A DNA stretch of 64,000 nucleotides, taken from an uncultured Gammaproteobacteria bacterium (GTDB taxonomy: Bacteria > Patescibacteriota > Microgenomatia > Levybacterales > UBA12049). The position numbers were made by a program, and so were the translations under genes. Below are positions 1-64,000 of this stretch, one piece after another. Every line of letters starts with the position of its first letter. The first letter of the stretch is position 1. The notes under the pieces were generated by a model. The model worked only from the letters and a program-made list of their open reading frames with translations, did no database searches and was not told where the DNA came from. The stretch lies in assembly GCA_964507055.1 (NCBI GenBank), contig CAZDOJ010000001.1, positions 206,793 through 270,792 of the forward strand. The letters run 5' to 3'.

Positions 1-482
1 ATTTCAGTAGGTTTCACTGTCACAGATGGATTCTCTACTCCTGCAAGTTTGAGATTGGTTTTATCTGCTAAGCCATTGATATATGCCTGAATTCCTGCTG
101 TTGCCTGGGGATTTGCCTGTGAAGTTGTAATATCAATTTGATATTGTGGTGGATCACTTTCTCTTGTTTGCACTTCAATAATGCCAGCCAGATTACCTTG
201 CTTAATCTTATTTTCAAGTTGCTCTTGTGAAGCTTCTTCAAGTTTTACGTAATGCTGCTGCTTAATTGTTTGTACAATTGGATTATTTTGATCGCTTCCT
301 GATGGGATACCTAGTGCAAGTTGGGGTGTGTTATTTCCAATAAATCCAAAGACACTGATAAAAACTATTGGGAAAAGGAAACCAAATGCAAACGTAGCAG
401 GGTTTCTTGTCTGTGCCAAAAAGAAATACTTCATCATTGTGATGAATGCTCGAAATTGATTTTGTGGTTTATAATTTTTCAT
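1..482 (-). CDS. ABC-2 type transporter permease (partial; C-terminal part lies beyond the window start)
   Basis: Minus-strand frame running off the window edge (not in ORF track because truncated). Hand translation from the ATG at ~480-482: MKNYKPQNQFRAFITMMKYFFLAQTRNPATFAFGFLFPIVFISVFGFIGN..., i.e. a short cytoplasmic N-term then a TM helix. It lies immediately downstream of and co-oriented with the ABC ATPase gene. Confidence 0.55.
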   Translation of the reverse strand, partial: MKNYKPQNQFRAFITMMKYFFLAQTRNPATFAFGFLFPIVFISVFGFIGNNTPQLALGIPSGSDQNNPIVQTIKQQHYVKLEEASQEQLENKIKQGNLAGIIEVQTRESDPPQYQIDITTSQANPQATAGIQAYINGLADKTNLKLAGVENPSVTVKPTE

Positions 483-497
483 AGTAATGCGTCTGAT

Positions 498-1274
498 TTA
501 AGCTTCACGTAACTGCCTTCCGGTTAAATTCAAAAATACATCTTCAAGGTTTGCTGGTTCTGGTTTGACTTCTTTTTTGAACCCAGATTTCAATAAATCT
601 TTAATAAATGAATTTGGGGTTCCGGTTTTCATGATCTTTCCATGATCCATTATCGCCAACCTGTCACAAAGCTGTTCTGCTTCATCCATATAGTGGGTTG
701 TAAGAACGATAGTGACTCCTGACTTATTTACTTTACGTACCATTTCCCAAAGATGGATTCGTGCTTGGGGATCAAGTCCTGTTGTTGGTTCATCGAGGAA
801 GATTACTTTTGGTTTGTTAATTAATGTGGATGCAATTGAGAATCGTTGCTTTTGTCCACCTGAAAGCTGTTTGACATAATTCTTTGCTTTATCTTCGAGT
901 TCTACTTCGCGGAGCATTTCCATAGGATTGATGTGGACATCATACATGGCGGCAAACATATCGAGAAGTTCAACGAGGGTCAGTTCTGGGTAGAATGCAC
1001 TTGATTGGAGCTGAACTCCAATTCTTCTTTTTACTTCCCATGGATGTTCTTTAACATCAATTCCATCGATAAGGACTTCTCCACTCGTTAAGTCTTTGAG
1101 TGTCTCCATGATTTCAAGTGTTGTGGTTTTGCCTGCTCCATTAGGTCCGAGGATTCCGAAGATTTCACCAGGCTTTACTGAAAAACTTATACCATCAACG
1201 GCTGTAAAATTTCCATATCTTTTTATGAGGTCTTTTACAATAATTATGTCTTTCATAATTTTAAATTGTAGCAC
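498..1274 (-). CDS. ABC transporter ATP-binding protein
   Basis: Walker A GPNGAGKTTT, ABC signature LSGGQKQR, Walker B IFLDEPTTGLD, H-loop region; 258 aa. Confidence 0.9.
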   Translation of the reverse strand: MLQFKIMKDIIIVKDLIKRYGNFTAVDGISFSVKPGEIFGILGPNGAGKTTTLEIMETLKDLTSGEVLIDGIDVKEHPWEVKRRIGVQLQSSAFYPELTLVELLDMFAAMYDVHINPMEMLREVELEDKAKNYVKQLSGGQKQRFSIASTLINKPKVIFLDEPTTGLDPQARIHLWEMVRKVNKSGVTIVLTTHYMDEAEQLCDRLAIMDHGKIMKTGTPNSFIKDLLKSGFKKEVKPEPANLEDVFLNLTGRQLREA

Positions 1275-1312
1275 CGGCTTCGGTGTAAAAGTAGTAGTAA
1301 CTTTTAGGAAAG

Positions 1313-1675
1313 TTACATATCTTCAGGCATTGGAGTCATGAGTTGGAAGTAATTTCCATCTGGATCTGCAAATGTCGCTATTGAGCCTTCTTCTCCATTG
1401 TCAGGCTCCTTAATAATATGTGCTCCGATCTTTTTTATTCTTTCAAATTCTTCATTAATCTCTTTTGTTTCAAGATTAAACATAATTCGAGCAGAATCAT
1501 TATTCTTACCATGTACTTCACTGTGAGGACCAATTGTGATGAAGCCACTACCTACTGGAAAAGTCGTATAGCCATCGCCTTCCCAAGCTGGCTTTACATC
1601 AAAAACTTGTTTGTAAAATGCCGCGAGTACTTCAGGTTTCTCAGAAAAAACTAAAATAGAATTAAAATTTAACAT
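1313..1675 (-). CDS. VOC/glyoxalase-bleomycin-resistance family protein
   Basis: Small beta-alpha-beta-beta-beta type sequence (FSEKPEVLAAFYKQVFD...GPHSEVHGKN...ATFADPDGNYFQLM). The track ORF extends to 1765 but overlaps pyrE; the internal Met (MLNFNSILVF) at ~1675 is the likely start. Confidence 0.55.
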   Translation of the reverse strand: MLNFNSILVFSEKPEVLAAFYKQVFDVKPAWEGDGYTTFPVGSGFITIGPHSEVHGKNNDSARIMFNLETKEINEEFERIKKIGAHIIKEPDNGEEGSIATFADPDGNYFQLMTPMPEDM

Positions 1676-1718
1676 AATTTTGATTATATGCTTGCTATTG
1701 TATAAAGTATGTATGAAT

Positions 1719-2357
1719 CTAAGCAAGCAAGGTCTTTTTACTCTCTTCGACAAATTTTTTCCCATGACCTACCGATGTATTCACAAGTATACCTTTTGCA
1801 CATAATGGACAATCTGCTTCATCAAAAGTTTCAGTTTTCAGTTCAGCAAGCCATCTGAGTGGTGCTCCAACTAATTCACTTGTTACTTCTTGCGGGTTCT
1901 TATTTACCATGACACTCACGCCAACGACATTTCCACCGATTGCCTTAACACTTTCAACGACTTTCTTTACTGAGCCGCCGGTGGTTGTGAGATCTTCTAT
2001 AACCAAAACATTTTTGCCTGTTACGAGCCTGTCGTAGCCTCTTGTGAATACTTGGTTTTTGTCTGGAGTTTTTTCCGTATAGATTCCAAGCACTTCTTTC
2101 CCTTTGAGCTTACTCAAGTGATACGCTGTCCACGTTGATAGGATGATTCCTCCAAGTGCTGGAGCTGCGACGACATCTACATCAAGATCTTTGTTTTGTT
2201 CTGCAAAAAGTTCTCCCATTTTCGAAGTTGCCTCGGTGTGGGGATACAAGGCGTCTTTGTTAATATATGTTGCCATATGTCGGCCTGATGTTCCCACAAA
2301 ATGATCGTCTGTGAGGACTGCTTTGGTTTGTTTTAATAGTGCAAGTGCTTCATTCAT
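1719..2357 (-). CDS. pyrE: orotate phosphoribosyltransferase
   Basis: PRTase PRPP-binding motif VLVIEDLTTTGGS; ~210 aa; directly downstream of and overlapping pyrF by 4 nt (operon). Confidence 0.8.
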   Translation of the reverse strand: MNEALALLKQTKAVLTDDHFVGTSGRHMATYINKDALYPHTEATSKMGELFAEQNKDLDVDVVAAPALGGIILSTWTAYHLSKLKGKEVLGIYTEKTPDKNQVFTRGYDRLVTGKNVLVIEDLTTTGGSVKKVVESVKAIGGNVVGVSVMVNKNPQEVTSELVGAPLRWLAELKTETFDEADCPLCAKGILVNTSVGHGKKFVEESKKTLLA

Positions 2358-3208
2358 AGTCTATATTTATTTATCTCATCTCTTAGTTTTTGCGTTTCTT
2401 CGCGTGCTTTCTCTGCAAAGTCATTGCTGTCTGATGCAAAGATAATACCTCTTGAAGAATTAATAAGAAGTCCAGCAAATTCTGCATTGAGACCAGCTGC
2501 GACAAATGACTCGATATCTCCACCTTGGGCTCCAACACCCGGAACAAGAAATGTCATATTCCCTACTATCTCACGGATTCTTGTCAATTGTCCGGGGTAT
2601 GTTGCTCCCATAAACATCATTGCATTGGGATTCTTTCCGTGTTGCTTGACGAGCTCTTCGGCGACTACTTCATAAAGAGGCAAGCCATCCTCCATGATGA
2701 GTTCCTGAAATTCTTTTGCACCAGCGTTTGAGGAATGGCAACCTATAATAACGCCCTTCCCTTCACGTTCAAAAAAGGCATCAAGTGACTCAATACCCAT
2801 GTATGGCATAACAGTTATTGCGTCTGCACCGAAATAATCAAAAACGAGTTTTGCATATCCTTCATTGGTGTGTCCTATATCCCCTCTTTTGGCATCAATG
2901 ATAATTGGGATTTCTGGATATGTTCCATGAATGTATTCACAAGTCATTTTGAGTTCTCGTATCCCGACATCACCCCGAGCTTCATAAAAAGCAGGATTTG
3001 GCTTATATACCGCAACAAGATCATGTGTTGCATCAATTATAGCTTTATTAAATTCAAACTGAGGATTATCGAGTTTTTTAATATGCGCAGGAAGCTTATC
3101 GACATCTGAATCGAGTCCGACACACACAAGAGAATTATTTTGTTTTATCAGGTTAGTGAGTTTTGTGTGAAAATCCATAAATTGGAGCGATAACTCTTGC
3201 TTTTGCAA
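2354..3208 (-). CDS. pyrF: orotidine 5'-phosphate decarboxylase (long/type-2 form)
   Basis: OMPdecase motifs VCVGLDSD and IIIDAKRGDIGHT (Asp-Lys-x-x-Asp); 284 aa. Confidence 0.8.
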   Translation of the reverse strand: MQKQELSLQFMDFHTKLTNLIKQNNSLVCVGLDSDVDKLPAHIKKLDNPQFEFNKAIIDATHDLVAVYKPNPAFYEARGDVGIRELKMTCEYIHGTYPEIPIIIDAKRGDIGHTNEGYAKLVFDYFGADAITVMPYMGIESLDAFFEREGKGVIIGCHSSNAGAKEFQELIMEDGLPLYEVVAEELVKQHGKNPNAMMFMGATYPGQLTRIREIVGNMTFLVPGVGAQGGDIESFVAAGLNAEFAGLLINSSRGIIFASDSNDFAEKAREETQKLRDEINKYRL

Positions 3209-3260
3209 AAAGTTTCTTACCTACAATACCAAGGAGTTCGTTTCTGGTCAAGATAGAAGT

Positions 3261-4148
3261 TTATAATGTCTTATTAGGACCGTCCGTATCATTTTTTCCC
3301 GCCCAATCAATATCAAGTTTATCAAGATCTACCGGTTCAACTAAATCCGGCACACTATATAAATATCCCATTCCCCAAACTTTTTCGCTATCATTTGTTA
3401 TAGTTGATGATTTACCTGCAAATTCTTCTGTTGTTTGGTTTTCCTGAATTTTTCTAACTTTCTCTGCTGCTGTATCTATCACTTCTGTACTTTGTGGTTG
3501 GTCTTTTTGAATGGCTTCCTCTAATTGGAAATATTCGTTTGTGCGAATTGGAAGTTTTCCATCATTAGCCCCATGCCGTATATCAAAGAATTTTGTACGG
3601 CGTCCTGAGAGCATTGTTCTGAATGTTGCAAAGGCAATTTCATCGATATCTATACCTCTTCCCTCGATACGTCTTTCGTTTGCGATTGCAATTTCCCTTG
3701 CTAATCGTGCGTCTTCTTCTGCAATTAATGTAAGAAGTGGATCTGCTTTCCCTTCATATTTTTCTTGTTCCCTAAAACTCACTAGAGTAACGCCATCCTC
3801 TTGGTCGCTTCTTCCCGTTTTTTCTCTTGCATCCAATTCTCTTTTTCTCTCACTCGTCAGTGCAAATTCTGCCATTCCAGCACCTGATTTGGCAAAATCA
3901 ATTTGATGTGGAACTGCCTCAAATGCGTTGGGTAAAATAATCTTCCCATGAAAAGAATGTCGTTGCATTCCATCCTCATCTCTCGTGTGAAGCTCTAGCC
4001 CTCCTATTGTTCCCTCCGGGAGAATAACAAACTTACCAGGTACTTGTTGTGCTTGTACAGCTGATGCTCCATCTAATCGGCTTTTGAAACCCATAGCATC
4101 ACGTCCTGATTTCACAAATTCTTCAAATTTATTCATAATAGTTGACAA
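3261..4148 (-). CDS. hypothetical protein, paralog 1 of a trio with a conserved C-terminal peptide (...DIDWAGKNDTDGPNKTL)
   Basis: 295-aa ORF with no signal peptide or TM. Shares an internal core with the 5383-6618 product (LP.G..GLEL / ..PHQI....KSG[AS]GMA / R[RK]...RGI.[IV]DE). The acidic Trp-containing tail is shared with both downstream paralogs. Confidence 0.6.
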   Translation of the reverse strand: MSTIMNKFEEFVKSGRDAMGFKSRLDGASAVQAQQVPGKFVILPEGTIGGLELHTRDEDGMQRHSFHGKIILPNAFEAVPHQIDFAKSGAGMAEFALTSERKRELDAREKTGRSDQEDGVTLVSFREQEKYEGKADPLLTLIAEEDARLAREIAIANERRIEGRGIDIDEIAFATFRTMLSGRRTKFFDIRHGANDGKLPIRTNEYFQLEEAIQKDQPQSTEVIDTAAEKVRKIQENQTTEEFAGKSSTITNDSEKVWGMGYLYSVPDLVEPVDLDKLDIDWAGKNDTDGPNKTL

Positions 4149-4232
4149 TTTTATCAGAAATTAAAAAGTATATCAAATTATATCTTTTATCTCTTTGGCT
4201 CAAAGTTGCTGGATTGATCATAATCTCATAGA

Positions 4233-5363
4233 TTATAAAGAAGTACGTGGTCCACTTTCGCTTTCATTTTCTCCCGCCCAATCAACCTGTATTGCCTCTA
4301 TCGGAGCATCCAGGTCTTGGAAGTTTGGCATCTTCTTATTATCATAGAGATCGAGTATTCTCTGTGGTATTTTGTCTACAATCGTTGCTGCGTATTCATA
4401 AACAATTGGTCTTTGTGTCCCATCTGCCCCCGGCATTTTATGGATAGCTGGACACGATCCTTGGGTAAATACTGTTGTTTCTAAGGTCTTTCGTTGTTCG
4501 TCAAGTGGTTTTCCTTCTAATTCGATTGGATGTTGCTCCGCAAAATCATGGAGATGCGTACGCATAAGCTGGAATCCTACTCCATCACGATCTAAGAATT
4601 CATGTCTTACAGCTGCGGGAATGTCTTCTCCTGTCTCTGCAGCCTCTGTCACTACTTCTTGGAGAAACTTTCGGAAAGTTCCTATCCCAGTTGCAGCAAA
4701 GTACGTTCGTGTAAGAGATTTATGGGCTATAAAACCATGATTATCAAATGCTGCAAGGTTGCCAATTACATTAACCTGACTTTGAGGGAATGTATATGAT
4801 GTTTCTTCTAACGCACTTGCTAAGATCTCTTGTGTGTTCTCAAAATATCCATCGAGTGAATATATTTCATCATCAGGTATATCCGTGAGAGCCGTTGCTA
4901 CCTGCGGGAGTGCTCTTTCCATTTTCTCAGCATGAATTTTTCTATATGTTCCTCGAAACAGAGGATGGTGTATAAATAATGCTGCAAGTGTTGTTGTCCG
5001 TATATTGCTTTGGCGATAATGTTCTTGCCTCATGTCAAATCGGTCTCCATCTGATCTATATTTTGATTCTTCTGCACGAAGTTCTAAGCCATGATCTAAT
5101 AGCTCAGTTGCTGCTGCAAAAAAAAGGTCTTGTTCTGAATGCGAATCTTGTTCCTGGCTCGTAGATGGGTCTTTCCGATATTTTCCCTCGAGTCCTTTAA
5201 AGAATTGTAAGTCGTCTTTGTGTATCGTATCGAATTTGGGTGCATATCTCTTATACTCCTTGGGTAATAACACATGACCAAATCGTGGAATTGGTTCAGA
5301 TTTCACTGTATTAATCTTTTTCGCTGTTGGTGTTATTGGTTGTTCACTTTCAAAAAGTCTCAT
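4233..5363 (-). CDS. hypothetical protein, member 2 of the trio (C-terminus ...IQVDWAGENESESGPRTSL)
   Basis: Track ORF 4233-5405. The first 14 codons are the reverse reading of the upstream gene's tail, so the internal Met (MRLFESEQPITP) at ~5363 is preferred. The body is unrelated to the neighbours, but the last ~18 aa are conserved and the last 29 nt are identical to the 3' end of gene 5383-6618. Confidence 0.55.
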   Translation of the reverse strand: MRLFESEQPITPTAKKINTVKSEPIPRFGHVLLPKEYKRYAPKFDTIHKDDLQFFKGLEGKYRKDPSTSQEQDSHSEQDLFFAAATELLDHGLELRAEESKYRSDGDRFDMRQEHYRQSNIRTTTLAALFIHHPLFRGTYRKIHAEKMERALPQVATALTDIPDDEIYSLDGYFENTQEILASALEETSYTFPQSQVNVIGNLAAFDNHGFIAHKSLTRTYFAATGIGTFRKFLQEVVTEAAETGEDIPAAVRHEFLDRDGVGFQLMRTHLHDFAEQHPIELEGKPLDEQRKTLETTVFTQGSCPAIHKMPGADGTQRPIVYEYAATIVDKIPQRILDLYDNKKMPNFQDLDAPIEAIQVDWAGENESESGPRTSL

Positions 5364-5382
5364 ACTATCTCCTTTTAAACAT

Positions 5383-6618
5383 TTATAAAGAAGTACGTGG
5401 TCCACTTTCGCCTTCGTCCTCTCCAGACCAATCTATATCTGCTGAGAAAAGTGTGTCAGATAGTGCATCAGGTAATTGATACTGATCCGTTTCTGGCTTT
5501 TGGAATGCTTCCGAGCTGTCTCCAGGAGCACTGGCGTGTGGTGAGTTCGATCGTTCAGAACGTCGTGAACTCTTTCCCTCCACCTGTATCCCAAGTCCAC
5601 CCGGGAGTATTATGCTAATACCGTTGTCTGTAACATCGATATTTGGTACATATCCAGTATTTTCCGGCATGGGTCTTGGTTGATGATTTCCCCACCGTCT
5701 TGTACGTGTTGTATGTCCTTCAGATTGTTCAATATCAAATGCAGGTTCTTCTCCTGTGGCATTTATCCTTGCAGTAGCAATACCTTTAGAAAATTCTTCT
5801 AATACCTTTGCATGATCTTCTTTTGTAGTAACATATACTTCTTCAAGATCGTCAGTGTAAACAGGTAAATCTCCACCTCGACGTAAATCAACTATTCGTT
5901 TTCGTTCTCCTTGGATACCTATTACAAGATAAACTTTTGATACTTCATCAACTCTGATTCCTCTCGCTTCAAATTTCTTCTTATGAGGAGCTAATAGTCG
6001 TTGTGCTTCATATCGTTCATTCTTTTCGACAGTATCTTTATATAGGGGCTGTTTTTCTTCTAAGTTGTCGAATGCATCTCGATTTATTACTCCACCACCT
6101 ACAAAGCCTGGTGTTCCTTCAATTCTTGTAAACATTCCTAATCTTCCATAAAGTCGACTTATATTTAGCTCTGCTTCACGTAAGTGTGGATTAGATGGCA
6201 CAAGCAGTGCCATTCCAGAACCCGATTTATCCATAGAACTTATTTGATGCGGACTAACTTCAATTTCTCTGGGAAGTGTAATGATATTTGTTAGAGGTTG
6301 CGTTCTCTGTCCAGGATATTCGAGTAACAATCCAACACGAGTTTGAGGTGGAAGTAACAAGTACCGACCTTGTCTCCCTGCCCGTTGGACAGATGTTGCG
6401 TCAATTAAGCTTGGATTGGTACTTTCATGAAAGCTTCTTAAAGCTCGCTCAGCAAAATTTTGTCCGTTGGTTGGTTTTGGATTTGGTGCTCGATACTTCC
6501 CATACCTTGTGTACCAAGTGTGATCAACGGCTCCAACTGCTATAAATTCCGGAGCATGCTTCTCCATGAACCCTTCATGAATATCGGGAGCTTGTCTATC
6601 TATTTCTCGTCTTGCCAT
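5383..6618 (-). CDS. hypothetical protein, paralog 3 of the trio (C-terminus ...DIDWSGEDEGESGPRTSL)
   Basis: 411-aa ORF. Central region is homologous to the 3261-4148 product. A long S/E/P/R-rich low-complexity linker precedes the conserved C-terminal peptide. Confidence 0.6.
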   Translation of the reverse strand: MARREIDRQAPDIHEGFMEKHAPEFIAVGAVDHTWYTRYGKYRAPNPKPTNGQNFAERALRSFHESTNPSLIDATSVQRAGRQGRYLLLPPQTRVGLLLEYPGQRTQPLTNIITLPREIEVSPHQISSMDKSGSGMALLVPSNPHLREAELNISRLYGRLGMFTRIEGTPGFVGGGVINRDAFDNLEEKQPLYKDTVEKNERYEAQRLLAPHKKKFEARGIRVDEVSKVYLVIGIQGERKRIVDLRRGGDLPVYTDDLEEVYVTTKEDHAKVLEEFSKGIATARINATGEEPAFDIEQSEGHTTRTRRWGNHQPRPMPENTGYVPNIDVTDNGISIILPGGLGIQVEGKSSRRSERSNSPHASAPGDSSEAFQKPETDQYQLPDALSDTLFSADIDWSGEDEGESGPRTSL

Positions 6619-6667
6619 AATGGGGCATTATAACAAATAAATAGAGGCAGGACAAACTTATGGGACG

Positions 6668-7732
6668 TTACTTTTGGGATTTAATTTCCTGTGCCATCAA
6701 TGGGTTCCACATAGCACCGGTTGCAGACATGACTGCATCAGCACCAGATTTGCGGAATTGTTCATAATCATCAACCGTTGTTACTCCTCCAACTCCTATT
6801 AATGCAAAATCTAAATCATTTTCATCTCGAAGACGCTTGAGTCTTTCGATCATTTCGATTCCCGCCCATTTAATGGGAGCTCCACAAACACCACTAATTG
6901 CTCTTCCTGCTCCTGGCAGTGCTTGTTTGCCTTCTTTATCAATAATTTTTGATGGGATAGTATTTATTGCGGAAATACCTTGGATGAGCTTTCCGACTGC
7001 GTCAATAAGGTTGATAAGTTGCTCTTGTTCTTGAAAATATGCAATCTTTATTATTAATGGTGTGTCTCCAATTTCGTCCTTTATTGCTGTAACAACTTGT
7101 TGTGTTCGCTCTAAGTCAAAACAAAGAAGATGTGCAGTGCCTTCATTTGGGCAACTTAGGTTTACCTCAAGTACTTTAGCACCTGTTTCTTTCACTAATC
7201 TTGCAGCGTCTGCAAAGTCTTTAATATATGCTTTGATATTACCATCAGCATTGGTCGTCCCCTGAAAACTTCCAACGACCACTTGTCCAGTCTTTGCATA
7301 TGCTACTGTTTCTTGCAAATCTTTTTGCCAAAAATCAGGATCAAATGAGGGTACGCCGAATGAATTAGTAATTGCCAATGGCTGTTCATAATTATGATCC
7401 GCAACCAATCCCATTGCTCCTTTTTCTGGTGTGAGATCGCCTTCAACTTTGACTGCTAAAACATTTGGCCATGGTGCACACGTATATTTTTGTGTGCGGA
7501 CCGTTTTATACACTGGGATATCAAAACCTTTGTCTAAAGCAGCTTTCACAAATTTTCCATTCACTAATGGACCGGCTGGTATTCCAAATGGTGTAAAGAC
7601 TTTCTGACCCAAAAAATCAAATTGAGGTTTACCTTTTTGCTCGTAAACTTTACCATCGGTAAAAGCTCCAAAAGGTCCTTCATTAAAATTCTCTTCGTAG
7701 GATTTTTCCGGGTCGTAGAAGGGAGTGTTCAT
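6668..7732 (-). CDS. pyrD: dihydroorotate dehydrogenase, class 1-like (catalytic Cys)
   Basis: Active-site motif LEVNLSCPN (Cys base = class 1), FMN-binding C-terminal GGV..VDDYEQF..GA.AV; N-terminal FTPFGIPAGP. 354 aa, so a DPD/PreA-like relative cannot be excluded. Confidence 0.7.
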   Translation of the reverse strand: MNTPFYDPEKSYEENFNEGPFGAFTDGKVYEQKGKPQFDFLGQKVFTPFGIPAGPLVNGKFVKAALDKGFDIPVYKTVRTQKYTCAPWPNVLAVKVEGDLTPEKGAMGLVADHNYEQPLAITNSFGVPSFDPDFWQKDLQETVAYAKTGQVVVGSFQGTTNADGNIKAYIKDFADAARLVKETGAKVLEVNLSCPNEGTAHLLCFDLERTQQVVTAIKDEIGDTPLIIKIAYFQEQEQLINLIDAVGKLIQGISAINTIPSKIIDKEGKQALPGAGRAISGVCGAPIKWAGIEMIERLKRLRDENDLDFALIGVGGVTTVDDYEQFRKSGADAVMSATGAMWNPLMAQEIKSQK

Positions 7733-7797
7733 ATCTTCTGAATGTACAAGGTTTAGCTTTAGTTGTCAATTGCTACGTACCATGTTAAAATTTCCTC

Positions 7798-8058
7798 ATG
7801 GCATCGAAAGAATTTGAGCAGTCACAAGAAATGGTTGCAGTTGTGAGAAAAGAATTAGCTGCATTAAAAGAAGCAATTAAAAAAAGCGAACTCCCTCATG
7901 AAGAAAAGACTGCAATCTTGAATTCTCATGAAGTTATAGAACTCTTTATCGAAAAGAAAGACGATGCAACGCAGCAGGCAGTTGCTTTTGAAAAGGGAAA
8001 AAAGCCGACGCAACCACTTGATGTTACTCCAGGAGATCACACTGTAGTTGAACTCTAA
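7798..8058 (+). CDS. hypothetical small protein (86 aa)
   Basis: Intact ORF in an intergenic position between divergent genes; charged and helical-looking with no recognisable motif. Confidence 0.35.
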   Translation: MASKEFEQSQEMVAVVRKELAALKEAIKKSELPHEEKTAILNSHEVIELFIEKKDDATQQAVAFEKGKKPTQPLDVTPGDHTVVEL

Positions 8059-8110
8059 CGATTCAGTCATTGTTTTCTATTTTTAGAAAATCTATAATAA
8101 AATAAGAAAA

Positions 8111-9091
8111 ATGGCAAATACAGTCCCCTTTTTAGATCTCAAATCAGAAATTATCCAGAAAATTAAGAAAAATGGTGGTTGGGTCAATGCACATGCACAT
8201 TTAGATAGAGCATACACAATTACCCCGGAAAAGTTCAAGCAAGCCAATGCATTACGAGAAGAAAAATGGCAGCTCAATGCCGAACTTCGTAAGACTTCAA
8301 CGGTTAATCAGATTTATGATCGGATGGCCAAAGCAACCGAATTACTTTTGTCGCAAGGAGTTGTCGCCACCGCGTCATTTATCGATGTCGATCCGGATGT
8401 GAAAGACAAAGCAATTAAAGCTGCACAAAAAGTTCGAGAGAAATTCAAAGGCCAAATGGAATATAAGTTCATCAATCAGTCCAGTTATGGAATTCTTACT
8501 AAAGAAACACGTGAATGGTATGAGATTGGAACAGAGTTTGTCGATATCATCGGTGGATTACTTAAATCCGCTCATCCGAAAGAGAATGAATATTTAGATA
8601 TCCTTATGGAATCAGCGAAAAGTAAAAAGAAAATGATTCATATCCATATTGATGAAAATAATATCCCTGAAGAGAAAGAAACAGAATTTGTAGCAAGAAA
8701 AACGATTGAGCATGGATTGGAAGGTAAAGTCATTGGCATTCATGGGATATCAATCAATACACATCCTAAAGAGTATCGTGAAGAAGTCTATGATTTGATG
8801 GTCAAAGCGAAAATCATTATGGTTGCTTGTCCTATTTCATGGGCAAATGCTCGACGAAATGAAACACTCGCACCAATCCATAATGCTGTCACTCCACTTG
8901 ATGAGATGGCTCCTCGTGGCATTCCAGTCGCAGTTGGGATCGATAACCTTTATGACATCTTCATGCCGTTTAATGACGGAAATATATGGAATGATTTACG
9001 TTTACTTATGGAAGCAAATAGATACTATGATATTAATGCAATGGTAGAAGTTGCTACAACCAATGGACGTAGAGCTTTGGGAATAAAGTAG
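8111..9091 (+). CDS. amidohydrolase-superfamily protein, cytosine-deaminase-like
   Basis: N-terminal metal-ligand HxH (VNAHAHLD), mid His (MIHIHIDE), later His (GIHGISINTH) and C-terminal Asp region (VGIDNLYD). Overall order matches CodA-type deaminases. Confidence 0.5.
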   Translation: MANTVPFLDLKSEIIQKIKKNGGWVNAHAHLDRAYTITPEKFKQANALREEKWQLNAELRKTSTVNQIYDRMAKATELLLSQGVVATASFIDVDPDVKDKAIKAAQKVREKFKGQMEYKFINQSSYGILTKETREWYEIGTEFVDIIGGLLKSAHPKENEYLDILMESAKSKKKMIHIHIDENNIPEEKETEFVARKTIEHGLEGKVIGIHGISINTHPKEYREEVYDLMVKAKIIMVACPISWANARRNETLAPIHNAVTPLDEMAPRGIPVAVGIDNLYDIFMPFNDGNIWNDLRLLMEANRYYDINAMVEVATTNGRRALGIK

Positions 9092-9111
9092 AGATTGCTG
9101 TACCGTTTGAT

Positions 9112-9942
9112 TTAATTTTCCCAGCCTTCCTCTAGAACATTGGTAAGGCAATGCGGGCCCCCTCCGGATTTCATGAATTCGCCCATTTCCACTTCAACTG
9201 ATGTATAGCTCAAGTCTTCAATCTTTTTCTTAAACGTAGGGTTGCCTGATTGATGGACTACATGATGATCTGTCACAACCGAGTTGGCTGCAAAGCCATT
9301 TGCTTCTTCTTGTGTGAACTCAATAAGATTTGGCACTAATTTTTTGAGCACTTCCCTACTCTTTTCTGAAAATGCAGGCGGATAGTAAAATGCGGTGTCA
9401 TTATTTAACGGTAAAAATCCGACATCTAAGTGGTAGAACTTTGGATCAACTATTTCAATTGGAATAACTTCGATGTTGAGAAGTTTACTGACCGCATCAC
9501 AGGTTTCTTTATTGGCTCGATATCCAAGTCCAACTAATAATTTATCTCCCCAAAAGAATGAATCTCCATTACCTTCGAGGTAAATATCATCAGGAAGATG
9601 TTTAATAGTGTATCCATTATTTCGAAACCACTGCTCGTAGTGTGGGGTCTCGCCTTTGCGTTCATCACACCAAAATCTGCTTAGTAAAACTGTTTTATCT
9701 TTTACGATTCCCTGATCTGTCGCAAAAACCATATCTGGAACACCTCTCTGTTGTTTGATGACTTCGACTTCTATGTCTTGGGATTCATATGCTTTGACAA
9801 GATCGTTCCACTCGTTCATAGCTTTTTTACCATTAATAGTGCCGGGTTTCATCCAAGGATTGATGGAATAATCGAGGGTATCAAAGTACGTAGGTTCGCA
9901 CATCAGAACCTTTTTGATGAGTTTGTGTTTCATAGCCGCCAA
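9112..9942 (-). CDS. amidinotransferase-superfamily enzyme (DDAH/arginine-deiminase/amidinotransferase fold)
   Basis: C-terminal catalytic-Cys motif GGGPHCLT; FYHLDVGF; ~276 aa. Confidence 0.6.
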   Translation of the reverse strand: MAAMKHKLIKKVLMCEPTYFDTLDYSINPWMKPGTINGKKAMNEWNDLVKAYESQDIEVEVIKQQRGVPDMVFATDQGIVKDKTVLLSRFWCDERKGETPHYEQWFRNNGYTIKHLPDDIYLEGNGDSFFWGDKLLVGLGYRANKETCDAVSKLLNIEVIPIEIVDPKFYHLDVGFLPLNNDTAFYYPPAFSEKSREVLKKLVPNLIEFTQEEANGFAANSVVTDHHVVHQSGNPTFKKKIEDLSYTSVEVEMGEFMKSGGGPHCLTNVLEEGWEN

Positions 9943-9946
9943 TTAA

Positions 9947-11560
9947 TTATACTCTTGCTGCCTGAAGTTTGTTAACAAAATCCTGGGCAACGGGGACACT
10001 TGTGATGAGATGGGTGTTATGTTCTATAGCTTTTTGGCGAATTATTTTGCCATCTGTTTGAGTCTTTTCTCGTTCCATAGGGACATTAATAATTAAATCA
10101 AAGCGCTCAACATTCATAAGATCTCCAAGATTTGGCTTCAAATGAGGCTCTGAAATTTTGTGGACTGCAATTGCTTCAATAGCATTTGTCTTAAGGAACT
10201 TATGAGTTTTGTATGTTGCGTAGATCTTGTAACCCATATCCTGAAGCTTTTTCACAGTTGGAAGCAATTTTACTTTATTTGACCGTTTACCGACTGAAAT
10301 AAGTACTGTTTTCTCTGATCGTTGTGCAAGTTTCATCGGAAGTGTATAGAATTCTATGAAGCCTGCTGAAGCGTTTTGGTTGAGGCCTTCGGAAACCATG
10401 AACGTGGCAAGCTTTTCATCAAAAATTGTATTGGGTGTTTCAAGTGCCATGACTTGTACAACACCTTTGTATAATTTGAGTGTCACTTTACCTGTAACCT
10501 TTTGATTGACGTTATCAATGAATGCATTTAAGTCATTCATCAATGGTTCGTACCAAAGTGCACCGTAACAAAGATATGCCCACTTGGCATCAACAGTCGC
10601 TTTAAATTCATTCTCAGTTCGTGTACAAACATAATGTTCAAGCTTTTCATGAGCTGAGATAATAATTTCAGCAGCCGGTGCTTCAAAGACATCTCGGATC
10701 TTCATACCAATGACACGATCTTCTATGTGAATATTGATACCTACTCCATGCTTTCCTCCTATGCCGTTTAGTTTCATAATCAGATCAGCAAGTTTCATTT
10801 GATCTCCATTGAGTGCAACGGGGATACCTTTTACAAATTCAAGCGTTAACATTTCTGGTTTATCGGGAGCTTTTTCAGGAAGCGTGCTTACAACAAGAAT
10901 TTTCTCAAGTGGTGGAATTTTTGATGGATCTTCTATCTCTCCCCCTTCGCCTGATGATCCCCACATATTCTCATCGTATGAGTAAGGTTTATCAACTGTA
11001 TGAGGGACAGGGATGCCATGTTCTTTTGCATATGCAAGCTCTTCAAGTCGTCCCATACTCCATTCTCGGATTGGTGCGATTATCTTGATATCAGGATTCA
11101 ATGCAAGTGCTGAACCCTCGATACGGATTTGATCGTTACCGCGACCTGTGCATCCGTGGGCGATTGCGTCAGCACCTTCCATCGCAGCAATTTTCACTGC
11201 CCATTTCGCGAGAAGTGGGCGGCCAATTGCTGTTGCGAGTCTGTATTTATGTTGATAATTTGCATTTGCTTTGATTCCTTTGGAAATATATTCGTTGGCA
11301 AATTCTTCTTTGGCATCGATAACATATGTTTTAACTGCACCGAGTTTGATAGCTTTTTGTTTGATTGCTTCAAGATCATCGACTACCTGTCCAATGTCTA
11401 TTGTGAGTGCGACAACTTCTGCTTTGTATTCTTCTTGGATCCATTTGAGAAGTACTGAGGTATCGAGTCCGCCGGAGTAAAGTAGTACCACTTTCTTCAC
11501 TTCACCTTTTTTACCTTCATATGAAGCGACTTTATGGTATGTAGAGTTATTTTTATCCAT
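9947..11560 (-). CDS. argG: argininosuccinate synthase fused to a C-terminal MGS-like domain
   Basis: N-terminal PP-loop VVLLYSGGLDTS and the ArgG body. The extra ~130 aa C-terminal segment (TVLISVGKRSNK...YKIYATYKTHKFL...) resembles the methylglyoxal-synthase-like domain seen in CarB and PurH. Confidence 0.8.
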   Translation of the reverse strand: MDKNNSTYHKVASYEGKKGEVKKVVLLYSGGLDTSVLLKWIQEEYKAEVVALTIDIGQVVDDLEAIKQKAIKLGAVKTYVIDAKEEFANEYISKGIKANANYQHKYRLATAIGRPLLAKWAVKIAAMEGADAIAHGCTGRGNDQIRIEGSALALNPDIKIIAPIREWSMGRLEELAYAKEHGIPVPHTVDKPYSYDENMWGSSGEGGEIEDPSKIPPLEKILVVSTLPEKAPDKPEMLTLEFVKGIPVALNGDQMKLADLIMKLNGIGGKHGVGINIHIEDRVIGMKIRDVFEAPAAEIIISAHEKLEHYVCTRTENEFKATVDAKWAYLCYGALWYEPLMNDLNAFIDNVNQKVTGKVTLKLYKGVVQVMALETPNTIFDEKLATFMVSEGLNQNASAGFIEFYTLPMKLAQRSEKTVLISVGKRSNKVKLLPTVKKLQDMGYKIYATYKTHKFLKTNAIEAIAVHKISEPHLKPNLGDLMNVERFDLIINVPMEREKTQTDGKIIRQKAIEHNTHLITSVPVAQDFVNKLQAARV

Positions 11561-11650
11561 TTTTAATAATTTAAAGAAAATTTACTAAAATTATGCATTT
11601 TAAAGCAGAGTTTTATTCAAATTTTTCTTTATTATGGTAATAATATAGAA

Positions 11651-11692
11651 AAATGAATATTGTGTCAACAGGTGAATTGTAATAATTTGTCA
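11651..11692. promoter_or_regulatory. two adjacent imperfect ARG-box-like TGAAT half-site pairs in the divergent argG / amidinotransferase intergenic region
   Basis: aaTGAATATTGTGTCAac and ggTGAATTGTAATAATTt, starts 20 nt apart (typical ArgR operators are two 18-bp boxes separated by 2-3 nt). Match to consensus TnTGAATwwwwATTCAnw is partial. Confidence 0.25.
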
Positions 11693-11711
11693 TATTTAGT
11701 ACACTTGCGCT

Positions 11712-12638
11712 ATGAAGCAATCGGCCGACACAATTGTCATGGTTTCACCTGATCACTTTGGCTTTAATCCCCAAACTGCTGCGACTAATCCATATATGCA
11801 TACACCCGAGTCTATGCATAAGAGTGCTCAAGATATTCGCAATCTTGCTTTAAAAGAATTTGATCAAATGGTTGCTGTTCTTCGTGCAAAAGGTATTGAT
11901 GTACTAGTTTTGCCAAGTCGATCGGATGTTGTTACACCTGATGCAGTTTTTCCAAATAATTGGTTCTCTCACCATGAAGATGGACGTTTGGTCCTTTATC
12001 CTATGCTGACGCCAAATCGAAGACAAGAGCGACAATGTGATGCTCTTGTTGAATTGCTCCGAAGTGCACAGATAGAGCATCCAGCAATTGTTGATTTGAG
12101 TGTAAGTGAAGAACAAGGATTAATTCTTGAATCAACAGGAAGTATGGTTTTGGATCGAGTTCATAAGGTTGTCTTTGCTATGGCATCTCCGCGAACCAAT
12201 GAAGAGTTATTTCAAAAATGGTGCACACAAATGGGATATGAAGGCATATATATAAAAACGCCAAAAAGTCATCGTAATGAGGTTTATCATACAAATCTGC
12301 TTATGAGTATCGGAACAGAGTTTGCAGTGGTTTGTCTTGAAGTTATTGAAAATGAAACGGAACAAAAGCATGTACGAGAAAAACTTGAAAGTTTGGACAA
12401 AGACCTGATCGAGATTTCTCTTGAGCAAGTCTATTCCTATTGTGGAAATATTCTTGAAGTTCGTTCAAAGAGTGGGCAAACATATATTGTTATGTCCAAG
12501 ACTGCTGAATCTGTATTTACTGTAGATCAAAGAGAACATTTGGAAAAGTATGGCGAGATTATTCGTTTGGATATTCCAGTTATTGAAGAAGTCGGTGGCG
12601 GTGGTGTCCGTTGTATGATGGCAGAAATTTTTGTTTAA
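11712..12638 (+). CDS. arginine-deiminase-related amidinotransferase-superfamily hydrolase (citrulline-forming or citrulline-utilising type)
   Basis: N-terminal MVSPDHFGFNP, C-terminal GGGGVRCMMAEIF (catalytic Cys); 308 aa. Confidence 0.6.
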   Translation: MKQSADTIVMVSPDHFGFNPQTAATNPYMHTPESMHKSAQDIRNLALKEFDQMVAVLRAKGIDVLVLPSRSDVVTPDAVFPNNWFSHHEDGRLVLYPMLTPNRRQERQCDALVELLRSAQIEHPAIVDLSVSEEQGLILESTGSMVLDRVHKVVFAMASPRTNEELFQKWCTQMGYEGIYIKTPKSHRNEVYHTNLLMSIGTEFAVVCLEVIENETEQKHVREKLESLDKDLIEISLEQVYSYCGNILEVRSKSGQTYIVMSKTAESVFTVDQREHLEKYGEIIRLDIPVIEEVGGGGVRCMMAEIFV

Positions 12639-12653
12639 TTGTTCAGGCAAAAA

Positions 12654-13601
12654 TTACTTCTCAGAGGAGTACTTTAATGGGAAATATGAAGCATTTTCAG
12701 TTTGGGATTTTGATTTGAAATTGAGACTGATCAATAAATCTGCTAAGAACCCTGTAAAGAATGTCTGCAATCCTCCAAGCATAAGAAGAATACTAAAGAG
12801 AAGAAGTGGCCTATCCCCTATTGATTGCCCACCAAACCAAATGACTGTGAGATATCCAAAGATAATCACGCCAAGTAGGAACATCAATCCACCCACGAAT
12901 CCAAAGAAATGTAATGGACGCTTACTAAATTTTAAAAGAAAGATAATCGTAAAAAGATCTGGAAGGTTTTTAAATACTTTGGAGAATCCATACTTTGAAT
13001 AACCGAACTTCCGTGTATCATGCTCTACAACAACTTCTTGTACAAGATATCCTTGTTGTTGCAAAAGCAAAGGAATAAATCGGTAGAGCCCTCCGTAAAT
13101 ATGGATATTCTTTGCTGCGTCTTTGGTAAAGAGTTTGAAACCACAATCGATGTCATGAAGATTGAGGTTGAATAAAACATGATTCAACCAGTTAAAGAAC
13201 TTTGATATCACAACCATTTTGGATTTATCTTTGCGGTGCTTTCTCCAACCGACAACAACGTCTGCACCTGTTTCTTTATGATGCTTGATAAATTTGTGTA
13301 ATTCAGTCGGTTTGTCTTGGAGATCAGCATCCATTGTAAAGATGAAATCACCTTCTGCCTTTGCAAAGCCTAGCATCAAAGCATCAGCTTTTTGGCGGTT
13401 ACCTTTGAAAGAATAGACTTTGACATTTTTATCCTTCTTGGCGATCGTCTTCATGACTTCCAATGTGTTGTCATTCGAACCATCATCAACAAAAACGATT
13501 TCGTAGGATTTATCAAGTTTGGGAAGATATTTTATTGTTTCCTTATAAAAAGCCTGCAAGCCTTCTTCTTCATTGTACGCAGGTACGACCACACTTATCA
13601 T
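12654..13601 (-). CDS. GT2 polyprenol-phosphate glycosyltransferase (GtrB/DPM1/ArnC-like)
   Basis: VVVPAYNEEEGL, FVDDGSNDNT, and a DAD motif in MDADLQDKP; two C-terminal TM helices. Confidence 0.8.
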   Translation of the reverse strand: MISVVVPAYNEEEGLQAFYKETIKYLPKLDKSYEIVFVDDGSNDNTLEVMKTIAKKDKNVKVYSFKGNRQKADALMLGFAKAEGDFIFTMDADLQDKPTELHKFIKHHKETGADVVVGWRKHRKDKSKMVVISKFFNWLNHVLFNLNLHDIDCGFKLFTKDAAKNIHIYGGLYRFIPLLLQQQGYLVQEVVVEHDTRKFGYSKYGFSKVFKNLPDLFTIIFLLKFSKRPLHFFGFVGGLMFLLGVIIFGYLTVIWFGGQSIGDRPLLLFSILLMLGGLQTFFTGFLADLLISLNFKSKSQTENASYFPLKYSSEK

Positions 13602-13632
13602 ATTGAGGAGATTATAACATAATGACCTTATG

Positions 13633-13657
13633 TGCTACTTAGCCGCCAAGTAGCACA
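13633..13657 (-). terminator. perfect 9-bp stem hairpin (gtgctactt-agccgcc-aagtagcac) downstream of the UDP-glucuronate decarboxylase gene
   Basis: Inverted repeat read directly. No clean T-tract follows on the minus strand, so intrinsic-terminator status is uncertain. A TATAAT-like box follows, just upstream of the GT2 start. Confidence 0.3.
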
Positions 13658-13729
13658 AGCTCTCGGCAAAAATTGTGCTCAAATTGCCGAAAACATTTTT
13701 TGTATATGTTTAAATGTAATGAGGTACGT

Positions 13730-14692
13730 TTAATTTTTGAAGTATTCTATTATTTTCTTGAGACCTTCTTCTAGAGGTACTTTGGATTCCCAATCCAATA
13801 ATTTTTTTGCTTTTGTGGTATCTGCTTTTCGTTTTAGTGGATCATCGAGTGGTAAATCTTCACTAAAGACAATTTCACTTGAGGAATTTGTCAGTCTTTT
13901 AATGATCTCAGCATATTCATGTACCGTATGCTCGCCGGATGAACCGATGTTTACGATCTCCCCTTTAGTATTTGGATAAAACATCAATCGCATCATTCCT
14001 TCGACCGTATCATCGACATAACAAAGCGATCGAGTTTGTTTACCGTCACCAAATACTGTGATTGGTTCCCCAGCCAATGCTTGATTGATGAAATTTACAA
14101 TCATGCGTTTATCCGCTTCTTGCATGTTTGGTCCATATGTATTGAAGATTCTGATAATTCTTGTGTCAACATCTTTATCACGTTCATAATATGCGGTAAG
14201 TGTTTCTCCAAATCGTTTTGCTTCATCGTAGACAGATCTTGGGCCGGTCGTTGATACATTACCTCGATATTCTTCTCTTTGTGGATGTTCCAAAGGATCT
14301 CCATATGCTTCAGATGTGGAAGCGAAAAGGAATTTTGCTTTGTGTGCTTCAGCTAATTTGAGCATTTCATGTGTTCCGACAGTATTTACCATCATTGTTT
14401 CCATCGGAAGTGCGTGATAACTTAACGGACTATGATGATTTGGTGAAGCTGGTGATGCGAGATGGAAGATTGCATCAAGCTTGGGAATTTCATATTTTTC
14501 AGTATTGATTGGTTGTGTGACGTCATGTTTGATGAAGTGAAAATTTGCATTGGATTCTAAATCACTTATATTTGATTCGGAGCTTGTAATCAATGTATCA
14601 ACACAATAGACACTATGACCTTCATCAATAAGTCTACGCGAAAGATGCGATCCTATGAATCCTGCACCGCCAGTTACAAGTACGTTTGCCAT
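13730..14692 (-). CDS. UDP-glucuronate decarboxylase (UDP-xylose synthase), SDR family
   Basis: Rossmann motif VLVTGGAGFIGSH; UXS-typical STSEAYGDPLEHPQREEYRGNV; catalytic Y..K in YDEAKR. Confidence 0.8.
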   Translation of the reverse strand: MANVLVTGGAGFIGSHLSRRLIDEGHSVYCVDTLITSSESNISDLESNANFHFIKHDVTQPINTEKYEIPKLDAIFHLASPASPNHHSPLSYHALPMETMMVNTVGTHEMLKLAEAHKAKFLFASTSEAYGDPLEHPQREEYRGNVSTTGPRSVYDEAKRFGETLTAYYERDKDVDTRIIRIFNTYGPNMQEADKRMIVNFINQALAGEPITVFGDGKQTRSLCYVDDTVEGMMRLMFYPNTKGEIVNIGSSGEHTVHEYAEIIKRLTNSSSEIVFSEDLPLDDPLKRKADTTKAKKLLDWESKVPLEEGLKKIIEYFKN

Positions 14693-14741
14693 AGAAGTAT
14701 GGTATCACAATTAGTTTGCTGCAACAATATAAAAGAAGAAT

Positions 14742-15599
14742 TTATTCGAGGTTTTGTTTCTCAGTAGCTGTCACAAGTGTATCCATAAGCATGGCGACAT
14801 TTACTGGACCAACTCCTTTTGGTGTGGGAGTGTAAAAAGAAGCTACATCCTCAATCTCGGCTTCAATATAGTCTCCGTGAAGTTTCTTGCCCTCACCTTG
14901 TGACATGCCTACACCGATAAGGATGACTCCCTTTTTTAACGTGTGAGCTTTAATAATTGCAGGTTTTCCCACAGCTGATATTACGATATCTGCATCTTGC
15001 AAAATGTTTTCTGGAGATGGCGTCTTACTATCTATGATTGTTGGTTCGATGTTTTGTTTTCGTAGGTATTCAATGATTGGTTGTCCACCAGTTGTACCTT
15101 TGCCCAAAACCACAATTGATTGTAGTCGCAACCAATTAAGTATATTGTCATGCTGATGTTCTGGACGATATTTTAGGTAAATATAATCCAGTATTCGCAT
15201 CACCGCTAATGGTAACGGAAGTGTATATGGTGAATCTGGATGGAATCCATCGATATCTTTTTCAGGATCTGTAAGTAATTCAAGTTTCTTTTCGTCGACG
15301 TGTTCTGGCAGTGGTCGTTGGATGAGAATCCCGTGAACATAGGGATCGTTGTTTAGAAGAGTAATCTTCTCTTCAAGTTCTTTAGTAGTTACTTCGCGAG
15401 AAAACTTCATTACAGTTACCTTTGCTCCAATTGCTTCAGCTTTTTTCTCTTTCTGTTTGATATATGCAGCAGATGAAGGATTATCTCCGACGAAAATCAC
15501 CACCAGATGTGGCATAATATTTCTTTTTTGTAATTCCCCTACTCGTTCACGGAGATTTACAAAAATATGATCGACGATGGCTGTGCTGTCAACTTTCAT
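14742..15599 (-). CDS. folD: bifunctional methylenetetrahydrofolate dehydrogenase/cyclohydrolase
   Basis: FolD-typical N-terminal (VGDNPSSAAYIKQKEK) and C-terminal NAD(P)-binding (VVLGKGTTGGQP, PKGVGPVNVAML); 285 aa. Confidence 0.85.
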   Translation of the reverse strand: MKVDSTAIVDHIFVNLRERVGELQKRNIMPHLVVIFVGDNPSSAAYIKQKEKKAEAIGAKVTVMKFSREVTTKELEEKITLLNNDPYVHGILIQRPLPEHVDEKKLELLTDPEKDIDGFHPDSPYTLPLPLAVMRILDYIYLKYRPEHQHDNILNWLRLQSIVVLGKGTTGGQPIIEYLRKQNIEPTIIDSKTPSPENILQDADIVISAVGKPAIIKAHTLKKGVILIGVGMSQGEGKKLHGDYIEAEIEDVASFYTPTPKGVGPVNVAMLMDTLVTATEKQNLE

Positions 15600-15631
15600 A
15601 AAGTTATTATACCTGAGAGGCGTTGGGAAAA

Positions 15632-15958
15632 CTATGCTTCAGCTCTTCTGAAAAGTGAAACGATGAGGCCGAGAATGATTGCCAAGACCAAAAGGCTTGG
15701 CAATCCAATCCCTGCGATACTGAGGATACCTAAAACTGCAAGAATCCAGAGAATTAAAAGAACTCCGGATATCTCTCTAAATGGACTTGGTAATAAGCTT
15801 ACGGCTGTTGCAACTAAGGCAAGGATGAGTAAATCAATAATACTAATTACTTGTCCATTAATTGTAAAAAGCGATGTGTCAGGAATATTCAGTCCTTCGA
15901 TGTTGATATATCCGAAGAACCAAAGAATTGCTAATATAACGATTAATGCTGCTATCAT
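15632..15958 (-). CDS. small integral membrane protein (3-4 TM helices)
   Basis: Highly hydrophobic 108-aa product; preferred over the overlapping plus-strand ORF 15567-15986, which is hydrophilic and low complexity. Confidence 0.4.
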   Translation of the reverse strand: MIAALIVILAILWFFGYINIEGLNIPDTSLFTINGQVISIIDLLILALVATAVSLLPSPFREISGVLLILWILAVLGILSIAGIGLPSLLVLAIILGLIVSLFRRAEA

Positions 15959-16102
15959 AAGTTTCTATGAGAATTTTTACCTTTAAATTCTCGTTTGTTT
16001 ATATGTCTAGTATGAAGCTCAACTGTAAGGTGCGTTTAAAGTTGAGGTAAGAGTTCTGTAAACAGATTCTGGTTTTTTACTTCTTTGTGTATAATAGTAG
16101 AG

Positions 16103-16720
16103 ATGTTTCTTTTTAAGAATTCTAAATATCTCATCATCGCAGGTTTTGCTCTCATTGTCATTTTGCTTCTCGTCTATTTTGTTTCACCAGGACAGAGTAA
16201 ATATACAGTCAATTTAAGCTCCCAAACAGTCATTAAGCAGATGGAATCACTGAATCGTATCGAAACTGCTTCATATACACTGGAGAAGATTATCGATGTC
16301 CAGACTTCGGGCACTTCATTACAGAAGCTTCTTTATGGTGATAGGATTCTTCTTATTGCTCATGGACAAGTAATTGCTGGTTTTGATTTGTCCAAGATTC
16401 AAGATGATCAAGTACAGGTGGAGGGAAAGAAGTTAAAAATAACTTTGCCAAGACCAGAGATCTTAGTGACAAAATTGGATAATGAACAAACGCGAGTCTA
16501 TGATCGTGATCAAGGTATTTTGACCAAAGGTGATCGTGATCTTGAATCTGAGGCAAGAAAAGAAGCTGAAATGGTAATCAAAGATGCTGCATGCAAAGGT
16601 GGAATTCTTGAAGAAGCATCTAAGAATGCGAAGAACCAAATGACGACACAGTTCAAGAGTTTAGGATTTGAAGAAGTGACGATTGAGATCCCTGAAGGTA
16701 ATTGTGGAAGTGAGTCATAA
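16103..16720 (+). CDS. DUF4230-like membrane-anchored protein
   Basis: N-terminal TM (YLIIAGFALIVILLLVYF) followed by the pattern typical of the DUF4230 family (...LEKIIDVQTSG...IAHGQVIAGFDLSKI...). The internal Met MFLFKNSKY is preferred as the start. Confidence 0.45.
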   Translation: MFLFKNSKYLIIAGFALIVILLLVYFVSPGQSKYTVNLSSQTVIKQMESLNRIETASYTLEKIIDVQTSGTSLQKLLYGDRILLIAHGQVIAGFDLSKIQDDQVQVEGKKLKITLPRPEILVTKLDNEQTRVYDRDQGILTKGDRDLESEARKEAEMVIKDAACKGGILEEASKNAKNQMTTQFKSLGFEEVTIEIPEGNCGSES

Positions 16721-16763
16721 AACTAGCTTTCTCTACGTTGACTGCTAAGTCGCGAGGTAAAAC

Positions 16764-19385
16764 TTAGGCTTTGGTTTGTTCTGGGGCTTTTTCTGGTCCT
16801 GGTTGATCCTCAATGCATGTTGCACTTGCTACACCATCAGATGTGTGTGAAAATCTCATCAAGATAACACCTTGTGTGTCTCGAGAAAGCTTCGGGATCT
16901 GATTGATTGGTAACTTCACAATCTGGCCCTTCTTACTTGTGATGATCACTTCTTCACTCTTTGCTGGGATAACTTGTGCCACGACAACTGAACCGGTTCT
17001 ATCAGTTACCTTTGCAACTTTCACACCTTGACCACCTCTTCCCTGTTGTGGGAATTGTGCAACTGGAGTTTTCTTTCCGAGACCATTTTCCATGATTGCC
17101 AAGACGTCTGGGTTATCTCCCTTTGAAATAACGTCCATGCCGATGACTTGATCTTTACTATCAATCTTAATTCCTCGAACACCCGTTGTTGCTCGGCCGA
17201 GTGGTCGGACTGAATCTTCGGAGAATTTGATTGATTTACCGCCACGTGTGATGATGAGGATGTCACTCTTACCATCAGTGATATTACTCCAAACCAATTC
17301 ATCTCCAGTATCAAGTTTGATCGCGATCATACCGTTTCTTCGGATATTTTCAAATTCTTTGATATGCGTCTTCTTTACAGTACCGTTTCTTGTGGTAAGG
17401 AAAACGTATCCGTCTTTAACAGCTTTGTTATGAACGATGAATGATTCAACTTTTTCACCTGATTCTATATTAAGTAAGTTCACAATAGCTGATCCTTTAC
17501 TTGTTCGTGAGCTTTCTGCAATTTCATATGCTCTCAATTGGTATGCTTTTCCTTTGTTGGTAAAGAAGATTATATTGTCGTGCGTTTGTGCCGAGCGGAT
17601 GTGGAAAATACCATCTTCGTCTTTGACATTCATACCTGTGATACCTTTTCCTCCCCGATGTTGTGTATGGAATGCATTCATTGATTGTCTCTTGATATAA
17701 CCAGTATTGGTCAATGTAATAACAGTTGGTTCATTAGGGATCAAATCTTCTTCTGAGAATTCATCAACCTTACTCTTGTAGACTTTGGTTCGTCGTGGAT
17801 CTGCGTACTTTTCTCGGAGTTTCAATAATTCGTCTTTGATAACAGTCATAATTTTTTCGCCATGAGCCAAAAGATCTTCGAGGTATGCGATATTGTCTTT
17901 AACCATCTTTAATTCATCTTCAATCTTTTGTCGTTCCAATGCGGCAAGTCTTCGAAGCTGCATATCTAAGATTGCAACAGATTGGAGTTCACTCAAAGTG
18001 AACTTTGACATCAAGTTCTGCTTCGCATCTTCCTGATCTTTAGAAGCACGGATTGTTGCGATGACTGCATCGATATGGTCGACTGCGATCTTCAAACCTT
18101 CAAGGATATGAAGACGTGCCTTTGCAACCTTGAGTTCATATTCGGTTCTCTTGGTGATGACGATGTATCGGTGCTTGAGATATTCTTCAATGATAAGTTT
18201 CAAATTCAATGTCTGAGGTGTTCCATCGACAAGTGCTACCATATTGCACGGGAAAGATGTTTGGAGTGCTGTTTGCTTGTACAAATTGTTAAGTACTTTC
18301 TTTGGTGTCGCATCTCTCTTAAGTTCTACATAGATTCTGAGTCCTCGTCGGTCAGATTCGTCTCGAAGATCTGAGATACCATCAAGCTTTTTATCTTTTG
18401 CGAGATCAGCAATTCTTGCGATAAGGTTTGCTTTATTAACCTGATATGGAAGTTCGGAGATGATGATTGCTGATTTTCCATTGCCTACCTCTTCGATCTC
18501 TGTCTTTCCTCTGATGATGATCTTACCTCGTCCTGTTACATAAGCATTTCGGATTTCAGTGATGTCATAAATAGAACCTGCTGTTGGGAAGTCTGGACCT
18601 TTTACAAATTCGAGAAGTTCATCGATGGTCACGTCACATGTGAGTACTGCTGGTTCTTCAGCAAGAGATGTTGTCTCAGCAGCATTTGTTACAACTTCTG
18701 GTGCTTGGCCATTGTGTTCAAGTTCACGATTTGCGAGATCTTGTACAGCGGTTGTATTTGTTGCTGATGCGTCTAATGCAGTTCTTGTCTTACCAATTGT
18801 GTAAACGATCGCGTCAATAACTTCACCCAAATTATGTGGTGGAATCTTGGTCGCCATACCAACAGCGATACCTTCTGCTCCCATAAGTAAAAGATTTGGA
18901 AGCTTTGCAGGTAGGTAAAGCGGTTCGTGTTCTGATCCGTCAAAGTTTGGTCCGAAATCGACTGTTTCTTTATCAATATCAGTCATAAGTTCTGAGGTGA
19001 TTGCCTGCATGCGAGCTTCGGTGTAACGCATATGTGCTGGTGAATCTCCATCAATTGAACCGAAGTTACCTTGACCATCAACGAGTGGATATCGCATTGA
19101 AAAGTCTTGTGCCAAACGAACAAGTGAATCATAGATAGGTGCGTCACCATGAGGGTGATATTTACCCATAACTTCTCCAACAATCTTTGCACTCTTTGTA
19201 TATTTTGCAGAGTGAGTAAGATTCATATCATGCATACCGTAGAGAATTCTTCGGTGTACAGGTTTTAATCCATCGCGGACGTCAGGAAGAGCACGTTGGA
19301 CGATAACAGACATCGCATAATTCAAATACGATTTCTTCATTTCCTCAGTGATGTTAATTAATTGTAGTTTTCCGATATCACTCAT
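16764..19385 (-). CDS. gyrA: DNA gyrase subunit A
   Basis: [26 protein letters not shown] (catalytic region), GyrA-box-containing C-terminal beta-pinwheel repeats. Carries a ~50-aa T/A/E-rich insertion before GPDFPTAG. Confidence 0.95.
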
Positions 19386-19397
19386 ATAAGGTGTAAA

Positions 19398-19934
19398 TTA
19401 GAAGCCCTCTTTGTTGAAGCGTTCGATGCATTCATTGATGATGCCCTTTGCTTCTTCAACGTCTCCCCAACCAAGTACTTTGGTTGTTCCTGGTTTTTTC
19501 AGATCTTTATAATGTGCAAAATGGAATTCGATTTGTTGCTGCCATCTTTTACCAAGGTCATCAAGTGTGTTGACACTATCACCTGTATGTCGATCATCAG
19601 CTGGAACGCAGACGATCTTGTAATCCATTTCTCCGTCATCTTCAAAATTGAAAATACCGATGACTTTGGACTTAACGAGGACGCCTGTTGGAATTGGTTC
19701 ATGACATACAAGAAGGACGTCCAATTCATCACCATCTTCATCTTTGGTTGCTGGGATAAATCCGTAATTGACTGGCTTTGCAAAGATCGCTGGTTCTGCT
19801 CGATCAAGCATAAAAATGCCATGTTCTCGATCGTATTCAATTTTTAATGAGGATCCTTGTGGGATATCAACAATTGCATTAACCCATCCTTCATTTGGGC
19901 TCCCTGGTGTAAGTATTTTATTAAAATCTGGCAT
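19398..19934 (-). CDS. ppa: inorganic pyrophosphatase (family I)
   Basis: DELDVLV, KIVCVPADD and HFFAHYKDL-type motifs. Track ORF extends to 20072 (TTG) but overlaps gyrB; the internal ATG (MPDFNKIL) is preferred. Confidence 0.85.
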   Translation of the reverse strand: MPDFNKILTPGSPNEGWVNAIVDIPQGSSLKIEYDREHGIFMLDRAEPAIFAKPVNYGFIPATKDEDGDELDVLLVCHEPIPTGVLVKSKVIGIFNFEDDGEMDYKIVCVPADDRHTGDSVNTLDDLGKRWQQQIEFHFAHYKDLKKPGTTKVLGWGDVEEAKGIINECIERFNKEGF

Positions 19935-19959
19935 AGTTTTCTTAAAAATTATTATAACA

Positions 19960-21963
<2,004 letters not shown>

Positions 21964-22139
21964 CTATTATACATAACCAATGAATAATAGCAACACCTTT
22001 ATTTTTACGATAGGATTTCTGAGTCATGAGAGCTTTTCTGAGGGCTTCTTTTTAGACATTTGACCGATTGATATACCCTTTTCTTTCTGGATGCTCTGAG
22101 GGTTTTGCAAAATAAGACTTTAGGTATATAATAGTCCAT

Positions 22140-22499
22140 ATGTATAAAGACATAATTATAAAAATTCTTGAAGCGACTGAATATAAAGGTGATCAAAACG
22201 AATTCGTTGATGACTTTATGCGTGTGATTAGTTCACAAGCTTTAGTTAATTTGGTCCAAACACTTTCTGAGGATCAGCAATTAGAAGCAGATAAGAAGAT
22301 TGCTGCTGCAGGCAGTCAGGAAAAATTTGCAAAAGCTGTTAGCGAATACTTTGATGACGAGCAAGTTGCAAAAGCAGTTGACGAAGCTTCTCAGAAAGCT
22401 ATCTCTGAATGGCTCCGTTCTGTAGCTCCAACACTCAATGATGATCAGCGAGGGAAACTACTAGTTTTGTCTGAAGAACTCCAAAAATTGGTAAAGTAA
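22140..22499 (+). CDS. hypothetical protein (119 aa, acidic, helical)
   Basis: Intact ORF with its own upstream AT-rich region; no recognisable motif. Confidence 0.4.
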   Translation: MYKDIIIKILEATEYKGDQNEFVDDFMRVISSQALVNLVQTLSEDQQLEADKKIAAAGSQEKFAKAVSEYFDDEQVAKAVDEASQKAISEWLRSVAPTLNDDQRGKLLVLSEELQKLVK

Positions 22500-22548
22500 T
22501 CAAATTAAATATTATATTATCTTCATTGTTCTTAATCAGTAGTAGCTG

Positions 22549-23160
22549 TCAGACTGCTTCATTAATCTCTTTTTTCATTGCTTCTACAAATTGCATCATG
22601 AATTCATATCGAGGTTGGCCTAGTTCTTTGGCCTTTGCTGTATACAACATATCGTACCATGTGGTTCCCAATATAATAGCTTCATGAGTTGTCTGAATAT
22701 TATAGTAGTCCACTTGGGTCGGAAATATTTCATCACCGATGTAGTCAGGCCTATTCCAATGTGAAATGAACGTACGCTCAATTCCTACTGCTCCGAGCCC
22801 ATCAAGTTTGTCAGCATCCTGTACTATATGATTGAGCTCCCCTTCTGTTGTTGGATCACTGTGGACATAAATCGATTGAACAATTCTTTCTTTCGCTTCA
22901 TCAGAAAGTCTTGGATAGTCTCTCAATAGCTCTTTGGCAATTGGTGCTCCCGCGTGTGCATGGGTTTCTCCCTTGAGATCTTTGATTGTTCTTCCTACAT
23001 CATGAAGTAGTCCTGCGACTTCTGCTTCGTGTATGTCATATCCTTCAGCTTGTGCAATTTGTCGTGCATATTTACTGACACGAAGTACGTGTTTGTAATC
23101 GTGTGCTGGTGCGTGATATTCGTCAAAAAGTGCTTGGACTTTTGTATAGAGGTCTTCCAT
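22549..23160 (-). CDS. HD-domain phosphohydrolase
   Basis: H...HD motif (YKHVLRV...AGLLHDVGRT) and downstream D (VQDADKLD). Confidence 0.75.
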   Translation of the reverse strand: MEDLYTKVQALFDEYHAPAHDYKHVLRVSKYARQIAQAEGYDIHEAEVAGLLHDVGRTIKDLKGETHAHAGAPIAKELLRDYPRLSDEAKERIVQSIYVHSDPTTEGELNHIVQDADKLDGLGAVGIERTFISHWNRPDYIGDEIFPTQVDYYNIQTTHEAIILGTTWYDMLYTAKAKELGQPRYEFMMQFVEAMKKEINEAV

Positions 23161-23179
23161 TGATACTTTTGATTATAGC

Positions 23180-24457
23180 ATGATACGCAAAGTAGAGGTA
23201 CAATATGGGCATATGCATAGGATAAAACGCTTTTTCAAAAAGCACTGGCGTTTGGTCGCTTTTGATTCTGTTGGCGGAATACTTATTATTTTTCTTATAG
23301 CATTTGCTATCTCCTACTCCCTCCAATCAACATCGTTAAAGTTACAATTAGGGGCTGCGAATACTGAAAAAACTACATTAGCAAAAAACCTTGATGACAC
23401 CAAACAATCTCTCAAAGATACCGAAGCAAAGTACGTCGCATTAAAAAATGAAGATCAATACAAGATCAATGAACAACTGAAAAAAGATATAGAACAGACA
23501 CACAATTCATATAAAACTTCTATCGAAGTCTACGAAAAGATTCAAGATTTAAAGGTTAAAAAGCAGAAAACGGATGCAATGGAACTTTCCTATGCTGCGG
23601 CAGTAAAACAGCTTTCTGATCTTAATTTTGCATCAGGTGATGCACAACTGGCACAAGTAAACACTGAAATTAAAAAGGTAAATGATGCACTTGCAGCAGC
23701 AGCGGCGGCAGAAGCTGCAAAAGCAGCGGGTTTGAAGAATCCTCCGACAACTGTCAATAATACGCCTCCAGGAAGTGGCTTTAGTTATCAATTGGTTAAG
23801 ACTGATATTGGGGACTTTGCCGTAAGTATTGTCTCTGCTGATTTGGGTTCCACAAGAGTGATTGTGGATACTGCAACCGATGGAGATTGTCGAGATAATT
23901 GTCCAGTCTTATCACTGGGTGATTATGTCGCAAGAAATGGTGCGTTTGCGGGGATTAATGGATCATACTTCTGTCCTGCATCGTACCCAAGTTGTGCAGG
24001 GAAAACGAATTCATTTGACACACTTGTCATGAATAAAAATAAGAAATATATTAATTCAGATAATAATGTGTACAGCAATGTCCCTGTTGCAGTTTTTGGT
24101 TCTGGCTATGCACGTTTCCTTGGTGCCTCATCCGGTTGGGGGCGAGATACTGGTGTGAATGGTGTAATTGCCAACCAACCACTGCTCCTTTCCGGTGGTA
24201 ATATCGCTTTTGGTGGAGGCTCTGATCCAAAGCAAGGAAGTAAAGGTTCACGAAGTTTTGTCGGGAGTCGTGGAAGTACTGTTTATATCGGTGTAGTATC
24301 TAACGCTACAGTTGCCGAAGTTGCTATTGTCCTTAAAGCAATGGGACTGGAGAACGCACTTAATTTGGATAGTGGAGGCTCAACTGCTCTGTGGTCTGGT
24401 GGATATAGAGTTGGCCCAGGAAGAAATATCCCGAACGCTATTCTGTTTGTACGATAG
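23180..24457 (+). CDS. membrane-anchored phosphodiester glycosidase family protein
   Basis: N-terminal TM, then a coiled-coil/Ala-rich linker. C-terminal domain carries the family-typical LNLDSGGSTAL motif. Confidence 0.55.
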   Translation: MIRKVEVQYGHMHRIKRFFKKHWRLVAFDSVGGILIIFLIAFAISYSLQSTSLKLQLGAANTEKTTLAKNLDDTKQSLKDTEAKYVALKNEDQYKINEQLKKDIEQTHNSYKTSIEVYEKIQDLKVKKQKTDAMELSYAAAVKQLSDLNFASGDAQLAQVNTEIKKVNDALAAAAAAEAAKAAGLKNPPTTVNNTPPGSGFSYQLVKTDIGDFAVSIVSADLGSTRVIVDTATDGDCRDNCPVLSLGDYVARNGAFAGINGSYFCPASYPSCAGKTNSFDTLVMNKNKKYINSDNNVYSNVPVAVFGSGYARFLGASSGWGRDTGVNGVIANQPLLLSGGNIAFGGGSDPKQGSKGSRSFVGSRGSTVYIGVVSNATVAEVAIVLKAMGLENALNLDSGGSTALWSGGYRVGPGRNIPNAILFVR

Positions 24458-24460
24458 CGT

Positions 24461-25429
24461 TTACTCGATGCAGAACCTTTGGTAATTTTCTTGAGGGGTT
24501 GATTTTGATTTATAGGCGAAAGTTTTATATTCGGTATCGGCACCTGGGCCTATATGTATAAGCTTGGTTATTCCAACATTGAACGTAACTTGCGATGGCA
24601 TCTCATATTTTCCTGAGTAACATCCAGAAGCTGCAAAATACTTAATTCTGTGAGCACCTTTTGTAAGCAAGTGCCTCATCAGTGGACCTTCTCCATCGAT
24701 CTGGACGCCACCAAATGTGCCATCAGAGTTATAATCACTTACAACTTCGTATTCTCCATCTTCAGGGACATTTACTGTAGCGTCAATTATAAACGAATTC
24801 TTATTTGCGGATTCAGTGATGTCTGTAATTGTAATTGCTTCTAACTTCTCTCTTCTATTGTTGTCGGTATTGATCATAGAAAAATATTGATACGTTAAAA
24901 TTGAGACTAGGCCTAAAGAAATGCAGCCTAAAATAAGTGGAATCTTAAATTCTTCTGTTATAACTCTTTTGGTACTTTTTGCGTAGATGAAATGTGCAAA
25001 TTTGAAGCATATATATATAAACGAAAAAAAGATTGCGATAGATACTATCCAGGGGTCCAAGATAAATAGTAGTTGTACAGGTACGTTTGGTATTGAACTA
25101 AGAGTAGTCCATGCAAACGATCCAAAATTAAAACCAAGATATACTCCAAGGATAATTCCAGGAAGCTCTACCCATAGTGGGTAGCCTGAACGCTTATCAA
25201 TACGATATGAAATATAAAAAGATAAAGGAATTATAGTTAGACATAATATAGCAAAGGTTGCTCCAATTATTGTCAATGCTAAAAATCCGCCCAAGCCTTG
25301 GTACATCTCGAGAGGAATCTTCTGTATAACAAGAACAGTACCTACACAGATAAGAATGAATCCAACTAGGAGACTGTAAAGTAGCGTAGAGCGTTTACGA
25401 GTTACTGGTGGCTGTGCTTCATTTTCCAT
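24461..25429 (-). CDS. hypothetical polytopic membrane protein with C-terminal soluble domain
   Basis: About 6-7 predicted TM helices in the N-terminal 200 aa, followed by a ~120-aa Cys-containing beta-rich tail. Confidence 0.45.
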   Translation of the reverse strand: MENEAQPPVTRKRSTLLYSLLVGFILICVGTVLVIQKIPLEMYQGLGGFLALTIIGATFAILCLTIIPLSFYISYRIDKRSGYPLWVELPGIILGVYLGFNFGSFAWTTLSSIPNVPVQLLFILDPWIVSIAIFFSFIYICFKFAHFIYAKSTKRVITEEFKIPLILGCISLGLVSILTYQYFSMINTDNNRREKLEAITITDITESANKNSFIIDATVNVPEDGEYEVVSDYNSDGTFGGVQIDGEGPLMRHLLTKGAHRIKYFAASGCYSGKYEMPSQVTFNVGITKLIHIGPGADTEYKTFAYKSKSTPQENYQRFCIE

Positions 25430-25477
25430 TTATTAAGATTAGTATCTCAATCGATAAGACTTATTGTCAATAAATGT

Positions 25478-26692
25478 TTATTTAAAGAACTTTTTTCCTT
25501 TGAGTTTTTCAGGCAAATGAGACAATCCTTCCTTAATTCCAACTTTTCCCTCTTCCCAAGTGTAACCTTTGGCATAATCGAGATTCTTCATCAGTTTTGT
25601 TGGTGCATTTCTCAGATGCAAAGGAATTGGTTCGTTGGGAAATTCGTAGACAGCTTGTTTGGCTCGACTCAATGCATCGACAACTGCTCTTGATTTCTTT
25701 GCACTTGCTAAGTAAATGACAACGTGGGCTAAAGTTAGTTGTGCTTCTGGCATTCCAATTTTATTAACTGCTTCAAATGCTTGGTTTGCTTGAATCAGTG
25801 CTCCGCGATCTGCCATACCGATATCTTCTGATGCAAAGATTATCATTCTTCGTGCGATGAATTTGGGATCTTCTCCATTCTCTAGCATTCGGGCCAAATA
25901 ATAGAGTGCTGCATCGACATCAGATCCTCGCATCGATTTGATGAAGGCTGAGATGATGTTGTAATGCTCATCAGCTTTTTTATCGTAGATTCCTGCAGAT
26001 TTCGTTTGAAATACTTCTTTAACGATTTCCGCTGTGAGCTTTTTCTCTGCATGTGTTGTAACAGCAAGTTCCAAGGCATTGAGCATAATTCTTGCATCAC
26101 CGCCTGAAAGTCTTATTAAGAGTTCTTTTGCTTCTTTATTTATACTTTTTTTAAATCCCCCTACTCCCCTTTCTTTATCTTTGAGTGCTCTATCAATTAA
26201 TGATCCGAGTTGTTCTGGTTCTAAGCTTTTGAGCACAAAAACTCTTGATCGTGAAAGAAGTGCAGAGATAACTTCGAATGACGGATTTTCTGTTGTTGCA
26301 CCGATGAGTGTAAGCAGACCTGATTCTACTTGTGGAAGAAGAGCGTCTTGTTGTGCTTTATTCCATCGATGGATTTCATCAATAAAAAGTATCGTACCTT
26401 TTTTATCGAGTCGATTATAATTTTTCCTTGCTTCATCAATGACTTTCATAAGATCTGCCTTACCGCTTGTGACACCTGATAATTGGAAAAATTCCGAATC
26501 CGAGGCTTTGGCTATGAGATGTGCAAGAGTGGTTTTCCCTGATCCTGGAGGTCCCCAAAAGATCATTGATGAAAGATGTCCTGTCTCAATCATCTTCCGT
26601 AGGATTTTATCAGCACCAACGAGCTGCTCTTGTCCGACGTATTCTGCAAGTGATTGTGGACGCATCCGTGATGCCAGATTTGAGGGATTCAT
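25478..26692 (-). CDS. rarA: replication-associated recombination protein A (AAA+ ATPase, MgsA/RarA)
   Basis: Walker [10 protein letters not shown], Walker [10 protein letters not shown], sensor residues, C-terminal MgsA helical domain. Confidence 0.9.
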
Positions 26693-26722
26693 GGGGTCAT
26701 TGTAGCATAGACGGGAGAAGGA

Positions 26723-28021
26723 TTATTCTTTATTTTGAGGTTGATTTGGTATATATGTTTTTACAAGCTCTGAGGCATCTGCAATAACTTCTTTTCGATC
26801 TTCGATGATTTTTGCAAGAAATACAATCGCTCCCAATGCCACAGCAAAAAAGAATGGTGTGTATTGTAATGCAAAGTCCACTGAGAAGATTTTTACATAA
26901 GCTGCGAAGATGAGAATACTTGTAACTCGTCCAATGTTTAGTACCATTTCAAGATCAAAAACATACATATACTTATTGTCCTGGTTTACATTCTCGCGAT
27001 CTACGAGATCCAGGATGACAGAGTTTGTCTCTGCAAAAAGTAGCTGCTGAGCAAGTGTCAAAAAGGCAATGAAGATGAAAATTCCGGTTGGATTAAAGTA
27101 AAAAGCCAATGAAGCAGCGGCAAGTACGAATAAAGCTATACTCAGAGCAATTACATGGAGACGATACTTTGTATTTAATGATCGTGCCACAGAATACATG
27201 ATAACCCCTGAAATGATCGCCGATACTGACTGCACAATTCCTAAGGCATCTTCCTTACCCACGTAAATCAATACGATGATAATGGGAAGAAACATCGACA
27301 TACCTGTTAACAACCCGAGCAATGCAGTAATGCCACGGGCACAATTCCATTGATGAGTGCCATTCTGTAAGACAATATTTGATATGACTGGTGTTTTGAT
27401 ATGAATCTTTTTAATAAGTGATCCTATGTAGAATGAGATGAGTATCATTCCCACTGCCACGAGATTGTATCCTTGCTGTGCTGAATACAGATTATGATTC
27501 ATTCCAAAGACAAGCAATGCCCCAATAGTCAAAGGAATAATAATATTACTTATTGTTTGGGTAATAAAATCAATGCTTGAGAAATACATTCTATTTGATG
27601 AATTCGTCAGTTCTATAGTCAAAAGATTTTTATTGGAAAAAAATACTCCCGAACTCAATCCAAACCCAAGCCCAAAAAGTACGACCGAAAGTTGATCAAC
27701 AATCGGAAAAAAGATGAGAAGTCCTGCAAATCCAGCTCTCAGTACCGTTCCGAGAAAGTATAGTCGTTTGACTGACAAGTGTTTGAGCAGTTGTCCATTG
27801 AAATAAAAACCAATTGGAAGTGAACTGAAATACGCTAAATTAAATAATGCGACGATCATCACATCTTGTGTTTCTCGCCAGAGAAATGCATTGATAAAGA
27901 TTGCAGCAATAGGATGAATGATATTGTAGAGGAAAACAGATAAAGCAAATTTTTGTCCCTGATTACTTAATCGTTGAAACTGTTTATGTTCATTCTTGAA
28001 GAGTAATTTTAAAGGTCCCAC
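26723..28021 (-). CDS. MFS-type transporter (paralog A)
   Basis: 12 predicted TM segments; clearly paralogous to the neighbouring gene (N-terminal ...LYN.I.P...IF.NAFLWR.TQD...). The MFS assignment is tentative; no D-R-x-G-R-[KR]-type loop motif was checked. Confidence 0.55.
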   Translation of the reverse strand: MGPLKLLFKNEHKQFQRLSNQGQKFALSVFLYNIIHPIAAIFINAFLWRETQDVMIVALFNLAYFSSLPIGFYFNGQLLKHLSVKRLYFLGTVLRAGFAGLLIFFPIVDQLSVVLFGLGFGLSSGVFFSNKNLLTIELTNSSNRMYFSSIDFITQTISNIIIPLTIGALLVFGMNHNLYSAQQGYNLVAVGMILISFYIGSLIKKIHIKTPVISNIVLQNGTHQWNCARGITALLGLLTGMSMFLPIIIVLIYVGKEDALGIVQSVSAIISGVIMYSVARSLNTKYRLHVIALSIALFVLAAASLAFYFNPTGIFIFIAFLTLAQQLLFAETNSVILDLVDRENVNQDNKYMYVFDLEMVLNIGRVTSILIFAAYVKIFSVDFALQYTPFFFAVALGAIVFLAKIIEDRKEVIADASELVKTYIPNQPQNKE

Positions 28022-28052
28022 TCATCCATGCTAATTGGTTTCAAGGTTGAAA

Positions 28053-29285
28053 TCAAGCCTGAGGTCTTTCAATCGATTTTGCCAAAAGGACGAGGAGTAA
28101 AGGTGCGAGAGCGAAAATAATTGGAGTATATCTGAGTGCGAATGCATCACCTACGATAAGGACCAATACCATAAATGTAAAGATTGCAGTATTTCTTCCA
28201 ATATTAAAAAAGACTTCAATATCACATAAATGTGCATAGTGCACGCTCGTATCTTTATTCTTATCAATAAGATCCATGCTTAATGATTGCATAGCAATCC
28301 ATAAAAGTGGGTTGATGAGGATTTGTGTCACATAAAATACCATTACCCCAATGCTCGAAAAGAAAATACTAAAAAAGCTTGCACCTAATAATCCGATAAT
28401 AAAAGTTGCTTTAAGAAGGAGTAATCGTTTTCCAATATCAAATGATTTACCCACATAATACACAGCAGCGGTTGTAATTATTGCTGCAACTGTTTGCACA
28501 GTTCCAAGTGTTTCTTCTTTACCAAGATATGATAGTACAAGTAAGGTAGGAATAAGTATCGTGATACCATTGAGGAATCCTCTGATAATCTGAATTAAGC
28601 GGTATTTATTCCAAGTTGGACTGCTTGTCTTTAAGGTCAACTTCGCTGGTGCGGTGATCTCTACAGTAAGAGTTCGTAATAGTAATCCTACTGCTCCTGC
28701 AACCAACAACATCACAATACCAATCAATTGGTATGCTTGGATTTCTGAATAAAGATTGATCTTACTTCCTAAGACGATATACCAACCCACAATGATTGGG
28801 ATAATGATTTCAAAGATATTTTTGGTCACAAGTTCCATACCTGTGAAATAGATTCGATTATTCGACTCTGTAGTTTTTAAGGTGAGAAGGTTTCTATTGG
28901 ACCAGAAAAGACCTGAACTGATTCCGTATATTAATCCAAAAATTGCTAAGGATTCGTAGTTTAATCGAGGGAGAAATGTAAGTGAAACTACAACTATACA
29001 GCTGATAGATAATCCAAGTACGAAAAGAACTTTCGATTGCAACTTTCGTAACAATAATCCATTTATATAAAATCCCAAGGGAATTCCGAAGAAAAGTGCC
29101 AGATTGAAAAAAGCTACAAGTGCAAGGTCTTGTGTCTGTCTCCAAAGAAATGCATTGACGAATATACCAAAAATTGGATTGATGACATTGTATAAATGAA
29201 TAGCAAGCAACAACTGTTTACTCTGTGGATTAAGTCTTTTGAGATGCTCTGTTTCTTTCTGAATTATACTGCGGATCCAATGCAT
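28053..29285 (-). CDS. MFS-type transporter (paralog B)
   Basis: Same architecture as paralog A; tandem duplication. Confidence 0.55.
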   Translation of the reverse strand: MHWIRSIIQKETEHLKRLNPQSKQLLLAIHLYNVINPIFGIFVNAFLWRQTQDLALVAFFNLALFFGIPLGFYINGLLLRKLQSKVLFVLGLSISCIVVVSLTFLPRLNYESLAIFGLIYGISSGLFWSNRNLLTLKTTESNNRIYFTGMELVTKNIFEIIIPIIVGWYIVLGSKINLYSEIQAYQLIGIVMLLVAGAVGLLLRTLTVEITAPAKLTLKTSSPTWNKYRLIQIIRGFLNGITILIPTLLVLSYLGKEETLGTVQTVAAIITTAAVYYVGKSFDIGKRLLLLKATFIIGLLGASFFSIFFSSIGVMVFYVTQILINPLLWIAMQSLSMDLIDKNKDTSVHYAHLCDIEVFFNIGRNTAIFTFMVLVLIVGDAFALRYTPIIFALAPLLLVLLAKSIERPQA

Positions 29286-29297
29286 CTATTTATTTTA

Positions 29298-29993
29298 TCA
29301 GAAGCTGAGCTGCAGGAGTGTATCCTCTATCGCAAAGCGTGGATTCGCGTTGGTTGTCTTTAACGCCGTATGAAGCTTTTGAAAAGACTTGAGTGTATAA
29401 ATCTTCCAAGTCATTTGATCTTCATTTGATTGCACACTCTCGATGGTTTGCTCTCGCAAAACAATCATAAGTTTTTCGATCCATGCCAAAGCTTTGTCTT
29501 TATCTTTTGCGAGAAGTTCTGCTTTTTTCAATCTGTCTCCTACTGAAAGATCAGGAAGGTTTGCTATAAATTCTAGGAGATCGGATTTTTGTTTCTCTGT
29601 AAGTTTCTGAGCTGATGTTTCGAGTTCTATTATTTGGCATCGGGAAAGGATTGTCGGTAGCAGTGCTTCTTTGGTATCTGCTCCCAAGATAAGAATCGTA
29701 TTGGACGGTGGTTCTTCAAGCACTTTGAGTAATGCATTTTGTGCTTCGGTTGTCAGTAGGTGTGCGTCTTCTATAATGACAGCTTTAAAGTCGCTCTTCA
29801 TTGGTTTGAAAAAGATCTTCTTTTGCATATTTTTGACTTCTTCAATACCGATGCTTTGCGTTGTAGTTTTTGCAGAAGTGTCCTTTTCAATAAGAGTTAT
29901 ATCAAAGCGATCAATGTTCTGTTTGGCACAAAGTTGTTTTGCGTGTTCGATGCGTTTGTCTTTATCTTTTGCTGCAATAAGGAAGCTAACCAT
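29298..29993 (-). CDS. holB: DNA polymerase III delta-prime-like clamp-loader subunit (short form)
   Basis: AAA+-like core with EEPP box (ALLKVLEEPP) and SRC motif (LSRCQ); 231 aa. Confidence 0.65.
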   Translation of the reverse strand: MVSFLIAAKDKDKRIEHAKQLCAKQNIDRFDITLIEKDTSAKTTTQSIGIEEVKNMQKKIFFKPMKSDFKAVIIEDAHLLTTEAQNALLKVLEEPPSNTILILGADTKEALLPTILSRCQIIELETSAQKLTEKQKSDLLEFIANLPDLSVGDRLKKAELLAKDKDKALAWIEKLMIVLREQTIESVQSNEDQMTWKIYTLKSFQKLHTALKTTNANPRFAIEDTLLQLSF

Positions 29994-30061
29994 AGCGGTA
30001 TTGCTTATTATACTCCATTCTTTTCTTGACTTGCCTGAGCTTATTTCATACTATTAGACTA

Positions 30062-31801
30062 ATGCCTGATTTACCCAATAATCCGCCTGCTATAGATAAT
30101 TCCGGTGAAGGTGGAAGTCTCATTGATGTACTCCGTGCTGATGGATCAATAACTGATGATCAATATGAATCAATAAAAGTTAAATCCGTTACTGATGGTC
30201 AATCTGATGTCGATATCCTCCGTTCGATGAATATCGTCTCTGATGCAAAAATTGCCGAGACACAAGCACAAGTTTTGGGAATTCCATATATCTCTCTTTC
30301 CACAGTTTCATTTTCTCCACAAGCATTGAGTTTGCTTCCTCGAGCTGTTGTTGAACGCTTTTCTTTGATTCCCTTTATGTATGAAGAAAAGGAAAAAACT
30401 CTTTCTATCGCAATGGCCAATCCAATTGATCTTGATGCCTTGGCATTCGTCCGTCAAAAGACAGGACTTACTATTAAATCATTTGCTGCAGATCCCCAAG
30501 AAGTAGCAGATGCTATCGATCAGCAATATTCGCAAGAGCTTGTCGGTGAAGTGGGTGAAGCGATCAAAGAGACTGAAGAATTTACCCAGCAACGCACAGT
30601 CGACAGCAAACAAATTGCACAGATTATTCAGGAAGCTCCAATTGCTAAGATCGTTTCAACCATTTTGGAATATGCAGTAAATAGTCGTTCTTCTGATGTT
30701 CACATTGAACCGCTCGAAGATAAAGTTCGCGTACGCTATAGAATAGATGGTATTTTGTATGATAAGTTAAGTTTGCCAAGAAATGTACATGATGCGTTGA
30801 CTTCACGTATCAAGATCCTTTCCGCTCTCAAAATTGACGAACATAGAGTCCCGCAGGATGGACGATTTAATTTCAAAATTGATTCTCAAGAAGTTGATAT
30901 CCGTGTTTCTATCCTCCCAACCGTTCGTGGAGAAAAAATTGCTATGCGTTTGCTCCATAAAAGCGGAGGCATCCCTACCCTACAGGATTTGGGACTCAAT
31001 GGGATCGCATTAAAAGTGCTTGAAACAGCGGTCCTGAGGCCTCATGGGATTATCCTGGTTTGTGGTCCGACCGGTTCTGGAAAGACGACGACTTTATATG
31101 CTGTACTTTCCCGATTGAATACGACAAGAGTAAATATCGCGTCTCTCGAAGACCCTGTCGAATATGAAATTCCAGGTGTGAATCAAGTTCAGATTAATCC
31201 GGCTGTTGGTTTGACATTTGCATCAGGTCTTCGTTCTTTCCTCCGACAAGATCCAAATATCATTCTCGTGGGAGAAATTCGTGATAAAGAAACAACAGAT
31301 TTAGCTATCCAGGCTGCATTAACAGGCCATTTGGTTTTCTCTACGCTGCATACATCAAAAGCATCTGGTGCTCTTCCACGTTTGGTCGACTTGGGTGCTG
31401 AGAGTTTTCTTCTCGCTTCCACTGTGAATGCAATTGTCGGCCAACGTATCGTCCGAAGAATTTGTCCACACTGTAAAGAATCATTCGATCCACCAGCACA
31501 ACTCGTTGAAGAGATGAAAGCAGCATTAGGAAATCTTTTTCCCGCAGGTCAGGTCAAACTTTACAAAGGTAAAGGCTGCAGTGAATGTGGTGATCTTGGA
31601 TACATCGGACGTATCGGTATCTATGAAGTGATGGCAGCTTCTGAGTCGATCTCTCGTTTGATGCTTGAGCGGACGGATGAAGCAACAATTGAAAAGCAAG
31701 CAGTCAGCGAAGGAATGATTACAATGAAACAAGATGGCTATCTCAAAGCATTACAAGGTGAAACGACGATCGAAGAAGTCTTGCGTGTCGCTCAAGAATA
31801 A
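30062..31801 (+). CDS. pilB: type IV pilus assembly ATPase PilB (GspE family)
   Basis: Walker A GPTGSGKTTT, Asp/His boxes, C-terminal tetra-Cys Zn motif CPHCKES...CSECGDLGY, N-terminal GspE_N-like domain. The ATG at 30062 is preferred over the TTG at 30026. Confidence 0.9.
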   Translation: MPDLPNNPPAIDNSGEGGSLIDVLRADGSITDDQYESIKVKSVTDGQSDVDILRSMNIVSDAKIAETQAQVLGIPYISLSTVSFSPQALSLLPRAVVERFSLIPFMYEEKEKTLSIAMANPIDLDALAFVRQKTGLTIKSFAADPQEVADAIDQQYSQELVGEVGEAIKETEEFTQQRTVDSKQIAQIIQEAPIAKIVSTILEYAVNSRSSDVHIEPLEDKVRVRYRIDGILYDKLSLPRNVHDALTSRIKILSALKIDEHRVPQDGRFNFKIDSQEVDIRVSILPTVRGEKIAMRLLHKSGGIPTLQDLGLNGIALKVLETAVLRPHGIILVCGPTGSGKTTTLYAVLSRLNTTRVNIASLEDPVEYEIPGVNQVQINPAVGLTFASGLRSFLRQDPNIILVGEIRDKETTDLAIQAALTGHLVFSTLHTSKASGALPRLVDLGAESFLLASTVNAIVGQRIVRRICPHCKESFDPPAQLVEEMKAALGNLFPAGQVKLYKGKGCSECGDLGYIGRIGIYEVMAASESISRLMLERTDEATIEKQAVSEGMITMKQDGYLKALQGETTIEEVLRVAQE

Positions 31802-31820
31802 ACTACTATTTAACTAGACC

Positions 31821-32888
31821 ATGGATATTCAGGAATTACTTACACTCACAATTAAGAACAAGGCATCCGATTTGCATTTGCTTGTTGGGTTGCCTCCGAC
31901 GTTTCGTATCGACGGTGCGTTGCGTTATCTGACGACATATCCCGCATTAAAGCCTGATGATCTTGAAACAATGATCTTTTCTCTTTTGACACCAGAGCAA
32001 AAGGAGATATTACTCTCCAATAAAGAATTAGACTTCTCCTTCGGTTATAAGGGCAAAACTGCAACAGATGTCGGACGTTTCCGTATTAATGCATACTTCC
32101 AAAAGGGTTCATTGTCAGCAGCTTTTCGTTTCCTTGCTCCTGGTGTTCGTACGTTGGAAGATCTTGGTTTGCCAAAGGTCGTTCATGACTTTGCCAAAAT
32201 GAAACAAGGTATGGTACTTGTAACCGGTCCAACAGGTCATGGAAAGTCGAGTACACTTGCTGCAATTATTAATGAAATTAACGTCAACAAATCTTGTCAC
32301 ATCCTGACAATTGAAGATCCTATCGAGTATGTCTATCCAAAGGGTAATAGTATTATCTCCCAGCGTGAAATGGGAATTGATACGCATTCTTGGGCACTTG
32401 CCCTTCGTTCATCGCTTCGTGAAGATCCAGACGTTGTGCTTATCGGAGAAATGCGTGATCCAGAAACAATGCAAGCCGCTATTACACTTGCTGAAACAGG
32501 CCATTTGGTTCTTTCGACATTACATACCAATTCAGCAGCACAAAGTATTGATCGTATCGTCGATGCTTTTTCGGCTGATCAACGCTCTCAAATCCGAATT
32601 CAACTTGCAGCGACACTTAAAGGAATCGTTTCTCAGCGTTTGATCCCAAAGATTGGTGGCGGTCGTGTCCCAGCAGTTGAAGTTCTTTTGGGGACGCCAG
32701 CTGTTTCAGCAAATATCCGGGATGGGAAATCTCATTTGATAGATTCAGTCATTCAGACTTCAAAAGACTTGGGTATGATTACTATTGATGAATCATTGGC
32801 CCAACTTGTAAAGAACGGTATTGTTACTATGGATGACGCGAAGGCATATGCTTTGCGTGAAACTGAATTGGCACGATTAGCCGGTTAA
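31821..32888 (+). CDS. pilT: twitching-motility retraction ATPase PilT
   Basis: Walker A GPTGHGKSST, shorter PilT/PilU-type N-terminus (ASDLHLLVG), His/Asp boxes; 355 aa without a Zn finger. Confidence 0.9.
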   Translation: MDIQELLTLTIKNKASDLHLLVGLPPTFRIDGALRYLTTYPALKPDDLETMIFSLLTPEQKEILLSNKELDFSFGYKGKTATDVGRFRINAYFQKGSLSAAFRFLAPGVRTLEDLGLPKVVHDFAKMKQGMVLVTGPTGHGKSSTLAAIINEINVNKSCHILTIEDPIEYVYPKGNSIISQREMGIDTHSWALALRSSLREDPDVVLIGEMRDPETMQAAITLAETGHLVLSTLHTNSAAQSIDRIVDAFSADQRSQIRIQLAATLKGIVSQRLIPKIGGGRVPAVEVLLGTPAVSANIRDGKSHLIDSVIQTSKDLGMITIDESLAQLVKNGIVTMDDAKAYALRETELARLAG

Positions 32889-32899
32889 ACAGAATATGT

Positions 32900-34105
32900 A
32901 TGAGACTTTATTACAGAGCAGTAACGCAAGACGGTAAGACAATTCGCGGCCTTATTGAAGCACGTGATATTAAAGAAGCTGCAACGTATCTGCGCAAGCA
33001 CCAACTTGTCCCAGTCAAAATTATCCCTGAAACCAAAACTGGTGTTGCAAAATATTTCCCTTTTTTGAGTAGAACCTCATCGAATGATCTGGTCTTTTTT
33101 ACGAGGCAGCTTTCTTCGATGATTACTTCTGGATTGACACTTATTCAGGCTTTAACCATTTTGAAAAATCAAATGCAAAGCTCTGCAATGACTGAGATTG
33201 TCCAAGCCATTATCTCTGATGTAGAAGATGGAAAGAATTTATCACATGCTTTATCGAAGCATCCACATACATTTTCTCCAATTTATATTGCATTGATCAA
33301 AACTGCTGAATCTTCAGGTCTTTTGGATAAAGTATTGCAACGGTTGGCTGATAATTTAGAAAAAGAACAGCGTTTACAACGAACTATTCGCGGTGCCCTT
33401 CTCTATCCGGTCATTATTTTAATTATGATGTTTGTTGTGACTATTGTGATGATGATTTTCGTTGTGCCACAACTCACAACTATGTATACCAATCTTAATC
33501 TCGAACTTCCAATCACAACACTTATCGTTATCGCGATGTCTGATTTTATTACCAATTATTGGTATATTGTGCTCACGATTATTGCGGCTTCAGCTTATGG
33601 TTTGCATAACTGGTATAAAAAGCCTGCGGGTCGAAAAACGGTTGATGGATATATGCTCAAAACTCCCGTCTTTGGTAAGCTGATGAGTCAAAGCATGATG
33701 GCAGAATTCACACGGACACTTTCTCTTCTTATTACATCAGGGTCGTTAGTTGTGGAATCTCTAAATAAAAGTGCAGACGTGGTCACCAATGTTTTATATA
33801 AAGATGCAATCAATCTTGTCGCCAAACGAGTTGAAAAAGGTATTGATATCGGTGATGCTATGGAAGCGAGTCCACTTTTCCCTCCAATGGTTATCGAAAT
33901 GGTCAAGATTGGCGAACAGACTGGTAAATTGGATGATTCATTGCTCAAAGCTTCAGAGTATTTTGAACGTGAAGTTGAAGAGTCTGTAAAAGTTATGACC
34001 ACACTGCTTGAACCAATTATCATGATTATTCTTGCTTTGGGTGTAGGGTTCTTGATTATTGCGATCATCACTCCGATCTACAATCTTATTTCTTCAATTA
34101 GTTAG
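32900..34105 (+). CDS. pilC: type IV pilus inner-membrane platform protein PilC (GspF family)
   Basis: Duplicated T2SF domain (conserved L..GLTLIQAL and L..G..L..SL segments), three TM helices; 401 aa. Confidence 0.9.
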   Translation: MRLYYRAVTQDGKTIRGLIEARDIKEAATYLRKHQLVPVKIIPETKTGVAKYFPFLSRTSSNDLVFFTRQLSSMITSGLTLIQALTILKNQMQSSAMTEIVQAIISDVEDGKNLSHALSKHPHTFSPIYIALIKTAESSGLLDKVLQRLADNLEKEQRLQRTIRGALLYPVIILIMMFVVTIVMMIFVVPQLTTMYTNLNLELPITTLIVIAMSDFITNYWYIVLTIIAASAYGLHNWYKKPAGRKTVDGYMLKTPVFGKLMSQSMMAEFTRTLSLLITSGSLVVESLNKSADVVTNVLYKDAINLVAKRVEKGIDIGDAMEASPLFPPMVIEMVKIGEQTGKLDDSLLKASEYFEREVEESVKVMTTLLEPIIMIILALGVGFLIIAIITPIYNLISSIS

Positions 34106-34487
34106 CAGGTTGCGTTTCTGAGAGGTATTTTTTAACCTGTTCAATAAGGTCTGCAGGTGTAATATCAGCCTTGATTAAAAATGCGGTAGCTCCTTTTTTC
34201 AACGCGTCTTGTACAAGCGGTTCGTGGTCGAGATTGGTAAGCATGAGAATTGGTCCATTAGGAACAGGTGGCGGGGTTGCCTTGAGTGCATCCATAACAC
34301 CGAGACCATCAATCTTTGGCATCATTATATCCAGAAGGATCATGTCGTAACCGCCTTTGAGGAGTTTATCGAGAGCTTCTTGTCCGTTCACAGCAGTATC
34401 GACATCAAATCCCTCAGTCTTGAGGACTTCTTCGTAGAGCTCCCGGATATACAAATCGTCATCAATAACGATAACTTTTTTTGCCAT
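34098..34487 (-). CDS. stand-alone response-regulator receiver domain (CheY-like)
   Basis: DD...D phospho-acceptor pattern (VIVIDDD ... ILLDIMMPKIDG ... K in LIKAD). No output domain. The internal ATG (MAKKVIV) is preferred. Confidence 0.8.
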   Translation of the reverse strand: MAKKVIVIDDDLYIRELYEEVLKTEGFDVDTAVNGQEALDKLLKGGYDMILLDIMMPKIDGLGVMDALKATPPPVPNGPILMLTNLDHEPLVQDALKKGATAFLIKADITPADLIEQVKKYLSETQPAN

Positions 34488-34632
34488 GTCAACCTGATTA
34501 TCAGGAAATCTGACATTAAAGTCAATAGGACAGTTAAAACGCACAGTTTTGAGGCTACTAATTCTAAGTCAATGTGTAGCGATGAGGTATATTGGTAATT
34601 CTTTTAACATGGTATACTTTACTGTATTTATG

Positions 34633-36021
34633 ATTTTAGACTTTCCCAATAAATTTAAATTTGGAGTGGCGGATGCTGATTTGCAAGTTATAGGAGAAAA
34701 GAATACGCGGCAATACGAAGATTCTGAGCCAACCATGTGGAACGATTTTGCTCGAACATCAGGTAAATGCTATCAAGATGAAACACCCGATATTGGTATA
34801 GATAGATATCATAAATGGCAAGATGATATTGAGATCATGAAAAAGATTGGTATAAAACACTATAGAACATCTGTTTCTATGTCACGTCTACTTACGCGAA
34901 ACGGCGATGTGAATACAAAAGCAGTGCAATGGTATAAGAAATACTTTCGTTCATTATCTCAAGCAGGAATCAAAATTTATGTCACTTTATATCATTGGGA
35001 ACTCCCACAATATCTGAACGAAAAAGGTGGATGGAAAAATAGAGCGACCATTAATGCTTTGCTTAATCATTCTCAATGTGTTGCGGAAAACCTCGGAGAA
35101 TTTATAGAAGAGTATTTCATTCTTAATGAACCAAGGTGCAGTTCTTTGGTAAGTTTCTATTTAGGTGCTCATCCTCCTGGTGAAACAAATTTAAAAAGTG
35201 CTTTACTCGCGGCACATAACTTACTCTTTGCTCAGGGGGTTATTGCAAATTCTCTGATTTCAAAGTACCCAAATATTAAACTTAGTACAGCTATAAATGT
35301 CGGCCCTCGTTATCCTGCTAGTCTTGATGCGAAAGATATTGATGCTGCAAAATTTGTTGATGGACAAAAGAATCTATGGTTTCTGGATCCAATTTTTCTT
35401 GGGAAATATCCAGAATATGTAGTAGATATATACGGCAAAAATATGCCTGAAGTTTCAAGAGAAGATATGGAAATAATCAAAATTGGAAATAAGCTTCATA
35501 GTCTAGGCCTAAACTATTATCGAGGAGACACAGTTAAATATAATTCTAAAAAAGATTTCAATGTGGAAATAATAACAAATAAAAAAGGAGTTTTTAATGG
35601 GTTAGGTTGGCCTGTCTATATGAAACCTCATTATCCTGAAGGATTTTACGATATTCTTTCGCAAGTATATTTCTCCTATAAAGACTACGGGCTAAAAAGA
35701 ATATATATTACTGAGAATGGAATGGCTGAAGAATCCTCATGGGATGGTAAAAGTAAGATTGTTAAAGATGAGAAGCGAGTATTCTATCTGCAGGAACATC
35801 TAAGGCAGATGCATGAAGCACTACATCGCGGAATACCAATCGAAGCATATTTTGCTTGGACTTTGATGGATAATTATGAATGGGCTGAAGGATATAAACC
35901 AAATTCTGCTTTTGGTCTAATTTATATTGATCGAAAAACACAAAAGCGCATATGGAAAGAGAGTGCACATTGGTATAGCAACTTAATTAAGTCAGAAAAA
36001 TTAAACTTAAAGTCTATTTAG
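34633..36021 (+). CDS. glycoside hydrolase family 1 beta-glucosidase/beta-galactosidase
   Basis: GH1 acid/base region LNEP (YFILNEPRC), nucleophile I-T-E-N-G (IYITENGMAEE), TLYHWELPQ. Start chosen at the internal ATG; the track start is a TTG. Confidence 0.8.
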   Translation: MLDFPNKFKFGVADADLQVIGEKNTRQYEDSEPTMWNDFARTSGKCYQDETPDIGIDRYHKWQDDIEIMKKIGIKHYRTSVSMSRLLTRNGDVNTKAVQWYKKYFRSLSQAGIKIYVTLYHWELPQYLNEKGGWKNRATINALLNHSQCVAENLGEFIEEYFILNEPRCSSLVSFYLGAHPPGETNLKSALLAAHNLLFAQGVIANSLISKYPNIKLSTAINVGPRYPASLDAKDIDAAKFVDGQKNLWFLDPIFLGKYPEYVVDIYGKNMPEVSREDMEIIKIGNKLHSLGLNYYRGDTVKYNSKKDFNVEIITNKKGVFNGLGWPVYMKPHYPEGFYDILSQVYFSYKDYGLKRIYITENGMAEESSWDGKSKIVKDEKRVFYLQEHLRQMHEALHRGIPIEAYFAWTLMDNYEWAEGYKPNSAFGLIYIDRKTQKRIWKESAHWYSNLIKSEKLNLKSI

Positions 36022-37261
36022 TACCTTCTATATCTTCCCAAGTTTGACTATTGGGTTGAGATATAAATTGTTGTTTCCCATTCTCTAGGATTACTTCCCA
36101 CTTCTTCATAATAAAAGGTAAAGCATTTACACGCTTTTCGTTATTTCCTGCCCAGTCATTAAGAGACTGCTCCAATATTTCTGGGCCTTGCATAAAGAAT
36201 ACAGCTGGAAGAATAGTTTCAGAATGTTCTTTACTTAAATCAGCGATTTGATGTACCCCCCAAACATATCGTTCTAGCTGTTTTGCTCGTGCCTCGACTG
36301 TAGCTGGACTATATCTCCATGTATATGCTTCCGTAGCAGTCTTTACTTGTTTGCCATCCACAATAGCATTTACCCCAAGTGCAAAATCATCTAATACGAC
36401 ATGAGGTATACCTACATCTTTAACCCATTTTGTATCCCAAGCCATTAAGGCTCCAATTACGACAAGATTTGATTTATTTGTATAACTTGGAAGTAACTCT
36501 CTTGGCGTCATACCCATAATTATCTCTTCAGTTTCTGTATGATCTTTATATCTACCTGATACAACAGCCGTCCCATCTTCTTCTTCAACAATACCTTTAT
36601 ACGCCTCTTTATATAGTTCTGCTATAGCTTTTGGTGTTGGAAAAGAGTTTGCATCGAGACACATACTAATTGGATGGTTATAATAATTTGCTACATCGTT
36701 TCCAATAGTTAAGGCATTTGTTTTTCCAGGCGTAGGAGTATTAATGTGAATAAAACGCATATTATCACTTTCTGTTACAGCATAGTTTTGATCAACTTGC
36801 TTGTCAGAAATATCCTCAGGTAAAATCCCTTCTCGAGATATTCTTTCCTGTACTGCTCCTTGCGTTTGCATGAAATTTCTAACAATTTGCTCACTTGCTC
36901 CACCATCAGTGCAACCATTTGTTACCAATATTATAACTACGTCAGCTTCTGATGGGATGTCTGCTAAAGCTAATGTACCTAATGTTGATTCAAGAAAATT
37001 CTTTTCATTATGAATTGGCATAATAATTGAAAAATGACTGTCCTTGGCTTTAATACCTGTCGTTCTTTCCCATTTATCATTCTGTTCCTCTTTTGCAATC
37101 ACCGCAATGTCTCTTTGACACACTTTTTCACCAGAGATTAATCGATTATTTATTCGATGTGTTACAGCTTGTAAAGAATGTTGCGTCTCTGTTAAGCTTG
37201 CCTCTTTCCATCCGGGAGGATTCTTAGAAAGAAAATATACTGGTGCTGTTTCTTTATTCAT
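36014..37261 (-). CDS. GT2-like glycosyltransferase-domain protein (divergent)
   Basis: N-terminal FSIIMPIHNEKNFLESTL ... VVIILVTNGCTDGG resembles the GT2 NDP-sugar-binding region. The C-terminal half is unassigned. Confidence 0.4.
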   Translation of the reverse strand: MNKETAPVYFLSKNPPGWKEASLTETQHSLQAVTHRINNRLISGEKVCQRDIAVIAKEEQNDKWERTTGIKAKDSHFSIIMPIHNEKNFLESTLGTLALADIPSEADVVIILVTNGCTDGGASEQIVRNFMQTQGAVQERISREGILPEDISDKQVDQNYAVTESDNMRFIHINTPTPGKTNALTIGNDVANYYNHPISMCLDANSFPTPKAIAELYKEAYKGIVEEEDGTAVVSGRYKDHTETEEIIMGMTPRELLPSYTNKSNLVVIGALMAWDTKWVKDVGIPHVVLDDFALGVNAIVDGKQVKTATEAYTWRYSPATVEARAKQLERYVWGVHQIADLSKEHSETILPAVFFMQGPEILEQSLNDWAGNNEKRVNALPFIMKKWEVILENGKQQFISQPNSQTWEDIEGTK

Positions 37262-37374
37262 ATTTTATTTGATTAAAATCTTTGTGAGAAATAGTATTTA
37301 TTACATCTGTAAGATACTGTTAAACAAGAACCCGCTCAATGTGTAACGGTGAGGTAATGTCTCAGAATTTTCAT

Positions 37375-37662
37375 TTATGTTATCGGTATATATAAACCGT
37401 AATAAGAGCTTTCATTTCTTTTTGGAAGCCCAAGTCTTATTCTATGTGCTGCCAAACTATTAATAAGCTCGCGTATTCTGTTTTGTCCTTTACTAATATA
37501 GATGTCATCAATATATTCATATCCCCTACTTGGAGATGTTTTCGGGCTTAATGTAGTATCAAAAATCATATTCGTGTGAATATACATATCGAACATTAGC
37601 ATTGTACTTTGGGTATTTGGGCTTTTCATTGACAGGTGAGTCAATGCTCTTTCTGAGTGCAT
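37375..37662 (-). CDS. small protein, paralog A of a three-member family (IFDTTLSP...RGYEYIDDIY...IRLGLPKRNESSYYGLYIP)
   Basis: Shares motifs with products 39100-39327 and 39345-39575. The true start is likely an internal Met (~75-80 aa). Divergent from the HTH/GAF gene. Confidence 0.45.
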   Translation of the reverse strand: MHSERALTHLSMKSPNTQSTMLMFDMYIHTNMIFDTTLSPKTSPSRGYEYIDDIYISKGQNRIRELINSLAAHRIRLGLPKRNESSYYGLYIPIT

Positions 37663-37704
37663 AAATTAGAATCTAAGTTGTAAGCAGATTATCTGCTTGT
37701 TATA

Positions 37705-38535
37705 ATGCAAAAAATGAATCACTTAGCGTCTGCGTTAAAAGATTACTATACGAAAAGAGACGGTAAGATTATTTTTATAAATAACTGTTCTCTTAATAGA
37801 CTCGCGTTATTGATGTGGGAAGAGCTTCATTTTAGTCAGATCGATGCGAGTGTCCTTTCCAAAGTAATTAACGGCAAAAGACTCTTTACAAATACACAGC
37901 TTGAGGCATTTTGCAAAGTATTAGATATCCCTTCAAAAGAAAAATCTTATTTGTTTTATTGCCTAAATCAAGATTATTGTGATCGATACAATATTTCTTT
38001 GGATGATTACTTCTTATCTAAGGATTCTGTTTTGGAGCTTTTGAGGAAATGTTTGAATGAAATGGTTCAGACGAAACCTATTTTTGATACCCAATTGCCG
38101 CAAATAATTGAATCATTTACGAAGAATATTACTGACACATCTATGAATAGTGTCTATGAAAAAAATGTTTTTGAAGTTCTTGGAACATCGTTATTCTTTA
38201 AGGCGAAACGATTAATTAATTTTAAGCACGGCTCGTTATATATTGCTGATGATGGTACGCTTGCTCGTGTATATGCTTCATCGCCTGTTTTATATAAAGT
38301 CTTTCCAAGACAAACCGGAACTACGATGAGTGTATACAAGCAACAACGTACCTTTACTTTTCCAGCGGATTATATACTGAATTTCCATCCTGAATTAAAT
38401 CAATTATCTATTGGCTCGGATTTGGTGATACCACTTATATACAAACAGAAGACATTTGGAGTTCTTTCGATGCTGTCGGATAAAGATACTACATTTACCA
38501 AAAAGGACATCACTACTCTACAAAATTATCTTTAG
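37705..38535 (+). CDS. putative regulator with weak HTH-like N-terminus and GAF-like C-terminal domain
   Basis: N-terminal ...SVLSKVINGKRLFTNTQLEAFCKVLDI (XRE-like helix pattern, weak). C-terminal ...GSLYIADDGTLARVYASS...VIPLIYKQKTFGVLSM (GAF-like). Confidence 0.35.
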   Translation: MQKMNHLASALKDYYTKRDGKIIFINNCSLNRLALLMWEELHFSQIDASVLSKVINGKRLFTNTQLEAFCKVLDIPSKEKSYLFYCLNQDYCDRYNISLDDYFLSKDSVLELLRKCLNEMVQTKPIFDTQLPQIIESFTKNITDTSMNSVYEKNVFEVLGTSLFFKAKRLINFKHGSLYIADDGTLARVYASSPVLYKVFPRQTGTTMSVYKQQRTFTFPADYILNFHPELNQLSIGSDLVIPLIYKQKTFGVLSMLSDKDTTFTKKDITTLQNYL

Positions 38536-38536
38536 T

Positions 38537-39103
38537 TTATTCTATGGACTCCGTAGCCAAACCTTTTTCCACAAGTTGTCGTATATAAACTGATTTTGGA
38601 AGATTTTTTTTCTTAGAGATGATATTAAGCTTATTTACCATCTCTGTCGGAAAAAGCACATTATACTTTTTATATTTCTGGATGGGATTACATACTAAAG
38701 CTTCCTTCAAAATCTTAAAAAGCGTTTCTTCAGTATATTCGTATATATAGATGTTTTTGTGTAGGTTCAATTGATCTGAAATTAAAACATCTGGTAAAGC
38801 ATCTTTTGATTTAAGCATAATAATCTCCTTTCCTTGTTGTATTGCATTGGATATCTCAAAACCAACATGTACGCTTGGAAATGTGCATTCTGCTATAACA
38901 ATATCGCACTTTCCTAATTTTTTATAAAAGGTATTAAAATATTCGTTTCTCTTCTCGGCTGTCCATGTAACAAGGGTGTTAGCTGTAACAGAAAGTGCAT
39001 GAGTCACAGTATGATCTGAAGATGTTAAAAAATCGATGATATGTGTTAATTCTTGTTTTCTTTGGACATCTATTTCAAGGGGTGCAAGAAAAGCAATTTT
39101 CAT
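38537..39103 (-). CDS. nucleoside 2-deoxyribosyltransferase-like (NDT/DNPH1/SLOG-like) domain fused to C-terminal ribbon-helix-helix DNA-binding domain
   Basis: N-terminal MKIAFLAPL...CDIVIAECTFPSVHVGFEISNA resembles the NDT/DNPH1 active-site D..G..FE.G.A pattern. C-terminal NVLFPTEMVNKLNIISKKKNLPKSVYIRQLVEKGL has an RHH (CopG-like) pattern. Overlaps upstream small paralog B by 4 nt. Confidence 0.45.
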   Translation of the reverse strand: MKIAFLAPLEIDVQRKQELTHIIDFLTSSDHTVTHALSVTANTLVTWTAEKRNEYFNTFYKKLGKCDIVIAECTFPSVHVGFEISNAIQQGKEIIMLKSKDALPDVLISDQLNLHKNIYIYEYTEETLFKILKEALVCNPIQKYKKYNVLFPTEMVNKLNIISKKKNLPKSVYIRQLVEKGLATESIE

Positions 39104-39327
39104 AAATTTGATTCCTTCATTGGGATATATAGTCCGTAGAATGAACTTTCATTTCTTTTCGGCATTCCTAGTCGGATTTCGTTTACTTCCAGAATTTGTA
39201 AAAATTCTCTTGAGCTGTGTCGTCGTTTATCAAGGTATATATCATCAACATATTCAAATCCCCTCTTTTGAGCAGTTGAAGGGCTCAATGTTGTATCAAA
39301 AATAGTATTTGTACTCAATATATTCAT
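39100..39327 (-). CDS. small protein, paralog B (75 aa)
   Basis: MNILSTNTIFDTTLSPSTAQKRGFEYVDDIYLDK...IRLGMPKRNESSFYGLYIP. Translationally coupled to the NDT-RHH gene. Confidence 0.5.
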   Translation of the reverse strand: MNILSTNTIFDTTLSPSTAQKRGFEYVDDIYLDKRRHSSREFLQILEVNEIRLGMPKRNESSFYGLYIPMKESNL

Positions 39328-39344
39328 CCTATTGGATTGTTATA

Positions 39345-39575
39345 TTATTTTTGTTTTGAGCAATACAAACCAAAATAATGTTTTGATGTTTTTTTCGGAG
39401 AACCTATTTTATATCCTTGAGTATTTGCGAATTCTAAAAGCTCTAGAAGTGTTTGGTATAAATTTGGAATATCTTCTATGTGCTGATAACCTTTTTTCAA
39501 TGCGTTTGAAGGAGTAAGCGATGCATCAATCACATCAAGTTCATTCTTTGCAATAATCTGTTCACAGAGACACAT
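39345..39575 (-). CDS. small protein, paralog C (76 aa, more divergent)
   Basis: Same motif order (..D.SLTPSNALKKGYQHIEDI....Y.IGSPKKTSKHYFGLY); sits between the XRE regulator and paralog B. Confidence 0.4.
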   Translation of the reverse strand: MCLCEQIIAKNELDVIDASLTPSNALKKGYQHIEDIPNLYQTLLELLEFANTQGYKIGSPKKTSKHYFGLYCSKQK

Positions 39576-39637
39576 ATCCTGTGAAATTTATATCAAAAGA
39601 ATTTATTTCTGTCAAGTATTTGATAACAAATAATTGA

Positions 39638-40438
39638 TTAAGATGAAAAAAGTTTCTCAGTATTCTTATCGGCAGGATGGTACATAACTAGTTGAAATCT
39701 AGGGTCATTTATAACCTTTGCTGTAGAGACGTGAAAGCTTAGTGTTTGATATTTACCATTATAAGTATCTTGCATCGTTTTATATTCATAATCAAATAGT
39801 TTTTTCCCATAGGTTTCTTGATTTACTTCTGGCCAGAGTTTTCTGAATTCCTCAAATTGCATCAAATCTTTAACCAGATTCTTGTACCATTTTTCATTTT
39901 GATATTGCTCATTTTCTCCTTTAAATGCGGCTATTTGTGCTATCGCAAATGATTTTAAACTATTTTGATCTTCACCTTTCTTAACAATTACAGAAAATTG
40001 TTCTTTAGGAAAAAAAGGAAATGATAAAAAGCTAGGCTTATTTTCGATGATCCATGATAATTGGTTTGGATTCATTTTTGCAGTAAAAAGAGTATGTTTA
40101 TTTGCATATAGCCATCGGAAGCTAAAATCCATTAAATAAGCCGGATATCTCCATGTATCAATTTTTTCTTTAGTTTCTTCTAAAATATTACTGATTTCTT
40201 GTTCTGTCGGTAAATATCCTCCAACGAGTAAAAAATGACCTTTTTCTTGATGTGTTAAATTTAAAGCATTGATAATTCTTTCGGCAGTATCTCTGTTGGG
40301 TTTTCCTACTCGTCCTTGCTCAATCTTTGAGAGACGGCTTGTGTCTTTCCAACCCAAACTTAGTGATAAATCAACTTGAGAAAGCCTTTTCCTTAGCCGA
40401 TAGTCTTTAATTAATCCTCCTAATGTTGCAGTCATCAT
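39638..40438 (-). CDS. XRE-family HTH transcriptional regulator with ~200-aa C-terminal domain
   Basis: N-terminal LGGLIKDYRLRKRLSQVDLSLSLGWKDTSRLSKIEQGRVGKP = canonical XRE helix-turn-helix; 266 aa. First gene of the minus-strand string XRE-C-B-NDT/RHH. Confidence 0.65.
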   Translation of the reverse strand: MMTATLGGLIKDYRLRKRLSQVDLSLSLGWKDTSRLSKIEQGRVGKPNRDTAERIINALNLTHQEKGHFLLVGGYLPTEQEISNILEETKEKIDTWRYPAYLMDFSFRWLYANKHTLFTAKMNPNQLSWIIENKPSFLSFPFFPKEQFSVIVKKGEDQNSLKSFAIAQIAAFKGENEQYQNEKWYKNLVKDLMQFEEFRKLWPEVNQETYGKKLFDYEYKTMQDTYNGKYQTLSFHVSTAKVINDPRFQLVMYHPADKNTEKLFSS

Positions 40439-40487
40439 ATAGCAGCATTATACCTTTTTATAGGTACAAGCACAAATTAAGTGTTTA

Positions 40488-41588
40488 TTGATATTTTTAA
40501 TGCTATTAAATTATACTTATATAGTTATGACAGATAGAGAACCACATGGAGTCGCTATTGAGGGACGGCATAGAATTAAAGAAACTCCAGGTATTGAAAT
40601 AGAAATAAATACAAGTAGTAGAGATCTTTCATTAGCTATTGCGAGTTCGACAATGCTTTTAAAAGAGGTATTTGCTGATGCAGATTCTCAGCTCCCGTGG
40701 CTAAAACAGAAAGAGAGCAATGACCAATTTAGTTCAGACGCCGATATAAAACTTCGGCATGTTCATGGATTGCTCGATGCATATAGTGCTATACACAAAA
40801 GAGATGCCCCCACAAAAAATAGGTTTACAAGTAACTGGGGAATGCATTCGGATTATCTTGAAGCAAGAATCAATCAAATTGACGCAAATGTGGAAGCACA
40901 ACAAGAGAAGCTTTATGAAGAATCTACTAATTGGACCACTCAAGATGAAAGAAAAGTGGTCCGCGATGCTCATAAATTTGCAGCAAATTTAACAAAGGAT
41001 CAAAAAGATATTCTTTATTCTTCAACAGGTTTGTCTCCCGAAAAGGTTAAAGAAAAATTAGGTCGTTGGGGAATTACGGTTGGTGCTAATGTTGCCTCAA
41101 CATATGCATTAGATGGAACTGCAGTCATCGCTGGGCTTGCTTTGACAAAAACAGGTATACAAGAACATGTTAGTACAGAAACACTTATCGGTTTCTTAGC
41201 TGCCAGTTATGGTGTTTGGTTTAAAGGATTATACGAGAACGTGAAAGAAAATTGGAAGCTATTAGAAGAGCAGGGAGTAAGTACGAGTGCTTTATCAAAA
41301 GCGTTCCATGACTATTCTAAGTCTAAAGGGTGGAGTGAACGCTCTCAAAGACTTGCAACGGCTGCCGGTTACGTAGGTTTAGAAATAGCGAAAGAACTTC
41401 CTTTTTATCTTGGAGCATTTGGATCAGCAACATTTTTTGAGGGGATTTCAGATAAGGATGCAATAACTTTCCTTGCAGGTGCGAATATTGGTGGAGGATT
41501 TTATGAGTATACACTTGCAAAAGGTACTAAAATGGCTCGCAAGTGGATGGGGCGAAGAACTCAAAAACCTGAAAGGCCTAGTCGTTAG
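40488..41588 (+). CDS. hypothetical protein with Gly/Ala-rich amphipathic C-terminal half
   Basis: Intact 366-aa ORF divergent from the XRE regulator; no motif recognised. C-terminal ~170 aa rich in G/A/small residues (WGITVGANVASTYALDGTAVIAGLALTKTG...). Start may be the internal MTDREPHG. Confidence 0.4.
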   Translation: MIFLMLLNYTYIVMTDREPHGVAIEGRHRIKETPGIEIEINTSSRDLSLAIASSTMLLKEVFADADSQLPWLKQKESNDQFSSDADIKLRHVHGLLDAYSAIHKRDAPTKNRFTSNWGMHSDYLEARINQIDANVEAQQEKLYEESTNWTTQDERKVVRDAHKFAANLTKDQKDILYSSTGLSPEKVKEKLGRWGITVGANVASTYALDGTAVIAGLALTKTGIQEHVSTETLIGFLAASYGVWFKGLYENVKENWKLLEEQGVSTSALSKAFHDYSKSKGWSERSQRLATAAGYVGLEIAKELPFYLGAFGSATFFEGISDKDAITFLAGANIGGGFYEYTLAKGTKMARKWMGRRTQKPERPSR

Positions 41589-41589
41589 C

Positions 41590-42177
41590 TTATGCGGCTT
41601 TATCTAATTCAATAAGATATTTTGAAATTATTCCTTCTTCAATGTATATCGCTTTAGTATCAGGATCTAATTGTTTAAATCCTTCAATTGTTCCTCTACA
41701 CATAGGGCTTCCACATTGACATTGGAGGCCTTCTGCTACTGGATCATATTCCATAGCTGCATAATCTACTGAAACTTCATCCCCTTTAGGCATATCTTTT
41801 CTTGCAACAACTTCAATTCTGCCCGTGGTCTCTCCTTCTTCTCTTTCAACAATACGAATATATGCAGTTGGATCACAAGAATGGTTGGTAAAATGCCCAA
41901 AACTTGGTGTACCATCAGGATTTTTTGGATCAAGATGCTCAGTTGGACCATATTGGAATGTATATACTGTTGGGTGGTCAAGTATTGGACCGGTGATTGT
42001 GAAGATAACATCGCCTTTATTGATGGGTTCTTTTGCAATAGTACCAAATTGGCCTTCAACCATATTACTCTTAACAACCGTGACAATACCATTATCAGGA
42101 AGCACTCTTTCGGGTGTTCTGCGTTGTTCAGTTAGCTGTGCTGGCTTAGCACTGATTCCTCTTTCAGTCATGAGCAA
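41590..42177 (-). CDS. SET-domain protein (putative lysine methyltransferase)
   Basis: SET signature FTNHSCDPT (NHSC), EVSVDY (ELxxDY-like), post-SET Cys cluster CQCGSPMCRG; 195 aa. Confidence 0.8.
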   Translation of the reverse strand: MLMTERGISAKPAQLTEQRRTPERVLPDNGIVTVVKSNMVEGQFGTIAKEPINKGDVIFTITGPILDHPTVYTFQYGPTEHLDPKNPDGTPSFGHFTNHSCDPTAYIRIVEREEGETTGRIEVVARKDMPKGDEVSVDYAAMEYDPVAEGLQCQCGSPMCRGTIEGFKQLDPDTKAIYIEEGIISKYLIELDKAA

Positions 42178-42183
42178 ATTATA

Positions 42184-43308
42184 CTATAAGATATTAATAT
42201 TTGCAATATGCAAAATAGGTTTGGGAATGGCATGATAATTAGAGTATAGAGAAAACGTATATGCACCGACATTTCTAAAAATAAGCTTATCTCCTGCCTG
42301 TAAGTCTGAAGGCAGAGAAACACGCACAGCTAAAGTATCGTCGGGGTCAAGTGTATTACCTGATATACTAAAAGTTTCTTTTTTACCTGACTTGAAATAC
42401 TCTATGGGATAATTTAATTTACCTCTACTTTCAAGGATTTCAATAAGCCCATGATAAACTCCCATGTCAACAAATAACCATTTATTTTTTATTCGCTGAA
42501 CTTTCCTAGTAATAGTAGTCACAAGCGTTACTGCATCTGCAACAATTATTCTTCCCGGCTCAACCCAAAAAGAAATACCTTTTGGAAATTCTTTGATCTC
42601 TGTGTTTACTACTTCAGCTATATCTTCAATTGGAGGAGATTTTAAAGATTTATATTTAACTGGGAAACCACTTCCGATATTCATAATTCGGAAAGTTGGT
42701 AACGAGTTATAATATCTCCTAAAAATAGCATTACAATATTTAAGAGTAGCTTTCCAGGGCTCAAGTGACATTGTTTGAGAGCCTACATGAAAACTCATGC
42801 CGTAAATATCAATTTTATTTTCAACTGCATAATTTAAAATAACTTCAATATCTTGACTTGATGCTCCAAACTTATCAATATACTCATAGAATGTACCTTC
42901 TGCTGGTGGAAGAATTCTTAAGAAATATTTTTTATTTTGAGCATATTTCATAAGCATTTGAAGTTCCTCTAGTGAATCAAACGTAAAATTTTCTACTCCA
43001 AACTCAATGGCTGACTTAACTGTTGATGGGGTTTTAATGGGATGTGTTAAAAGCACTTTATTTGTATTAATACTTAAGGATTTTAGTATTTTAACCTCTC
43101 CTATAGTAGCCGCATCAAAGAAGCTCCCTTGATCTGCAACTGTCTTTAATATATCGATTTGTGGATTAGTTTTAACGGAGTAGAAAGTTTTAAACTTAGG
43201 AAATAGCTTTTTAAAAGCAGAATAATTACTGTTAATCTTGTTAAGATTCAGTATATAAAAAGGAGTTTTTTTATCCCTAATAAAAGCCGCGAGCTCCTGC
43301 GACGCCAT
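42184..43308 (-). CDS. PLP-dependent decarboxylase of the Orn/Lys/Arg/DAP-decarboxylase (alanine-racemase-fold) family
   Basis: PLP-Lys motif FYSVKTNP, FHVGSQ, EPGR. The expected C-terminal G-P-T-C-D motif reads SGNTLDPDD, i.e. Asn at the usual catalytic Cys position. Confidence 0.65.
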   Translation of the reverse strand: MASQELAAFIRDKKTPFYILNLNKINSNYSAFKKLFPKFKTFYSVKTNPQIDILKTVADQGSFFDAATIGEVKILKSLSINTNKVLLTHPIKTPSTVKSAIEFGVENFTFDSLEELQMLMKYAQNKKYFLRILPPAEGTFYEYIDKFGASSQDIEVILNYAVENKIDIYGMSFHVGSQTMSLEPWKATLKYCNAIFRRYYNSLPTFRIMNIGSGFPVKYKSLKSPPIEDIAEVVNTEIKEFPKGISFWVEPGRIIVADAVTLVTTITRKVQRIKNKWLFVDMGVYHGLIEILESRGKLNYPIEYFKSGKKETFSISGNTLDPDDTLAVRVSLPSDLQAGDKLIFRNVGAYTFSLYSNYHAIPKPILHIANINIL

Positions 43309-43405
43309 TTTTGTAGTATATCTTATATTCTTTCAAAATAAAATATAGTATATTGACATTTATTATGAAAAAGGGAACAATGAGTTTAGTCTTATTCTTT
43401 AAAGT

Positions 43406-44212
43406 ATGCATCTTACAAAGGTTGCTAAATTTGTTTTAGGTTATTATATTTTTATCCTCATTTGGTGGACTTATTCCTATTTCTTTAATCTGCACGAAAA
43501 TCCATATAGCTTTATCTATCAGTTTGCATTTGGTTTAATTCCTTTGTTAGGAGGAATTGCAGGAATAATAAGATCAGCGAAATGGGGAATGTTTAAAAGT
43601 AAAGTTGGAATGGCATTATTTTTCATTTCTATGGGTCTCATAACTTGGGGCATTGGGCAAATGTTTTGGTCACTTTATTATAATTGGCTTATGCAAATTG
43701 AAATACCATATCCCTCACTGGCAGATGTTGGCTACATACTTAGCTGGCCTCTATGGACTATTGGTACTATAAATTTGTCTTATGCAACAGGTGCGAAGTT
43801 CTCTTTAAAAAATATTAGAGGAAAAGTACTTCTTTTTACTTTACCTGTTCTACTTATATCTCTTTCATATTACCTTCTTATTATTGTTGCTCGTCAAGGT
43901 TTATTAAGCGATTTTGAAGGTGGGGCATTTAAAGTATTTTTTGATCTTGCTTACCCAATTGGAGATGTTGTTATACTTGCTCTTGCTGTACTCGTTTATG
44001 GTCTGTCTTTCAACTATATTGGGGGAAAGTTTAAATGGCCAATAATAATGATTTTAGTGGGTTTTCTTGTAAATTATATTGTTGATTTTTCGTTTTCTTA
44101 TACAACTACCAATGGAACTTATTTTAATGGTCATTGGGTTGATATACTTTTCCCAACAGCAATGGCTTTAATTGCCTTTGGTGTTAATAGCTTTGATACT
44201 AAAGATAGTTAG
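43406..44212 (+). CDS. hypothetical polytopic membrane protein (about 8 TM)
   Basis: Very hydrophobic 268-aa ORF with aromatic-rich helices; no soluble domain. Confidence 0.45.
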   Translation: MHLTKVAKFVLGYYIFILIWWTYSYFFNLHENPYSFIYQFAFGLIPLLGGIAGIIRSAKWGMFKSKVGMALFFISMGLITWGIGQMFWSLYYNWLMQIEIPYPSLADVGYILSWPLWTIGTINLSYATGAKFSLKNIRGKVLLFTLPVLLISLSYYLLIIVARQGLLSDFEGGAFKVFFDLAYPIGDVVILALAVLVYGLSFNYIGGKFKWPIIMILVGFLVNYIVDFSFSYTTTNGTYFNGHWVDILFPTAMALIAFGVNSFDTKDS

Positions 44213-44257
44213 ATGAGGTTGATAATTCTCCCAAATCTGATATAAAAGAAGCGAGGC

Positions 44258-44542
44258 GTGGATATGGATATATATTCGGAATTAGCAAAAAAAATAATAA
44301 GAGAACAAGAATCTATAATAGGTCCTGTAGCTTTAGAACAAGCTCGTAAAGTTAGTGGACTTATTATTGATGGTGATGCTGAAAATATTACATTTAATGG
44401 CAATAAAAAAGAGATTATAGAAAATTTAGTAAAGCAGTATGAACATCTTTTTGGGCTAACTTCTGTAGAAGTTTGCCGAGAAGCAGTAAAAAGTCTTATT
44501 TCTCAGGCACCAAAAGATGATGTTCCACAAGTACTTCTGTAA
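44258..44542 (+). CDS. hypothetical small protein (94 aa)
   Basis: Intact ORF between the membrane protein and the histidine kinase, same strand; no motif. Confidence 0.3.
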   Translation: MDMDIYSELAKKIIREQESIIGPVALEQARKVSGLIIDGDAENITFNGNKKEIIENLVKQYEHLFGLTSVEVCREAVKSLISQAPKDDVPQVLL

Positions 44543-44569
44543 AAAGAAAAATTCTGCTACATTTAATAT

Positions 44570-46018
44570 ATGAATTTTATTGATTCTTTAAGGACTTTCC
44601 TTGGTTTTTCTACGGTTACTAATAAAGATCAAGCATCTGATGAGTTGTCTCATATAAATCAAGAGATGTACAAGAAGAGTGCTGAGCTATCCGAAAAAAA
44701 TAAAACCTTATCATTGTTACAAAATATTAACGGCCTTATTTTAAGTTCTATTACACATCCAGATGAAATTGCAACTCAAGTTACAAAGGTGCTTGTAACA
44801 GAGACTGACTTCAACATTGCATCTATTTATCTCTATGAGAAAAATAGTAACTCTTTAAAACGACTTGCACGAGCATACCTTGATATTAACAATACGCTTT
44901 ATTCCCAATCGGCATCTAAACTTGAGTTGCGACTCGATAATACTGAAAACTTAGTTATACAATCAATCACAAAAAGAGAAGTACTTTATTCTAACTCTCT
45001 TGATCGGATAGTAATTGAAAAAATTGAAGAGAATGTAGATATAAAAACTGTATTTATATCCCCACTGATAGTAAGAAAAGATCTAATAGGTGCCATTGTT
45101 ATCGGTATGAATGATCCACAAGAAACGATTTCTGAATATAGACATGCTTTATTGAGTCAACTAGCTGAGTTAGTAGGTATTGGTATTGATAATTCTTTGC
45201 TCTATAATGAGGTACAAAACGCTAATGAGAAATTGAAGGAATTGGATTTGTTAAAGAATGAATTCGTTTCTGTGGCTTCGCATGAACTTCGTACACCTAT
45301 GACCGCTATCAAATCATATCTCTGGATGGCACTAGAGGATCGTGGAGGGAAGTTAAATGAGAAACAACGGTATTACATCCAACGAGGATATAATTCTGTC
45401 GATCGATTAATACGCTTGGTCAATGACATGTTGAATATCTCTCGTATTGAAGCTGGTCGTATCACAGTAAATATGCAAGCCGTGGATCTTGAAGCATTGG
45501 CTCAGGAAGTTGTTGATGAAGTCCAACCTCGTGCCAAGGAAGTTGGTGTTACTGTCACCATCTCCAAGCATGAAGCGTTGCCTCACGTGCTTGCTGATCC
45601 CGATAAGATAAAAGAAGTGTTCTTCAACTTGATTGGTAATTCCATCAAATTTACTCCGAAGGATGGGACAGTGGTTGTTAATTTCACTGAAAAAGATGGA
45701 TTTATCGAAACACAAATTGTCGATACTGGAAGTGGTATTGAGGCTGAAGATATTGGAAAGCTTTTCCAAAAGTTTGGGCTTATGCCTGGATCATATACAA
45801 CTAATCAACCAGCCATGGGTACTGGACTTGGTTTGTACATCTGCCGCTCAATTGTGGAACTCCATCAAGGAAAAATCTGGGCGGAATCTGATGGACGAGG
45901 AAAAGGGGCGACATTTACTTTCCAGTTAAAGAAGTTTACCAAGGCTGATCAAGAGCAATATAACCAAAGCACTGCAAATAGTAAAGAAGACGTTGGATTG
46001 ATCCACAGTGAAATTTGA
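44570..46018 (+). CDS. cytoplasmic GAF-domain sensor histidine kinase
   Basis: GAF-like N-terminal region (...IASIYLYEKNSNSLKRLARAY...LIGAIVIGMN), H-box FVSVASHELRTPMTAI, N/G1/G2 boxes (LIGNSIKFTP, IVDTGSGI, GTGLGLYICRSIV); no TM. Confidence 0.85.
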   Translation: MNFIDSLRTFLGFSTVTNKDQASDELSHINQEMYKKSAELSEKNKTLSLLQNINGLILSSITHPDEIATQVTKVLVTETDFNIASIYLYEKNSNSLKRLARAYLDINNTLYSQSASKLELRLDNTENLVIQSITKREVLYSNSLDRIVIEKIEENVDIKTVFISPLIVRKDLIGAIVIGMNDPQETISEYRHALLSQLAELVGIGIDNSLLYNEVQNANEKLKELDLLKNEFVSVASHELRTPMTAIKSYLWMALEDRGGKLNEKQRYYIQRGYNSVDRLIRLVNDMLNISRIEAGRITVNMQAVDLEALAQEVVDEVQPRAKEVGVTVTISKHEALPHVLADPDKIKEVFFNLIGNSIKFTPKDGTVVVNFTEKDGFIETQIVDTGSGIEAEDIGKLFQKFGLMPGSYTTNQPAMGTGLGLYICRSIVELHQGKIWAESDGRGKGATFTFQLKKFTKADQEQYNQSTANSKEDVGLIHSEI

Positions 46019-46060
46019 TGCACAAGAGTTCGATATCTGCTATAGTTTGTATATAGTTAG

Positions 46061-46085
46061 ATCCTTCGACTTCGCTCAGGATGAC
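46061..46085 (-). repeat. copy 1 of a short intergenic repeat gtcatcctgagcgaagtcgaaggat (read on minus strand); overlaps the pilD ATG
   Basis: Same 25-mer, with a 10-nt GAA-pentamer-like insertion, recurs on the plus strand at 60538-60580. Confidence 0.4.
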
Positions 46086-46929
46086 ATATATGATAATTCC
46101 GTTCTACCTCTTTATTTTCCTTTTAGGTACAATAGTCGGAAGTTTTCTTGGAGTTGTCGCAGACAGAGTAGCCAATAACGAATCTATATGGCGAGGACGT
46201 TCTCATTGTGATCATTGTCGACATAAGTTGGCTTGGAATGATCTTATCCCACTTGTTTCTTTCCTGATGTTGAAAAGACAATGCAGATATTGCCACAAAA
46301 AACTTGATTGGAATTACTTTATCATTGAAGTCATCACAGGAGTATCTTTTGTGCTTGCGACATATGCTCTCTTTCAAGATAGTTTGGCGATTTTCTTTGG
46401 ACTCCAATATATTTTGGTACTCCTCTACTACTTCGCAATTATTAGCTCTTTAATTGCAATTGCATTCACTGATCTAAAATATGGCATTATTCCTTTTAAA
46501 GTTGTAGCCGTTGCAGTGGCTATCGCTGTCTTTTGGTTTTTCCTTTTTCCTGGATTGTATATTACACCACTCGAAGCGACAGCACTTGGTTTGCAAACTG
46601 ATATTTTGAATTTAATCGCTTCAGGATTTGGGGCTGCACTGTTCTTTTTTGCATTGTTTTATATTACTAAAGGGAGAGGGTTGGGTTTTGGGGATGTAGT
46701 ATATGCCTTCTTGATGGGACTTATTTTAGGTTTTCCAAAAGTAATTCTCGCACTGTACTTAGCTTTTGTAACTGGTGCGATTGTTTCACTTGTACTCATC
46801 CTTGCCAAAAAGAAAAAATTTAAAGGTGGAACAATTCCTTTTGGCCCCTTTCTTGTTACAGGGACGATTATTAGTTTGCTTTGGGGAAATATGATTATCG
46901 ATTATGCGAGGCGATTTGTGGGATTGTAA
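46081..46929 (+). CDS. pilD: prepilin peptidase / N-methyltransferase (A24 family)
   Basis: N-terminal Zn-binding CxxC...CxxC (CDHCRHKL...CRYCHKKL), catalytic Asp-containing TM core, 8 TM. Confidence 0.9.
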   Translation: MTYMIIPFYLFIFLLGTIVGSFLGVVADRVANNESIWRGRSHCDHCRHKLAWNDLIPLVSFLMLKRQCRYCHKKLDWNYFIIEVITGVSFVLATYALFQDSLAIFFGLQYILVLLYYFAIISSLIAIAFTDLKYGIIPFKVVAVAVAIAVFWFFLFPGLYITPLEATALGLQTDILNLIASGFGAALFFFALFYITKGRGLGFGDVVYAFLMGLILGFPKVILALYLAFVTGAIVSLVLILAKKKKFKGGTIPFGPFLVTGTIISLLWGNMIIDYARRFVGL

Positions 46930-46965
46930 GTTACGAGTTGAAATTTCATACGTCAGGTGCACATA

Positions 46966-47484
46966 ATGAAGTATATGCAAAAAGGATTTACATTGGTCGA
47001 AATGCTTATCGTTCTTGGGATCGTAGGAATTGTGGCGACGATGCTCATTGTTGGTATCAATCCGCTCGATCAGATCCGTAAATCAAGTGATACAGATCGT
47101 AAGTCAGATATCGCACAATTACAAAAAGCATTGGAGTTATATTATCAGGACAACGGTAGTTATCCTCCTTCATCAGCAGATTACAAATTATATATCGGGA
47201 CAACAACATTGGCGTGGGGTACCGCTTCATGGCTTCCGTATATGAGTAAATTGCCAAAAGATCCTAGCCCACAGCGTTCGTATGTATATTATGTCCCAGC
47301 GTCATCAAATGGACAAACCTATTATATTTATAGTAGTTTAGAGAGAGGGGCAAAGGATCCACAAGTATGTAACGCTGGCAACGCTTGTGTTAGCATCACA
47401 GCTGGTGTGGCTGGATTCCCCACTGCAGCAGCATGTGGATCAACATGTAATTACGGAGTTTCGAGTCCAAATGTTTCACCATGA
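46966..47484 (+). CDS. type IV pilin (class III signal peptide)
   Basis: Leader MKYMQKG followed by FTLVEMLIVLGIVGIVA (G|F cleavage site, Glu+5); C-terminal Cys pair. Confidence 0.8.
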   Translation: MKYMQKGFTLVEMLIVLGIVGIVATMLIVGINPLDQIRKSSDTDRKSDIAQLQKALELYYQDNGSYPPSSADYKLYIGTTTLAWGTASWLPYMSKLPKDPSPQRSYVYYVPASSNGQTYYIYSSLERGAKDPQVCNAGNACVSITAGVAGFPTAAACGSTCNYGVSSPNVSP

Positions 47485-47924
47485 GAAATATATTTAAACA
47501 ATCAAAAGGCTTTACACTCATTGAACTCTTAATTGTGTTGGCAATTATCGGTACGCTGACATCAATTATTATGGTGAACTTTTTGAGTGCTCGAGAACGT
47601 GGGCGTGATGGAGAGCGAAAGACTGAACTTCGACAACTTCAGACAGCATTTGAGTTATATCGCGCAGATGTTGGGACATATCCACCAGCACCATTGCCTA
47701 CATGTGATACTGCTCTTGCAAGTGGTGGGACTACATACATTCAGAAAATTCCATGTGATCCCACAAATTCCGGGCAACATGTTTATACATATACAACGAC
47801 TGGAACAACATATACACTCTTTTCATGTCTTGAGAATGAAAAAGATTCACAAAAAGATAAAATAAATAATGCAAGCTATTGTACTGGTACCACTAATTGG
47901 TCTTTTACGCTGACAAATCCATAG
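47481..47924 (+). CDS. type IV pilin
   Basis: MRNIFKQSKG|FTLIELLIVLAIIG; C-terminal Cys residues. Confidence 0.8.
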   Translation: MRNIFKQSKGFTLIELLIVLAIIGTLTSIIMVNFLSARERGRDGERKTELRQLQTAFELYRADVGTYPPAPLPTCDTALASGGTTYIQKIPCDPTNSGQHVYTYTTTGTTYTLFSCLENEKDSQKDKINNASYCTGTTNWSFTLTNP

Positions 47925-47963
47925 AGTTGAAACTTGTGAGCAGAACGATGATAATGGACATAG

Positions 47964-48455
47964 ATGAGAAAACTGTCCATACATACATACACTTCTTCAC
48001 TGCAAAAAGGTTTTACTCTCATTGAGCTACTTATCGTTATTGGTATCGTCGGGGCACTTACTTCAATCGGACTTGCATCATATTCAAGCTATACGACAGG
48101 GCAAGCAATCCAAACCGCAACCGCTGAAATGGTTCACATGTTAAATCGTGCCAAATCGAGTTCAATTTCTCAAGTAAAACAGCCACAATGTGGAACTTCT
48201 CCAATTACTGGCTATCAAGTCTCTTTCACGCCTCCTGGTCCTGTTTATACAATGTCTGTTCGGTGCAATAACACAACATATCCTGTGACCTCGAAAGAGT
48301 TACCTACAGGTGTTACATTGGCAGCAGGATCTACAAGCCCAATTTTCTTCCCAGTATCAAAAGGGACGAGTTCCCCTGCAACGATTACATTGAATGGTCC
48401 GTCTAAGACAAAAGTGATTACAATCACAGCGACCGGTAATATCATGACGAATTGA
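47964..48455 (+). CDS. type IV pilin / minor pilin (long leader)
   Basis: ...SSLQKG|FTLIELLIVIGIVGAL. Confidence 0.75.
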   Translation: MRKLSIHTYTSSLQKGFTLIELLIVIGIVGALTSIGLASYSSYTTGQAIQTATAEMVHMLNRAKSSSISQVKQPQCGTSPITGYQVSFTPPGPVYTMSVRCNNTTYPVTSKELPTGVTLAAGSTSPIFFPVSKGTSSPATITLNGPSKTKVITITATGNIMTN

Positions 48456-48456
48456 T

Positions 48457-48936
48457 ATGAAATTTTTACAAAGAAATAATTTACAAAAGGGTGAAACACT
48501 CATTGAAGCGTTAGCTGCTCTCGCTTTGGTAGCTATTGTTATTACTGCAATTACGACATTAATTACGACCTCGTTAAGTAATGCGACATATAATGAGAAT
48601 CAGACCCTTGCAACGAAATTTGCCCAACAAGGGATTGAATCCGTCAGGCAAATCAGGAATGCGAATTATGTCGCTTTCCGTAGCTTTAATGGTTTATATT
48701 GTCTTGGCAAAGGACAATCGACGCTTGGAACGCCACAGACAGCATGTGCATCACCTAACACTGATAGTTTTATTCGGTCTGTGACAATCGAGCAGTCCCC
48801 AGGATGTGCGACAAATGTGGCTCGTGTGACCGTCAATGTCGCTTTCACCGATGGAAAATGCACAAACAATGCCTACTGCCATGTCCAAACGCATACATCG
48901 TGTCTCTCAACAGTTAATCCCAACGGTTCACTATGA
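48457..48936 (+). CDS. pilin-like protein with atypical +1 residue (QKG|ETLIEAL)
   Basis: Class III signal-peptide pattern with Glu at +1 and +5; four Cys in the C-terminal domain. Confidence 0.6.
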   Translation: MKFLQRNNLQKGETLIEALAALALVAIVITAITTLITTSLSNATYNENQTLATKFAQQGIESVRQIRNANYVAFRSFNGLYCLGKGQSTLGTPQTACASPNTDSFIRSVTIEQSPGCATNVARVTVNVAFTDGKCTNNAYCHVQTHTSCLSTVNPNGSL

Positions 48937-49451
48937 CAAAGTTACAATTACAAAAAGGGTATACACTTATTGAACTCTTAACCGTGATCGGTATTTTGAG
49001 TGTGATCGGAGTGATCGTTGTCACAGTGATTACAATTAGTTTGCGTGGTTCGCAAAAATCTGACAAACTTGAAATTGTACGACAAGGCGGCGACACTGCT
49101 TTGTCACAAATGGTTCGCAGTATTCGCTATGCCAAGACGCTCAATGCTCCAGCATCTTGTGTGCCTGCAACCAATGTCTCATCAATCACAATTACATCAC
49201 TTCAAGATAATGGACAGACAACATATAGCTGTAGTTCTGGTACAATCGCTTCAAATAGTGCCTCACTTTTGGATACCAATGCTGTTATCGTCAATGCGTG
49301 TTCATTTACTTGTTCCCAACAACGAGTGAGTGATCCCCCAACTATTCAAATTCAGTTTTCCTTGAGTGCAAAGAATGAAAGTAGCTTTAGCGAAACAAAA
49401 GCTACAATCCCCTTTCAAACAAGCGTAACTTTGCGTAATTACGCTCGCTAG
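48933..49451 (+). CDS. pilin-like protein (minor pilin)
   Basis: LQKG|YTLIELLTVIGILSVIG. Confidence 0.7.
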   Translation: MTKLQLQKGYTLIELLTVIGILSVIGVIVVTVITISLRGSQKSDKLEIVRQGGDTALSQMVRSIRYAKTLNAPASCVPATNVSSITITSLQDNGQTTYSCSSGTIASNSASLLDTNAVIVNACSFTCSQQRVSDPPTIQIQFSLSAKNESSFSETKATIPFQTSVTLRNYAR

Positions 49452-49496
49452 CCGATTGACACTACCTCTACAGCTTGTTACGATAAATACGGAGCA

Positions 49497-50318
49497 TTGT
49501 ATTTACGAATGGAATATCAAAGAGGTCAAGTTTTACTTATCGTTGTATTGGTTATGGTCACTGCATTAACTGTCGGTTTATCCGTCGCCGCCCGCACAAT
49601 TACAAATATCCGAACTTCTCAAGAAGCTGAAAATTCTGAGAAAGCGTTTTCTGCTGCAGAAGCTGGTATCGAACAATCGTTAACAAACGGTGTGCCTGTA
49701 ACAGGGAGTTTCTCCAATAAATCTTCCTACCAGACAACAGTCAGTACTATTTCTGGAATTGAATTTCCGTTAAATAATGGTGTACCTGTTCTCAAAGATG
49801 ATTCCCTTGATCTTTGGTTATCAACCTACCCAGCTTATTCCAATCCATGGAGCGGGACACTGACATTGTATTGGGGAGAAACTTCAAATACTTGTACACC
49901 ATCAGAAGCTACCAATAGTATGGCTGCACTTGAAGTCATCGTTATGAACGGTACGAAAAATAATCCACAAACGACTCGATATGCATTGGATCCGTGCTCG
50001 CAGCGGAGTTTGAGTAATAAGTTCGAATTCATCTCACCGGGTGGCGGAACAATTGCTGGGAAGACGTATGCTTTTCGCCGGACATTAACAATTAGCTCTG
50101 GTATGTTCGTCCGTATTATTCCGTTGTATTCGCCGACAAATATTGCGGTACGAGGTTGTGACGCTGCCAATACAACATGTAACGCACTTCCTTCCCAAGG
50201 AACGGTCGTTGAAGCTGTCGGAACAGCTGATAACACTACGAGAAAACTTGTGAGTTTCCGAAGATATCCAAAACTGCCCACAGAACTTTTCCCATATAGT
50301 TTTTTTGCACCGCAATAA
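49497..50318 (+). CDS. PilX-like minor pilin / pilus assembly protein
   Basis: N-terminal QRGQVLLIVVLVMVTALTVGLSVAA resembles PilX N-termini; large C-terminal domain. Confidence 0.5.
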   Translation: MYLRMEYQRGQVLLIVVLVMVTALTVGLSVAARTITNIRTSQEAENSEKAFSAAEAGIEQSLTNGVPVTGSFSNKSSYQTTVSTISGIEFPLNNGVPVLKDDSLDLWLSTYPAYSNPWSGTLTLYWGETSNTCTPSEATNSMAALEVIVMNGTKNNPQTTRYALDPCSQRSLSNKFEFISPGGGTIAGKTYAFRRTLTISSGMFVRIIPLYSPTNIAVRGCDAANTTCNALPSQGTVVEAVGTADNTTRKLVSFRRYPKLPTELFPYSFFAPQ

Positions 50319-50319
50319 T

Positions 50320-51354
50320 ATGAAAAGTAATGCTTTTGGATTAGACATAGGAACAAACTCGATTAAGGTCGCGTGGCTCAATCGTGACAATGATGTCATT
50401 TCATATGCGACGTCACATGTTGTTCCTACTCCTGCACAGGGAATGCAATCAGAGTCTCCTTTTGACCATCAAGAAATGGCACAAGTAATTAATAAAATGG
50501 TTATTGATGCCAAGATCAGTACCAACAATGTCAACATTGCACTTCCAGAGAATCATGCATACACCAAAGTAGTTGAAATGCCAAATCTTTCTGACAAAGA
50601 ACTTTCGAGTGCGATTTATTGGGAAGCAGAACAATATATTCCCGTGCCATTGGATACGGTGACACTTGCCTGGAGTAAGTTGCGTCCTATCAAAAGTGCT
50701 ATCGGAGAAGATCGTATGCAAGTATTGTTGGTTGCTGCTCCGAAGGATCTGATTAAACGCTATCAAAATATTCTTGATCTAGCGGGATTATCGATCGTTT
50801 CAGTTGAAACAGAAATTCTTTCAGTGATTCGTGGAGTCATCCCACAAAGCAACAATCCAACGTCGATTATCGCCAATATCGGTGCGATGGGTACGACCTT
50901 GGGAATTGTGCAGAATGGTATCATTATTTTTAATTATTCCGTTCCACTTGGCGGCGTTGCATTAACTCGAGCAATTGCGTCAGATTTCGGTTTGCCTTTG
51001 GATCAGGCAGAAGAATACAAGAGAGTCTACGGACTTTCCGATAAGAACTTTGGAGGAAAGGTTGGTCAGGCGATCTCCCCAATCCTTACCGCATTACTCA
51101 GTGAAGTCAAAAAAGCGTTAACTTTTTATACGGATAAGTATAAAAACGAAACGCCAATCAATCAAATCCTTTTAACTGGAGGTGGAGCAACACTTCCAGG
51201 TCTTGCGATCTACTTCGCACAAAACATCGGACTTGAGGCTGTTATTGCCAACCCTTGGAGCATGCTCAATATCCAAGGGGTTCCTGCAGGAATTGAAGCA
51301 AAAGGTCCTGAATATGCTGTCGCGGTTGGACTCGCAATGAAAGAATATGAGTGA
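50320..51354 (+). CDS. pilM: type IV pilus assembly protein PilM (actin-like ATPase fold)
   Basis: FGLDIGTNSIKVAWL phosphate-1 motif; PilM-typical C-terminal LLTGGGATLPGL. Confidence 0.85.
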   Translation: MKSNAFGLDIGTNSIKVAWLNRDNDVISYATSHVVPTPAQGMQSESPFDHQEMAQVINKMVIDAKISTNNVNIALPENHAYTKVVEMPNLSDKELSSAIYWEAEQYIPVPLDTVTLAWSKLRPIKSAIGEDRMQVLLVAAPKDLIKRYQNILDLAGLSIVSVETEILSVIRGVIPQSNNPTSIIANIGAMGTTLGIVQNGIIIFNYSVPLGGVALTRAIASDFGLPLDQAEEYKRVYGLSDKNFGGKVGQAISPILTALLSEVKKALTFYTDKYKNETPINQILLTGGGATLPGLAIYFAQNIGLEAVIANPWSMLNIQGVPAGIEAKGPEYAVAVGLAMKEYE

Positions 51355-51886
51355 GGGAATTAATCTTCTAGATCCAAATAAAAAAAATGAAAACCTGCTT
51401 CCTGCAAAACGGATGCAATTCATGAACTATTTTGCGATTGGATTGCTATTTATCGTTTCGGTTTCGTCGGTGACGCTTTTCATTCTTATTTCATTGTCTC
51501 CATTGCCTGAGTTGAAGAGACAAGAGCAAGGACTTCGAAATACGCTTGCACAATCAAGTGAAGATATGGCCAAGTTGGCATTACTTGATGAGCGGACTGG
51601 TGCGATTGCAGATCTTTTGGAGCAGCGTACATCGTATGATAAAACGATTGAATTGCTTCAGAATAAGTTGCCAAGTAACGCAGCAATCAGTTCTATCCGC
51701 GTTGATCAAAAGACATTGGTTGTTACTGTCGAGAGTAATTCATTACAATCATTAGATACCTTTCTCAATGGCATGATCGGTTATGTTCAGGGGAAGGAAG
51801 CTTTTTCTCAAGTGACTATGACAAGTCTTTCAACCGATGCTGAAACCAATGGCTATTCATTGACCGTGAGTATGGTGATGTTATAA
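51347..51886 (+). CDS. pilN: PilN-like bitopic pilus assembly protein
   Basis: INLLP-type N-terminus (GINLLDP), single TM, periplasmic coiled-coil; overlaps pilM by 8 nt. Confidence 0.65.
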   Translation: MSEGINLLDPNKKNENLLPAKRMQFMNYFAIGLLFIVSVSSVTLFILISLSPLPELKRQEQGLRNTLAQSSEDMAKLALLDERTGAIADLLEQRTSYDKTIELLQNKLPSNAAISSIRVDQKTLVVTVESNSLQSLDTFLNGMIGYVQGKEAFSQVTMTSLSTDAETNGYSLTVSMVML

Positions 51887-51888
51887 CT

Positions 51889-52632
51889 ATGAGTAAAGAA
51901 ACATGGGTAGGCAAAAAAGGCCTACGATATTGGTATTACAAATATAGAGATTCAGAATATTTTTCTCTGGGCTTTACAGCTCTCACTGTGGTGGGATGTG
52001 TTATTTTGCTATTCTATATTATTATTCCTCAAGTTACGAGTTGGTTCTCTATCCGTGATGAAATAGTCGCAACGCGTGAACGTATTAATATCCTTCAGGA
52101 CAATATCAATTTCATGAACAATCTCGATAAGGGGCAGATGAATAGCCAGATGCAAACCGCAGCCGGTGCCCTTCCACCTGAAAAGGATTTTGGTGCCATG
52201 CTTGATGTGCTCTCAAATGCTGCCGTAACATCCGGTGTCTCTCTCAATGACTTTTCATTCCAAGTTGGTAATGTCGCCTCTTCGTCTGGGCTGGTTCTTG
52301 ATTCACGACATAAAAATATCGCGTCTGTAAAGATAACTGTCGTTGCACTTGGAACTGTGAGTGAAGTGAAGAAGTTTATTAATGTTGTCCAAAATAGTGT
52401 CCCAATTTCGGAGGTCGTAAATATTGATGGGAGTGGCCAGACAATTTCGGTAAGTATCCAGTTCTATCAAAAGAATCTCAAGGATATTAAGATTCAAGAG
52501 GATCAGCCTCTCAAACAACTGTCTGCTGAAAAATTTGCTCTGCTTCAGCAATTGAATACATGGAAGAAGAGTCAGCCCGGAGTAAATTTGGATGGTCCAG
52601 AAGCGAGTGGCCCAGCTTTGCCTTTGTTCTAG
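51889..52632 (+). CDS. pilO: PilO-like bitopic pilus assembly protein
   Basis: Single TM after a short N-terminus, coiled-coil, then ferredoxin-like C-terminal domain; position after pilN. Confidence 0.55.
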   Translation: MSKETWVGKKGLRYWYYKYRDSEYFSLGFTALTVVGCVILLFYIIIPQVTSWFSIRDEIVATRERINILQDNINFMNNLDKGQMNSQMQTAAGALPPEKDFGAMLDVLSNAAVTSGVSLNDFSFQVGNVASSSGLVLDSRHKNIASVKITVVALGTVSEVKKFINVVQNSVPISEVVNIDGSGQTISVSIQFYQKNLKDIKIQEDQPLKQLSAEKFALLQQLNTWKKSQPGVNLDGPEASGPALPLF

Positions 52633-52634
52633 AT

Positions 52635-53330
52635 TTATTTCTTTAAGAGGTCGGGGCGGAATTTCTTTGTTTTCTCCAATGCTTTTTCATATCTCCAGTC
52701 GTTGATCTTTTTATGATCTCCTTGCAAAAGAACTTCGGGTACATCTTGTCCATCGTAGGAACGAGGTTTGGTGTAGTGTGGATATTCGAGGAGGATTTGT
52801 CCTGCTTGAGAAAATGATTCATCTTCAGTAGCACCTTGGGTAATAACGCCATCAATAAGCCTGGTGATACTATCAGTTATGAGCATGGCAGGGATTTCTC
52901 CACCGGTCAGTACGAAATCTCCAATCGACACTTCTCCATCAACATATTTCATGATGCGGTCATCAAATCCTTCATAGTGTCCGCAGATGATGATGAGATG
53001 ATCAAGCTGAGAATATGCTTTGGCATGTGTTTGCTTATACGTCTCGCCTCCTGCTGCTGTCAAAAGGATTTTCCTCTTTACTTCACCATCTGATTTGAAG
53101 TTCGCCTTTGCCTTTTCAATTGCTTGATGAACGACATCAACTTTCAAAACCATCCCAACTCCCCCACCATATGGCGTGTCATCTACCATCTGGTGTGACC
53201 CGATCCCGAATTCACGGATGTCGATGAGTTCTATCTCTACGAGTCCTTTCTCCTGAGCCCGTTTCACAATAGATTCAGTAAATGGCCCAGTGAACATTTC
53301 AGGAAATAACGTAAGAATGCTTATTTTCAT
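52635..53330 (-). CDS. trmD: tRNA (guanine37-N1)-methyltransferase
   Basis: SPOUT knot motifs: ILTLFPEMF, DDTPYGGGVGMV, LICGHYEG.DDR. Confidence 0.9.
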   Translation of the reverse strand: MKISILTLFPEMFTGPFTESIVKRAQEKGLVEIELIDIREFGIGSHQMVDDTPYGGGVGMVLKVDVVHQAIEKAKANFKSDGEVKRKILLTAAGGETYKQTHAKAYSQLDHLIIICGHYEGFDDRIMKYVDGEVSIGDFVLTGGEIPAMLITDSITRLIDGVITQGATEDESFSQAGQILLEYPHYTKPRSYDGQDVPEVLLQGDHKKINDWRYEKALEKTKKFRPDLLKK

Positions 53331-53435
53331 AGGTGTATTGTATCAAATTTAAGAATATTGCTAAATAGCGTTCGGCTTATATAAATAGTCAAAAACAAAA
53401 AGTTTAGAGTATAATATGTTTAGAAATAAAACACT

Positions 53436-54800
53436 ATGATTATCAGGCCAAGACTAAATGATTACTACAACTTGCCATTAAGACAAGAGAATGTTGATTT
53501 TGCAATTCCATTTTTAGATGAAGACATACCTCTCTATTTAGATCCTTTTTTGCTATGGAAAAGTCCTTCTCAAATGGATAACGGTATTCACTCAATGATT
53601 ATGAACGCCTTTAATTACATAGGGCACTTGTATTTGAAAGATAGCGAAGAAGCTATTAAAATTCTGATAGATTTATCTGAATGCAATGAGGTCGGATTGG
53701 GTGATTCAAAAAGTAAAAATGGGAAAAAAATAGGAATAGATTTTGCAAGAAAAATATTATCTCCATTCGCAGACATACCTCAAGTTAACCTTCAGGGCTT
53801 TACTCATTTTGAGATACTTCAGATTTTAGTTGAAGGTTTCTCGAAAGATCGAGTTAGCGATATATCATGCAACTTAATTAAGTCTTTTTTAATTGACTAT
53901 ACAATACAAGAAGCACAAAAATATAAAATTCCTATGGAAATGACGGAAGTTAGCATTTTTGATGTTAAAAAATCTAAAATTGTAGTAGAGAGAAATAATC
54001 TTCCACTAAACCCTGACACTAAGCAGCCGATACTTTTTGTCCCTAAAAGATGGTTACGTTTTGTTCCCTGGATTAATTTTGAAAACTACTATAATGAATA
54101 TATTGCTGCCTCTCAAAAAATATTATCTGGGCAAGTGATACCTAGAGTTGAAATTTTAGAATTTAATAGAAGAAATTATGACCAAGTAGAAGCATATGTA
54201 AAAAGGAAACAACTTGAACAAAAAGATTGTAAAAATGATCCTCTATTTACACAGATACCAATTCTTTCTTCAAAAAGAAAAAAAAATACGATATTGAAAT
54301 TACCTACTGGGAAAGAAAATAATGCAGATAAACAATATGAAGATAATTTATCTCCACTTTTAGCTTCTATATTATATCCTGAATTAGATTTTGCAAAAAC
54401 TCAAAGCCGAACTGTTTCAGGTATCCTAATTCGAGATTTAATATTTTATAATAATATCTCTGATCCATTACTTAAAGAACTTCACGAGAACTATAATTCT
54501 AAGCAACTTGTTTTTGAATTAAAAAATGTTAAAGAATTAAATTCTGATCATATTGATCAATTAAATCGTTATCTAAATAATGAATTTGGTCAGTTTGGAA
54601 TTATATTTACAAGAAATTCCCCGCCCAAAAGTGTTTTTAAGAATACAATCGATTTGTGGGCAGGGCAGAGAAAATGTATATTAATTCTTGATGATAAGGA
54701 TCTTGAATTAATGTGCAGAGTCTACGATAATAAACAAAGAAAACCATTAGACGTAATTAATATGAAGTATAGAGAGTTTATAAGAGCATGCCCATCGTAG
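53436..54800 (+). CDS. hypothetical protein with C-terminal PD-(D/E)xK-like nuclease motif
   Basis: 454-aa AT-rich ORF. C-terminal YPELDF ... ILIRDLIFYNN ... QLVFELKNVKEL fits E / hhhhD / hhE-h-K spacing of restriction-endonuclease-fold enzymes. N-terminal ~300 aa unassigned. Confidence 0.5.
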   Translation: MIIRPRLNDYYNLPLRQENVDFAIPFLDEDIPLYLDPFLLWKSPSQMDNGIHSMIMNAFNYIGHLYLKDSEEAIKILIDLSECNEVGLGDSKSKNGKKIGIDFARKILSPFADIPQVNLQGFTHFEILQILVEGFSKDRVSDISCNLIKSFLIDYTIQEAQKYKIPMEMTEVSIFDVKKSKIVVERNNLPLNPDTKQPILFVPKRWLRFVPWINFENYYNEYIAASQKILSGQVIPRVEILEFNRRNYDQVEAYVKRKQLEQKDCKNDPLFTQIPILSSKRKKNTILKLPTGKENNADKQYEDNLSPLLASILYPELDFAKTQSRTVSGILIRDLIFYNNISDPLLKELHENYNSKQLVFELKNVKELNSDHIDQLNRYLNNEFGQFGIIFTRNSPPKSVFKNTIDLWAGQRKCILILDDKDLELMCRVYDNKQRKPLDVINMKYREFIRACPS

Positions 54801-54801
54801 T

Positions 54802-55179
54802 ATGAATAAACAAGAAGTTGATATTTTTTTGAAATTAAAACCGCAATTAAAAAGTGCTTATGAAGAGTTAAGTCTTCTATCTAAAAAAGCACCTACTGAG
54901 GAAATTAATAAATTTAAGCTTAAATTTATTAATAGTATAATTTTAAGAGCAAATAAGATTCTGGATAAACCATATATGCCGTTCCCAGAGGAATTTGAAT
55001 TATTTGACGAAAATGAAATGCCTAATAATAGTGATGTAGTATTTATTCTTTCTCATTATTTAACATCTTTAGAGAAATTGAGATGTGATAATATTAGTAC
55101 GGAAAATGACTATACATGGTATTGGATTATAAATGGAAGTTTAACTGATCAAGTAACAGATCCACCTACAATTAAATAG
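54802..55179 (+). CDS. small hypothetical protein (125 aa), paralog of the next gene
   Basis: Shares PNNSDVVFILSHYLTSLEKLR / PTYSDVVLIISQYETAMEEFKK and N-terminal patterning with 55187-55591; start 2 nt after the upstream stop. Confidence 0.45.
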   Translation: MNKQEVDIFLKLKPQLKSAYEELSLLSKKAPTEEINKFKLKFINSIILRANKILDKPYMPFPEEFELFDENEMPNNSDVVFILSHYLTSLEKLRCDNISTENDYTWYWIINGSLTDQVTDPPTIK

Positions 55180-55186
55180 TACGATA

Positions 55187-55591
55187 ATGGATAAGAGTCA
55201 AAAAAAATTTCACTTAAAAGCAAATATTGATAGTTATCTATTACTAAGAGACATGCTATTAGTCCAAAAAAGAGAATTTGGTAATTTTTCAAGTAAAAAA
55301 GCTGATGGACAACTTAATTTAACAAAAGTTAATATTGTGAATAGAGTACTTGAACCCCTTAAGGAAATTTTAAAAGAAGAACCTTCTTACAAATTTTTAG
55401 ATATACTTAATTCGGATGAGTTGCCTACTTATAGTGACGTTGTATTAATTATAAGTCAATATGAAACAGCCATGGAAGAATTTAAAAAACATAATTACTT
55501 AAAAGATGAATATAAATCCACACATTATAGTGATGTGTATAGATGGATGACTTTAGAAAATCCGCCAGATTTTTATAAAAACCGTCGTTAA
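55187..55591 (+). CDS. small hypothetical protein (134 aa), paralog of the previous gene
   Basis: See previous entry; ends 2 nt before the convergent KH gene. Confidence 0.45.
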   Translation: MDKSQKKFHLKANIDSYLLLRDMLLVQKREFGNFSSKKADGQLNLTKVNIVNRVLEPLKEILKEEPSYKFLDILNSDELPTYSDVVLIISQYETAMEEFKKHNYLKDEYKSTHYSDVYRWMTLENPPDFYKNRR

Positions 55592-55592
55592 C

Positions 55593-55835
55593 TTATTCCT
55601 TATCCAATTCAGCGAGGGAGATTTTTATTCTTAGGTTGTATTTCATTGCTTTGATCTTCATGATGTTTCGGATACTTCGGATGACTTTACCTTCTTTTCC
55701 GATAACCTTACCCATATCATCTTTATCAACAGTGATAGTGAAGATATTCATACCATCCTCTTCATGCTCGTCGATTTGCACGGCATCAGGTTGGTCTACA
55801 ATAGCTGAAACAATAAAGTGGAGTGTGTCTTTCAT
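55593..55835 (-). CDS. KH-domain RNA-binding protein (YlqC/UPF0109-like)
   Basis: KH GxxG loop (VIGKEGKVIRSIR); conserved position after rpsP. Confidence 0.75.
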   Translation of the reverse strand: MKDTLHFIVSAIVDQPDAVQIDEHEEDGMNIFTITVDKDDMGKVIGKEGKVIRSIRNIMKIKAMKYNLRIKISLAELDKE

Positions 55836-55858
55836 TCTTTAGTTTAAAACCGATAAAA

Positions 55859-56086
55859 TTATTTAGTTAACGCTTGAACAGTTGCTGAAGGTTGTGCACC
55901 TTGACCCAACCAATAATTGTATCGTTCCATGTTAACCTGTTTTTTACTATGATCTGTTGATTTTTCGTACCAACCAAGCATATCGATGAATCCGCCATCT
56001 CGCTTGCTGCGTTTTTCTTTCACAACAATGCGGAATTTGCGTTCGCCCTTTTTGCCTGTTCTTGTTAATCGAATTACTAATGCCAT
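55859..56086 (-). CDS. rpsP: 30S ribosomal protein S16
   Basis: MALVIRLTRTGKKGERKFRIVV... canonical bS16 N-terminus; 75 aa. Confidence 0.9.
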   Translation of the reverse strand: MALVIRLTRTGKKGERKFRIVVKEKRSKRDGGFIDMLGWYEKSTDHSKKQVNMERYNYWLGQGAQPSATVQALTK

Positions 56087-56102
56087 AGTGAGTATTGTAC
56101 CA

Positions 56103-56765
56103 TTATTTACCTATCTTCTCAAGAGCCTGTTCTGCTGCGTGTTCTTCAGCTTCCTGTTTGGATTTTCCACGGCCTTCGCCCTTCAAATCATCGCCTACAT
56201 AGACACCAATGGTGAATTGCTTGGCATGTGCTGGACCTTCTTCATGAAGTACTTTGTAAACGGGAGAGTTTTGCTTCTTTGATTGGACATATTCCTGCAA
56301 CAAACTCTTTGGATCTTTAAAGACTTTCTTTTCGACAAAGATAGCGATGTGCGGGATGATCACGACATGTAAGAACTTTTTCACTTCATCAATACCCTGA
56401 TCCATGAAGAGAGCTCCTATGACGGCCTCAAAAGTATTTGCGAGGATTGATTCGTTTTCGCGTCCTCGTGAATCTTCCTCGCCTTTTGAAAGCATCAGAT
56501 GATCTCCGAAATGGAGTTCTCGAGCTGTTTTGGCAAGACTTTTAGTATTCACGACTAAGGATCGAAGATTGGTGAGAATTCCTTCATCGAATTCAGGATA
56601 GGTTTTATATAAGTGCTCCGAAACGACGAATGACAAGATACTGTCGCCAAGAAATTCCAATCGTTCATTGGATTCGACTGGTTCTTTGGATTCATTCAAA
56701 TATGATCGATGAATGAAGGCCTGTTGATATAATTTTTCGTTTTTAAATGTTGGTAAGTTATTCAT
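56103..56765 (-). CDS. rnc: ribonuclease III
   Basis: RNase III signature ERLEFLGDSIL, C-terminal dsRBD (GPAHAKQFTIGV...GEGRGKSKQEAEEHAAEQAL). Confidence 0.9.
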   Translation of the reverse strand: MNNLPTFKNEKLYQQAFIHRSYLNESKEPVESNERLEFLGDSILSFVVSEHLYKTYPEFDEGILTNLRSLVVNTKSLAKTARELHFGDHLMLSKGEEDSRGRENESILANTFEAVIGALFMDQGIDEVKKFLHVVIIPHIAIFVEKKVFKDPKSLLQEYVQSKKQNSPVYKVLHEEGPAHAKQFTIGVYVGDDLKGEGRGKSKQEAEEHAAEQALEKIGK

Positions 56766-56768
56766 AAT

Positions 56769-57182
56769 TTATTTTTTTCCTTTAATAATATTTCCCAAGA
56801 CCCCATTGATAAATGATGGACTGGTCTCATTGGCAAACTCTTTTGCTAATTCCACTGCCTCATCTATTATGACATTTTGTGGTGCCTTTTTGTCTATAAG
56901 TAATTCATAAATCGCGAGCCGTAAGATTGCTAAATCAACTTTATTGATCTTTTTAACAGGGAAATCTGGTGCCGCTTCCTGAACTTTAGCATCAAGAAAT
57001 TCGATATTCTTAATGATTTCGCGGCTTTCTGGACTGACGTCTTGCGTAAGGAATTGCGTACTGAAAAGTTCTTGGACAAGATGTTGTCTACGTTTGTGTC
57101 TAGGATCGTGTGAAGTCTTCATTTGGTACGAATGCCTGTGCTCTGATTCGTACTCATTAGTATGGAGATTGCCTTGCGACAA
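56769..57182 (-). CDS. nusB: transcription antitermination factor NusB
   Basis: DLAILRLAIYEL, INGVLG motifs. N-terminal ~20 aa (His-rich) may be spurious; an internal Met at ~57122 is possible. Confidence 0.75.
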   Translation of the reverse strand: MSQGNLHTNEYESEHRHSYQMKTSHDPRHKRRQHLVQELFSTQFLTQDVSPESREIIKNIEFLDAKVQEAAPDFPVKKINKVDLAILRLAIYELLIDKKAPQNVIIDEAVELAKEFANETSPSFINGVLGNIIKGKK

Positions 57183-57199
57183 TGCTTACATGCGAATTA

Positions 57200-57406
57200 T
57201 TACGAATTTGCTGCTGCAGTTTTTGGTTGCTTAACCTTGATTACTTGCTGTCCTTTGTAGAAACCGCATACTTCACAAACAGTGTGTGAAATCTGTGGTG
57301 CACTACAGTTTGGGCAAACAATTGATTTATTGACTGCCAGATGGATAGCATTTCGTCTTTTTCCTTGACGTGCTCGTGAATGTCTTTTCTTTGGTTCGTG
57401 TGCCAT
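57200..57406 (-). CDS. rpmF: 50S ribosomal protein L32
   Basis: MAHEPKKRHSRARQGKRR... with CPNC...CEVCG zinc-ribbon; 68 aa. Confidence 0.8.
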   Translation of the reverse strand: MAHEPKKRHSRARQGKRRNAIHLAVNKSIVCPNCSAPQISHTVCEVCGFYKGQQVIKVKQPKTAAANS

Positions 57407-57482
57407 GGATGTATTTTACCTCATTTAGGCTTAGCTTGCAAGAACCCATTGTCTTTTTGATAAAAACAATTAGTATAGTGCT

Positions 57483-57848
57483 ATGCAATCATATATTTTC
57501 ATCGCTGGAGGGATTGGGATTACGCCTTTTCGAAGTATAATTCATGATTTATTGGATAAAAAGAAGAAAGTTCCGATTACATTGTTTTATCAAGTAAATA
57601 ATAAAGATGAGATCTTGTTTTATGAAGTTTTTGAACAAGCGGAAAAAGAATTGGGTTTACAAATCATTTCTATTATTGGAGAAAAACTTTCAAAAGAGCA
57701 CATTATAAAAAATGCCCCAAACTTTAAAGAAAAGATCTTTTATATCTCAGGTCCACAAGGAATGGTTGAAGACTATCGAACAATGATCGAAAGCATGGGT
57801 GTACCATTTGAGCAAATCAAAACTGATCTGTTCACAGGGTACGCGTAA
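57483..57848 (+). CDS. stand-alone FNR-like NAD(P)-binding domain protein (likely remnant of a two-domain oxidoreductase)
   Basis: IFIAGGIGITPF (FNR-type NAD-binding GGxGxxP) and C-terminal FYISGPQGM. Only 121 aa, with no FAD/FMN-binding domain upstream; rpmF on the opposite strand leaves no room for one. Confidence 0.45.
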   Translation: MQSYIFIAGGIGITPFRSIIHDLLDKKKKVPITLFYQVNNKDEILFYEVFEQAEKELGLQIISIIGEKLSKEHIIKNAPNFKEKIFYISGPQGMVEDYRTMIESMGVPFEQIKTDLFTGYA

Positions 57849-57850
57849 GG

Positions 57851-58138
57851 TTGACAGCATTGAGAAAAAAGCGTTACACTAATGTTGTTATGGATGCTCC
57901 TCAACAAAATCCTTATATCGTTCCTCCGCCTGTACCGGAAAAAGGCCGCACCACTCGCAAACCAATCACGAATACTTTAATAATCGCCGCTGTTATTTTA
58001 GTTGGTGGATTTATGACCTTCAATTTTGTGGGCACAAGCTTGACGCAACTTGCAGGGGAATCAGTTTCAGTTTCACCTACAGAAGTTCCAACACCTACCC
58101 TTTCGCCGACACCTACTGACGTGTACTTCGACCGTTAG
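57851..58138 (+). CDS. hypothetical small membrane-anchored protein, Pro/Thr-rich tail
   Basis: 95 aa; one TM (LIIAAVILVGGFMTF) followed by a PT-rich segment. Confidence 0.35.
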   Translation: MTALRKKRYTNVVMDAPQQNPYIVPPPVPEKGRTTRKPITNTLIIAAVILVGGFMTFNFVGTSLTQLAGESVSVSPTEVPTPTLSPTPTDVYFDR

Positions 58139-58472
58139 TCATTTACCCCTGAGCTATTTTTTTACTTCTTTATCTCCTGCCTGGGATTTTGTCCGAGTTT
58201 GTCTTCCACCTTTTGAGCCAACCATTTTTGTCGTTTCAATTGGTTTGGTACTGTAAAAATGATAAATGGTTAAAAAAGAATTCAAATACTTGTAATGTTG
58301 TCTGTGTATCACTGCAAAATTCACCTCCTTCCCGAATAAATAGCGCCTATTCTATTTATCCTATGACTTGAGCTGATGACACTTTATCGTATTAGCTTCA
58401 ATTGAGCTTGACATGGAGACAGCCAGTTATCTGACAGGAACCGAACAAAAATTGGCTTCGGAACAAGGTTGA

Positions 58473-60512
58473 TTAATCGGGTGAAATAGTTTCATCGAGG
58501 CTATTTTGTAGCTTTCCTTGAAGAGTTGCGTACTCTGACAAATGCGGAAAGACTTCATCTGCTGCATGTTTGGCTTTTTGAATTAATTCTGTATCGGAGA
58601 ATGATGCGGCTTTAAGCTTTGGTACTCCATGTTGTGCTGTGCCGTAGAGATTTCCTGCACCGCGGAGTTTCAAATCGAGTTCTGAAAGTTCGGCACCGGA
58701 ATAAATTGTTTCCAATGCTTTGAGTCGGATGCTTGTCTGATCATTTTTACTTTCGGTAAAGAGCAGACAATATGATTGTTTGTCTCCCCGACCGACTCGA
58801 CCGCGAAGTTGATGCAATTGTGCCAAACCAAATCGTTCGGAAGCTTCAATCATAATCACCGTCGCATTGGGAATATCGATACCGACTTCAACGACTGGTG
58901 TTGCGACAAGGATGTCATACTTTTTCTCTCGGAAATCATTCAAGACAGCTTCTTTTTCTTTGGCTTTTAATTTCCCATGCAACAATGCCAAACGCAAATC
59001 TGGATAGACTTCTTTACTCAATCGTTCATATTCTTGAGCAACTGCTTTTACCGTAGTCATGGATTCAGAAGGTTCGATGAACGGACAAACGATAAAGACT
59101 TGCGAACTGGTTTCGACAACTTGTTTCTTAATCCAATCATATGCCCCATCACGTTTTTCAGGTGGGACAAGCCATGTCTTTACTCTTTTTCGTCCGTGAG
59201 GCATTTCATTGAGATAGGATAAATCCAGATCTCCATACATTGTTAAAGCAACAGTTCGTGGAATTGGAGTTGCTGTCATAGTGAGCAAATGGGGATTGTC
59301 TCCTTTTTCCCTGATCATTCCTCGTTGAGCGACACCAAAGCGTTGTTGCTCATCGATACAGACAAGTCCAAGTTTGTTAAATGTGATCTTCTCAGAAAGT
59401 ACTGCATGGGTTCCGATGAGTACATCCAGATTGACGTCATCACGGATTGTCTTTTTGCTTCCAGTGGCAAGTTCGACTGTAACTCCCAACGGTTCAAGTA
59501 ATTTCTTAATCCCTTCATAATGTTGTGTTGCAAGGATTTCTGTTGGTGCCATAAGCACGGATTGGTAGCCATTTAAAAATGCTGCGTACATACTGATTGC
59601 TGCGACAATTGTTTTACCACTTCCCACATCTCCTTGGAGCAATCGGTTCATTGGCTTATCTTTTTGCATATCGTCAAAGATACTATTGATCGCCATTTGT
59701 TGTGCCTTGGTCAATGTAAATGGCAGTGAGCCGATGCAGTTGGCAATTTGCTTCTCAAACTTTGTGATCTCCATTGGTAAGCCTTTTTGCTTATCTTTCC
59801 AATCCGATCGTCTTTTATTACTTTTCAATTGCATTAAGAAGAGTTCATCAAATGCCAAGCGTTCTCGTGCTTTCTCTGCTGTTTCCAAAGACTGGGGATA
59901 ATGAATTTCCTGCATTGCCTCTGGAAATGGCATGAAACCATATTTCTTCACCACATCCTCTGGCATATATTCTTTGATAAGGTCCTTGTGCTCCGTAAGT
60001 AAACTATGAATTTGTCGTCTGAGCCATTTAGAGGTAACGCCTTGGGTTTCAGGATACACGGGCACAAGCCTTCCAGTATGGATTCCATTGCCGTCAAATG
60101 AGAGCACTTCATATTGTGGTGCTTGAATTGTAAGCTTGTTACTTCTGCCAAATGTATTGACTCTCCCCGAAACTGAAAGCAGAGCGTTGGGTAAGATCGA
60201 TTTGGTGAGGAAAGGTTGATTGAACCACGTTAATTCAATTGTTCCTGTGCCATCTGCAATGAGTGCTTTTTGCATGTTCTTGATTCGCGAACCACGCATA
60301 TAATTGGTTTTCATTTCCAGAACTTGTCCCTGGATAGTTACGGTTTCTCCTAGTCGGATGTCCGCAATTTTAGACACGACAGAATAATCTTCATAGCGGC
60401 TTGGCAAGTGAAAAAGGAAATCCATGTAAGTAAAGATTTCAAGCTTCTCAAGTCGTGATGCGTACATTTTGAGTGAGCGATTGCCTGTGGTTATGCGGGA
60501 TTGAAGATCCAT
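58473..60512 (-). CDS. recG: ATP-dependent DNA helicase RecG
   Basis: N-terminal wedge/OB domain, SF2 motifs LQGDVGSGKT (I), DEQQRFGV (II), TATPIPRT (III), QLRGRVGRG (VI); 679 aa. Confidence 0.9.
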   Translation of the reverse strand: MDLQSRITTGNRSLKMYASRLEKLEIFTYMDFLFHLPSRYEDYSVVSKIADIRLGETVTIQGQVLEMKTNYMRGSRIKNMQKALIADGTGTIELTWFNQPFLTKSILPNALLSVSGRVNTFGRSNKLTIQAPQYEVLSFDGNGIHTGRLVPVYPETQGVTSKWLRRQIHSLLTEHKDLIKEYMPEDVVKKYGFMPFPEAMQEIHYPQSLETAEKARERLAFDELFLMQLKSNKRRSDWKDKQKGLPMEITKFEKQIANCIGSLPFTLTKAQQMAINSIFDDMQKDKPMNRLLQGDVGSGKTIVAAISMYAAFLNGYQSVLMAPTEILATQHYEGIKKLLEPLGVTVELATGSKKTIRDDVNLDVLIGTHAVLSEKITFNKLGLVCIDEQQRFGVAQRGMIREKGDNPHLLTMTATPIPRTVALTMYGDLDLSYLNEMPHGRKRVKTWLVPPEKRDGAYDWIKKQVVETSSQVFIVCPFIEPSESMTTVKAVAQEYERLSKEVYPDLRLALLHGKLKAKEKEAVLNDFREKKYDILVATPVVEVGIDIPNATVIMIEASERFGLAQLHQLRGRVGRGDKQSYCLLFTESKNDQTSIRLKALETIYSGAELSELDLKLRGAGNLYGTAQHGVPKLKAASFSDTELIQKAKHAADEVFPHLSEYATLQGKLQNSLDETISPD

Positions 60513-60537
60513 GAGTCATGGATATTATAGCACTGCG

Positions 60538-60580
60538 TTGTCATCCTGAGCGAAATGAAATGAAGTCGAAGGATCTCTCA
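60538..60580 (+). repeat. copy 2 of the intergenic repeat: gtcatcctgagcgaa[atgaaatgaa]gtcgaaggatctc
   Basis: Matches the 46061-46085 element (opposite orientation) apart from a 10-nt insertion; lies between recG and tyrS. Confidence 0.4.
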
Positions 60581-60621
60581 TTTGTCGGAATTTCTTTACG
60601 CTGCGGGCTGATTATCGAACT

Positions 60622-60726
60622 TTAGAGAAGAGCGAGGTATGGGAGGAAGGATGTTGTGATCAAAGCAACTGCTGCGACTATGACTACAACTTTCCAGAAG
60701 ATTTTATGTCGATCGAACATTTCCAT
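60622..60726 (-). CDS. possible small hydrophobic peptide (34 aa: MEMFDRHKIFWKVVVIVAAVALITTSFLPYLALL)
   Basis: Hand-translated from the recG-tyrS intergenic region; single TM helix; not in the ORF track (below size cut-off). Speculative. Confidence 0.2.
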   Translation of the reverse strand: MEMFDRHKIFWKVVVIVAAVALITTSFLPYLALL

Positions 60727-60765
60727 AACAATAAGTATAAATGATTTTAGGCTTAGGATAAAGTG

Positions 60766-61950
60766 CTATTTTCCTTTTACTTTAACAAATCGTCTTTTAC
60801 CTGCACGCAATAACTTTTCTTTATCAAGCTTTATCACACTATTTGGATCTTTCATTGCTTCATTATCAATTGAAACTCCACCTTGGGCGATTAAACGTCG
60901 TGCTTCTGATTTACTTGAAGCAATTCCCGTTACCATGATGAGTTCAGTCAAAGTTATTTCTTTATTCTCTAAAACATGTTCTTTAATTTCTTCAGGTAAT
61001 TCATTCCCTTGAACTCTTTTTTCAAATGCATCTTTGGCAGCCAGTGCGTCTTTGGCGGATGTTAATTCCTCAACAATTGTTAACGCCAATTCTTTTTTGA
61101 TATGCATCGGATGCTCACCTTTCTTCAAAGCTTTTTCGGCTTCTGCAACAGTTTCAAGTGATGCATTGGTCGCAAGTGTATAGTATTGGGTTATTAATTC
61201 ATCTTTGATCGCCATTACTTTGGCATACATATCTTCGGCTGTATCATCAAGCCAAATCGCATTGCCCCATGACTTACTCATTTTTCGTCCATCAGTTCCT
61301 TCAAGAAGAACGCTGGTCATAACAAAACTATCTTTCTGGCGAAGATCTTTTTGCAGAGTTCGACCGGCTTGCATATTAAATGTTTGATCTGTTCCCCCGA
61401 TTTGGATATCTGTATCGAGATGATAACTGTCATATCCTTGCATGACTGGATACAAAAATTCGTGGAGCCCTACTCGTTTGTTTTGACTTAATCTTTTACG
61501 AATCAATTCACGTCCGACGAAATCTCCCACTGCAAAGTGTTGTGTGAGCTTCACAATATCTTCAAATGATAACTTCTTCAACCAATCGCTATTGTGAACG
61601 ACTTTTACTTTCTTAAAATCGACAACTTTTTCTGCCTGTTTTTTATAGGTTTGGAAATTCTTTTCGATTTCCTCTTTAGTCAGGACTGGGCGTTCTGTAT
61701 CCTTATCTGATGTGTCTCCGATGAGAGAGGTGAAATCTCCGATCAAGAATGTGACATTATGTCCAAGCTCTGCGAATGCATTGAGTTTGCGTAATTGTAC
61801 GGCGTGTCCCAAATGGATTTTGGTGCTTGTGGGATCGATGCCAAGATAAATATTTAATTTCCTCCCTGATTCAAGGGTTTTGCGGAGTTCTGATTTATTG
61901 GAAATGATATTTGCGACACCCCGTGTCAAAAGTTCTTCAATCTTGTCCAT
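60766..61950 (-). CDS. tyrS: tyrosine--tRNA ligase
   Basis: HIGH-class motif (TKIHLGHAV), KMSKS (RKMSKSWGNAI), C-terminal S4-like domain; 394 aa. Confidence 0.9.
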   Translation of the reverse strand: MDKIEELLTRGVANIISNKSELRKTLESGRKLNIYLGIDPTSTKIHLGHAVQLRKLNAFAELGHNVTFLIGDFTSLIGDTSDKDTERPVLTKEEIEKNFQTYKKQAEKVVDFKKVKVVHNSDWLKKLSFEDIVKLTQHFAVGDFVGRELIRKRLSQNKRVGLHEFLYPVMQGYDSYHLDTDIQIGGTDQTFNMQAGRTLQKDLRQKDSFVMTSVLLEGTDGRKMSKSWGNAIWLDDTAEDMYAKVMAIKDELITQYYTLATNASLETVAEAEKALKKGEHPMHIKKELALTIVEELTSAKDALAAKDAFEKRVQGNELPEEIKEHVLENKEITLTELIMVTGIASSKSEARRLIAQGGVSIDNEAMKDPNSVIKLDKEKLLRAGKRRFVKVKGK

Positions 61951-61968
61951 ATCATTATTTTAGCAGAA

Positions 61969-62439
61969 TTATCTGAAGTTTTTATACTTATCGGTTTGGA
62001 GTAATGCTTCGATATCTTTTTTGATTTCTTCGAGATCACTTTCATTTAATGGCTCAAACTTGTCATAAAACCCTGTGTCCAAATGTGGAAGTGAGATCGC
62101 TTCACCATATTTTTGCATTGTTGCGTCTACGGATCGTCCAAAGACATGCGTATGCACGGTAGGACCTTCTGGTTTGAAAACGCTCCAATTCCCCATCTCT
62201 TGGTAATTCACGATTCCGATTTCGATGCCTTGACGTTTCATCGCAGAAACCAATGCTTCGCCAGCAATCATCGTAAGTTTCATGTACTCAATTGCTTGTG
62301 TCCCTGACATTTGTGTTCTGTCACGCAAAGGATATTTTGATTTTACTTGAAGATGTCCCCCTTCCTTGCGACTGATATAAACATGTGGCTTTTCTGCGGA
62401 TTTAATAACGAAGTTATCTGTTTCAAAAATGATTGCCAT
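61969..62439 (-). CDS. HIT-like hydrolase family protein (divergent)
   Basis: GPTVHTHVFGR approximates the histidine-triad H-x-H-x-H-x-x motif; 156 aa. Confidence 0.45.
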   Translation of the reverse strand: MAIIFETDNFVIKSAEKPHVYISRKEGGHLQVKSKYPLRDRTQMSGTQAIEYMKLTMIAGEALVSAMKRQGIEIGIVNYQEMGNWSVFKPEGPTVHTHVFGRSVDATMQKYGEAISLPHLDTGFYDKFEPLNESDLEEIKKDIEALLQTDKYKNFR

Positions 62440-62489
62440 AAGGCTGAGTATAGCAAATTTGGGGATGTGTTTTAAGAGTTTAGTTTCGC

Positions 62490-63497
62490 TTAGTTACCTC
62501 GTTTGCTGCCTTTGACTCTGGTGTTTCGGGCAATTCCTCGGTCTCCTCCATGAGTTCTAGAGATATGTGAATCAATTTGACTTGGGCCTTGTCCTTGTGG
62601 ATGAGGTTCTTTCATTGTAATAGGCTTTTTCGCAACCCATTGCGGAGCCATGTAATCCTTTAAAGGTGTGTTCAATACTACTTTTTCGGGACCAGTTGTC
62701 GGTGCAAATGCAGGAATCATTGCTGGTTCGAAGACAGGTACAACTACTGGTACAGGCACTTCCACTCCATTGCATTCTGAAGTAACAATATCTTTGTGTC
62801 CACGAAGTGTCACATCAACTCCTCTATTATCCCCAAACATTGTGTCAAGCATTGTAACTGTATCTTCAGGGACCGGTCCATCCAAGATTCCATCGTATCG
62901 ATCTTGCAATACTTGTGGTGCAATTCCATGTTTCAAACTCATTTTTGTTAACTCATCAATCTGATCAGGAGTAAGCAAAATTTCTTTATGTTCGCCATAC
63001 AGTGTTGGGATTTCAGTAAGTCCTGCTTTATCAAGTGCTGGTCCTAGTGTGTCTGTACCATATGTTTCTGCACGTTTTGTGGCAAGTGCTTTATTTCTCC
63101 CTTGTGCTTGTTCAATTCCAAATCCTCCAGTTCTTTGACCATTTGCATCTCGTGTATCATCATCATCAGATGCTTTCCCTGCAACTTCGATAGTTACATC
63201 TTTGTATCCTGTCGCAATCATATTGGATGTTTCTGCTACGACGACTTTTGTATCACCTTCATTAACGACTTGAGGTACAGTAGCACTGTTTTCAAAGAGT
63301 CGAGCATATGGCTTATTGACAGGAATTTGCAGTTCTTTGTATTGTCTTGTCACCGCTGGAGGAGTACATACTTCTATCTTGGGTGCAGTTCCTGTTTCAT
63401 GGAGCATTCCGTTTGCAGCAAGAGTTGCTGCAACTGAAAGTGCAGTTGTTGCGACTGGGCGTGTTTTAAAACCGATAAATCTTTCTGTGTTTGGCAT
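62490..63497 (-). CDS. hypothetical protein, Thr/Pro/Val-rich C-terminal region
   Basis: 335-aa ORF. N-terminal hydrophobic stretch (ATTALSVAATLAANG) may be a signal/anchor. C-terminal PVPVVVPVFEPAMIPAFAPTTGP low-complexity segment. Confidence 0.4.
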   Translation of the reverse strand: MPNTERFIGFKTRPVATTALSVAATLAANGMLHETGTAPKIEVCTPPAVTRQYKELQIPVNKPYARLFENSATVPQVVNEGDTKVVVAETSNMIATGYKDVTIEVAGKASDDDDTRDANGQRTGGFGIEQAQGRNKALATKRAETYGTDTLGPALDKAGLTEIPTLYGEHKEILLTPDQIDELTKMSLKHGIAPQVLQDRYDGILDGPVPEDTVTMLDTMFGDNRGVDVTLRGHKDIVTSECNGVEVPVPVVVPVFEPAMIPAFAPTTGPEKVVLNTPLKDYMAPQWVAKKPITMKEPHPQGQGPSQIDSHISRTHGGDRGIARNTRVKGSKRGN

Positions 63498-63621
63498 AGT
63501 TTGAATCCTATAGCATTATAGCAGAGTTTTGCTCTAATGCAAGTTTAGATTGATTCTACAGAAGAATTGGAGATACAACTTTATAAAAAAATTACAGCTA
63601 ACTGATAATACCTTACAAAAA

Positions 63622-63652
63622 TTGACAACAGCCATATTGTATTTGGTATAAT
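63622..63652 (+). promoter_or_regulatory. putative sigma70-type promoter (TTGACA - 19 nt - TATAAT) upstream of the PBP gene
   Basis: ttgaca at ~63622-63627 and tataat at ~63647-63652, with the ATG at 63667, giving a very short leader. Confidence 0.3.
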
Positions 63653-63666
63653 AGACTCCACTTCTA

Positions 63667-64000
63667 TGGCTTTTAAAACTTCCAGAAGATTGCGAACAGG
63701 GAAAAAAGGTTTCTCCTTCGACGCTCGCAAAATGTTCACTGTCAGTAAGTTGATGAAATGGGGATTTTTCGCATTTCTCGCTTTGCTCCTTATTGTCCCG
63801 GCATTATTTCTCTGGTACAGTCGTGACCTTCCAACTCCTGGTAAATTGATTACTTCCAAATATAACGAAGCAACTCGTATCTATGATCGAAAAGGAATTT
63901 TACTTTACTCAGTTTTTGAAGATGAAAATCGTACATATGTGACATTAAATAAGATTCCAAAAGAACTGCAAGAAGCGACAATCGCTACTGAAGATGAAAC
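63667..64000 (+). CDS. class A penicillin-binding protein (transglycosylase domain; 5' partial, continues beyond window)
   Basis: Hand translation: MAFKTSRRLRTGKKG...FFAFLALLLIVPALFLWY (TM anchor) ...LNKIPKELQEATIATEDE (GT51 motif region). Not in the track because it is open-ended. Confidence 0.7.

What the first reader, a model, noticed from the sequence alone, without database searches (positions are those of the whole stretch)
3261..6618. Three tandem unknown genes inside the pyrimidine cluster share a conserved C-terminal peptide, and two share 29 identical 3' nucleotides
Three co-oriented minus-strand genes lie between pyrD (6668-7732) and pyrF-pyrE (1719-3208): 3261-4148, 4233-5363 and 5383-6618. 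All three proteins end in a near-identical acidic, Trp-containing peptide: ...LDIDWAGKNDTDGPNKTL, ...IQVDWAGENESESGPRTSL and ...ADIDWSGEDEGESGPRTSL. The peptide is preceded by an S/E/P/R-rich low-complexity linker. Genes 2 and 3 carry the identical 29-mer ttataaagaagtacgtggtccactttcgc at their 3' ends (4233-4261 and 5383-5411), although their bodies are unrelated. That points to gene conversion or recent transplantation of the tail. Proteins 1 and 3 are also paralogous through a central core: S..D..S.Q....G...LP......GL.L ... [IL]P...E.[VS]PHQI....KSG[AS]GMA ... R[RK]...RGI.[IV]DE[IV]. None has a signal peptide or TM segment, and I recognise no family. The arrangement of folded domain, disordered linker and conserved terminal peptide resembles FtsZ and SSB C-terminal docking peptides, so a shared binding partner or processing enzyme is plausible. 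Insertion of such a family into pyrD...pyrF-pyrE is unusual.
Basis: seen in the sequence. Interest (0 to 1): 0.78.

Follow-up and report, generated by a model that had tools for sequence, protein, structure and literature searches.

The report
Orphan genes sharing a C-terminal tag
Four neighbouring genes of two unrelated, otherwise unknown protein families in a small (about 1.3 Mb) bacterial genome all end in the same roughly 20-residue acidic, tryptophan-containing peptide, which most likely acts as a shared address or docking tag whose reader has not been found.

Summary
Three minus-strand genes lie between pyrD and pyrF/pyrE: g1 3261-4136, g2 4233-5363 and g3 5383-6618. All three end in D-[IV]-D-W-[AS]-G, an acidic stretch, then [ST]-L-stop. 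g2 and g3 share 29 identical 3' nucleotides.

g1 and g3 are paralogues (family A). g2 is unrelated to them except in the tail. g2 has a 36%-identical paralogue, P0004, lying 620 nt beyond the window start, and it carries the tail too (family B).

So the tail is ancestral in both families rather than recently transplanted. Identical codons show that neighbours have additionally been homogenised by gene conversion.

A tail profile scores 52-58 bits on the four proteins and at most 6.3 bits on every other ORF in the 85 kb I could read. Family A has no relative among 1.84 billion representative proteins. Pfam, NCBIfam, PHROGs, PADLOC, PDB and phage, plasmid and viral searches were all negative. 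AlphaFold models were unusable (pLDDT 40). The proteins have no signal peptide or transmembrane segment, and the 3' ends show no RNA structure.

Best reading: a modular protein-level recognition peptide, read by one common partner, probably for export or targeting. This is inference. The organism and the genome-wide count of the tail remain unknown.

The parts
5383..6618 (-). g3, family A orphan protein (411 aa, = P0001). N-terminal extension, conserved core, S/R/E/P-rich linker, C-terminal tail.
   Evidence: ORF. Identical public gene call. Only relative in 1.84 billion representative proteins is g1. No Pfam or NCBIfam hit.
4233..5363 (-). g2, family B orphan protein (376 aa, = P0002). Predicted all-helical at low confidence. 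Starts 19 nt after the g3 stop, behind an AAAGGAG ribosome-binding site.
   Evidence: Only relative found is P0004, at 36% identity and 91% coverage. Its body is unrelated to family A.
3261..4136 (-). g1, family A orphan protein (291 aa, = P0003), paralogue of g3.
   Evidence: BLASTP against g3 gives E = 4e-14. Alignments A2/A3. Gene call of 291 aa.
5383..5442 (-). Tail of g3: ADIDWSGEDEGESGPRTSL plus stop.
   Evidence: Tail profile scores 58.4 bits.
4233..4292 (-). Tail of g2: IQVDWAGENESESGPRTSL plus stop.
   Evidence: Tail profile scores 57.1 bits.
3261..3317 (-). Tail of g1: LDIDWAGKNDTDGPNKTL plus stop.
   Evidence: Tail profile scores 52.7 bits.
4233..4283 (.). g2 copy of the 51-nt repeat (88% identical to 5383-5433). 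Its first 29 nt (4233-4261) are identical to 5383-5411. Positions 4264-4285 are 95% identical to the g1 tail at 3289-3310, so the g2 tail is a mosaic.
   Evidence: Codon test gives P = 6.6e-5.
5383..5433 (.). g3 copy of the 51-nt repeat. Identity ends exactly at the stop codon, and the downstream sequences differ.
6627..6655 (-). Promoter-like site (TTGTCC, 17-nt spacer, TATAAT) between pyrD and g3. The -10 element ends 9 nt before the g3 ATG.
   Evidence: Consensus scan and sequence. The scan found 20 sites against 17 expected from shuffles, so this is weak evidence.
4148..4176 (-). Promoter-like site (TTGATA, 17-nt spacer, TAAAAT) in the 96-nt g2-g1 spacer.
   Evidence: Consensus match only.
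6668..7732 (-). Context: pyrD-like gene (DHO_dh domain) directly upstream.
   Evidence: Precomputed Pfam.
1719..3178 (-). Context: pyrF-like (OMPdecase, 2354-3178) and pyrE-like (Pribosyltran, 1719-2357) genes directly downstream.
   Evidence: Precomputed Pfam and ORFs.
1..1256 (-). Context: ABC-2-type transporter. The permease runs off the window start at about 1-482, and the ATPase is at 498-1256. The fourth tail-bearing gene, P0004 (424 aa, family B, ...DDIDWAGEDQEWSLKKSL*), lies convergent to the permease. It is 620 nt beyond the window start, at L100:10001-11275 (+).
   Evidence: Tail profile scores 55.5 bits on P0004.

Best explanation
**What is shown.** The locus is a lineage-restricted cluster of four genes from two unrelated orphan protein families:
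- Family A: g1 and g3.
- Family B: g2 and P0004, the latter just outside the window.

Each product is a soluble, acidic protein with no Sec signal and no membrane segment. Each ends in the same module of about 20-35 residues:
- an aromatic residue followed by P-[DA]-L;
- 6-9 variable residues;
- a hydrophobic residue;
- the invariant core D-[IV]-D-W-[AS]-G;
- five or six mostly acidic residues;
- a basic residue and [ST]-L at the free C-terminus.

The module is kept at the protein level, because P0004 encodes it with different synonymous codons. It has been exchanged between neighbouring genes by gene conversion: the g2 tail is g1-like in its 5' half and identical to g3 in its last 29 nt.

**What is inferred.** The module is a short linear recognition peptide read by one common partner. 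The carriers are fast-evolving orphan paralogues that lack a Sec signal, in a reduced genome. On that basis I favour a C-terminal targeting signal that hands these proteins to an export or delivery machine. This would be analogous in logic to the C-terminal signals of type IV and type I secretion substrates. The reader protein is unknown.
For: **The tail is specific and modular.**
- It is present and specific: a profile built from the four tails scores 52-58 bits on the four proteins and 6.3 bits or less on all 725 other stop-to-stop ORFs in about 85 kb.
- The bodies of families A and B are unrelated; hhalign aligns only the last 21 columns.
- The tail is ancestral in both families, because P0004 carries it.

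**Selection acts on the protein, with conversion on top.**
- Synonymous differences are present: Leu TTA vs CTT, Ser TCT vs TCG, Ala GCG vs GCT, Ile ATT vs ATA, Glu GAA vs GAG. D-W-x-G and the final L stay invariant.
- Gene conversion is supported: 29 of 29 nt are identical, P = 6.6e-5 given the peptide.
- Cross-family tail identity (g2-g3, 13 of 17) exceeds within-family tail identity (8 of 18 and 7 of 18).

**The proteins fit the profile of Sec-independent substrates.**
- No signal peptide or TM segment; pI 4.9-5.8.
- Family A has only its own two members among 1.84 billion representatives.
- No hit in Pfam, NCBIfam, PHROGs, PADLOC, PDB, phages, plasmids or viral contigs.

**No RNA explanation.** The four 3' ends have no shared or unusually stable RNA fold (z-scores -0.3, -0.8, +2.3, -0.8).
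Against: - No partner or secretion machine that reads C-terminal signals was seen in the 85 kb I could reach. Only type IV pilus genes and an ABC-2-type transporter are there.
- Only four carriers are known, all within 8.6 kb. A general sorting signal would be expected on more proteins scattered around the genome. About 94% of the genome could not be read, so this is untested.
- Within each family the tail is not the best-conserved block. For example, FLDRDGVGFQLMRTH in family B is 89% identical against 39% for the tail.
- Structure prediction failed, so disorder of the linker is not established.
- The organism and its lifestyle are unknown.
Confidence: 0.45

Rival explanations
1. Intracellular docking peptide or degron. 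The tail tethers both families to one cytoplasmic hub, such as an AAA+ unfoldase or protease adaptor, or a TPR- or PDZ-like domain that grips the free ...[ST]-L carboxylate. It would work as the SSB and FtsZ C-terminal peptides or C-terminal degrons do. The proteins would never leave the cell.
For: The layout of body, variable linker and conserved extreme C-terminal peptide with an invariant aromatic residue in an acidic context matches this class. No secretion machine for C-terminal signals was seen nearby. The genes sit inside a housekeeping operon-like array.
Against: Known docking tails sit on conserved hub proteins, not on orphan paralogues (established knowledge of SSB and FtsZ). The motif matches neither DDDIPF nor D-I-P-x-F-L. 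The residue at position -2 is not conserved (T, K, K), so it is not a class I PDZ ligand. No PDZ or TPR gene appears in the 85 kb examined.
Confidence: 0.22
2. Assembly element with no external reader. A and B proteins work as pairs (g3-g2 are adjacent and probably co-transcribed), and the common tail mediates A-B or homo-oligomeric contacts. Alternatively it is just a conserved terminal structural element, spread by duplication of an ancestral A-B pair and homogenised by gene conversion.
For: There are two A and two B genes. g3 and g2 are 19 nt apart with a ribosome-binding site between them. All carriers lie within 8.6 kb and none elsewhere in 85 kb. The tail is no better conserved than the cores within families.
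Against: The bodies are unrelated, yet the tail is the only shared segment. That is easier to explain by one common reader. g1 and P0004 are not adjacent to a partner of the other family.
Confidence: 0.18
3. Cargo-loading peptide. The tail directs both proteins into a protein compartment, encapsulin-like or microcompartment-like.
For: Encapsulin cargo proteins carry short conserved C-terminal peptides after flexible linkers, and unrelated cargos can share them (established knowledge). The layout is similar.
Against: No encapsulin or shell-protein Pfam family is recorded among the called genes of the 85 kb; shell genes are normally adjacent to cargo. The motif is acidic with Trp, unlike the G-S-L-type encapsulin peptides. 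It contains G and P, so it is unlike the amphipathic helices of microcompartment encapsulation peptides.
Confidence: 0.05
4. Nucleotide-level element. The shared 3' sequence is a functional RNA or DNA site (terminator, sRNA target, recombination site), and the peptide similarity is a by-product.
For: 29 identical nucleotides, the longest repeat in the window.
Against: Identity stops exactly at the stop codon. P0004 and g1 keep the peptide with different codons. No shared or stable RNA structure. No Rfam hit. No terminator-like site at these ends on the minus strand.
Confidence: 0.03

Closest known systems
C-terminal translocation signals of type IV secretion substrates (e.g. Legionella Dot/Icm effectors with Glu-rich 'E-block' tails; VirB/D4 substrates). 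From my own knowledge of the literature.
   Same: The signal lies in the last 20-30 residues. It sits on otherwise unrelated, often lineage-specific, hydrophilic proteins without Sec signals. Acidic residues cluster about 8-15 residues from the end. Families are expanded by paralogy.
   Different: Dot/Icm signals are a compositional bias, not a discrete conserved motif with an invariant D-W-x-G. No type IV secretion genes were seen in the 85 kb read. The organism is unknown. A 2025 survey of type IV secretion in Patescibacteria (PMC12102498) names no effector or signal in the passages I read.
SSB C-terminal tail (DDDIPF) and FtsZ conserved C-terminal peptide. From my own knowledge.
   Same: Folded body, variable linker, then a short acidic peptide with a key aromatic or hydrophobic residue at or near the free C-terminus that docks onto partner proteins.
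   Different: Those tails belong to universal hub proteins and recruit many partners. Here the tail sits on four orphan proteins of two families, which suggests many clients and one reader. The sequences do not match.
Encapsulin cargo-loading peptides. From my own knowledge.
   Same: A short conserved C-terminal peptide after a flexible linker, shared by unrelated cargo proteins and encoded next to one another.
   Different: No shell gene nearby. The motif chemistry differs: acidic with Trp, against a small hydrophobic G-S-L type.
Type VII secretion composite signal (W-x-G plus Y-x-x-x-D/E). From my own knowledge.
   Same: The tails contain W-[AS]-G. Family A has Y-x-x-P-D 13-14 residues upstream (YSVPD, YQLPD).
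   Different: The order is reversed relative to type VII substrates, where W-x-G sits in a helical hairpin and Y-x-x-x-D/E follows the second helix. Family B does not keep Y-x-x-x-D/E. No FtsK/SpoIIIE-type ATPase gene in the 85 kb. Both motifs carry very little information.

Membership tests
SSB-Ct / FtsZ-CTP type hub docking tails | Motif consensus (D-D-D-I-P-F at the very end; or D-I-P-x-F-L-[RK]) | tested here: not met
   The tails read D-[IV]-D-W-[AS]-G-acidic...[ST]-L. The aromatic residue is 13-15 residues from the end, and no IPF or PxFL is present.
SSB-Ct / FtsZ-CTP type hub docking tails | Carried by a conserved OB-fold SSB or tubulin-like FtsZ body | tested here: not met
   No Pfam or NCBIfam domain in any of the four proteins. 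Family A has no relatives in 1.84 billion representatives.
Type I secretion substrates | Dedicated ABC exporter of the ABC_membrane (PF00664) type with a membrane-fusion protein, usually adjacent; often RTX repeats | tested here: not met
   The only nearby ABC system is ABC-2 type (PF12698/PF01061 permease plus separate ATPase). No HlyD-like gene in the 85 kb. No repeats in the proteins.
Type IV secretion substrates (C-terminal signal) | A type IV secretion system with coupling protein (VirD4/DotL or TcpA) in the genome | not testable with these tools
   Only about 6% of the 1.32 Mb genome could be read. None was seen there. The genome is not in the searchable genome collection.
Type IV secretion substrates (C-terminal signal) | Unstructured, charged C-terminal 20-30 residues sufficient for translocation | tested here: inconclusive
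   Net tail charge is -2 to -5, and the tails are hydrophilic. Sufficiency needs an experiment.
Sortase / exosortase / rhombosortase CTERM sorting signals | Signature motif followed by a hydrophobic transmembrane helix and a basic cluster; N-terminal signal peptide | tested here: not met
   Maximum 19-residue hydropathy is 1.11 or less. The tails are acidic, and the N-termini are hydrophilic.
Type IX secretion C-terminal domain | A 70-100 residue beta-sandwich CTD detectable by Pfam/TIGRFAM models, plus an N-terminal signal peptide | tested here: not met
   No Pfam or NCBIfam hit. The shared segment is only about 20-35 residues.
Encapsulin cargo | Encapsulin shell gene (HK97 fold, Linocin_M18) adjacent; G-S-L-type C-terminal peptide | tested here: not met
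   No such Pfam family among the called genes of the 85 kb. The motif differs.
Type VII secretion substrates | Helix-turn-helix with W-x-G in the turn, followed by Y-x-x-x-D/E; EssC/EccC ATPase present | tested here: not met
   The order of the motifs is reversed, and family B lacks Y-x-x-x-D/E. No WXG100 Pfam hit. No FtsK_SpoIIIE gene in the 85 kb.

The most novel reading that the evidence does not exclude
The D-[IV]-D-W-[AS]-G acidic tail is the substrate signal of a Sec-independent protein delivery route in a reduced-genome, possibly epibiotic or symbiotic, bacterium. Candidate routes are the monoderm-type type IV secretion system reported across Patescibacteria, or a pilus-linked route. 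The four orphan proteins would then be the first recognisable effectors of that route. The tail profile, which scores over 50 bits on members, would give a direct way to list the organism's effector repertoire.
Probability: 0.15. Interest if true: 0.8.

Novelty: new variant of a known kind. Interest (0 to 1): 0.5.

Why it matters
Short C-terminal tags shared by unrelated proteins are how cells address proteins to secretion machines, compartments, proteases and hubs.

Here the tag sits on proteins with no relatives in about 1.8 billion representative sequences, in a 1.3 Mb genome of an unidentified bacterium. If it is an export signal, it would give a sequence handle for finding effectors in a lineage where none are known. 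If it is a docking tag, it would point to an unrecognised hub.

The locus is also a clean small example of concerted evolution of a peptide module between unrelated adjacent genes. The limits are that only four carriers in one genome are known and no partner has been found.

Tried and rejected
1. **Domain libraries** (Pfam, NCBIfam, PHROGs, PADLOC) on all four proteins: nothing significant. The best hits were DUF5984 at E = 0.094 and a PHROG of unknown function at E = 0.002.
2. **PDB sequence and profile searches:** nothing.
3. **Exhaustive HMMER search with the g1+g3 profile** against 1.84 billion representatives: only the two query proteins. That profile did not recover g2 or P0004 by tail alone, so it says nothing about tail-only carriers elsewhere.
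4. **Word-index search with a tail alignment:** no candidates; the query was too short for the index.
5. **DNA pattern** GATTGGKCNGGNRANRANGAN{7,10}GGNCC gave 33 hits in genome contigs, 4 in viral contigs and 55 in metagenome contigs.
   - All hits are internal or out-of-frame chance matches. None lies at a C-terminus.
   - In hindsight the pattern was too strict, because P0004 lacks the G-P.
   - The source genome is not in the genome collection.
6. **Degenerate-pattern plus tblastn search** of viral contigs with both family alignments: none. tblastn against phage and plasmid records: none.
7. **AlphaFold2:** g2 alone gave pLDDT 40.2. g1 with g3 as its alignment gave pLDDT 40.1.
8. **Foldseek of the g1 model against PDB:** best E = 0.048, TM 0.12, which is meaningless. 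I ran no further search on such models.
9. **RNA-element idea:** rejected.
10. **Antisense ORFs** 4247-4447 and 5397-5618 both start inside the 29-mer. They share only MVHFR and are by-products of the repeat.
11. **Identifying the organism:** paper searches for the run accessions, the contig length and the genome size found nothing useful.
12. **Walking further along the contig:** not possible, because only window-encoded proteins can be looked up.


Full report
**Observation.** The ORF list and the sequence show three co-oriented minus-strand genes. They lie between a pyrD-like gene (6668-7732) and pyrF/pyrE-like genes (2354-3178 and 1719-2357; Pfam assignments).

| Gene | Coordinates | Length | Ending |
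|---|---|---|---|
| g3 | 5383-6618 | 411 aa | ...ADIDWSGEDEGESGPRTSL |
| g2 | 4233-5363 | 376 aa | ...IQVDWAGENESESGPRTSL |
| g1 | 3261-4136 | 291 aa | ...LDIDWAGKNDTDGPNKTL |

- Public gene calls start g1 at the ATG at 4136.
- It is part of a 51-nt repeat of 88% identity, the longest direct repeat in the whole window.
- The g2 tail also matches the g1 tail at 21 of 22 nt over the DWAGxN codons. So the g2 tail is g1-like in its 5' half and g3-identical in its 3' half.

**Relationships.**
- g1 and g3 are paralogues over essentially their whole length: BLASTP E = 4e-14, 26% identity over 229 residues. They share further landmarks W-G...G-Y and Y-x-x-P-D before the tail.
- g2 shares nothing with them but the tail.
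- A profile-profile comparison of the two family alignments aligns only the last 21 columns, at E = 6.6e-5.
- The word-index search with g2 found one relative, P0004: 424 aa, 36% identity, 91% coverage.
- P0004 is encoded on the same contig, 620 nt beyond the window start, on the opposite strand and convergent with an ABC-2 permease gene.
- P0004 ends ...LFTDDIDWAGEDQEWSLKKSL.

There are therefore two unrelated families: A (g1, g3) and B (g2, P0004). Each has two members, and all four carry the tail. The tail is old in both families, which argues against a recent transplant onto g2.

**Selection and gene conversion.**
- P0004 encodes the conserved residues with other codons: Leu CTT vs TTA, Ser TCG vs TCT, Ala GCT vs GCG. 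The g1 and g3 tails also differ from each other at synonymous sites. Conservation is therefore at the peptide level.
- The eight codons of ESGPRTSL in g2 and g3 are all identical. Given the same residues and the codon usage of 25 genes in the window, that has probability 6.6e-5. Identity ends at the stop codon.
- Tail identity across families between the neighbours g2 and g3 is 13 of 17. That is higher than within families: g1-g3 is 8 of 18 and g2-P0004 is 7 of 18.
- This is the signature of concerted evolution by gene conversion between adjacent copies of a short homologous module.
- An RNA or DNA element is not supported. There are no Rfam hits. The four 3' ends have no shared or unusually stable fold (z-scores -0.3, -0.8, +2.3, -0.8). 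No terminator-like site was found at these ends.

**Specificity.** I could read about 85 kb of the source genome: the window plus 11.9 kb on one side and 9.5 kb on the other.
- A 30-position profile built from the four tails scores 52.7-58.4 bits on the four proteins.
- It scores at most 6.3 bits on every other stop-to-stop ORF of 50 or more residues.
- The tail is therefore not a generic low-complexity ending. In the part of the genome I could see, it is confined to an 8.6-kb neighbourhood.
- The remaining 94% or so of the 1,318,932-bp genome could not be reached. The genome is not in the searchable genome collection: none of the three exact tail matches came back.

**What the proteins are.** All four are hydrophilic and acidic (pI 4.9-5.8), with no hydrophobic segment and no signal-peptide-like N-terminus.

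| Search | Result |
|---|---|
| Pfam, NCBIfam, PHROGs, PADLOC | nothing significant |
| PDB sequences and profiles | nothing |
| Phage and plasmid records, viral contigs | nothing |
| Exhaustive HMMER, family A profile vs 1.84 billion representatives | only g3 and g1 |
| AlphaFold2 on g2 alone, and on g1 with g3 | pLDDT 40 for both |
| Foldseek of the g1 model against PDB | noise |

- Family A has a beta-rich conserved core with the motifs L-P...E-x-x-P-H-Q-I and K-S-G-[AS]-G-M-A, then R-G-I-x-[IV]-D-E.
- Family B has strongly conserved blocks E-F-L-D-R-D-G-V-G-F-Q-L-M-R-T-H and R-P-I-x-Y-E-x-A-A-x-I-V-D.
- I recognise none of these motifs.

**Context.**
- The genes have the same GC content as their flanks. 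They sit in a tight same-strand array: pyrD, g3, g2, g1, pyrF, pyrE, a glyoxalase-like gene and the ABC-2 transporter.
- g3 and g2 are separated by 19 nt containing a ribosome-binding site. Promoter-like hexamers precede g3 and g1, but the scan found no more sites than expected from shuffles.
- Elsewhere the 85 kb encodes two type IV pilus loci without a secretin next to PilMNO, PBP1a, gyrB/gyrA, a SET-domain protein, and several amino-acid and nucleotide biosynthesis genes.
- TGA is used as a stop codon.
- This fits a reduced-genome, possibly monoderm-like bacterium, perhaps Patescibacteria-like. I could not verify the taxonomy.

**Explanation.** The following is shown: a modular C-terminal peptide of about 20-35 residues, under protein-level constraint, shared by two unrelated orphan families and exchanged between neighbours by gene conversion.

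The following is inferred: such a module exists because one common partner reads it.
- The carriers are orphan, paralogous, hydrophilic proteins without Sec signals in a small genome. That is the typical profile of substrates of Sec-independent delivery systems with C-terminal signals. I therefore favour a targeting or export signal.
- Overall confidence in "shared recognition peptide, probably targeting" is 0.45. The specific export reading alone is lower.
- Rivals are an intracellular docking tag or degron (0.22), an A-B assembly element without an external reader (0.18), a cargo-loading peptide (0.05) and a nucleotide-level element (0.03).

**Comparison with known systems.** The locus works most like C-terminal secretion signals and like the SSB, FtsZ and encapsulin-type tails. 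It is a member of none of them.
- The motif matches no known consensus.
- There is no transmembrane anchor, unlike sortase or exosortase signals.
- There is no 70-100-residue domain, unlike type IX secretion.
- There is no adjacent type I exporter and no shell gene.
- The W-x-G and Y-x-x-x-D resemblance to type VII signals is in the wrong order and is not kept in family B.
- A recent survey of type IV secretion in Patescibacteria (PMC12102498) reports the machinery as widespread. In the passages I read it names no substrates or signal, so the export reading would be new if it proved true.

**Verdict.** This is a real, statistically solid and extended observation. The proteins and the motif are unassigned to any known family. 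Interest is moderate (0.5). The feature is unusual and directly testable, but it is so far limited to four genes in one unidentified genome, with no partner identified.

Noticed in passing
window 30026-34105 (+) and 46081-52632 (+): Two type IV pilus loci. One holds PilB-like, PilT-like and PilC-like genes. The other holds a prepilin peptidase, five or six N-methyl pilin-like ORFs and PilM/N/O-like genes. No secretin gene follows PilMNO, which suggests a monoderm-like envelope (precomputed Pfam). PilB and PilT share a 33-nt, 82% repeat at 31321/32495.
   Followed up: partly
window 9112-12638: An argininosuccinate synthase fused to an MGS-like domain (537 aa, 9947-11560, minus strand). It is flanked by two DDAH/amidinotransferase-like genes (9112-9942 minus; 11712-12638 plus). 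This is an unusual arginine/citrulline gene arrangement.
   Followed up: no
window 41590-42171 (-): A SET-domain (lysine methyltransferase-like) protein of 193 aa next to an ornithine/DAP decarboxylase gene.
   Followed up: no
window 24461-25429, 40488-41588, 43406-44212, 61969-62439, 62490-63497: Five further sizeable ORFs (156-366 aa) without any significant Pfam hit. None carries the tail. Orphan genes therefore appear common in this genome.
   Followed up: partly
L100:2119-3395 (outside the window, about 8.5-9.8 kb before its start): A 1.28-kb AT-rich stretch without called genes. It holds at least six copies of TAGCCTCAAA-like words on both strands. No tRNA and no Rfam family. It could be a replication origin, an iteron array or a decayed element.
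   Followed up: partly
window 6619-6667: The -10-like TATAAT ends 9 nt before the g3 start codon, and no Shine-Dalgarno sequence lies between them. The g3 mRNA may therefore be leaderless or have a very short leader. g2, by contrast, has a canonical AAAGGAG.
   Followed up: no
window 4247-4447 (+) and 5397-5618 (+): Two antisense ORFs (66 and 73 aa) both start at a GTG inside the shared 29-mer and begin MVHFR. They diverge immediately afterwards. They are by-products of the repeat, not a gene family.
   Followed up: yes
window 16764-21954 (-): gyrB and gyrA are separated by an inorganic pyrophosphatase gene (precomputed Pfam).
   Followed up: no

Follow-up and report, generated by a model that had tools for sequence, protein, structure and literature searches.

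What is an argininosuccinate synthetase with an allosteric domain doing beside two hydrolases of the guanidino-group-modifying superfamily? The question is raised by a 64,000-nucleotide stretch of DNA (the window) in which an earlier note, made from the letters and open reading frames (ORFs) alone, described a citrulline-centred module of three genes. All three ORFs are real and lie where they were placed. The surrounding genes suggest an undescribed link between the use of citrulline or arginine and the production of pyrimidines in tiny Levybacteria, which belong to the candidate phyla radiation (CPR).

An argininosuccinate synthetase fused to a CarB-type domain

The argG-MGS ORF (9947-11560, minus strand) encodes 537 amino acids. 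Its catalytic core (amino acids 1-416; 10313..11560, minus strand) is recognized by Pfam as Arginosuc_synth (amino acids 23-184, E = 6e-66) and Arginosuc_syn_C (amino acids 193-411, E = 1e-66), scores 510 bits with the NCBIfam argG model NF001770 (cutoff, 334), and matches Thermus thermophilus ArgG (1J1Z) over its full length with 361 bits. The positions that contact ATP, aspartate, and citrulline are all kept, and 99 of the 101 control-invariant columns are unaltered in the fused family. Judged by its sequence, ArgG-MGS is a true argininosuccinate synthetase, which would convert citrulline, aspartate, and ATP to argininosuccinate, AMP, and PPi.

The C-terminal domain (amino acids 418-537; 9950..10309, minus strand) is of the CarB/CPS1 allosteric type, as the earlier note had supposed. 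Pfam MGS (PF02142) matches amino acids 432-520 (E = 2.6e-16, 60 bits; gathering score, 24.1), and the tail aligns to CarB positions 932-1049. The best solved relatives are the allosteric domain of human CPS1 (2YVQ, E = 1e-8) and Escherichia coli CarB 945-1043. An AF2 model predicts a folded alpha/beta domain, most of which has pLDDT of about 90.

In E. coli CarB, K954, T974, T977, and K993 take part in UMP binding, with T977 and K993 serving as UMP inhibition and binding residues, and T1042 touches ornithine (PMC6245113). All 73 fused ArgG-MGS proteins keep the residues equivalent to K954, T974, T977, and K993, whereas those equivalent to T1042 and N1015 are present in 70 and 68 of the 73, respectively. 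Because these UMP/IMP pocket residues are conserved, a regulatory role, which had also been proposed earlier, is the best-supported reading of the domain. However, the positions of R951, Y975, and K976 hold extra basic or aromatic pocket residues in 72 of 73 ArgG-MGS proteins that CarB lacks, so the effector may be something other than UMP or IMP.

The same three Pfam domains are present in 120 of 120 homologues among the matches listed (71-91% identity), and the identical protein is recorded on eight contigs from several sequencing runs; the fusion is thus not an assembly artefact. Of 80 genome loci, 73 carry it; they come from Levy-, Roizman-, Gottesman-, and Woykebacteria, Saccharimonadales, and Paceibacterota. 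The context counts given below are drawn from these 73 fused loci of CPR genomes and their 10-kb neighborhoods. We found no account of the fusion in the literature.

Two hydrolases flanking the fusion

The ArgZ-like gene (9112..9942, minus strand; 276 amino acids) lies directly downstream of argG-MGS; an independent gene call starts it at 9933, giving 273 amino acids. The protein belongs to the guanidino-group-modifying (GME) superfamily, and among PDB structures it matches Sll1336/ArgZ with 181 bits and dimethylarginine dimethylaminohydrolase (DDAH) with 56. It falls below every NCBIfam cutoff, scoring 242 with the Mtb-type DDAH model (cutoff, 300) and 222 with Arg_dihydro (cutoff, 450). The catalytic Cys and Asp are kept in 27 of 27 family members and the His in 26, whereas the position of ArgZ Asn71 is Asp in all 27. 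Because the protein is single-domain, has Asp at this position, and is under the NCBIfam cutoffs, it is probably a mono-hydrolase of the deiminase kind, or takes another guanidine such as argininosuccinate. The gene is found near the fusion in 25 of 73 loci, and in 24 loci immediately follows it, mostly with gaps of -4 to +31 bp.

CtlX (11712..12638, plus strand; 308 amino acids) also has the GME fold, and scores 366 bits with the NCBIfam CtlX model NF046062 (cutoff, 334). Its translation shows the FPNN and HTN motifs, which were defined for CtlX in PMC9007349, and the GGGGVRCM cysteine. Because FPNN and HTN replace two guanidinium-binding aspartates, the substrate would carry a ureido group, and the protein is a putative citrullinase (citrulline to ornithine, CO2, and NH3). 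The same replacement excludes arginine deiminase and DDAH, as which this ORF had been labeled. For the other flanking enzyme, too, the detailed label was wrong: the ORF at 9112-9942, called an amidinotransferase, is closest to the arginine dihydrolase domain of ArgZ/AgrE. The gene is a lineage-specific accessory, for just 3 of 73 loci have it beside the fusion.

Between argG-MGS and ctlX is a divergent intergenic region of 151 bp (11561..11711). The best sigma-70-like match in the 1- to 13-kb interval occurs here, just upstream of argG-MGS (11668-11640, minus strand, 11 of 12 positions). This match is weak evidence for a promoter, because the total of such sites is not above that in shuffled controls.

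Pyrimidine genes downstream of the fusion

The most conserved partner of ArgG-MGS is a PRK06886 amidohydrolase (AMIDO; 8111..9091, plus strand) of the cytosine-deaminase/AtzC-like type (NCBIfam NF005365, 419 bits; cutoff, 340). AMIDO or a substitute, c61, is found in 60 of the 73 fused loci; AMIDO is the next gene after argG-MGS in 31 loci, and another 16 have it after the ArgZ-like gene. Among solved structures, AtzC and cytosine deaminase are nearest to AMIDO, and its metal ligands are invariant, but the position of the cytosine deaminase catalytic Glu is Gln in 49 of 58 AMIDO proteins.

The next partner is a divergent flavoprotein resembling dihydroorotate dehydrogenase (DHOD-like; 6668..7732, minus strand; Pfam DHO_dh, E = 1e-19). 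Its best NCBIfam pyrD model scores 69 bits (cutoff, 269), its PDB matches are all DHODHs, and its whole length aligns at 40-50% identity with the DHO_dh part of AsnA-like-MGS-DHO_dh(-PRTase) fusion proteins. PyrF, orotidine-5'-phosphate decarboxylase (2354..3208, minus strand; TIGR02127 pyrF_sub2, 240 bits; cutoff, 110.6), overlaps by 4 bp with a PyrE-like orotate phosphoribosyltransferase (1719..2357, minus strand; Pfam Pribosyltran), which scores 121 bits with pyrE_Therm, under the cutoff of 150. The PyrF and PyrE-like clusters are each present in 39 fused loci, and any late pyrimidine gene in 48 of 73.

In these loci, argG-MGS heads strings of pyrimidine genes with short or overlapping gaps; it leads an operon of unusual pyrimidine-synthesis genes that is conserved across CPR bacteria. 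The conserved partners (AMIDO, DHOD-like, PyrF, PyrE, and ArgZ-like) are all in the window, at 1719-9942. The module was therefore drawn too small in the earlier note, whose coordinates leave out AMIDO, DHOD-like, PyrF, and PyrE-like and take in the rare CtlX. Its local reading, arginine to citrulline to argininosuccinate, remains plausible, and pyrimidine metabolism is at least as central to the system as citrulline.

Other arginine genes are scarce. Searches by tblastn with close-relative queries did not find ArgH, ArgF, PyrB, CarA, CarB, or PyrC-like proteins in the 64-kb window, the sole match being that of the CarB tail to ArgG's own MGS domain, and AA_kinase (carbamate kinase) was not found among the window ORFs scanned with Pfam. 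The previously reported lack of argH, argF, and arcC in the window thus holds. Nor is this a plain arg operon cut off by the edge of the window, because the closest relatives (L001 and L002) have no argH, argF, or arcC within 10 kb. Only about 5 of the 73 fused loci have ArgH in their 10-kb neighborhood. It lies directly upstream of the fusion in L005, shares a contig with it in three further cases (contigs with lengths of 3051, 10739, and 85994), and clusters with ArgF, ArgG-MGS, and the ArgZ-like gene in L066. In contrast, unfused ArgG occupies argG-argH clusters, with ArgH within two genes in five of five loci and argF also directly upstream in L079 and L080.

Possible roles of the fused enzyme

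We favor a nucleotide-regulated ArgG that is wired to pyrimidine metabolism and whose argininosuccinate goes onward to an ArgH encoded elsewhere, and give this reading a probability of roughly 45%. The sequences show the domain identities, the intact catalytic and effector-site residues, and the operon conservation described above, whereas the effector and its sign, the substrates of both hydrolases, and the fate of argininosuccinate are inferred. ArgG would have gained, with its nucleotide-monophosphate pocket intact, the domain by which carbamoyl-phosphate synthetase is allosterically regulated. The domain may bind a UMP/IMP-type effector and tune ArgG activity, and by analogy with its action on CarB would tie the use of aspartate and of the carbamoyl unit of citrulline to the pyrimidine pool. 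The presence of the same MGS module on AsnA-like, DHOD-like, and GNAT enzymes of these operons also favors this reading. In the lineage of the window, the ArgZ-like Asp variant would most likely make citrulline from arginine, CtlX could drain surplus citrulline to ornithine, and argininosuccinate would pass to ArgH, whose gene adjoins the fusion in some relatives. However, the scarcity of ArgH near the fusion counts against this reading, as does the tight coupling of ArgG-MGS, through the ArgZ-like gene where present, to the amidohydrolase, which it leaves unexplained. Also, an arginine deiminase would undo the work of ArgG and ArgH, making the cycle futile.

Alternately, and less probably, ArgG-MGS may perform the first step of a carbamoyl-phosphate-independent synthesis of UMP, in which citrulline and aspartate lead to dihydroorotate. 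Where its gene is present, the ArgZ-like Asp variant would form citrulline from arginine, and ArgG-MGS would ligate citrulline to aspartate. The PRK06886/c61 aminohydrolase, the ArgZ-like enzyme, or both would then hydrolyze the guanidino carbon of argininosuccinate on the ornithine side, releasing ornithine and N-carbamoyl-aspartate or, once the ring closes, dihydroorotate. The AsnA-like-MGS protein would drive ATP-dependent ring closure in some lineages; DHOD-like, PyrE, and PyrF would finish UMP; and feedback by the end product would act through the MGS domains, as it does in CarB. Gene order matches this order of steps: ARGG-MGS, AMIDO, AsnA-like-MGS, DHOD-like, and PyrE/PyrF in L023, L031, and L037, and ARGG-MGS, ArgZ-like, AMIDO-DHOD (AMIDO being fused N-terminally to the DHOD-like protein), PyrF, and PyrE in L022 and L029. 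Other fusions join AsnA-like-MGS, DHOD-like, and PRTase. Where AMIDO is absent, the 8-oxoguanine-deaminase/TRZ-ATZ-like c61 fills its slot in L024, L028, and L044 (gaps of -4, -4, and +1 bp), and also in L077, where the ArgG ORF is partial. AtzC, the nearest solved relative of AMIDO, removes an alkylamine from a guanidine-like carbon by hydrolysis, and the route is, we infer, the sole non-futile combination of ArgG with a guanidine hydrolase. Among the 48 fused loci that carry late pyr genes, only 8 have any of CarA, CarB, PyrB, and PyrC in the surrounding 10 kb, although these counts are for loci and early genes may lie elsewhere in the genome. L033 resembles L021 minus exactly the CarA-CarB-PyrB-PyrC block. 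However, in L021, L030, and L036, ArgG-MGS and AMIDO are directly upstream of the full CarA-CarB-PyrB-PyrC-PyrD string, so they are not simply replacements for it. No enzyme is known that converts argininosuccinate to ornithine and carbamoyl-aspartate, CPR bacteria very commonly have a canonical PyrB, and the ArgH genes that adjoin the fusion in L005 and some other contigs, as well as the frequent Gln in AMIDO, also argue against this route.

The remaining explanations have lower probability. The MGS domain might be a structural or docking module, for oligomerization or multi-enzyme assembly, and not a ligand sensor. The same module is also carried by AsnA-like, DHOD-like, and GNAT proteins of these operons and by CarB, all in one pathway, and the ArgG copy is nearer to that of the AsnA-like enzyme (median, 41% identity) than to that of CPR CarB (30%). 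Yet docking is unlikely, because every MGS host protein examined keeps the four phosphate-pocket residues, apart from a single Thr to Ser change at 977 among four c58 proteins; such constancy is hard to explain without ligand binding. Equally improbable is an arginine/citrulline turnover module for nitrogen handling, resembling the ornithine-ammonia cycle, with the pyrimidine neighbors coincidental. Here, the ArgZ-like enzyme would degrade arginine and CtlX citrulline, and ArgG with an ArgH elsewhere would rebuild arginine. ArgG, the ArgZ-like enzyme, and CtlX can all plausibly act on citrulline or arginine; in cyanobacteria, ArgZ reportedly acts in that cycle with ArgF, ArgG, and ArgH (Zhang et al. 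2018); and L066 clusters ArgH and ArgF with the fusion and the ArgZ-like gene. However, CtlX and the ArgZ-like gene are each found in a minority of loci, the genes conserved beside the fusion encode pyrimidine enzymes and a deaminase-type hydrolase, and the ArgZ-like protein lacks both Asn71 and the C-terminal domain of ArgZ. A minimal fermentative symbiont would have little reason to run such an ATP-wasting cycle, which would also leave the CarB-type nucleotide domain on ArgG unexplained. Finally, ArgG might run in reverse to conserve energy, forming citrulline, aspartate, and ATP from argininosuccinate, AMP, and PPi, with CtlX pulling the reaction by removing citrulline. The reaction is reversible in principle, and Thermococcus has an ATP-yielding conversion of arginine to citrulline, via a different enzyme. 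We consider this highly improbable: a soluble inorganic pyrophosphatase encoded 8 kb from argG-MGS (19398-19934) favors the forward direction, the window has no ArgH to form argininosuccinate from arginine and fumarate, and CtlX is rare among relatives.

Comparison with known systems

ArgG-MGS has the whole catalytic core of canonical type 1 ArgG (T. thermophilus 1J1Z; HAMAP MF_00005), including the PP-loop SGGLDTS, the residues that contact aspartate, citrulline, and ATP, and the C-terminal helix, and is 58-67% identical to the unfused ArgGs of argG-argH clusters. It differs in its added C-terminal domain of about 120 amino acids and in its context, since it seldom adjoins argH or argF and instead heads pyrimidine-type operons. 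In the subgroup of the window (15 of 74 fused proteins), Thermus Tyr270 is replaced by Phe.

The ArgG MGS domain is in the same Pfam family as E. coli CarB 933-1073 and human CPS1 2YVQ, its closest solved relatives, and has their UMP/IMP phosphate-pocket residues and Thr1042. However, it is just 23% identical to the E. coli domain, has the family-specific residues at R951, Y975, and K976, and is carried by a PP-loop ATP pyrophosphatase, whereas the host in CarB and CPS1 is an ATP-grasp synthetase.

The best structural relative of the ArgZ-like protein is the ArgZ/AgrE arginine dihydrolase (Sll1336, Alr4995) of the cyanobacterial ornithine-ammonia cycle, and the two share the catalytic Cys, His, and Asp. 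The 276-residue window protein lacks its C-terminal domain and has FATD where ArgZ has FTAN. CtlX passes the equivalog cutoff and carries the signature motifs of the family described by Price et al. (2022, PMC9007349); proteobacterial ctlX adjoins ocd or aruFG, whereas that of the window is divergently paired with argG-MGS. AMIDO shares its fold family and HxH, H, H, D metal ligands with the AtzC/cytosine deaminase subgroup, and the window protein also keeps the HxDE Glu, but identity is about 24% and its context is ArgG-MGS and pyrimidine genes.

A precedent for arginine or citrulline as the pyrimidine carbamoyl source, which speaks for the carbamoyl-phosphate-independent reading, is found in Thermococcales that lack carbamoyl-phosphate synthetase (CPS), in which the arginine synthetase pathway supplies the carbamoyl unit (PMC13260591). 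The concept is the same, a reduced pathway that draws on arginine or citrulline and not on CPS. However, the Thermococcus route runs via carbamoyl phosphate (ArcE, OTC in reverse, and PyrB), whereas the hypothesized route would bypass it through argininosuccinate.

A fused argininosuccinate synthetase

The ArgG-MGS protein (9947-11560, minus strand) comprises 537 amino acids, in which both Pfam domains of argininosuccinate synthetase (ArgG) are followed by an MGS domain (PF02142) at residues 432-520 (E = 2.6e-16). Its reading frame and those of its two neighbors (9112-9942 and 11712-12638) are reproduced exactly in the ORF list. The fusion proposed in the earlier note is borne out by the presence of all these domains in one ORF and by scores above the curated NCBIfam equivalog cutoffs for argG (NF001770, 510 bits versus 334; TIGR00032, 464 versus 268). 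Among the matches listed, 120 of 120 homologues (71-91% identity) share the architecture, and the identical protein occurs on eight contigs from several sequencing runs, one of them longer than 1 Mb, which rules out an assembly artifact. Relatives include a 93% identical protein (locus L002) and a locus on a closed 1.14 Mb chromosome (L006); those that carry names assign the organism to Levybacteria/Levyibacteriota (Microgenomates, CPR). Many ArgG-MGS loci come from TPA/ENA MAG records titled "uncultured Gammaproteobacteria" (including L001, L004, L005, and L014-L018). These loci share synteny and 70-91% identity with those of Levybacteria or other CPR organisms, and the organism labels look wrong.

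The ArgG core aligns end to end with the enzyme from Thermus (361 bits), and the unfused ArgG proteins of argG-argH clusters are 58-67% identical to ArgG-MGS. The residues that contact ATP, aspartate, and citrulline, which from UniProt/HAMAP annotation we take to be S8-S14, Y84, T116, N120, D121, R124, S173, S182, E258, and Y270 (Thermus numbering), are kept in the window protein together with the PP-loop, with the sole exception of Tyr270, which is Phe. When 74 fused sequences are aligned with unfused and PDB controls, the same consensus is found in 99 of the 101 columns that are invariant in the controls. No column is systematically switched, and a changed substrate specificity is rejected on this ground. 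On these sequence comparisons the core is a real argininosuccinate synthetase, and the prediction that ArgG-MGS makes argininosuccinate is firmly supported.

The C-terminal domain scores 60 bits against Pfam MGS (gathering score 24.1), and the tail aligns to positions 932-1049 of CarB. Its closest solved relatives are the allosteric domain of human CPS1 (2YVQ, E = 1e-8) and residues 945-1043 of E. coli CarB (1BXR). In an alignment with E. coli CarB as the reference, the equivalents of K954, T974, T977, and K993 are invariant in 73 of 73 ArgG-MGS proteins and in nine of nine CPR CarB proteins, and T1042 and N1015 are retained in 70 and 68 of the 73 fused proteins, respectively. In CarB, UMP inhibition and binding depend critically on T977 and K993, and T1042 hydrogen-bonds ornithine (PMC6245113). 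R951, Y975, and K976 are near-invariant and specific to the ArgG-MGS family, so the effector may differ from that of CarB. An AF2 model (pLDDT 83.5, pTM 0.71) contains a well-folded alpha/beta domain at residues 418-537, preceded by a linker of lower confidence. Residue conservation thus firmly supports a CarB-type effector domain on ArgG, with an intact nucleotide-phosphate pocket as its predicted ligand site.

Two flanking enzymes with a guanidino-modifying fold

The ORFs at 9112-9942 (minus strand) and 11712-12638 (plus strand) both have the guanidino-modifying-enzyme fold. The latter had been described as similar to arginine deiminase or DDAH, an assignment that gives way to CtlX (366 bits versus a cutoff of 334, with FPNN and HTN motifs). 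Its translation includes DAVFPNNW, VYHTNL, and GGGGVRCM, the last with the catalytic Cys. In the CtlX signature, FPNN and HTN replace FTRD and HLD, that is, the guanidinium-binding aspartates (PMC9007349, Price et al.), and on this basis the protein is a putative citrullinase. Adjacency to ocd or aruFG is not seen, the neighbors being argG-MGS and a GT2 glycosyltransferase.

The nearest relative of the 9112-9942 protein is the ArgZ/AgrE dihydrolase domain (181 bits, versus 56 for the best PDB match to a DDAH). This ArgZ-like protein scores under every curated cutoff, including those for Arg_dihydro (222 versus 450), bifunctional ArgZ (223 versus 1025), and the Mtb-type DDAH equivalog (242 versus 300). 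ArgZ has Asn71 within an FTAN motif, whereas the protein in the window and 27 of 27 family members beside ArgG-MGS have Asp. Asn71 is presumably a functionally important residue of ArgZ, and PDB 6JUZ is an ArgZ entry that departs from the wild type at this position.

Conserved neighborhood of ArgG-MGS

Eighty genome loci of relatives were fetched, of which 73 carry the fusion; neighboring proteins were clustered blind and then annotated with Pfam and NCBIfam, and counts refer to genes within 10 kb. A PRK06886 amidohydrolase (hereafter AMIDO) or its substitute, cluster c61, is present at 60 of the 73 fused loci, and at least one late pyrimidine gene, encoding PyrD, PyrE, PyrF, or a divergent dihydroorotate-dehydrogenase-like flavoprotein (DHOD-like), at 48. 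ArgZ-like genes occur at 25 loci, PurA or PrsA at 23, a Lyase_1 family gene at six, and CtlX at three. The gene immediately downstream of ArgG-MGS is AMIDO at 31 loci and ArgZ-like at 24, the latter followed by AMIDO in 16 of the 24, and the gaps downstream of ArgG-MGS are mostly -4 to +25 bp. In the window, the left flank holds the full conserved set (AMIDO, DHOD-like, PyrF, and PyrE-like), which lies outside the citrulline module (9112-12638) delimited in the earlier note. These patterns firmly support a functional tie between ArgG-MGS and the pyrimidine operon across CPR bacteria.

All five loci with an unfused ArgG have a lyase gene at most two genes downstream, and two of the five also have OTCace directly upstream. 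Among the six lyase genes found by the fusion, those of L005, L041, and L066 encode ArgH, and that of L032 is closest to aspartate ammonia-lyase. In L005, ArgH lies directly upstream of the fusion, and at least three further contigs (lengths 3051, 10739, and 85994) carry both, among listed homologues that reach down to 63-72% identity; both ArgH and ArgF are beside the fusion in L066. The absence of argH and argF that had been noted for the window holds throughout its 64 kb, and a plain arg operon just beyond it is contradicted by the nearest relatives (L001 and L002), in which none is found within 10 kb. The ArgH proteins of CPR bacteria, as represented by relatives of the L005 protein (L005:8695-9882; P0121-P0240), have a length of only about 392-405 amino acids, and the C-terminal ASL_C2 domain (PF14698) is present in 1 of 120 among the matches listed.

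Canonical early pyrimidine genes also occur near the fusion. A CarA-CarB-PyrB-PyrC-PyrD string directly follows ArgG-MGS and AMIDO in L021, L030, and L036, PyrB-CarA-CarB-PyrC is carried by L005, and at least three contigs in all (lengths 86575, 3624, and 85994) hold both PyrB and the fusion.

The amidohydrolase position

AMIDO (8111-9091) scores 419 bits against its NCBIfam model (cutoff 340). Over 58 aligned sequences its metal ligands (HxH, H, H, and D) do not vary, apart from one gapped sequence, and the position of the catalytic Glu of HxxE is Glu in the window protein and eight relatives and Gln in 49 of the 58. This variation at a presumed catalytic position weakens the assignment of AMIDO as a classical deaminase, and the protein does not reach the cytosine deaminase cutoffs (88 versus 403). 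A plain dihydroorotase is not favored either: AMIDO resembles CDA and AtzC, its substitute c61 is of the deaminase type, and a PyrC-like protein (cluster c40) co-occurs with it in L005, L021, L030, and L036. A tblastn search of AMIDO against plasmids returned only matches of at most 28% identity (AtzC and cytosine deaminases), none of which offered a useful orthologue context.

In loci without AMIDO, its position is filled by c61, an 8-oxoguanine-deaminase/TRZ-ATZ-type protein rather than a dihydroorotase (446 bits, under the cutoff of 532). It is found at L024:12175-13545 and in L028, L044, and L077, directly after ArgG-MGS, with a 4-bp overlap in L024 and L028. In two independent MAGs, AMIDO (N-terminal) and DHOD-like (C-terminal) form a single ORF of 715-737 amino acids (L022:12537-14750 and L029:12487-14634), which implies that the two proteins act in consecutive steps.

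Pyrimidine genes and further MGS fusions

The DHOD-like protein (6668-7732) exceeds the Pfam threshold for DHO_dh (71 versus 27) and does not reach the curated pyrD cutoffs (best model 69 versus 269 bits), whereas canonical PyrD proteins of relatives score 313-322 bits. PyrF (2354-3208) passes its curated cutoff (240 versus 110.6), and the PyrE-like protein (1719-2357) is below its own (121 bits versus 150).

At loci from Roizman- and Gottesmanbacteria, an AsnRS-derived (AsnA-like) core that lacks an anticodon-binding domain and carries its own CarB-type MGS domain is encoded between AMIDO and DHOD-like (L023:12619-14109, and also L031, L037, and L049). The MGS domain of ArgG is 41% identical to that of the AsnA-like enzyme and 30% identical to that of CPR CarB. 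An MGS-domain search of the full library revealed chains of AsnA-like, MGS, and DHO_dh with or without PRTase, of MGS and DHO_dh, and of GNAT and MGS. In other organisms the AsnA-like-MGS protein is extended by DHO_dh and PRTase into one chain of up to 1134 amino acids (proteins P0372, P0432, and P0382). The DHO_dh parts of these chains are orthologous to the DHOD-like protein of the window, not to canonical PyrD. As a speculation, AsnA-like-MGS could use ATP to close the ring, acting as a dihydroorotate synthetase.

The GNAT chain, P0369, is an acetyltransferase fused to a CarB-type MGS domain, and a stand-alone GNAT (cluster c41) is encoded just downstream of AMIDO at several Saccharimonadia-type loci (L012:13417-13965, L046, L050, L054, and L066). 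The human CPS1 version of the MGS domain binds N-acetylglutamate.

Other features of the window

Three ORFs between DHOD-like and pyrF (5383-6618, 4233-5405, and 3261-4148, all on the minus strand) have no Pfam or NCBIfam match. They share a C-terminal motif, D-W-[SA]-G-E-x-E-x-E-S-G-P-R-T-S-L, which is looser in the third and could act as a tag for sorting or secretion; two of them are paralogous (26% identity over 229 amino acids). No homologues were found in the 80 related loci, and in L082, a contig with an identical ArgG-MGS, three genes without annotation occupy this position, so the insertion (3261-6618) is confined to this strain and the copies closest to it.

Between gyrB and gyrA lies the gene for a soluble inorganic pyrophosphatase (PF00719) of 178 amino acids (19398-19934, minus strand; a 224-amino-acid ORF in the mechanical ORF list), an enzyme relevant to the direction in which ArgG runs, since the ArgG reaction releases PPi. 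A PLP-dependent decarboxylase of the Orn/DAP/Arg family (42184-43308, minus strand) is LysA-like at 186 bits, under the cutoff of 298, and adjoins a SET-domain protein (41590-42177, minus strand). Should ornithine be its substrate, the decarboxylase would use up the by-product predicted for the module.

Type IV pilus genes at 30026-34105 and 46081-51354 encode PilB-like and PilT-like ATPases, PilC, a prepilin peptidase, and PilM, and two tandem MFS transporters are located at 26723-29285. This gene content fits the usual picture of CPR bacteria that live as episymbionts. G+C content is 0.30 at 54001-56000 and 0.32-0.35 at 36001-44000, versus about 0.39 elsewhere, and there is no ORF of at least 150 amino acids between 54800 and 56103. 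Scans of the window for tRNAs and Rfam families did not find RNA elements, and a promoter and terminator scan did not yield promoter-like sites above chance.

Possible functions of ArgG-MGS

In the best-supported mechanism, to which we assign a probability of roughly 0.45, ArgG would be controlled in response to nucleotides at the crossroad of arginine and pyrimidine metabolism. In the lineage of the window, arginine would be converted to citrulline by the Asp variant of the ArgZ-like enzyme, with CtlX as the drain for citrulline. The earlier note, which had drawn a path from arginine or methyl-arginine through citrulline to argininosuccinate and a possibly regulatory MGS domain, is confirmed in its observation and supported in part in its interpretation. 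Regulation leaves unexplained the very tight coupling of ArgG-MGS to a hydrolase, and it implies a futile cycle wherever ArgH is present.

That coupling is accommodated by the main rival, which we consider less likely, namely that these CPR bacteria build the pyrimidine ring via ArgG-MGS and dispense with carbamoyl phosphate, ATCase, and dihydroorotase. ArgG-MGS would join citrulline to aspartate, and AMIDO or c61, the ArgZ-like enzyme, or both would cleave the argininosuccinate on its ornithine side, yielding carbamoyl-aspartate or dihydroorotate plus ornithine. In some lineages AsnA-like-MGS would close the ring with ATP, and DHOD-like, PyrE, and PyrF would complete UMP synthesis via orotate, with the CarB-derived MGS domains providing nucleotide feedback at the ATP-consuming steps. 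Such a route gives every gene of the operon a role, in gene order, and has a conceptual precedent in Thermococcales lacking CPS, in which arginine-derived citrulline is the carbamoyl source, although through carbamoyl phosphate. However, its hydrolysis step has no biochemical precedent, the Glu/Gln variation in AMIDO is a caveat, and ArgG-MGS and AMIDO coexist with canonical early pyrimidine genes in some loci. A literature search retrieved nothing on an ArgG-MGS fusion, on ArgG in CPR pyrimidine metabolism, or on a route from argininosuccinate to carbamoyl-aspartate.

CPR bacteria (Patescibacteria) account for a substantial part of bacterial diversity, and the patchiness of their nucleotide and amino acid pathways has long been puzzling. 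The operon layout offers a concrete, testable hypothesis as to how DHOD, PyrE, and PyrF might be fed in cells lacking carAB, pyrB, and pyrC, with the carbamoyl unit taken from arginine or citrulline of the host. That ArgG-MGS marks a new pyrimidine route is a credible possibility; if so, a new path to an essential metabolite would be added, and "incomplete" pyrimidine pathways would be scored differently in metagenome-based reconstructions. Even the conservative reading, control of ArgG by nucleotides, would place arginine synthesis under allosteric control of a new kind. The allosteric domain of CarB, a known regulatory module, has been redeployed within one pathway on ArgG, AsnA-like, DHOD-like, and GNAT proteins, and ArgG-MGS itself pairs a known enzyme with a known regulatory domain, both the combination and its context being new.

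Follow-up and report, generated by a model that had tools for sequence, protein, structure and literature searches.

The window analysed here (the whole 64,000-nucleotide stretch) carries a type IV pilus gene cluster in which pilB, pilT and pilC are separated from a GAF-kinase, pilD, pilin and pilMNO block by about 10 kb of AT-rich DNA, as a preliminary description of the sequence had proposed. The features of the locus are as follows.

30026-34105, plus strand: left conserved flank, consisting of pilB (30026-31801; Pfam T2SSE/MshEN), pilT (31821-32888; T2SSE) and pilC (32900-34105; T2SSF)
34098-34544, minus strand: receiver-only response regulator (RR; Pfam Response_reg, residues 24-137 of 148), left boundary gene of the candidate hotspot
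34549-36021, plus strand: GH1 beta-glucosidase-type glycosidase (Pfam Glyco_hydro_1, 370 bits)
36014-37261, minus strand: GT2-like glycosyltransferase (weak Pfam Glyco_trans_2_3 and Glycos_transf_2 matches)
37375-37662, minus strand: small protein sm95, a paralogue of sm75 and sm76 (by repeat and family clustering)
37705-38535, plus strand: 276-aa protein with a C-terminal GAF domain (HTH/GAF protein; Pfam GAF_2/GAF)
38537-40438, minus strand: four-gene operon of HTH266 (39638-40438), sm76 (39345-39575), sm75 (39100-39327) and h188 (38537-39103)
40488-41588, plus strand: h366, a 366-aa hypothetical protein with a Gly/Ala-rich hydrophobic C-terminal half
41590-43308, minus strand: PLP decarboxylase-like protein (42184-43308; Pfam Orn_Arg_deC_N and Orn_DAP_Arg_deC), then SET-domain methyltransferase (41590-42177; Pfam SET)
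43406-44212, plus strand: mem268, an 8-helix membrane protein
44258-44542, plus strand: sm94, a 94-aa ORF for a conserved cytoplasmic domain protein of ~92 aa
44570-46018, plus strand: soluble GAF-HisKA-HATPase histidine kinase (HK; Pfam GAF_2, HisKA, HATPase_c)
46081-52632, plus strand: right conserved flank, consisting of pilD (46081-46929), five pilin-like genes, a gene for a 273-aa protein, pilM, pilN and pilO (Pfam A24 peptidase, N_methyl/T2SSG, PilM_2)
34541-45220, no strand: tract without homology to the closest relative (blastn), the hotspot by comparison

Pfam agreed with the earlier naming of the GH1, GT2-like, SET, PLP decarboxylase, polytopic membrane protein and small-ORF genes, and the alternation of coding strands was seen in the ORF layout. 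The RR gene at 34098-34544 had been missed in that list. Its true start is likely the ATG at 34487, which would give a protein of 129 aa. The receiver residues DD, D, T and K were seen in the RR sequence, and Pfam detected Response_reg alone, with no output domain.

Boundaries of the variable tract

Nucleotide homology between the window and the closest relative (blastn, about 80% identity) covered positions 29320-34540 and 45221-52574. The tract in between starts in the RR-GH1 intergenic region and ends at the junction of sensor and kinase core inside the HK gene, and within it the relative matched at 38562-38907 and 39402-39577 only. PilB, PilT and PilC are 93, 98 and 93% identical in amino acid sequence to their counterparts, RR is 93% identical, and the right flank proteins are 81-94% identical; for the pilus proteins overall the range is 87-98%. 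For the HK, identity is 10-25% in the initial ~240 aligned columns and rises to 82-100% in the remainder. The variable tract thereby includes its sensor half (44570-45220), and the conserved right flank its kinase core (45221-46018). Thus, the segment does not end at about 44560, as first described; homology resumes at 45221, within a gene that had been left outside.

A chimeric join of two contigs in a metagenome-assembled genome could in principle produce such a pattern, and one contig from another sample (L002) does end inside the RR gene at the segment edge. The full arrangement was found on at least nine contigs from several samples and sequencing runs, among them contigs of 293 kb and up to 1.3 Mb, with both junctions spanned, and we give an assembly artefact practically no credence. 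On these contigs the content of the gap is invariant within the species.

The pilC-pilD gap in related genomes

The synteny comparison covered 40+ Levybacteria relatives. Because these are different species (about 80% nucleotide identity), no recent exchange event was seen. In the outgroups, pilC and pilD are adjacent, whereas in a large derived clade RR adjoins pilC throughout and HK precedes pilD. Comparison of gene orders suggests that the pilC-pilD adjacency is ancestral in Levybacteria and that the interruption is old and lineage-wide. The RR...HK layout is patchy on a neighbor-joining tree that carries no support values, with L029 and L031 lying near lineages with adjacent pilC and pilD, and this distribution would fit one gain followed by losses and several gains alike.

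In the clade, the RR...HK gap holds 1.7-10 kb of species-specific cargo, and the gap in the window is the widest seen. Among the 61 gap ORFs of the relatives, 31 are singletons; the cargo includes NUDIX, HD, dTMP-kinase-like, DUF1846, PfkB, IMPase, EamA, SBP, HbpS-like and NB-ARC proteins, and no integrase was seen. These data agreed with the earlier view that the DNA is accessory, since each related genome has other content there. They did not agree with the acquisition of one segment, because the gap between RR and HK is clade-wide.

A sensor module at the right edge

The right third of the segment is not loose cargo. We found that SET, decarboxylase, mem268 and sm94 (41590-44542) form a conserved module that includes HK, which the preliminary description had left outside the segment, and that occurs at this pilus position also in L086, L094, L096, L021, L022, L029, L031 and L017. 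At least 491 metagenome loci carry the module, and most of them lack pilus genes. The sm94 gene lies directly 3' of mem268 in 61/62 loci, an HK is found within 4 kb in 25/29, and decarboxylase and/or SET genes are upstream in 23/45; the enzyme pair is divergent from mem268-sm94-HK also in L086, L089 and L097. Receiver-only RRs occur directly 3' of HK in module loci that lack pilus genes. Pilus genes were found in only 5/30 module loci, and a role of the module in pili is a proposal only.

Mem268 had no match to any Pfam family, and its low-confidence structural model (pLDDT 58) gave generic helical-bundle matches, the best being 7-TM bundles. The sm94 family (338 cluster representatives, mean column identity 63%) yielded no informative structural match with an AF2 model of pLDDT 77. 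Natural fusions join mem268 to HK, mem268 to sm94 and sm94 to the HK core. These fusions indicated that mem268, sm94 and HK are a split sensor kinase, in which mem268 appears to be the detached transmembrane input domain and sm94 an adaptor piece. NB-ARC proteins in the relatives share a mem268-like membrane domain with the kinase.

The two enzyme genes are 6 bp apart, and in P0127, P0128, P0130 and P0131 they are fused, in the same order, into one protein of 539-544 aa. The decarboxylase-like protein shares with fold-type III PLP decarboxylases (ornithine/DAP/arginine) the two Pfam domains, the lysine context for PLP, and the motifs HVGS and EPGR. It differs from them in its linkage to a SET methyltransferase, whose motifs are intact, and in the canonical GPTCD motif, which reads GNTLDPDD in 13/13 subfamily members; the missing Cys is replaced by Leu in the SET-linked type and by Gly in the EamA-linked type. 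The protein also scored under the cut-offs of all NCBIfam equivalogs.

Base composition and mobility genes

The GC content of positions 34549-44560 is 0.341, compared with 0.390 in the rest of the window. A 10-kb sliding scan of the whole window (540 steps) placed the segment within the 10 lowest values, with the minimum (0.338) beginning at 35101; the suspected non-uniform composition was thus borne out. Mean GC3 is 0.236 in the 13 inner ORFs versus 0.32 in the other ORFs (Mann-Whitney p=2e-5). GC2 is alike in the two sets (p=0.47), so the GC shift of the segment is synonymous. Tetranucleotide usage does deviate in the segment, but equally strongly in the pilin block at 45-52 kb, and the deviation is not segment-specific. 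A more AT-rich stretch still (GC 0.26-0.30) lies at 53.4-55.6 kb.

As the preliminary description had stated, no integrase or transposase domain was found in any ORF (Pfam and PHROG searches), and with a coding fraction of 95.5% there is no space for a decayed one. We detected no tRNA, Rfam match or phage family, and no flanking direct or other repeat at the boundaries.

A single 10-kb genomic island, inserted once into a contiguous pilus cluster and later deprived of its mobility genes, would account for the lowest-GC stretch, the strongly lowered GC3, and the near absence of the segment from the closest relative. Such an event leaves unexplained why the cluster is broken at one and the same place throughout a large clade whose members each have content of their own there, why the right third is a module conserved at this position in the relatives named above, and why h188, sm75, sm76 and HTH266 genes are common to L003, L004 and L007; nor does it fit the lack of integrase, tRNA and direct repeat in so densely coding a segment. 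The low GC is shared by the relatives: in 22/22 of them the gap has a higher AT content than the pilus core, and the long-resident module genes mem268 and sm94 have some of the most AT-rich third positions. Low GC is thus not evidence for recent import, and would reflect the general AT-richness of accessory, probably weakly expressed genes of the lineage. Judged from gene order, a single island appears largely refuted, and we consider it very improbable.

Cargo genes

The GH1 gene, for which gene callers place the start at 34609 (470 aa), retains the catalytic motifs LNEP and ITENG and scores 395 bits against NCBIfam BGL, under the equivalog cut-off of 478. Its presence had been called unexpected. 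The homologues most similar to it (50-81% identity) come from Gottesman-, Davies-, Woese- and Levybacteria, and broad GH repertoires have been reported for Microgenomates (PMC5581439); the enzyme is typical of that group. GH1 and GT2 are convergent with an 8-bp overlap.

The inserted genes might be pilus accessories, with GT2 and GH1 modifying pilins or a pilus-associated glycan, the regulators adjusting pilus expression, and selection for co-regulation retaining them. Consistent with this idea, TMEM260-like and PMT_2-like GT-C glycosyltransferases occupy the pilC-pilD gap of a sister clade, beside a pilin gene; the sensor operon is co-directional with pilD at a distance of 27-62 bp; and RR and HK bracket the region. 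However, an equivalent convergent GH1-GT2 pair (77% nucleotide identity) occurs in L177 without RR or pilC, GH1 homologues in L091 adjoin hexokinase and glycolysis genes, the cargo of the relatives is metabolically miscellaneous and mostly unique, and most loci of the sensor module have no pilus genes nearby. An accessory role is thus unlikely.

Among the remaining cargo, sm95 contains a 194-nt repeat with 70% identity to 39119-39312 and clusters in the sm75/sm76 family, with no family match in Pfam, PADLOC or PHROG searches. The 276-aa GAF protein had no homologue in any relative's gap and is found at the locus in this species only. H366, described as G/A-rich, is so only mildly over the whole protein (A 9.8%, G 7.7%); it had no match in Pfam, NCBIfam, PADLOC, PHROG or PDB and is weakly homologous to an ORF upstream of the L177 GH1 gene (27% identity, pairwise E=1e-6).

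The operon at 38537-40438 is semi-conserved and fast-evolving. Genes for h188, sm75 and sm76 are also present in L003 and L004, and HTH266 in L004, L007, L097 and L100; h188, sm75 and sm76 are 69, 49 and 63% identical to those of the closest relative, versus about 92% for the flanks. HTH266 belongs to the XRE family (Pfam HTH_31/HTH_3). H188 has a DNPH1/Rcl-like N-terminal domain, with a weak match to DNPH1/Rcl chains (E=0.003), and possibly a C-terminal RHH domain (RHH_3 under threshold).

This rapid divergence, together with the nucleotide-hydrolase-like match and RHH hint in h188, could point to a conflict or defence island (TA, STAND-type, immunity) with the small paralogues and h188 as its system; NB-ARC STAND NTPases recur in the gaps of L005, L013, L017, L086 and L096, and L094 has a PIN_3 pair between HK and pilD. 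Against it, PADLOC detected no defence family among the window proteins, giving only weak HTH and Cas11/Csa5-like matches on HTH266 that we treat as HTH cross-matches, and PHROGs gave HTH matches only. The NB-ARC proteins, with their mem268-like domain, may be related to the signalling proteins and not serve defence, and a large part of the cargo is ordinary metabolism. A defence island is unlikely, and the earlier label of a TA-like cluster was not upheld, as Pfam found nothing beyond the XRE HTH and the sub-threshold RHH.

Comparison with known systems

Many hotspots of horizontal transfer carry no mobility genes, show recombination in the core genes that border them, and occur disproportionately often in transformable species (Oliveira et al. 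2017, PMC5635113). Natural competence has been demonstrated in the phylum, in Saccharibacteria, where DNA taken up via ComEC is integrated by flanking homology (PMC10633639). The locus resembles the mobile-element-free hotspots in its fixed position between conserved genes, its many singletons, and the lack of integrases, transposases and tRNA. It differs in that the comparison here is between species and genera rather than strains, with content fixed within the species, and in being nested in a two-component module that itself lies within a pilus operon.

The pilA-tRNA(Thr) region of Pseudomonas aeruginosa reportedly carries group-specific accessory or glycosylation genes (tfpO/tfpW-Z). Both loci have a variable lineage-specific insert in a pilus cluster, and the sister-clade GT-C insert likewise lies by a pilin gene. 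In the window, however, most of the cargo (GH1, regulators, PLP enzyme, SET) has no relation to pilins, there is no tRNA, and pilC and pilD, not the major pilin, border the insert.

Single receiver domains such as PilG, PilH and CheY act by protein contact. As in PilS-PilR and PilG/PilH, a kinase and a regulator lie inside or next to pilus genes, and the regulator is a single receiver domain. In contrast to PilS-PilR, the locus lacks both an NtrC-type PilR with AAA+ or DNA-binding domain and a fused 6-TM kinase like PilS; its soluble kinase contains GAF and has a separate 8-TM partner and a 92-aa adaptor. Chp/CheA-type components are absent from the locus. The module shares with bacterial 7TM-receptor input modules (7TMR-DISM type) a polytopic helical membrane domain with varied outputs (here histidine kinase or NB-ARC NTPase), but this domain has eight predicted helices and usually has a gene of its own, with that of a dedicated small protein next in order.

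Proposed mechanism

Taken together, we favor, at a probability of roughly 0.65, the reading that the region is an old, integrase-free hotspot of gene turnover between RR and a sensor kinase inside the Levybacteria (Patescibacteria/Microgenomates) pilus cluster, with composite content. The cluster would once have been contiguous (pilB-pilT-pilC-(pilin)-pilD-pilins-pilMNO), and a two-component signalling module would have come between pilC and pilD in the ancestor of a large subclade, RR reading away from pilC and the kinase operon into pilD. The space between these divergent units would then have become a long-lived site of gene gain and loss without mobile-element genes, and the 10-kb segment would be its present fill in this genome, the largest seen. 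Three layers may be distinguished: the decarboxylase-like and SET genes divergent from mem268, sm94 and GAF-HK (41590-46018); the regulator operon (38537-40438); and GH1-GT2, sm95, the HTH/GAF protein and h366, probably species-specific cargo from the Microgenomates gene pool. Turnover would most likely follow DNA uptake and proceed by double homologous recombination within the conserved flanks, and one past breakpoint at the sensor/kinase-core junction of HK may have swapped its sensor module.

As for function, the membrane domain may sense a signal, perhaps an amine derivative that the neighbouring enzymes produce, and HK would phosphorylate the single-domain RR, a cognate pairing suggested by gene neighbourhoods. 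The RR would act through protein-protein contact rather than DNA binding, and the pilus motor encoded beside it is a plausible target. The module is widespread and undescribed, and overall the locus presents a moderately novel signalling module inside an ordinary hotspot.

Gene content and composition of the segment

The segment at 34549-44560 has a GC content of 0.341 versus 0.390 in the rest of the window (whole-window GC, 0.382) and ranks in the bottom ten of 540 sliding 10-kb windows. Composition is therefore not uniform, and the claim of lower-GC DNA in the preliminary description was borne out. The mean GC3 of the 13 segment ORFs is 0.236 versus 0.32 elsewhere (P = 2e-5) with GC2 unchanged, so the shift is synonymous. 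Tetranucleotide usage deviates in the segment as well, but it also deviates in the conserved pilin block, and the measure does not discriminate. Searches with Pfam and NCBIfam confirmed the genes listed earlier (GH1, GT2-like, SET, decarboxylase, membrane protein, and small ORF), and the flanks are pilB-pilT-pilC and GAF-HK-pilD-pilins-pilMNO, as had been described. A response regulator gene at the left edge had been overlooked. The segment is 95.5% coding; its main features and the two genes bordering it are the following.

34098-34544 (-), receiver-only response regulator (RR)
34549-36021, GH1 protein (Pfam, 370 bits over full length)
36014-37261, GT2-like protein
37375-37662 (-), small paralogue of 95 aa (sm95)
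38537-39103 (-), protein h188
39100-39327 (-), small paralogue of 75 aa (sm75)
39345-39575 (-), small paralogue of 76 aa (sm76)
41590-42177 (-), SET protein (Pfam SET, 45.9 bits)
42184-43308 (-), Orn/DAP/Arg-type PLP decarboxylase (Pfam)
43406-44212 (+), polytopic membrane protein with eight helices (mem268)
44258-44542 (+), 94-aa ORF (sm94)
44570-46018 (+), GAF-HisKA-HATPase histidine kinase (HK)

For the cluster that had been called TA-like, no toxin or antitoxin family was found in Pfam, NCBIfam, or PADLOC; RHH_3 scored 16.3 bits versus a cut-off of 21.6, and otherwise only an XRE HTH was matched. Scanning for promoters and terminators was uninformative: 52 promoter-like sites were counted where shuffled sequence predicts 53, and terminators numbered 12 versus 7.9.

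Mobility signatures and assembly

No integrase, recombinase, or transposase domain was detected in any of the 13 segment ORFs with Pfam and PHROGs, the PHROGs matches being to HTH only, which agrees with what had been noted before. The scan for tRNA and tmRNA found none in the 64-kb window, and Rfam yielded zero matches at gathering thresholds. Direct and inverted repeats between 33.5 and 46.5 kb comprised internal paralogue repeats and matches of chance size, none of which brackets the segment. Thus, neither the flanking direct repeats nor the tRNA fragments that the preliminary description had suggested looking for at the segment edges were found. A classical genomic island or integrative element was rejected, there being no recombinase, no tRNA insertion, and no flanking direct repeats; a prophage or ICE remnant was also considered and dropped. 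The same layout recurs in several runs on at least nine contigs, among them ones 293 kb and 1.3 Mb long, so the segment is not a chimera and an assembly artefact is excluded.

Architecture of the pilC-pilD interval in relatives

A scan with PilC, keeping one genome per species, yielded 80 loci, onto which all window proteins were mapped and in which all ORFs were clustered; the close loci are labelled Levybacteria or Levyibacteriota, and several MAG titles are mislabelled. Three architectures were found. In outgroups and some lineages, pilC and pilD lie 6 to 770 bp apart, with or without a pilin gene between them. One clade has pilC, a pilin gene, a TMEM260-like GT-C gene (with or without a PMT_2-like protein), and pilD. 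In a large clade that includes the window, the order is pilC, RR on the minus strand, a variable interval, HK on the plus strand, and pilD. On an NJ tree of PilB, PilT, and PilC, built without support values, the contiguous pilC-pilD layout is basal and the window gap of 11,976 bp is the widest.

The interval is bounded by pilC/RR at its left end and by HK/pilD at its right end in the 12 genomes in which both boundaries lie on one contig. The RR-to-HK gap measures 1.7 to 10 kb; of the 61 ORFs in the gaps of relatives, 31 are singletons. Cargo in relatives includes NUDIX, HD, dTMP-kinase-like, DUF1846, OmpR-type, HbpS-like, PfkB, IMPase, and SHMT-like proteins, as well as EamA, LPG-synthase-C, SBP_bac_3, and NB-ARC proteins; no integrase is among it. 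Since the same interruption occurs throughout the clade with differing content, the split pilus cluster is an old feature shared across the lineage, and it is the content that varies. A comparison of pilus loci had been suggested earlier, and its outcome is divided: the outgroups are indeed contiguous, but the split is not specific to this genome. Conserved gene order across the lineage, which had been set against an accessory origin, was not seen, as gap content differs between genomes.

These data contradict the view that the segment is a single acquired island, both by synteny and because a third of the segment is conserved. In 22/22 relatives, GC is lower in the gap than in the pilus core (mean, -0.043), and in 17/18 it is lower than in upstream non-pilus DNA. 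GC3 is 0.223 for mem268 and 0.116 for sm94, equal to or below that of the species-specific cargo, and their orthologues in three relatives (L086, L094, and L096) also fall below the pil genes. Although the segment does differ in composition, the low GC of relatives' gaps and of resident genes means that this property does not discriminate an island. Low GC tracks accessory and regulatory genes of the lineage in general and is no clock for recent import.

At one locus (L094:3247-3924), from the same MAG as L004, genes for a PIN_3 protein and a protein of 91 aa form a TA-like pair between HK and pilD, and thus the right-hand junction can also take insertions.

Breakpoints against the closest relative

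L003 and L092 were joined so as to span this locus in the closest relative (OZ246394.1). By blastn, homology of about 80% at the nucleotide level extends over 29320-34540 and 45221-52574. Within the gap, only 38562-38907 (h188) and 39402-39577 (sm76) match, so that about 520 bp of the 10.7-kb tract is common. Protein identities are listed in the table.

Table. Identity of window proteins to those of the closest relative
Left flank, pilB / pilT / pilC / RR: 93 / 98 / 93 / 93%
Right flank, pilD, pilins, pilM, pilN: 81-94%
Right flank, pilO / TrmD: 87 / 90%
Shared cargo, h188 / sm76 / sm75: 69 / 63 / 49%
HK sensor half (first ~240 aligned columns): 10-25%
HK kinase core (remainder): 82-100%

The closest relative carries an HK with a different N-terminal half, and ahead of it, where the window has mem268-sm94, a soluble protein of 355 aa is encoded. 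The points where homology stops and resumes, together with the two HK halves, place the variable tract at 34541-45220. A past exchange probably swapped the HK sensor half at the domain boundary, as judged from these alignments.

The alternative sensor consists of a soluble 338- to 379-aa protein without a Pfam match followed by an HK of about 506 to 511 aa (L092:8890-11521; also L010 and L012). In L092, this HK has a single TM segment at its N terminus and lacks a GAF match. Throughout this arrangement, the kinase core is still orthologous.

Two further differences lie outside the segment. Of two tandem MFS transporter genes, the second (28053-29285, -) lacks an orthologue in the closest relative, which has the first copy only (86% identical); this is a minor gain or loss on the upstream side of the pilus cluster. 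At 53436-55591 (+), a more extreme AT-rich patch (GC, 0.26 to 0.30) between trmD and the KH/rpsP genes encodes a 454-aa DUF8370 protein and ORFs of 125 and 134 aa. The same slot holds a 771-aa AAA_13 protein in L092, a DUF433-DUF5615 pair in L094, and a 117-aa ORF in L096, and it looks like another variable spot.

A sensor module of mem268, sm94, and a histidine kinase

A metagenome scan with a mem268 alignment retrieved at least 491 loci, and gene neighbourhoods were counted on 80 of these.

Table. Gene neighbourhood of mem268 homologues
sm94 directly after mem268: 61/62
HK within 4 kb: 25/29
Decarboxylase, SET, or both upstream: 23/45
EamA transporter upstream: 14/45
Pilus genes at the locus: 5/30

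In L086, pilD, HK, a 91-aa gene, and a 268-aa gene run opposite to decarboxylase and SET in an order that mirrors the window, and the decarboxylase is 66% identical. In L089, a fused decarboxylase-SET gene is divergent from genes for 268-aa, 92-aa, and hybrid HK proteins, with no pilus genes nearby. Natural fusions join a mem268-like domain to a GAF-HK (L086, L127, L116, P0162, P0167, P0197, and P0261), mem268 to sm94 (nine cluster representatives), and sm94 to a kinase core (four cluster representatives). The gaps of relatives repeatedly contain NB-ARC (STAND) NTPases about 765 aa long (L017:13433-15730, L086:11641-13935, and L096:899-3205), which carry a C-terminal mem268-like domain of 36 to 42% identity; hence, the same membrane domain serves a kinase and a STAND NTPase.

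Pfam at E ≤ 1 gave nothing consistent on ten mem268 homologues, and neither mem268 nor sm94 had a significant match among PDB sequence profiles. The structure model of mem268 is of low confidence (pLDDT, 58), and its 7-TM structural matches are suggestive only. A limited literature search found no description of this mem268-sm94-HK module.

The window HK is a two-component kinase by its HisKA (70 bits) and HATPase_c (88 bits) matches in Pfam and its SHELRTP sequence, and the RR is a receiver by Response_reg (86.5 bits) and its DDD, LLDIMMP, LTN, and LIK motifs. The pair differs from PilS-PilR, which needs an NtrC-type regulator with an AAA+ sigma-54 activator and a DNA-binding domain, whereas the window RR, at 129 to 148 aa, is receiver only. 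In several module loci that lack pilus genes, HK is directly followed by a receiver-only RR of 125 to 132 aa, which supports the pairing of the window HK with the RR across the gap. On the basis of gene neighbourhood, the two are predicted to be cognate partners.

The PLP decarboxylase-like enzyme and SET protein

The decarboxylase family is small, with 29 matches at E ≤ 1e-20, and includes four single decarboxylase-SET proteins of 539 to 544 aa, in the same order as the adjacent window genes, and a limited literature search found no description of such a fusion. The SET motifs are intact, with NHSC at 98, DEVSVDY (Tyr) at 133, and CQCGSPMC (post-SET cysteines) at 153. The decarboxylase scores 156 bits for Orn_Arg_deC_N and 50 bits for Orn_DAP_Arg_deC; YSVKTNP aligns with YAVKAN, and the PLP lysine context, HVGS, and EPGR are kept.

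In ornithine decarboxylase, the Cys of GPTCD is the general acid protonating C-alpha, and its mutation diverts the reaction. This Cys, retained in canonical relatives (P0135-P0149), is absent here: the window protein has GNTLDPDD, and all 13 SET-linked subfamily members have G(N/F/W)TLDPDD (P0121-P0133; window 41590-43308 (-)). The aligned residue is Leu in 13/13 SET-linked and Gly (GPTGD) in 14/14 EamA-linked proteins, and both types adjoin the same module (see also loci L097, L116, L118, L145, and L148). The replacement suggests that the product may be non-standard.

Cargo of the gap

The GH1 protein contains the catalytic motifs LNEP (at 193) and ITENG (at 387) and is assigned at family level, its NCBIfam BGL score of 395 lying below the equivalog cut-off of 478.5. 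Homologues number in the thousands, and the best 120 (50 to 81% identity) include Gottesman-, Davies-, Woese-, and Levybacteria proteins. Microgenomates are reported to have comparatively broad GH repertoires, in a survey that recorded GH1 in another CPR phylum, Harrisonbacteria (PMC5581439). Given these homologues and repertoires, GH1 is not surprising here, although it had been called unexpected.

The idea that the cargo comprises pilus accessory genes is weakened, since GH1-GT2 and the module occur away from pilus genes. A 60% GH1 homologue in L091 lies among hexokinase, aldolase, FBPase, and PGK genes; in L177, an 81% homologue (77% at the nucleotide level) is followed convergently by GT2, and upstream is a weak homologue of h366, another segment protein, not RR or pilC. 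A rearranged h366-GH1-GT2 block was considered and dropped, being a single weak 27% match on a 2.6-kb contig; h366 has no significant match among PDB sequence profiles. For the sister clade, the GT-C genes keep the idea of pilus accessory genes alive. There, a pilin gene followed by a 660- to 690-aa TMEM260-like GT-C gene occupies the pilC-pilD interval (L024:11823-14971, L027, L028, L030, L035, L036, and L042), with a PMT_2-like mannosyltransferase after it in some genomes, and these are candidate pilin O-glycosylation genes.

The three small paralogues lack a family assignment; two share 70% nucleotide identity, relatives have one or two copies, and identities are 49 to 63% versus about 92% for the flanks. 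In some conspecific contigs, gene calling gives the first copy a length of 64 aa. h188 has a weak DNPH1/Rcl-like N-terminal match (nucleoside deoxyribosyltransferase fold; E = 0.003) and a sub-threshold ribbon-helix-helix C terminus. Its neighbours in the closest relative are NUDIX, HD, dTMP-kinase-like, and DUF1846 genes, a neighbourhood that hints at a nucleotide-centred function.

The view of the gap as a defence island draws some support from NB-ARC and PIN genes in relatives and from the fast evolution of the small paralogues. Against it, PADLOC found no defence family on ten window proteins; only the XRE regulator was matched, weakly, by an HTH model and by Cas11/Csa5-like models, and the latter are treated as HTH cross-matches.

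Discussion

Taken together, our results show that the pilus cluster was anciently interrupted by a two-component module and that the interval between RR and the sensor operon is a variable, integrase-free gap. The segment is a composite of three layers: a conserved module forming a split sensor kinase, a partly conserved regulator operon, and cargo specific to this species, with a sensor-half swap inside HK. It resembles the mobile-element-free HGT hotspots of Oliveira et al. (2017) in having the same position with the same bounding genes and high turnover. Turnover would proceed by double recombination in conserved flanks after DNA uptake. This proposal fits ComEC-dependent natural transformation with homology-directed insertion in Saccharibacteria (PMC10633639) and the general properties of hotspots without mobility genes (PMC5635113).

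For signalling, we propose a path from the membrane domain through an adaptor to the GAF-HK and the single-domain RR, whose output would act through protein contact, with the neighbouring pilus motor as a plausible target; the signal may be made or modified by the PLP enzyme and SET. A bolder reading, which we consider unlikely, combines the Cys-less PLP enzyme (with or without SET, or with an EamA exporter), mem268, sm94, HK, and receiver-only RR into a self-contained small-molecule signalling circuit in Patescibacteria. A modified amine or aldehyde would be made, exported, and sensed by the 8-TM protein, adaptor, and kinase, and in Levybacteria, output on the T4P motor would act as an episymbiont density or host-contact switch.

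As a class, the hotspot is ordinary, being long-lived and without mobility genes. It indicates that small Patescibacteria genomes too retain stable gene-turnover sites without mobile elements, and it fits gene acquisition by competence plus recombination in a phylum in which competence has been shown experimentally. The added value lies in the widespread module, undescribed in our limited literature search, whose PLP enzymes lack the usual catalytic cysteine and often come with a SET methyltransferase. Without a Pfam family or solved relative, mem268 and sm94 are nevertheless abundant among Patescibacteria of groundwater and soil, and three kinds of natural fusion tie them to HK. Pili are essential for epibiotic growth in Southlakia epibionticum, the one Saccharibacterium tested by Tn-seq (PMC10633639). 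The module is a concrete, testable candidate for signal sensing in host-dependent bacteria, and in Levybacteria, it is placed where control of the pilus would be possible.
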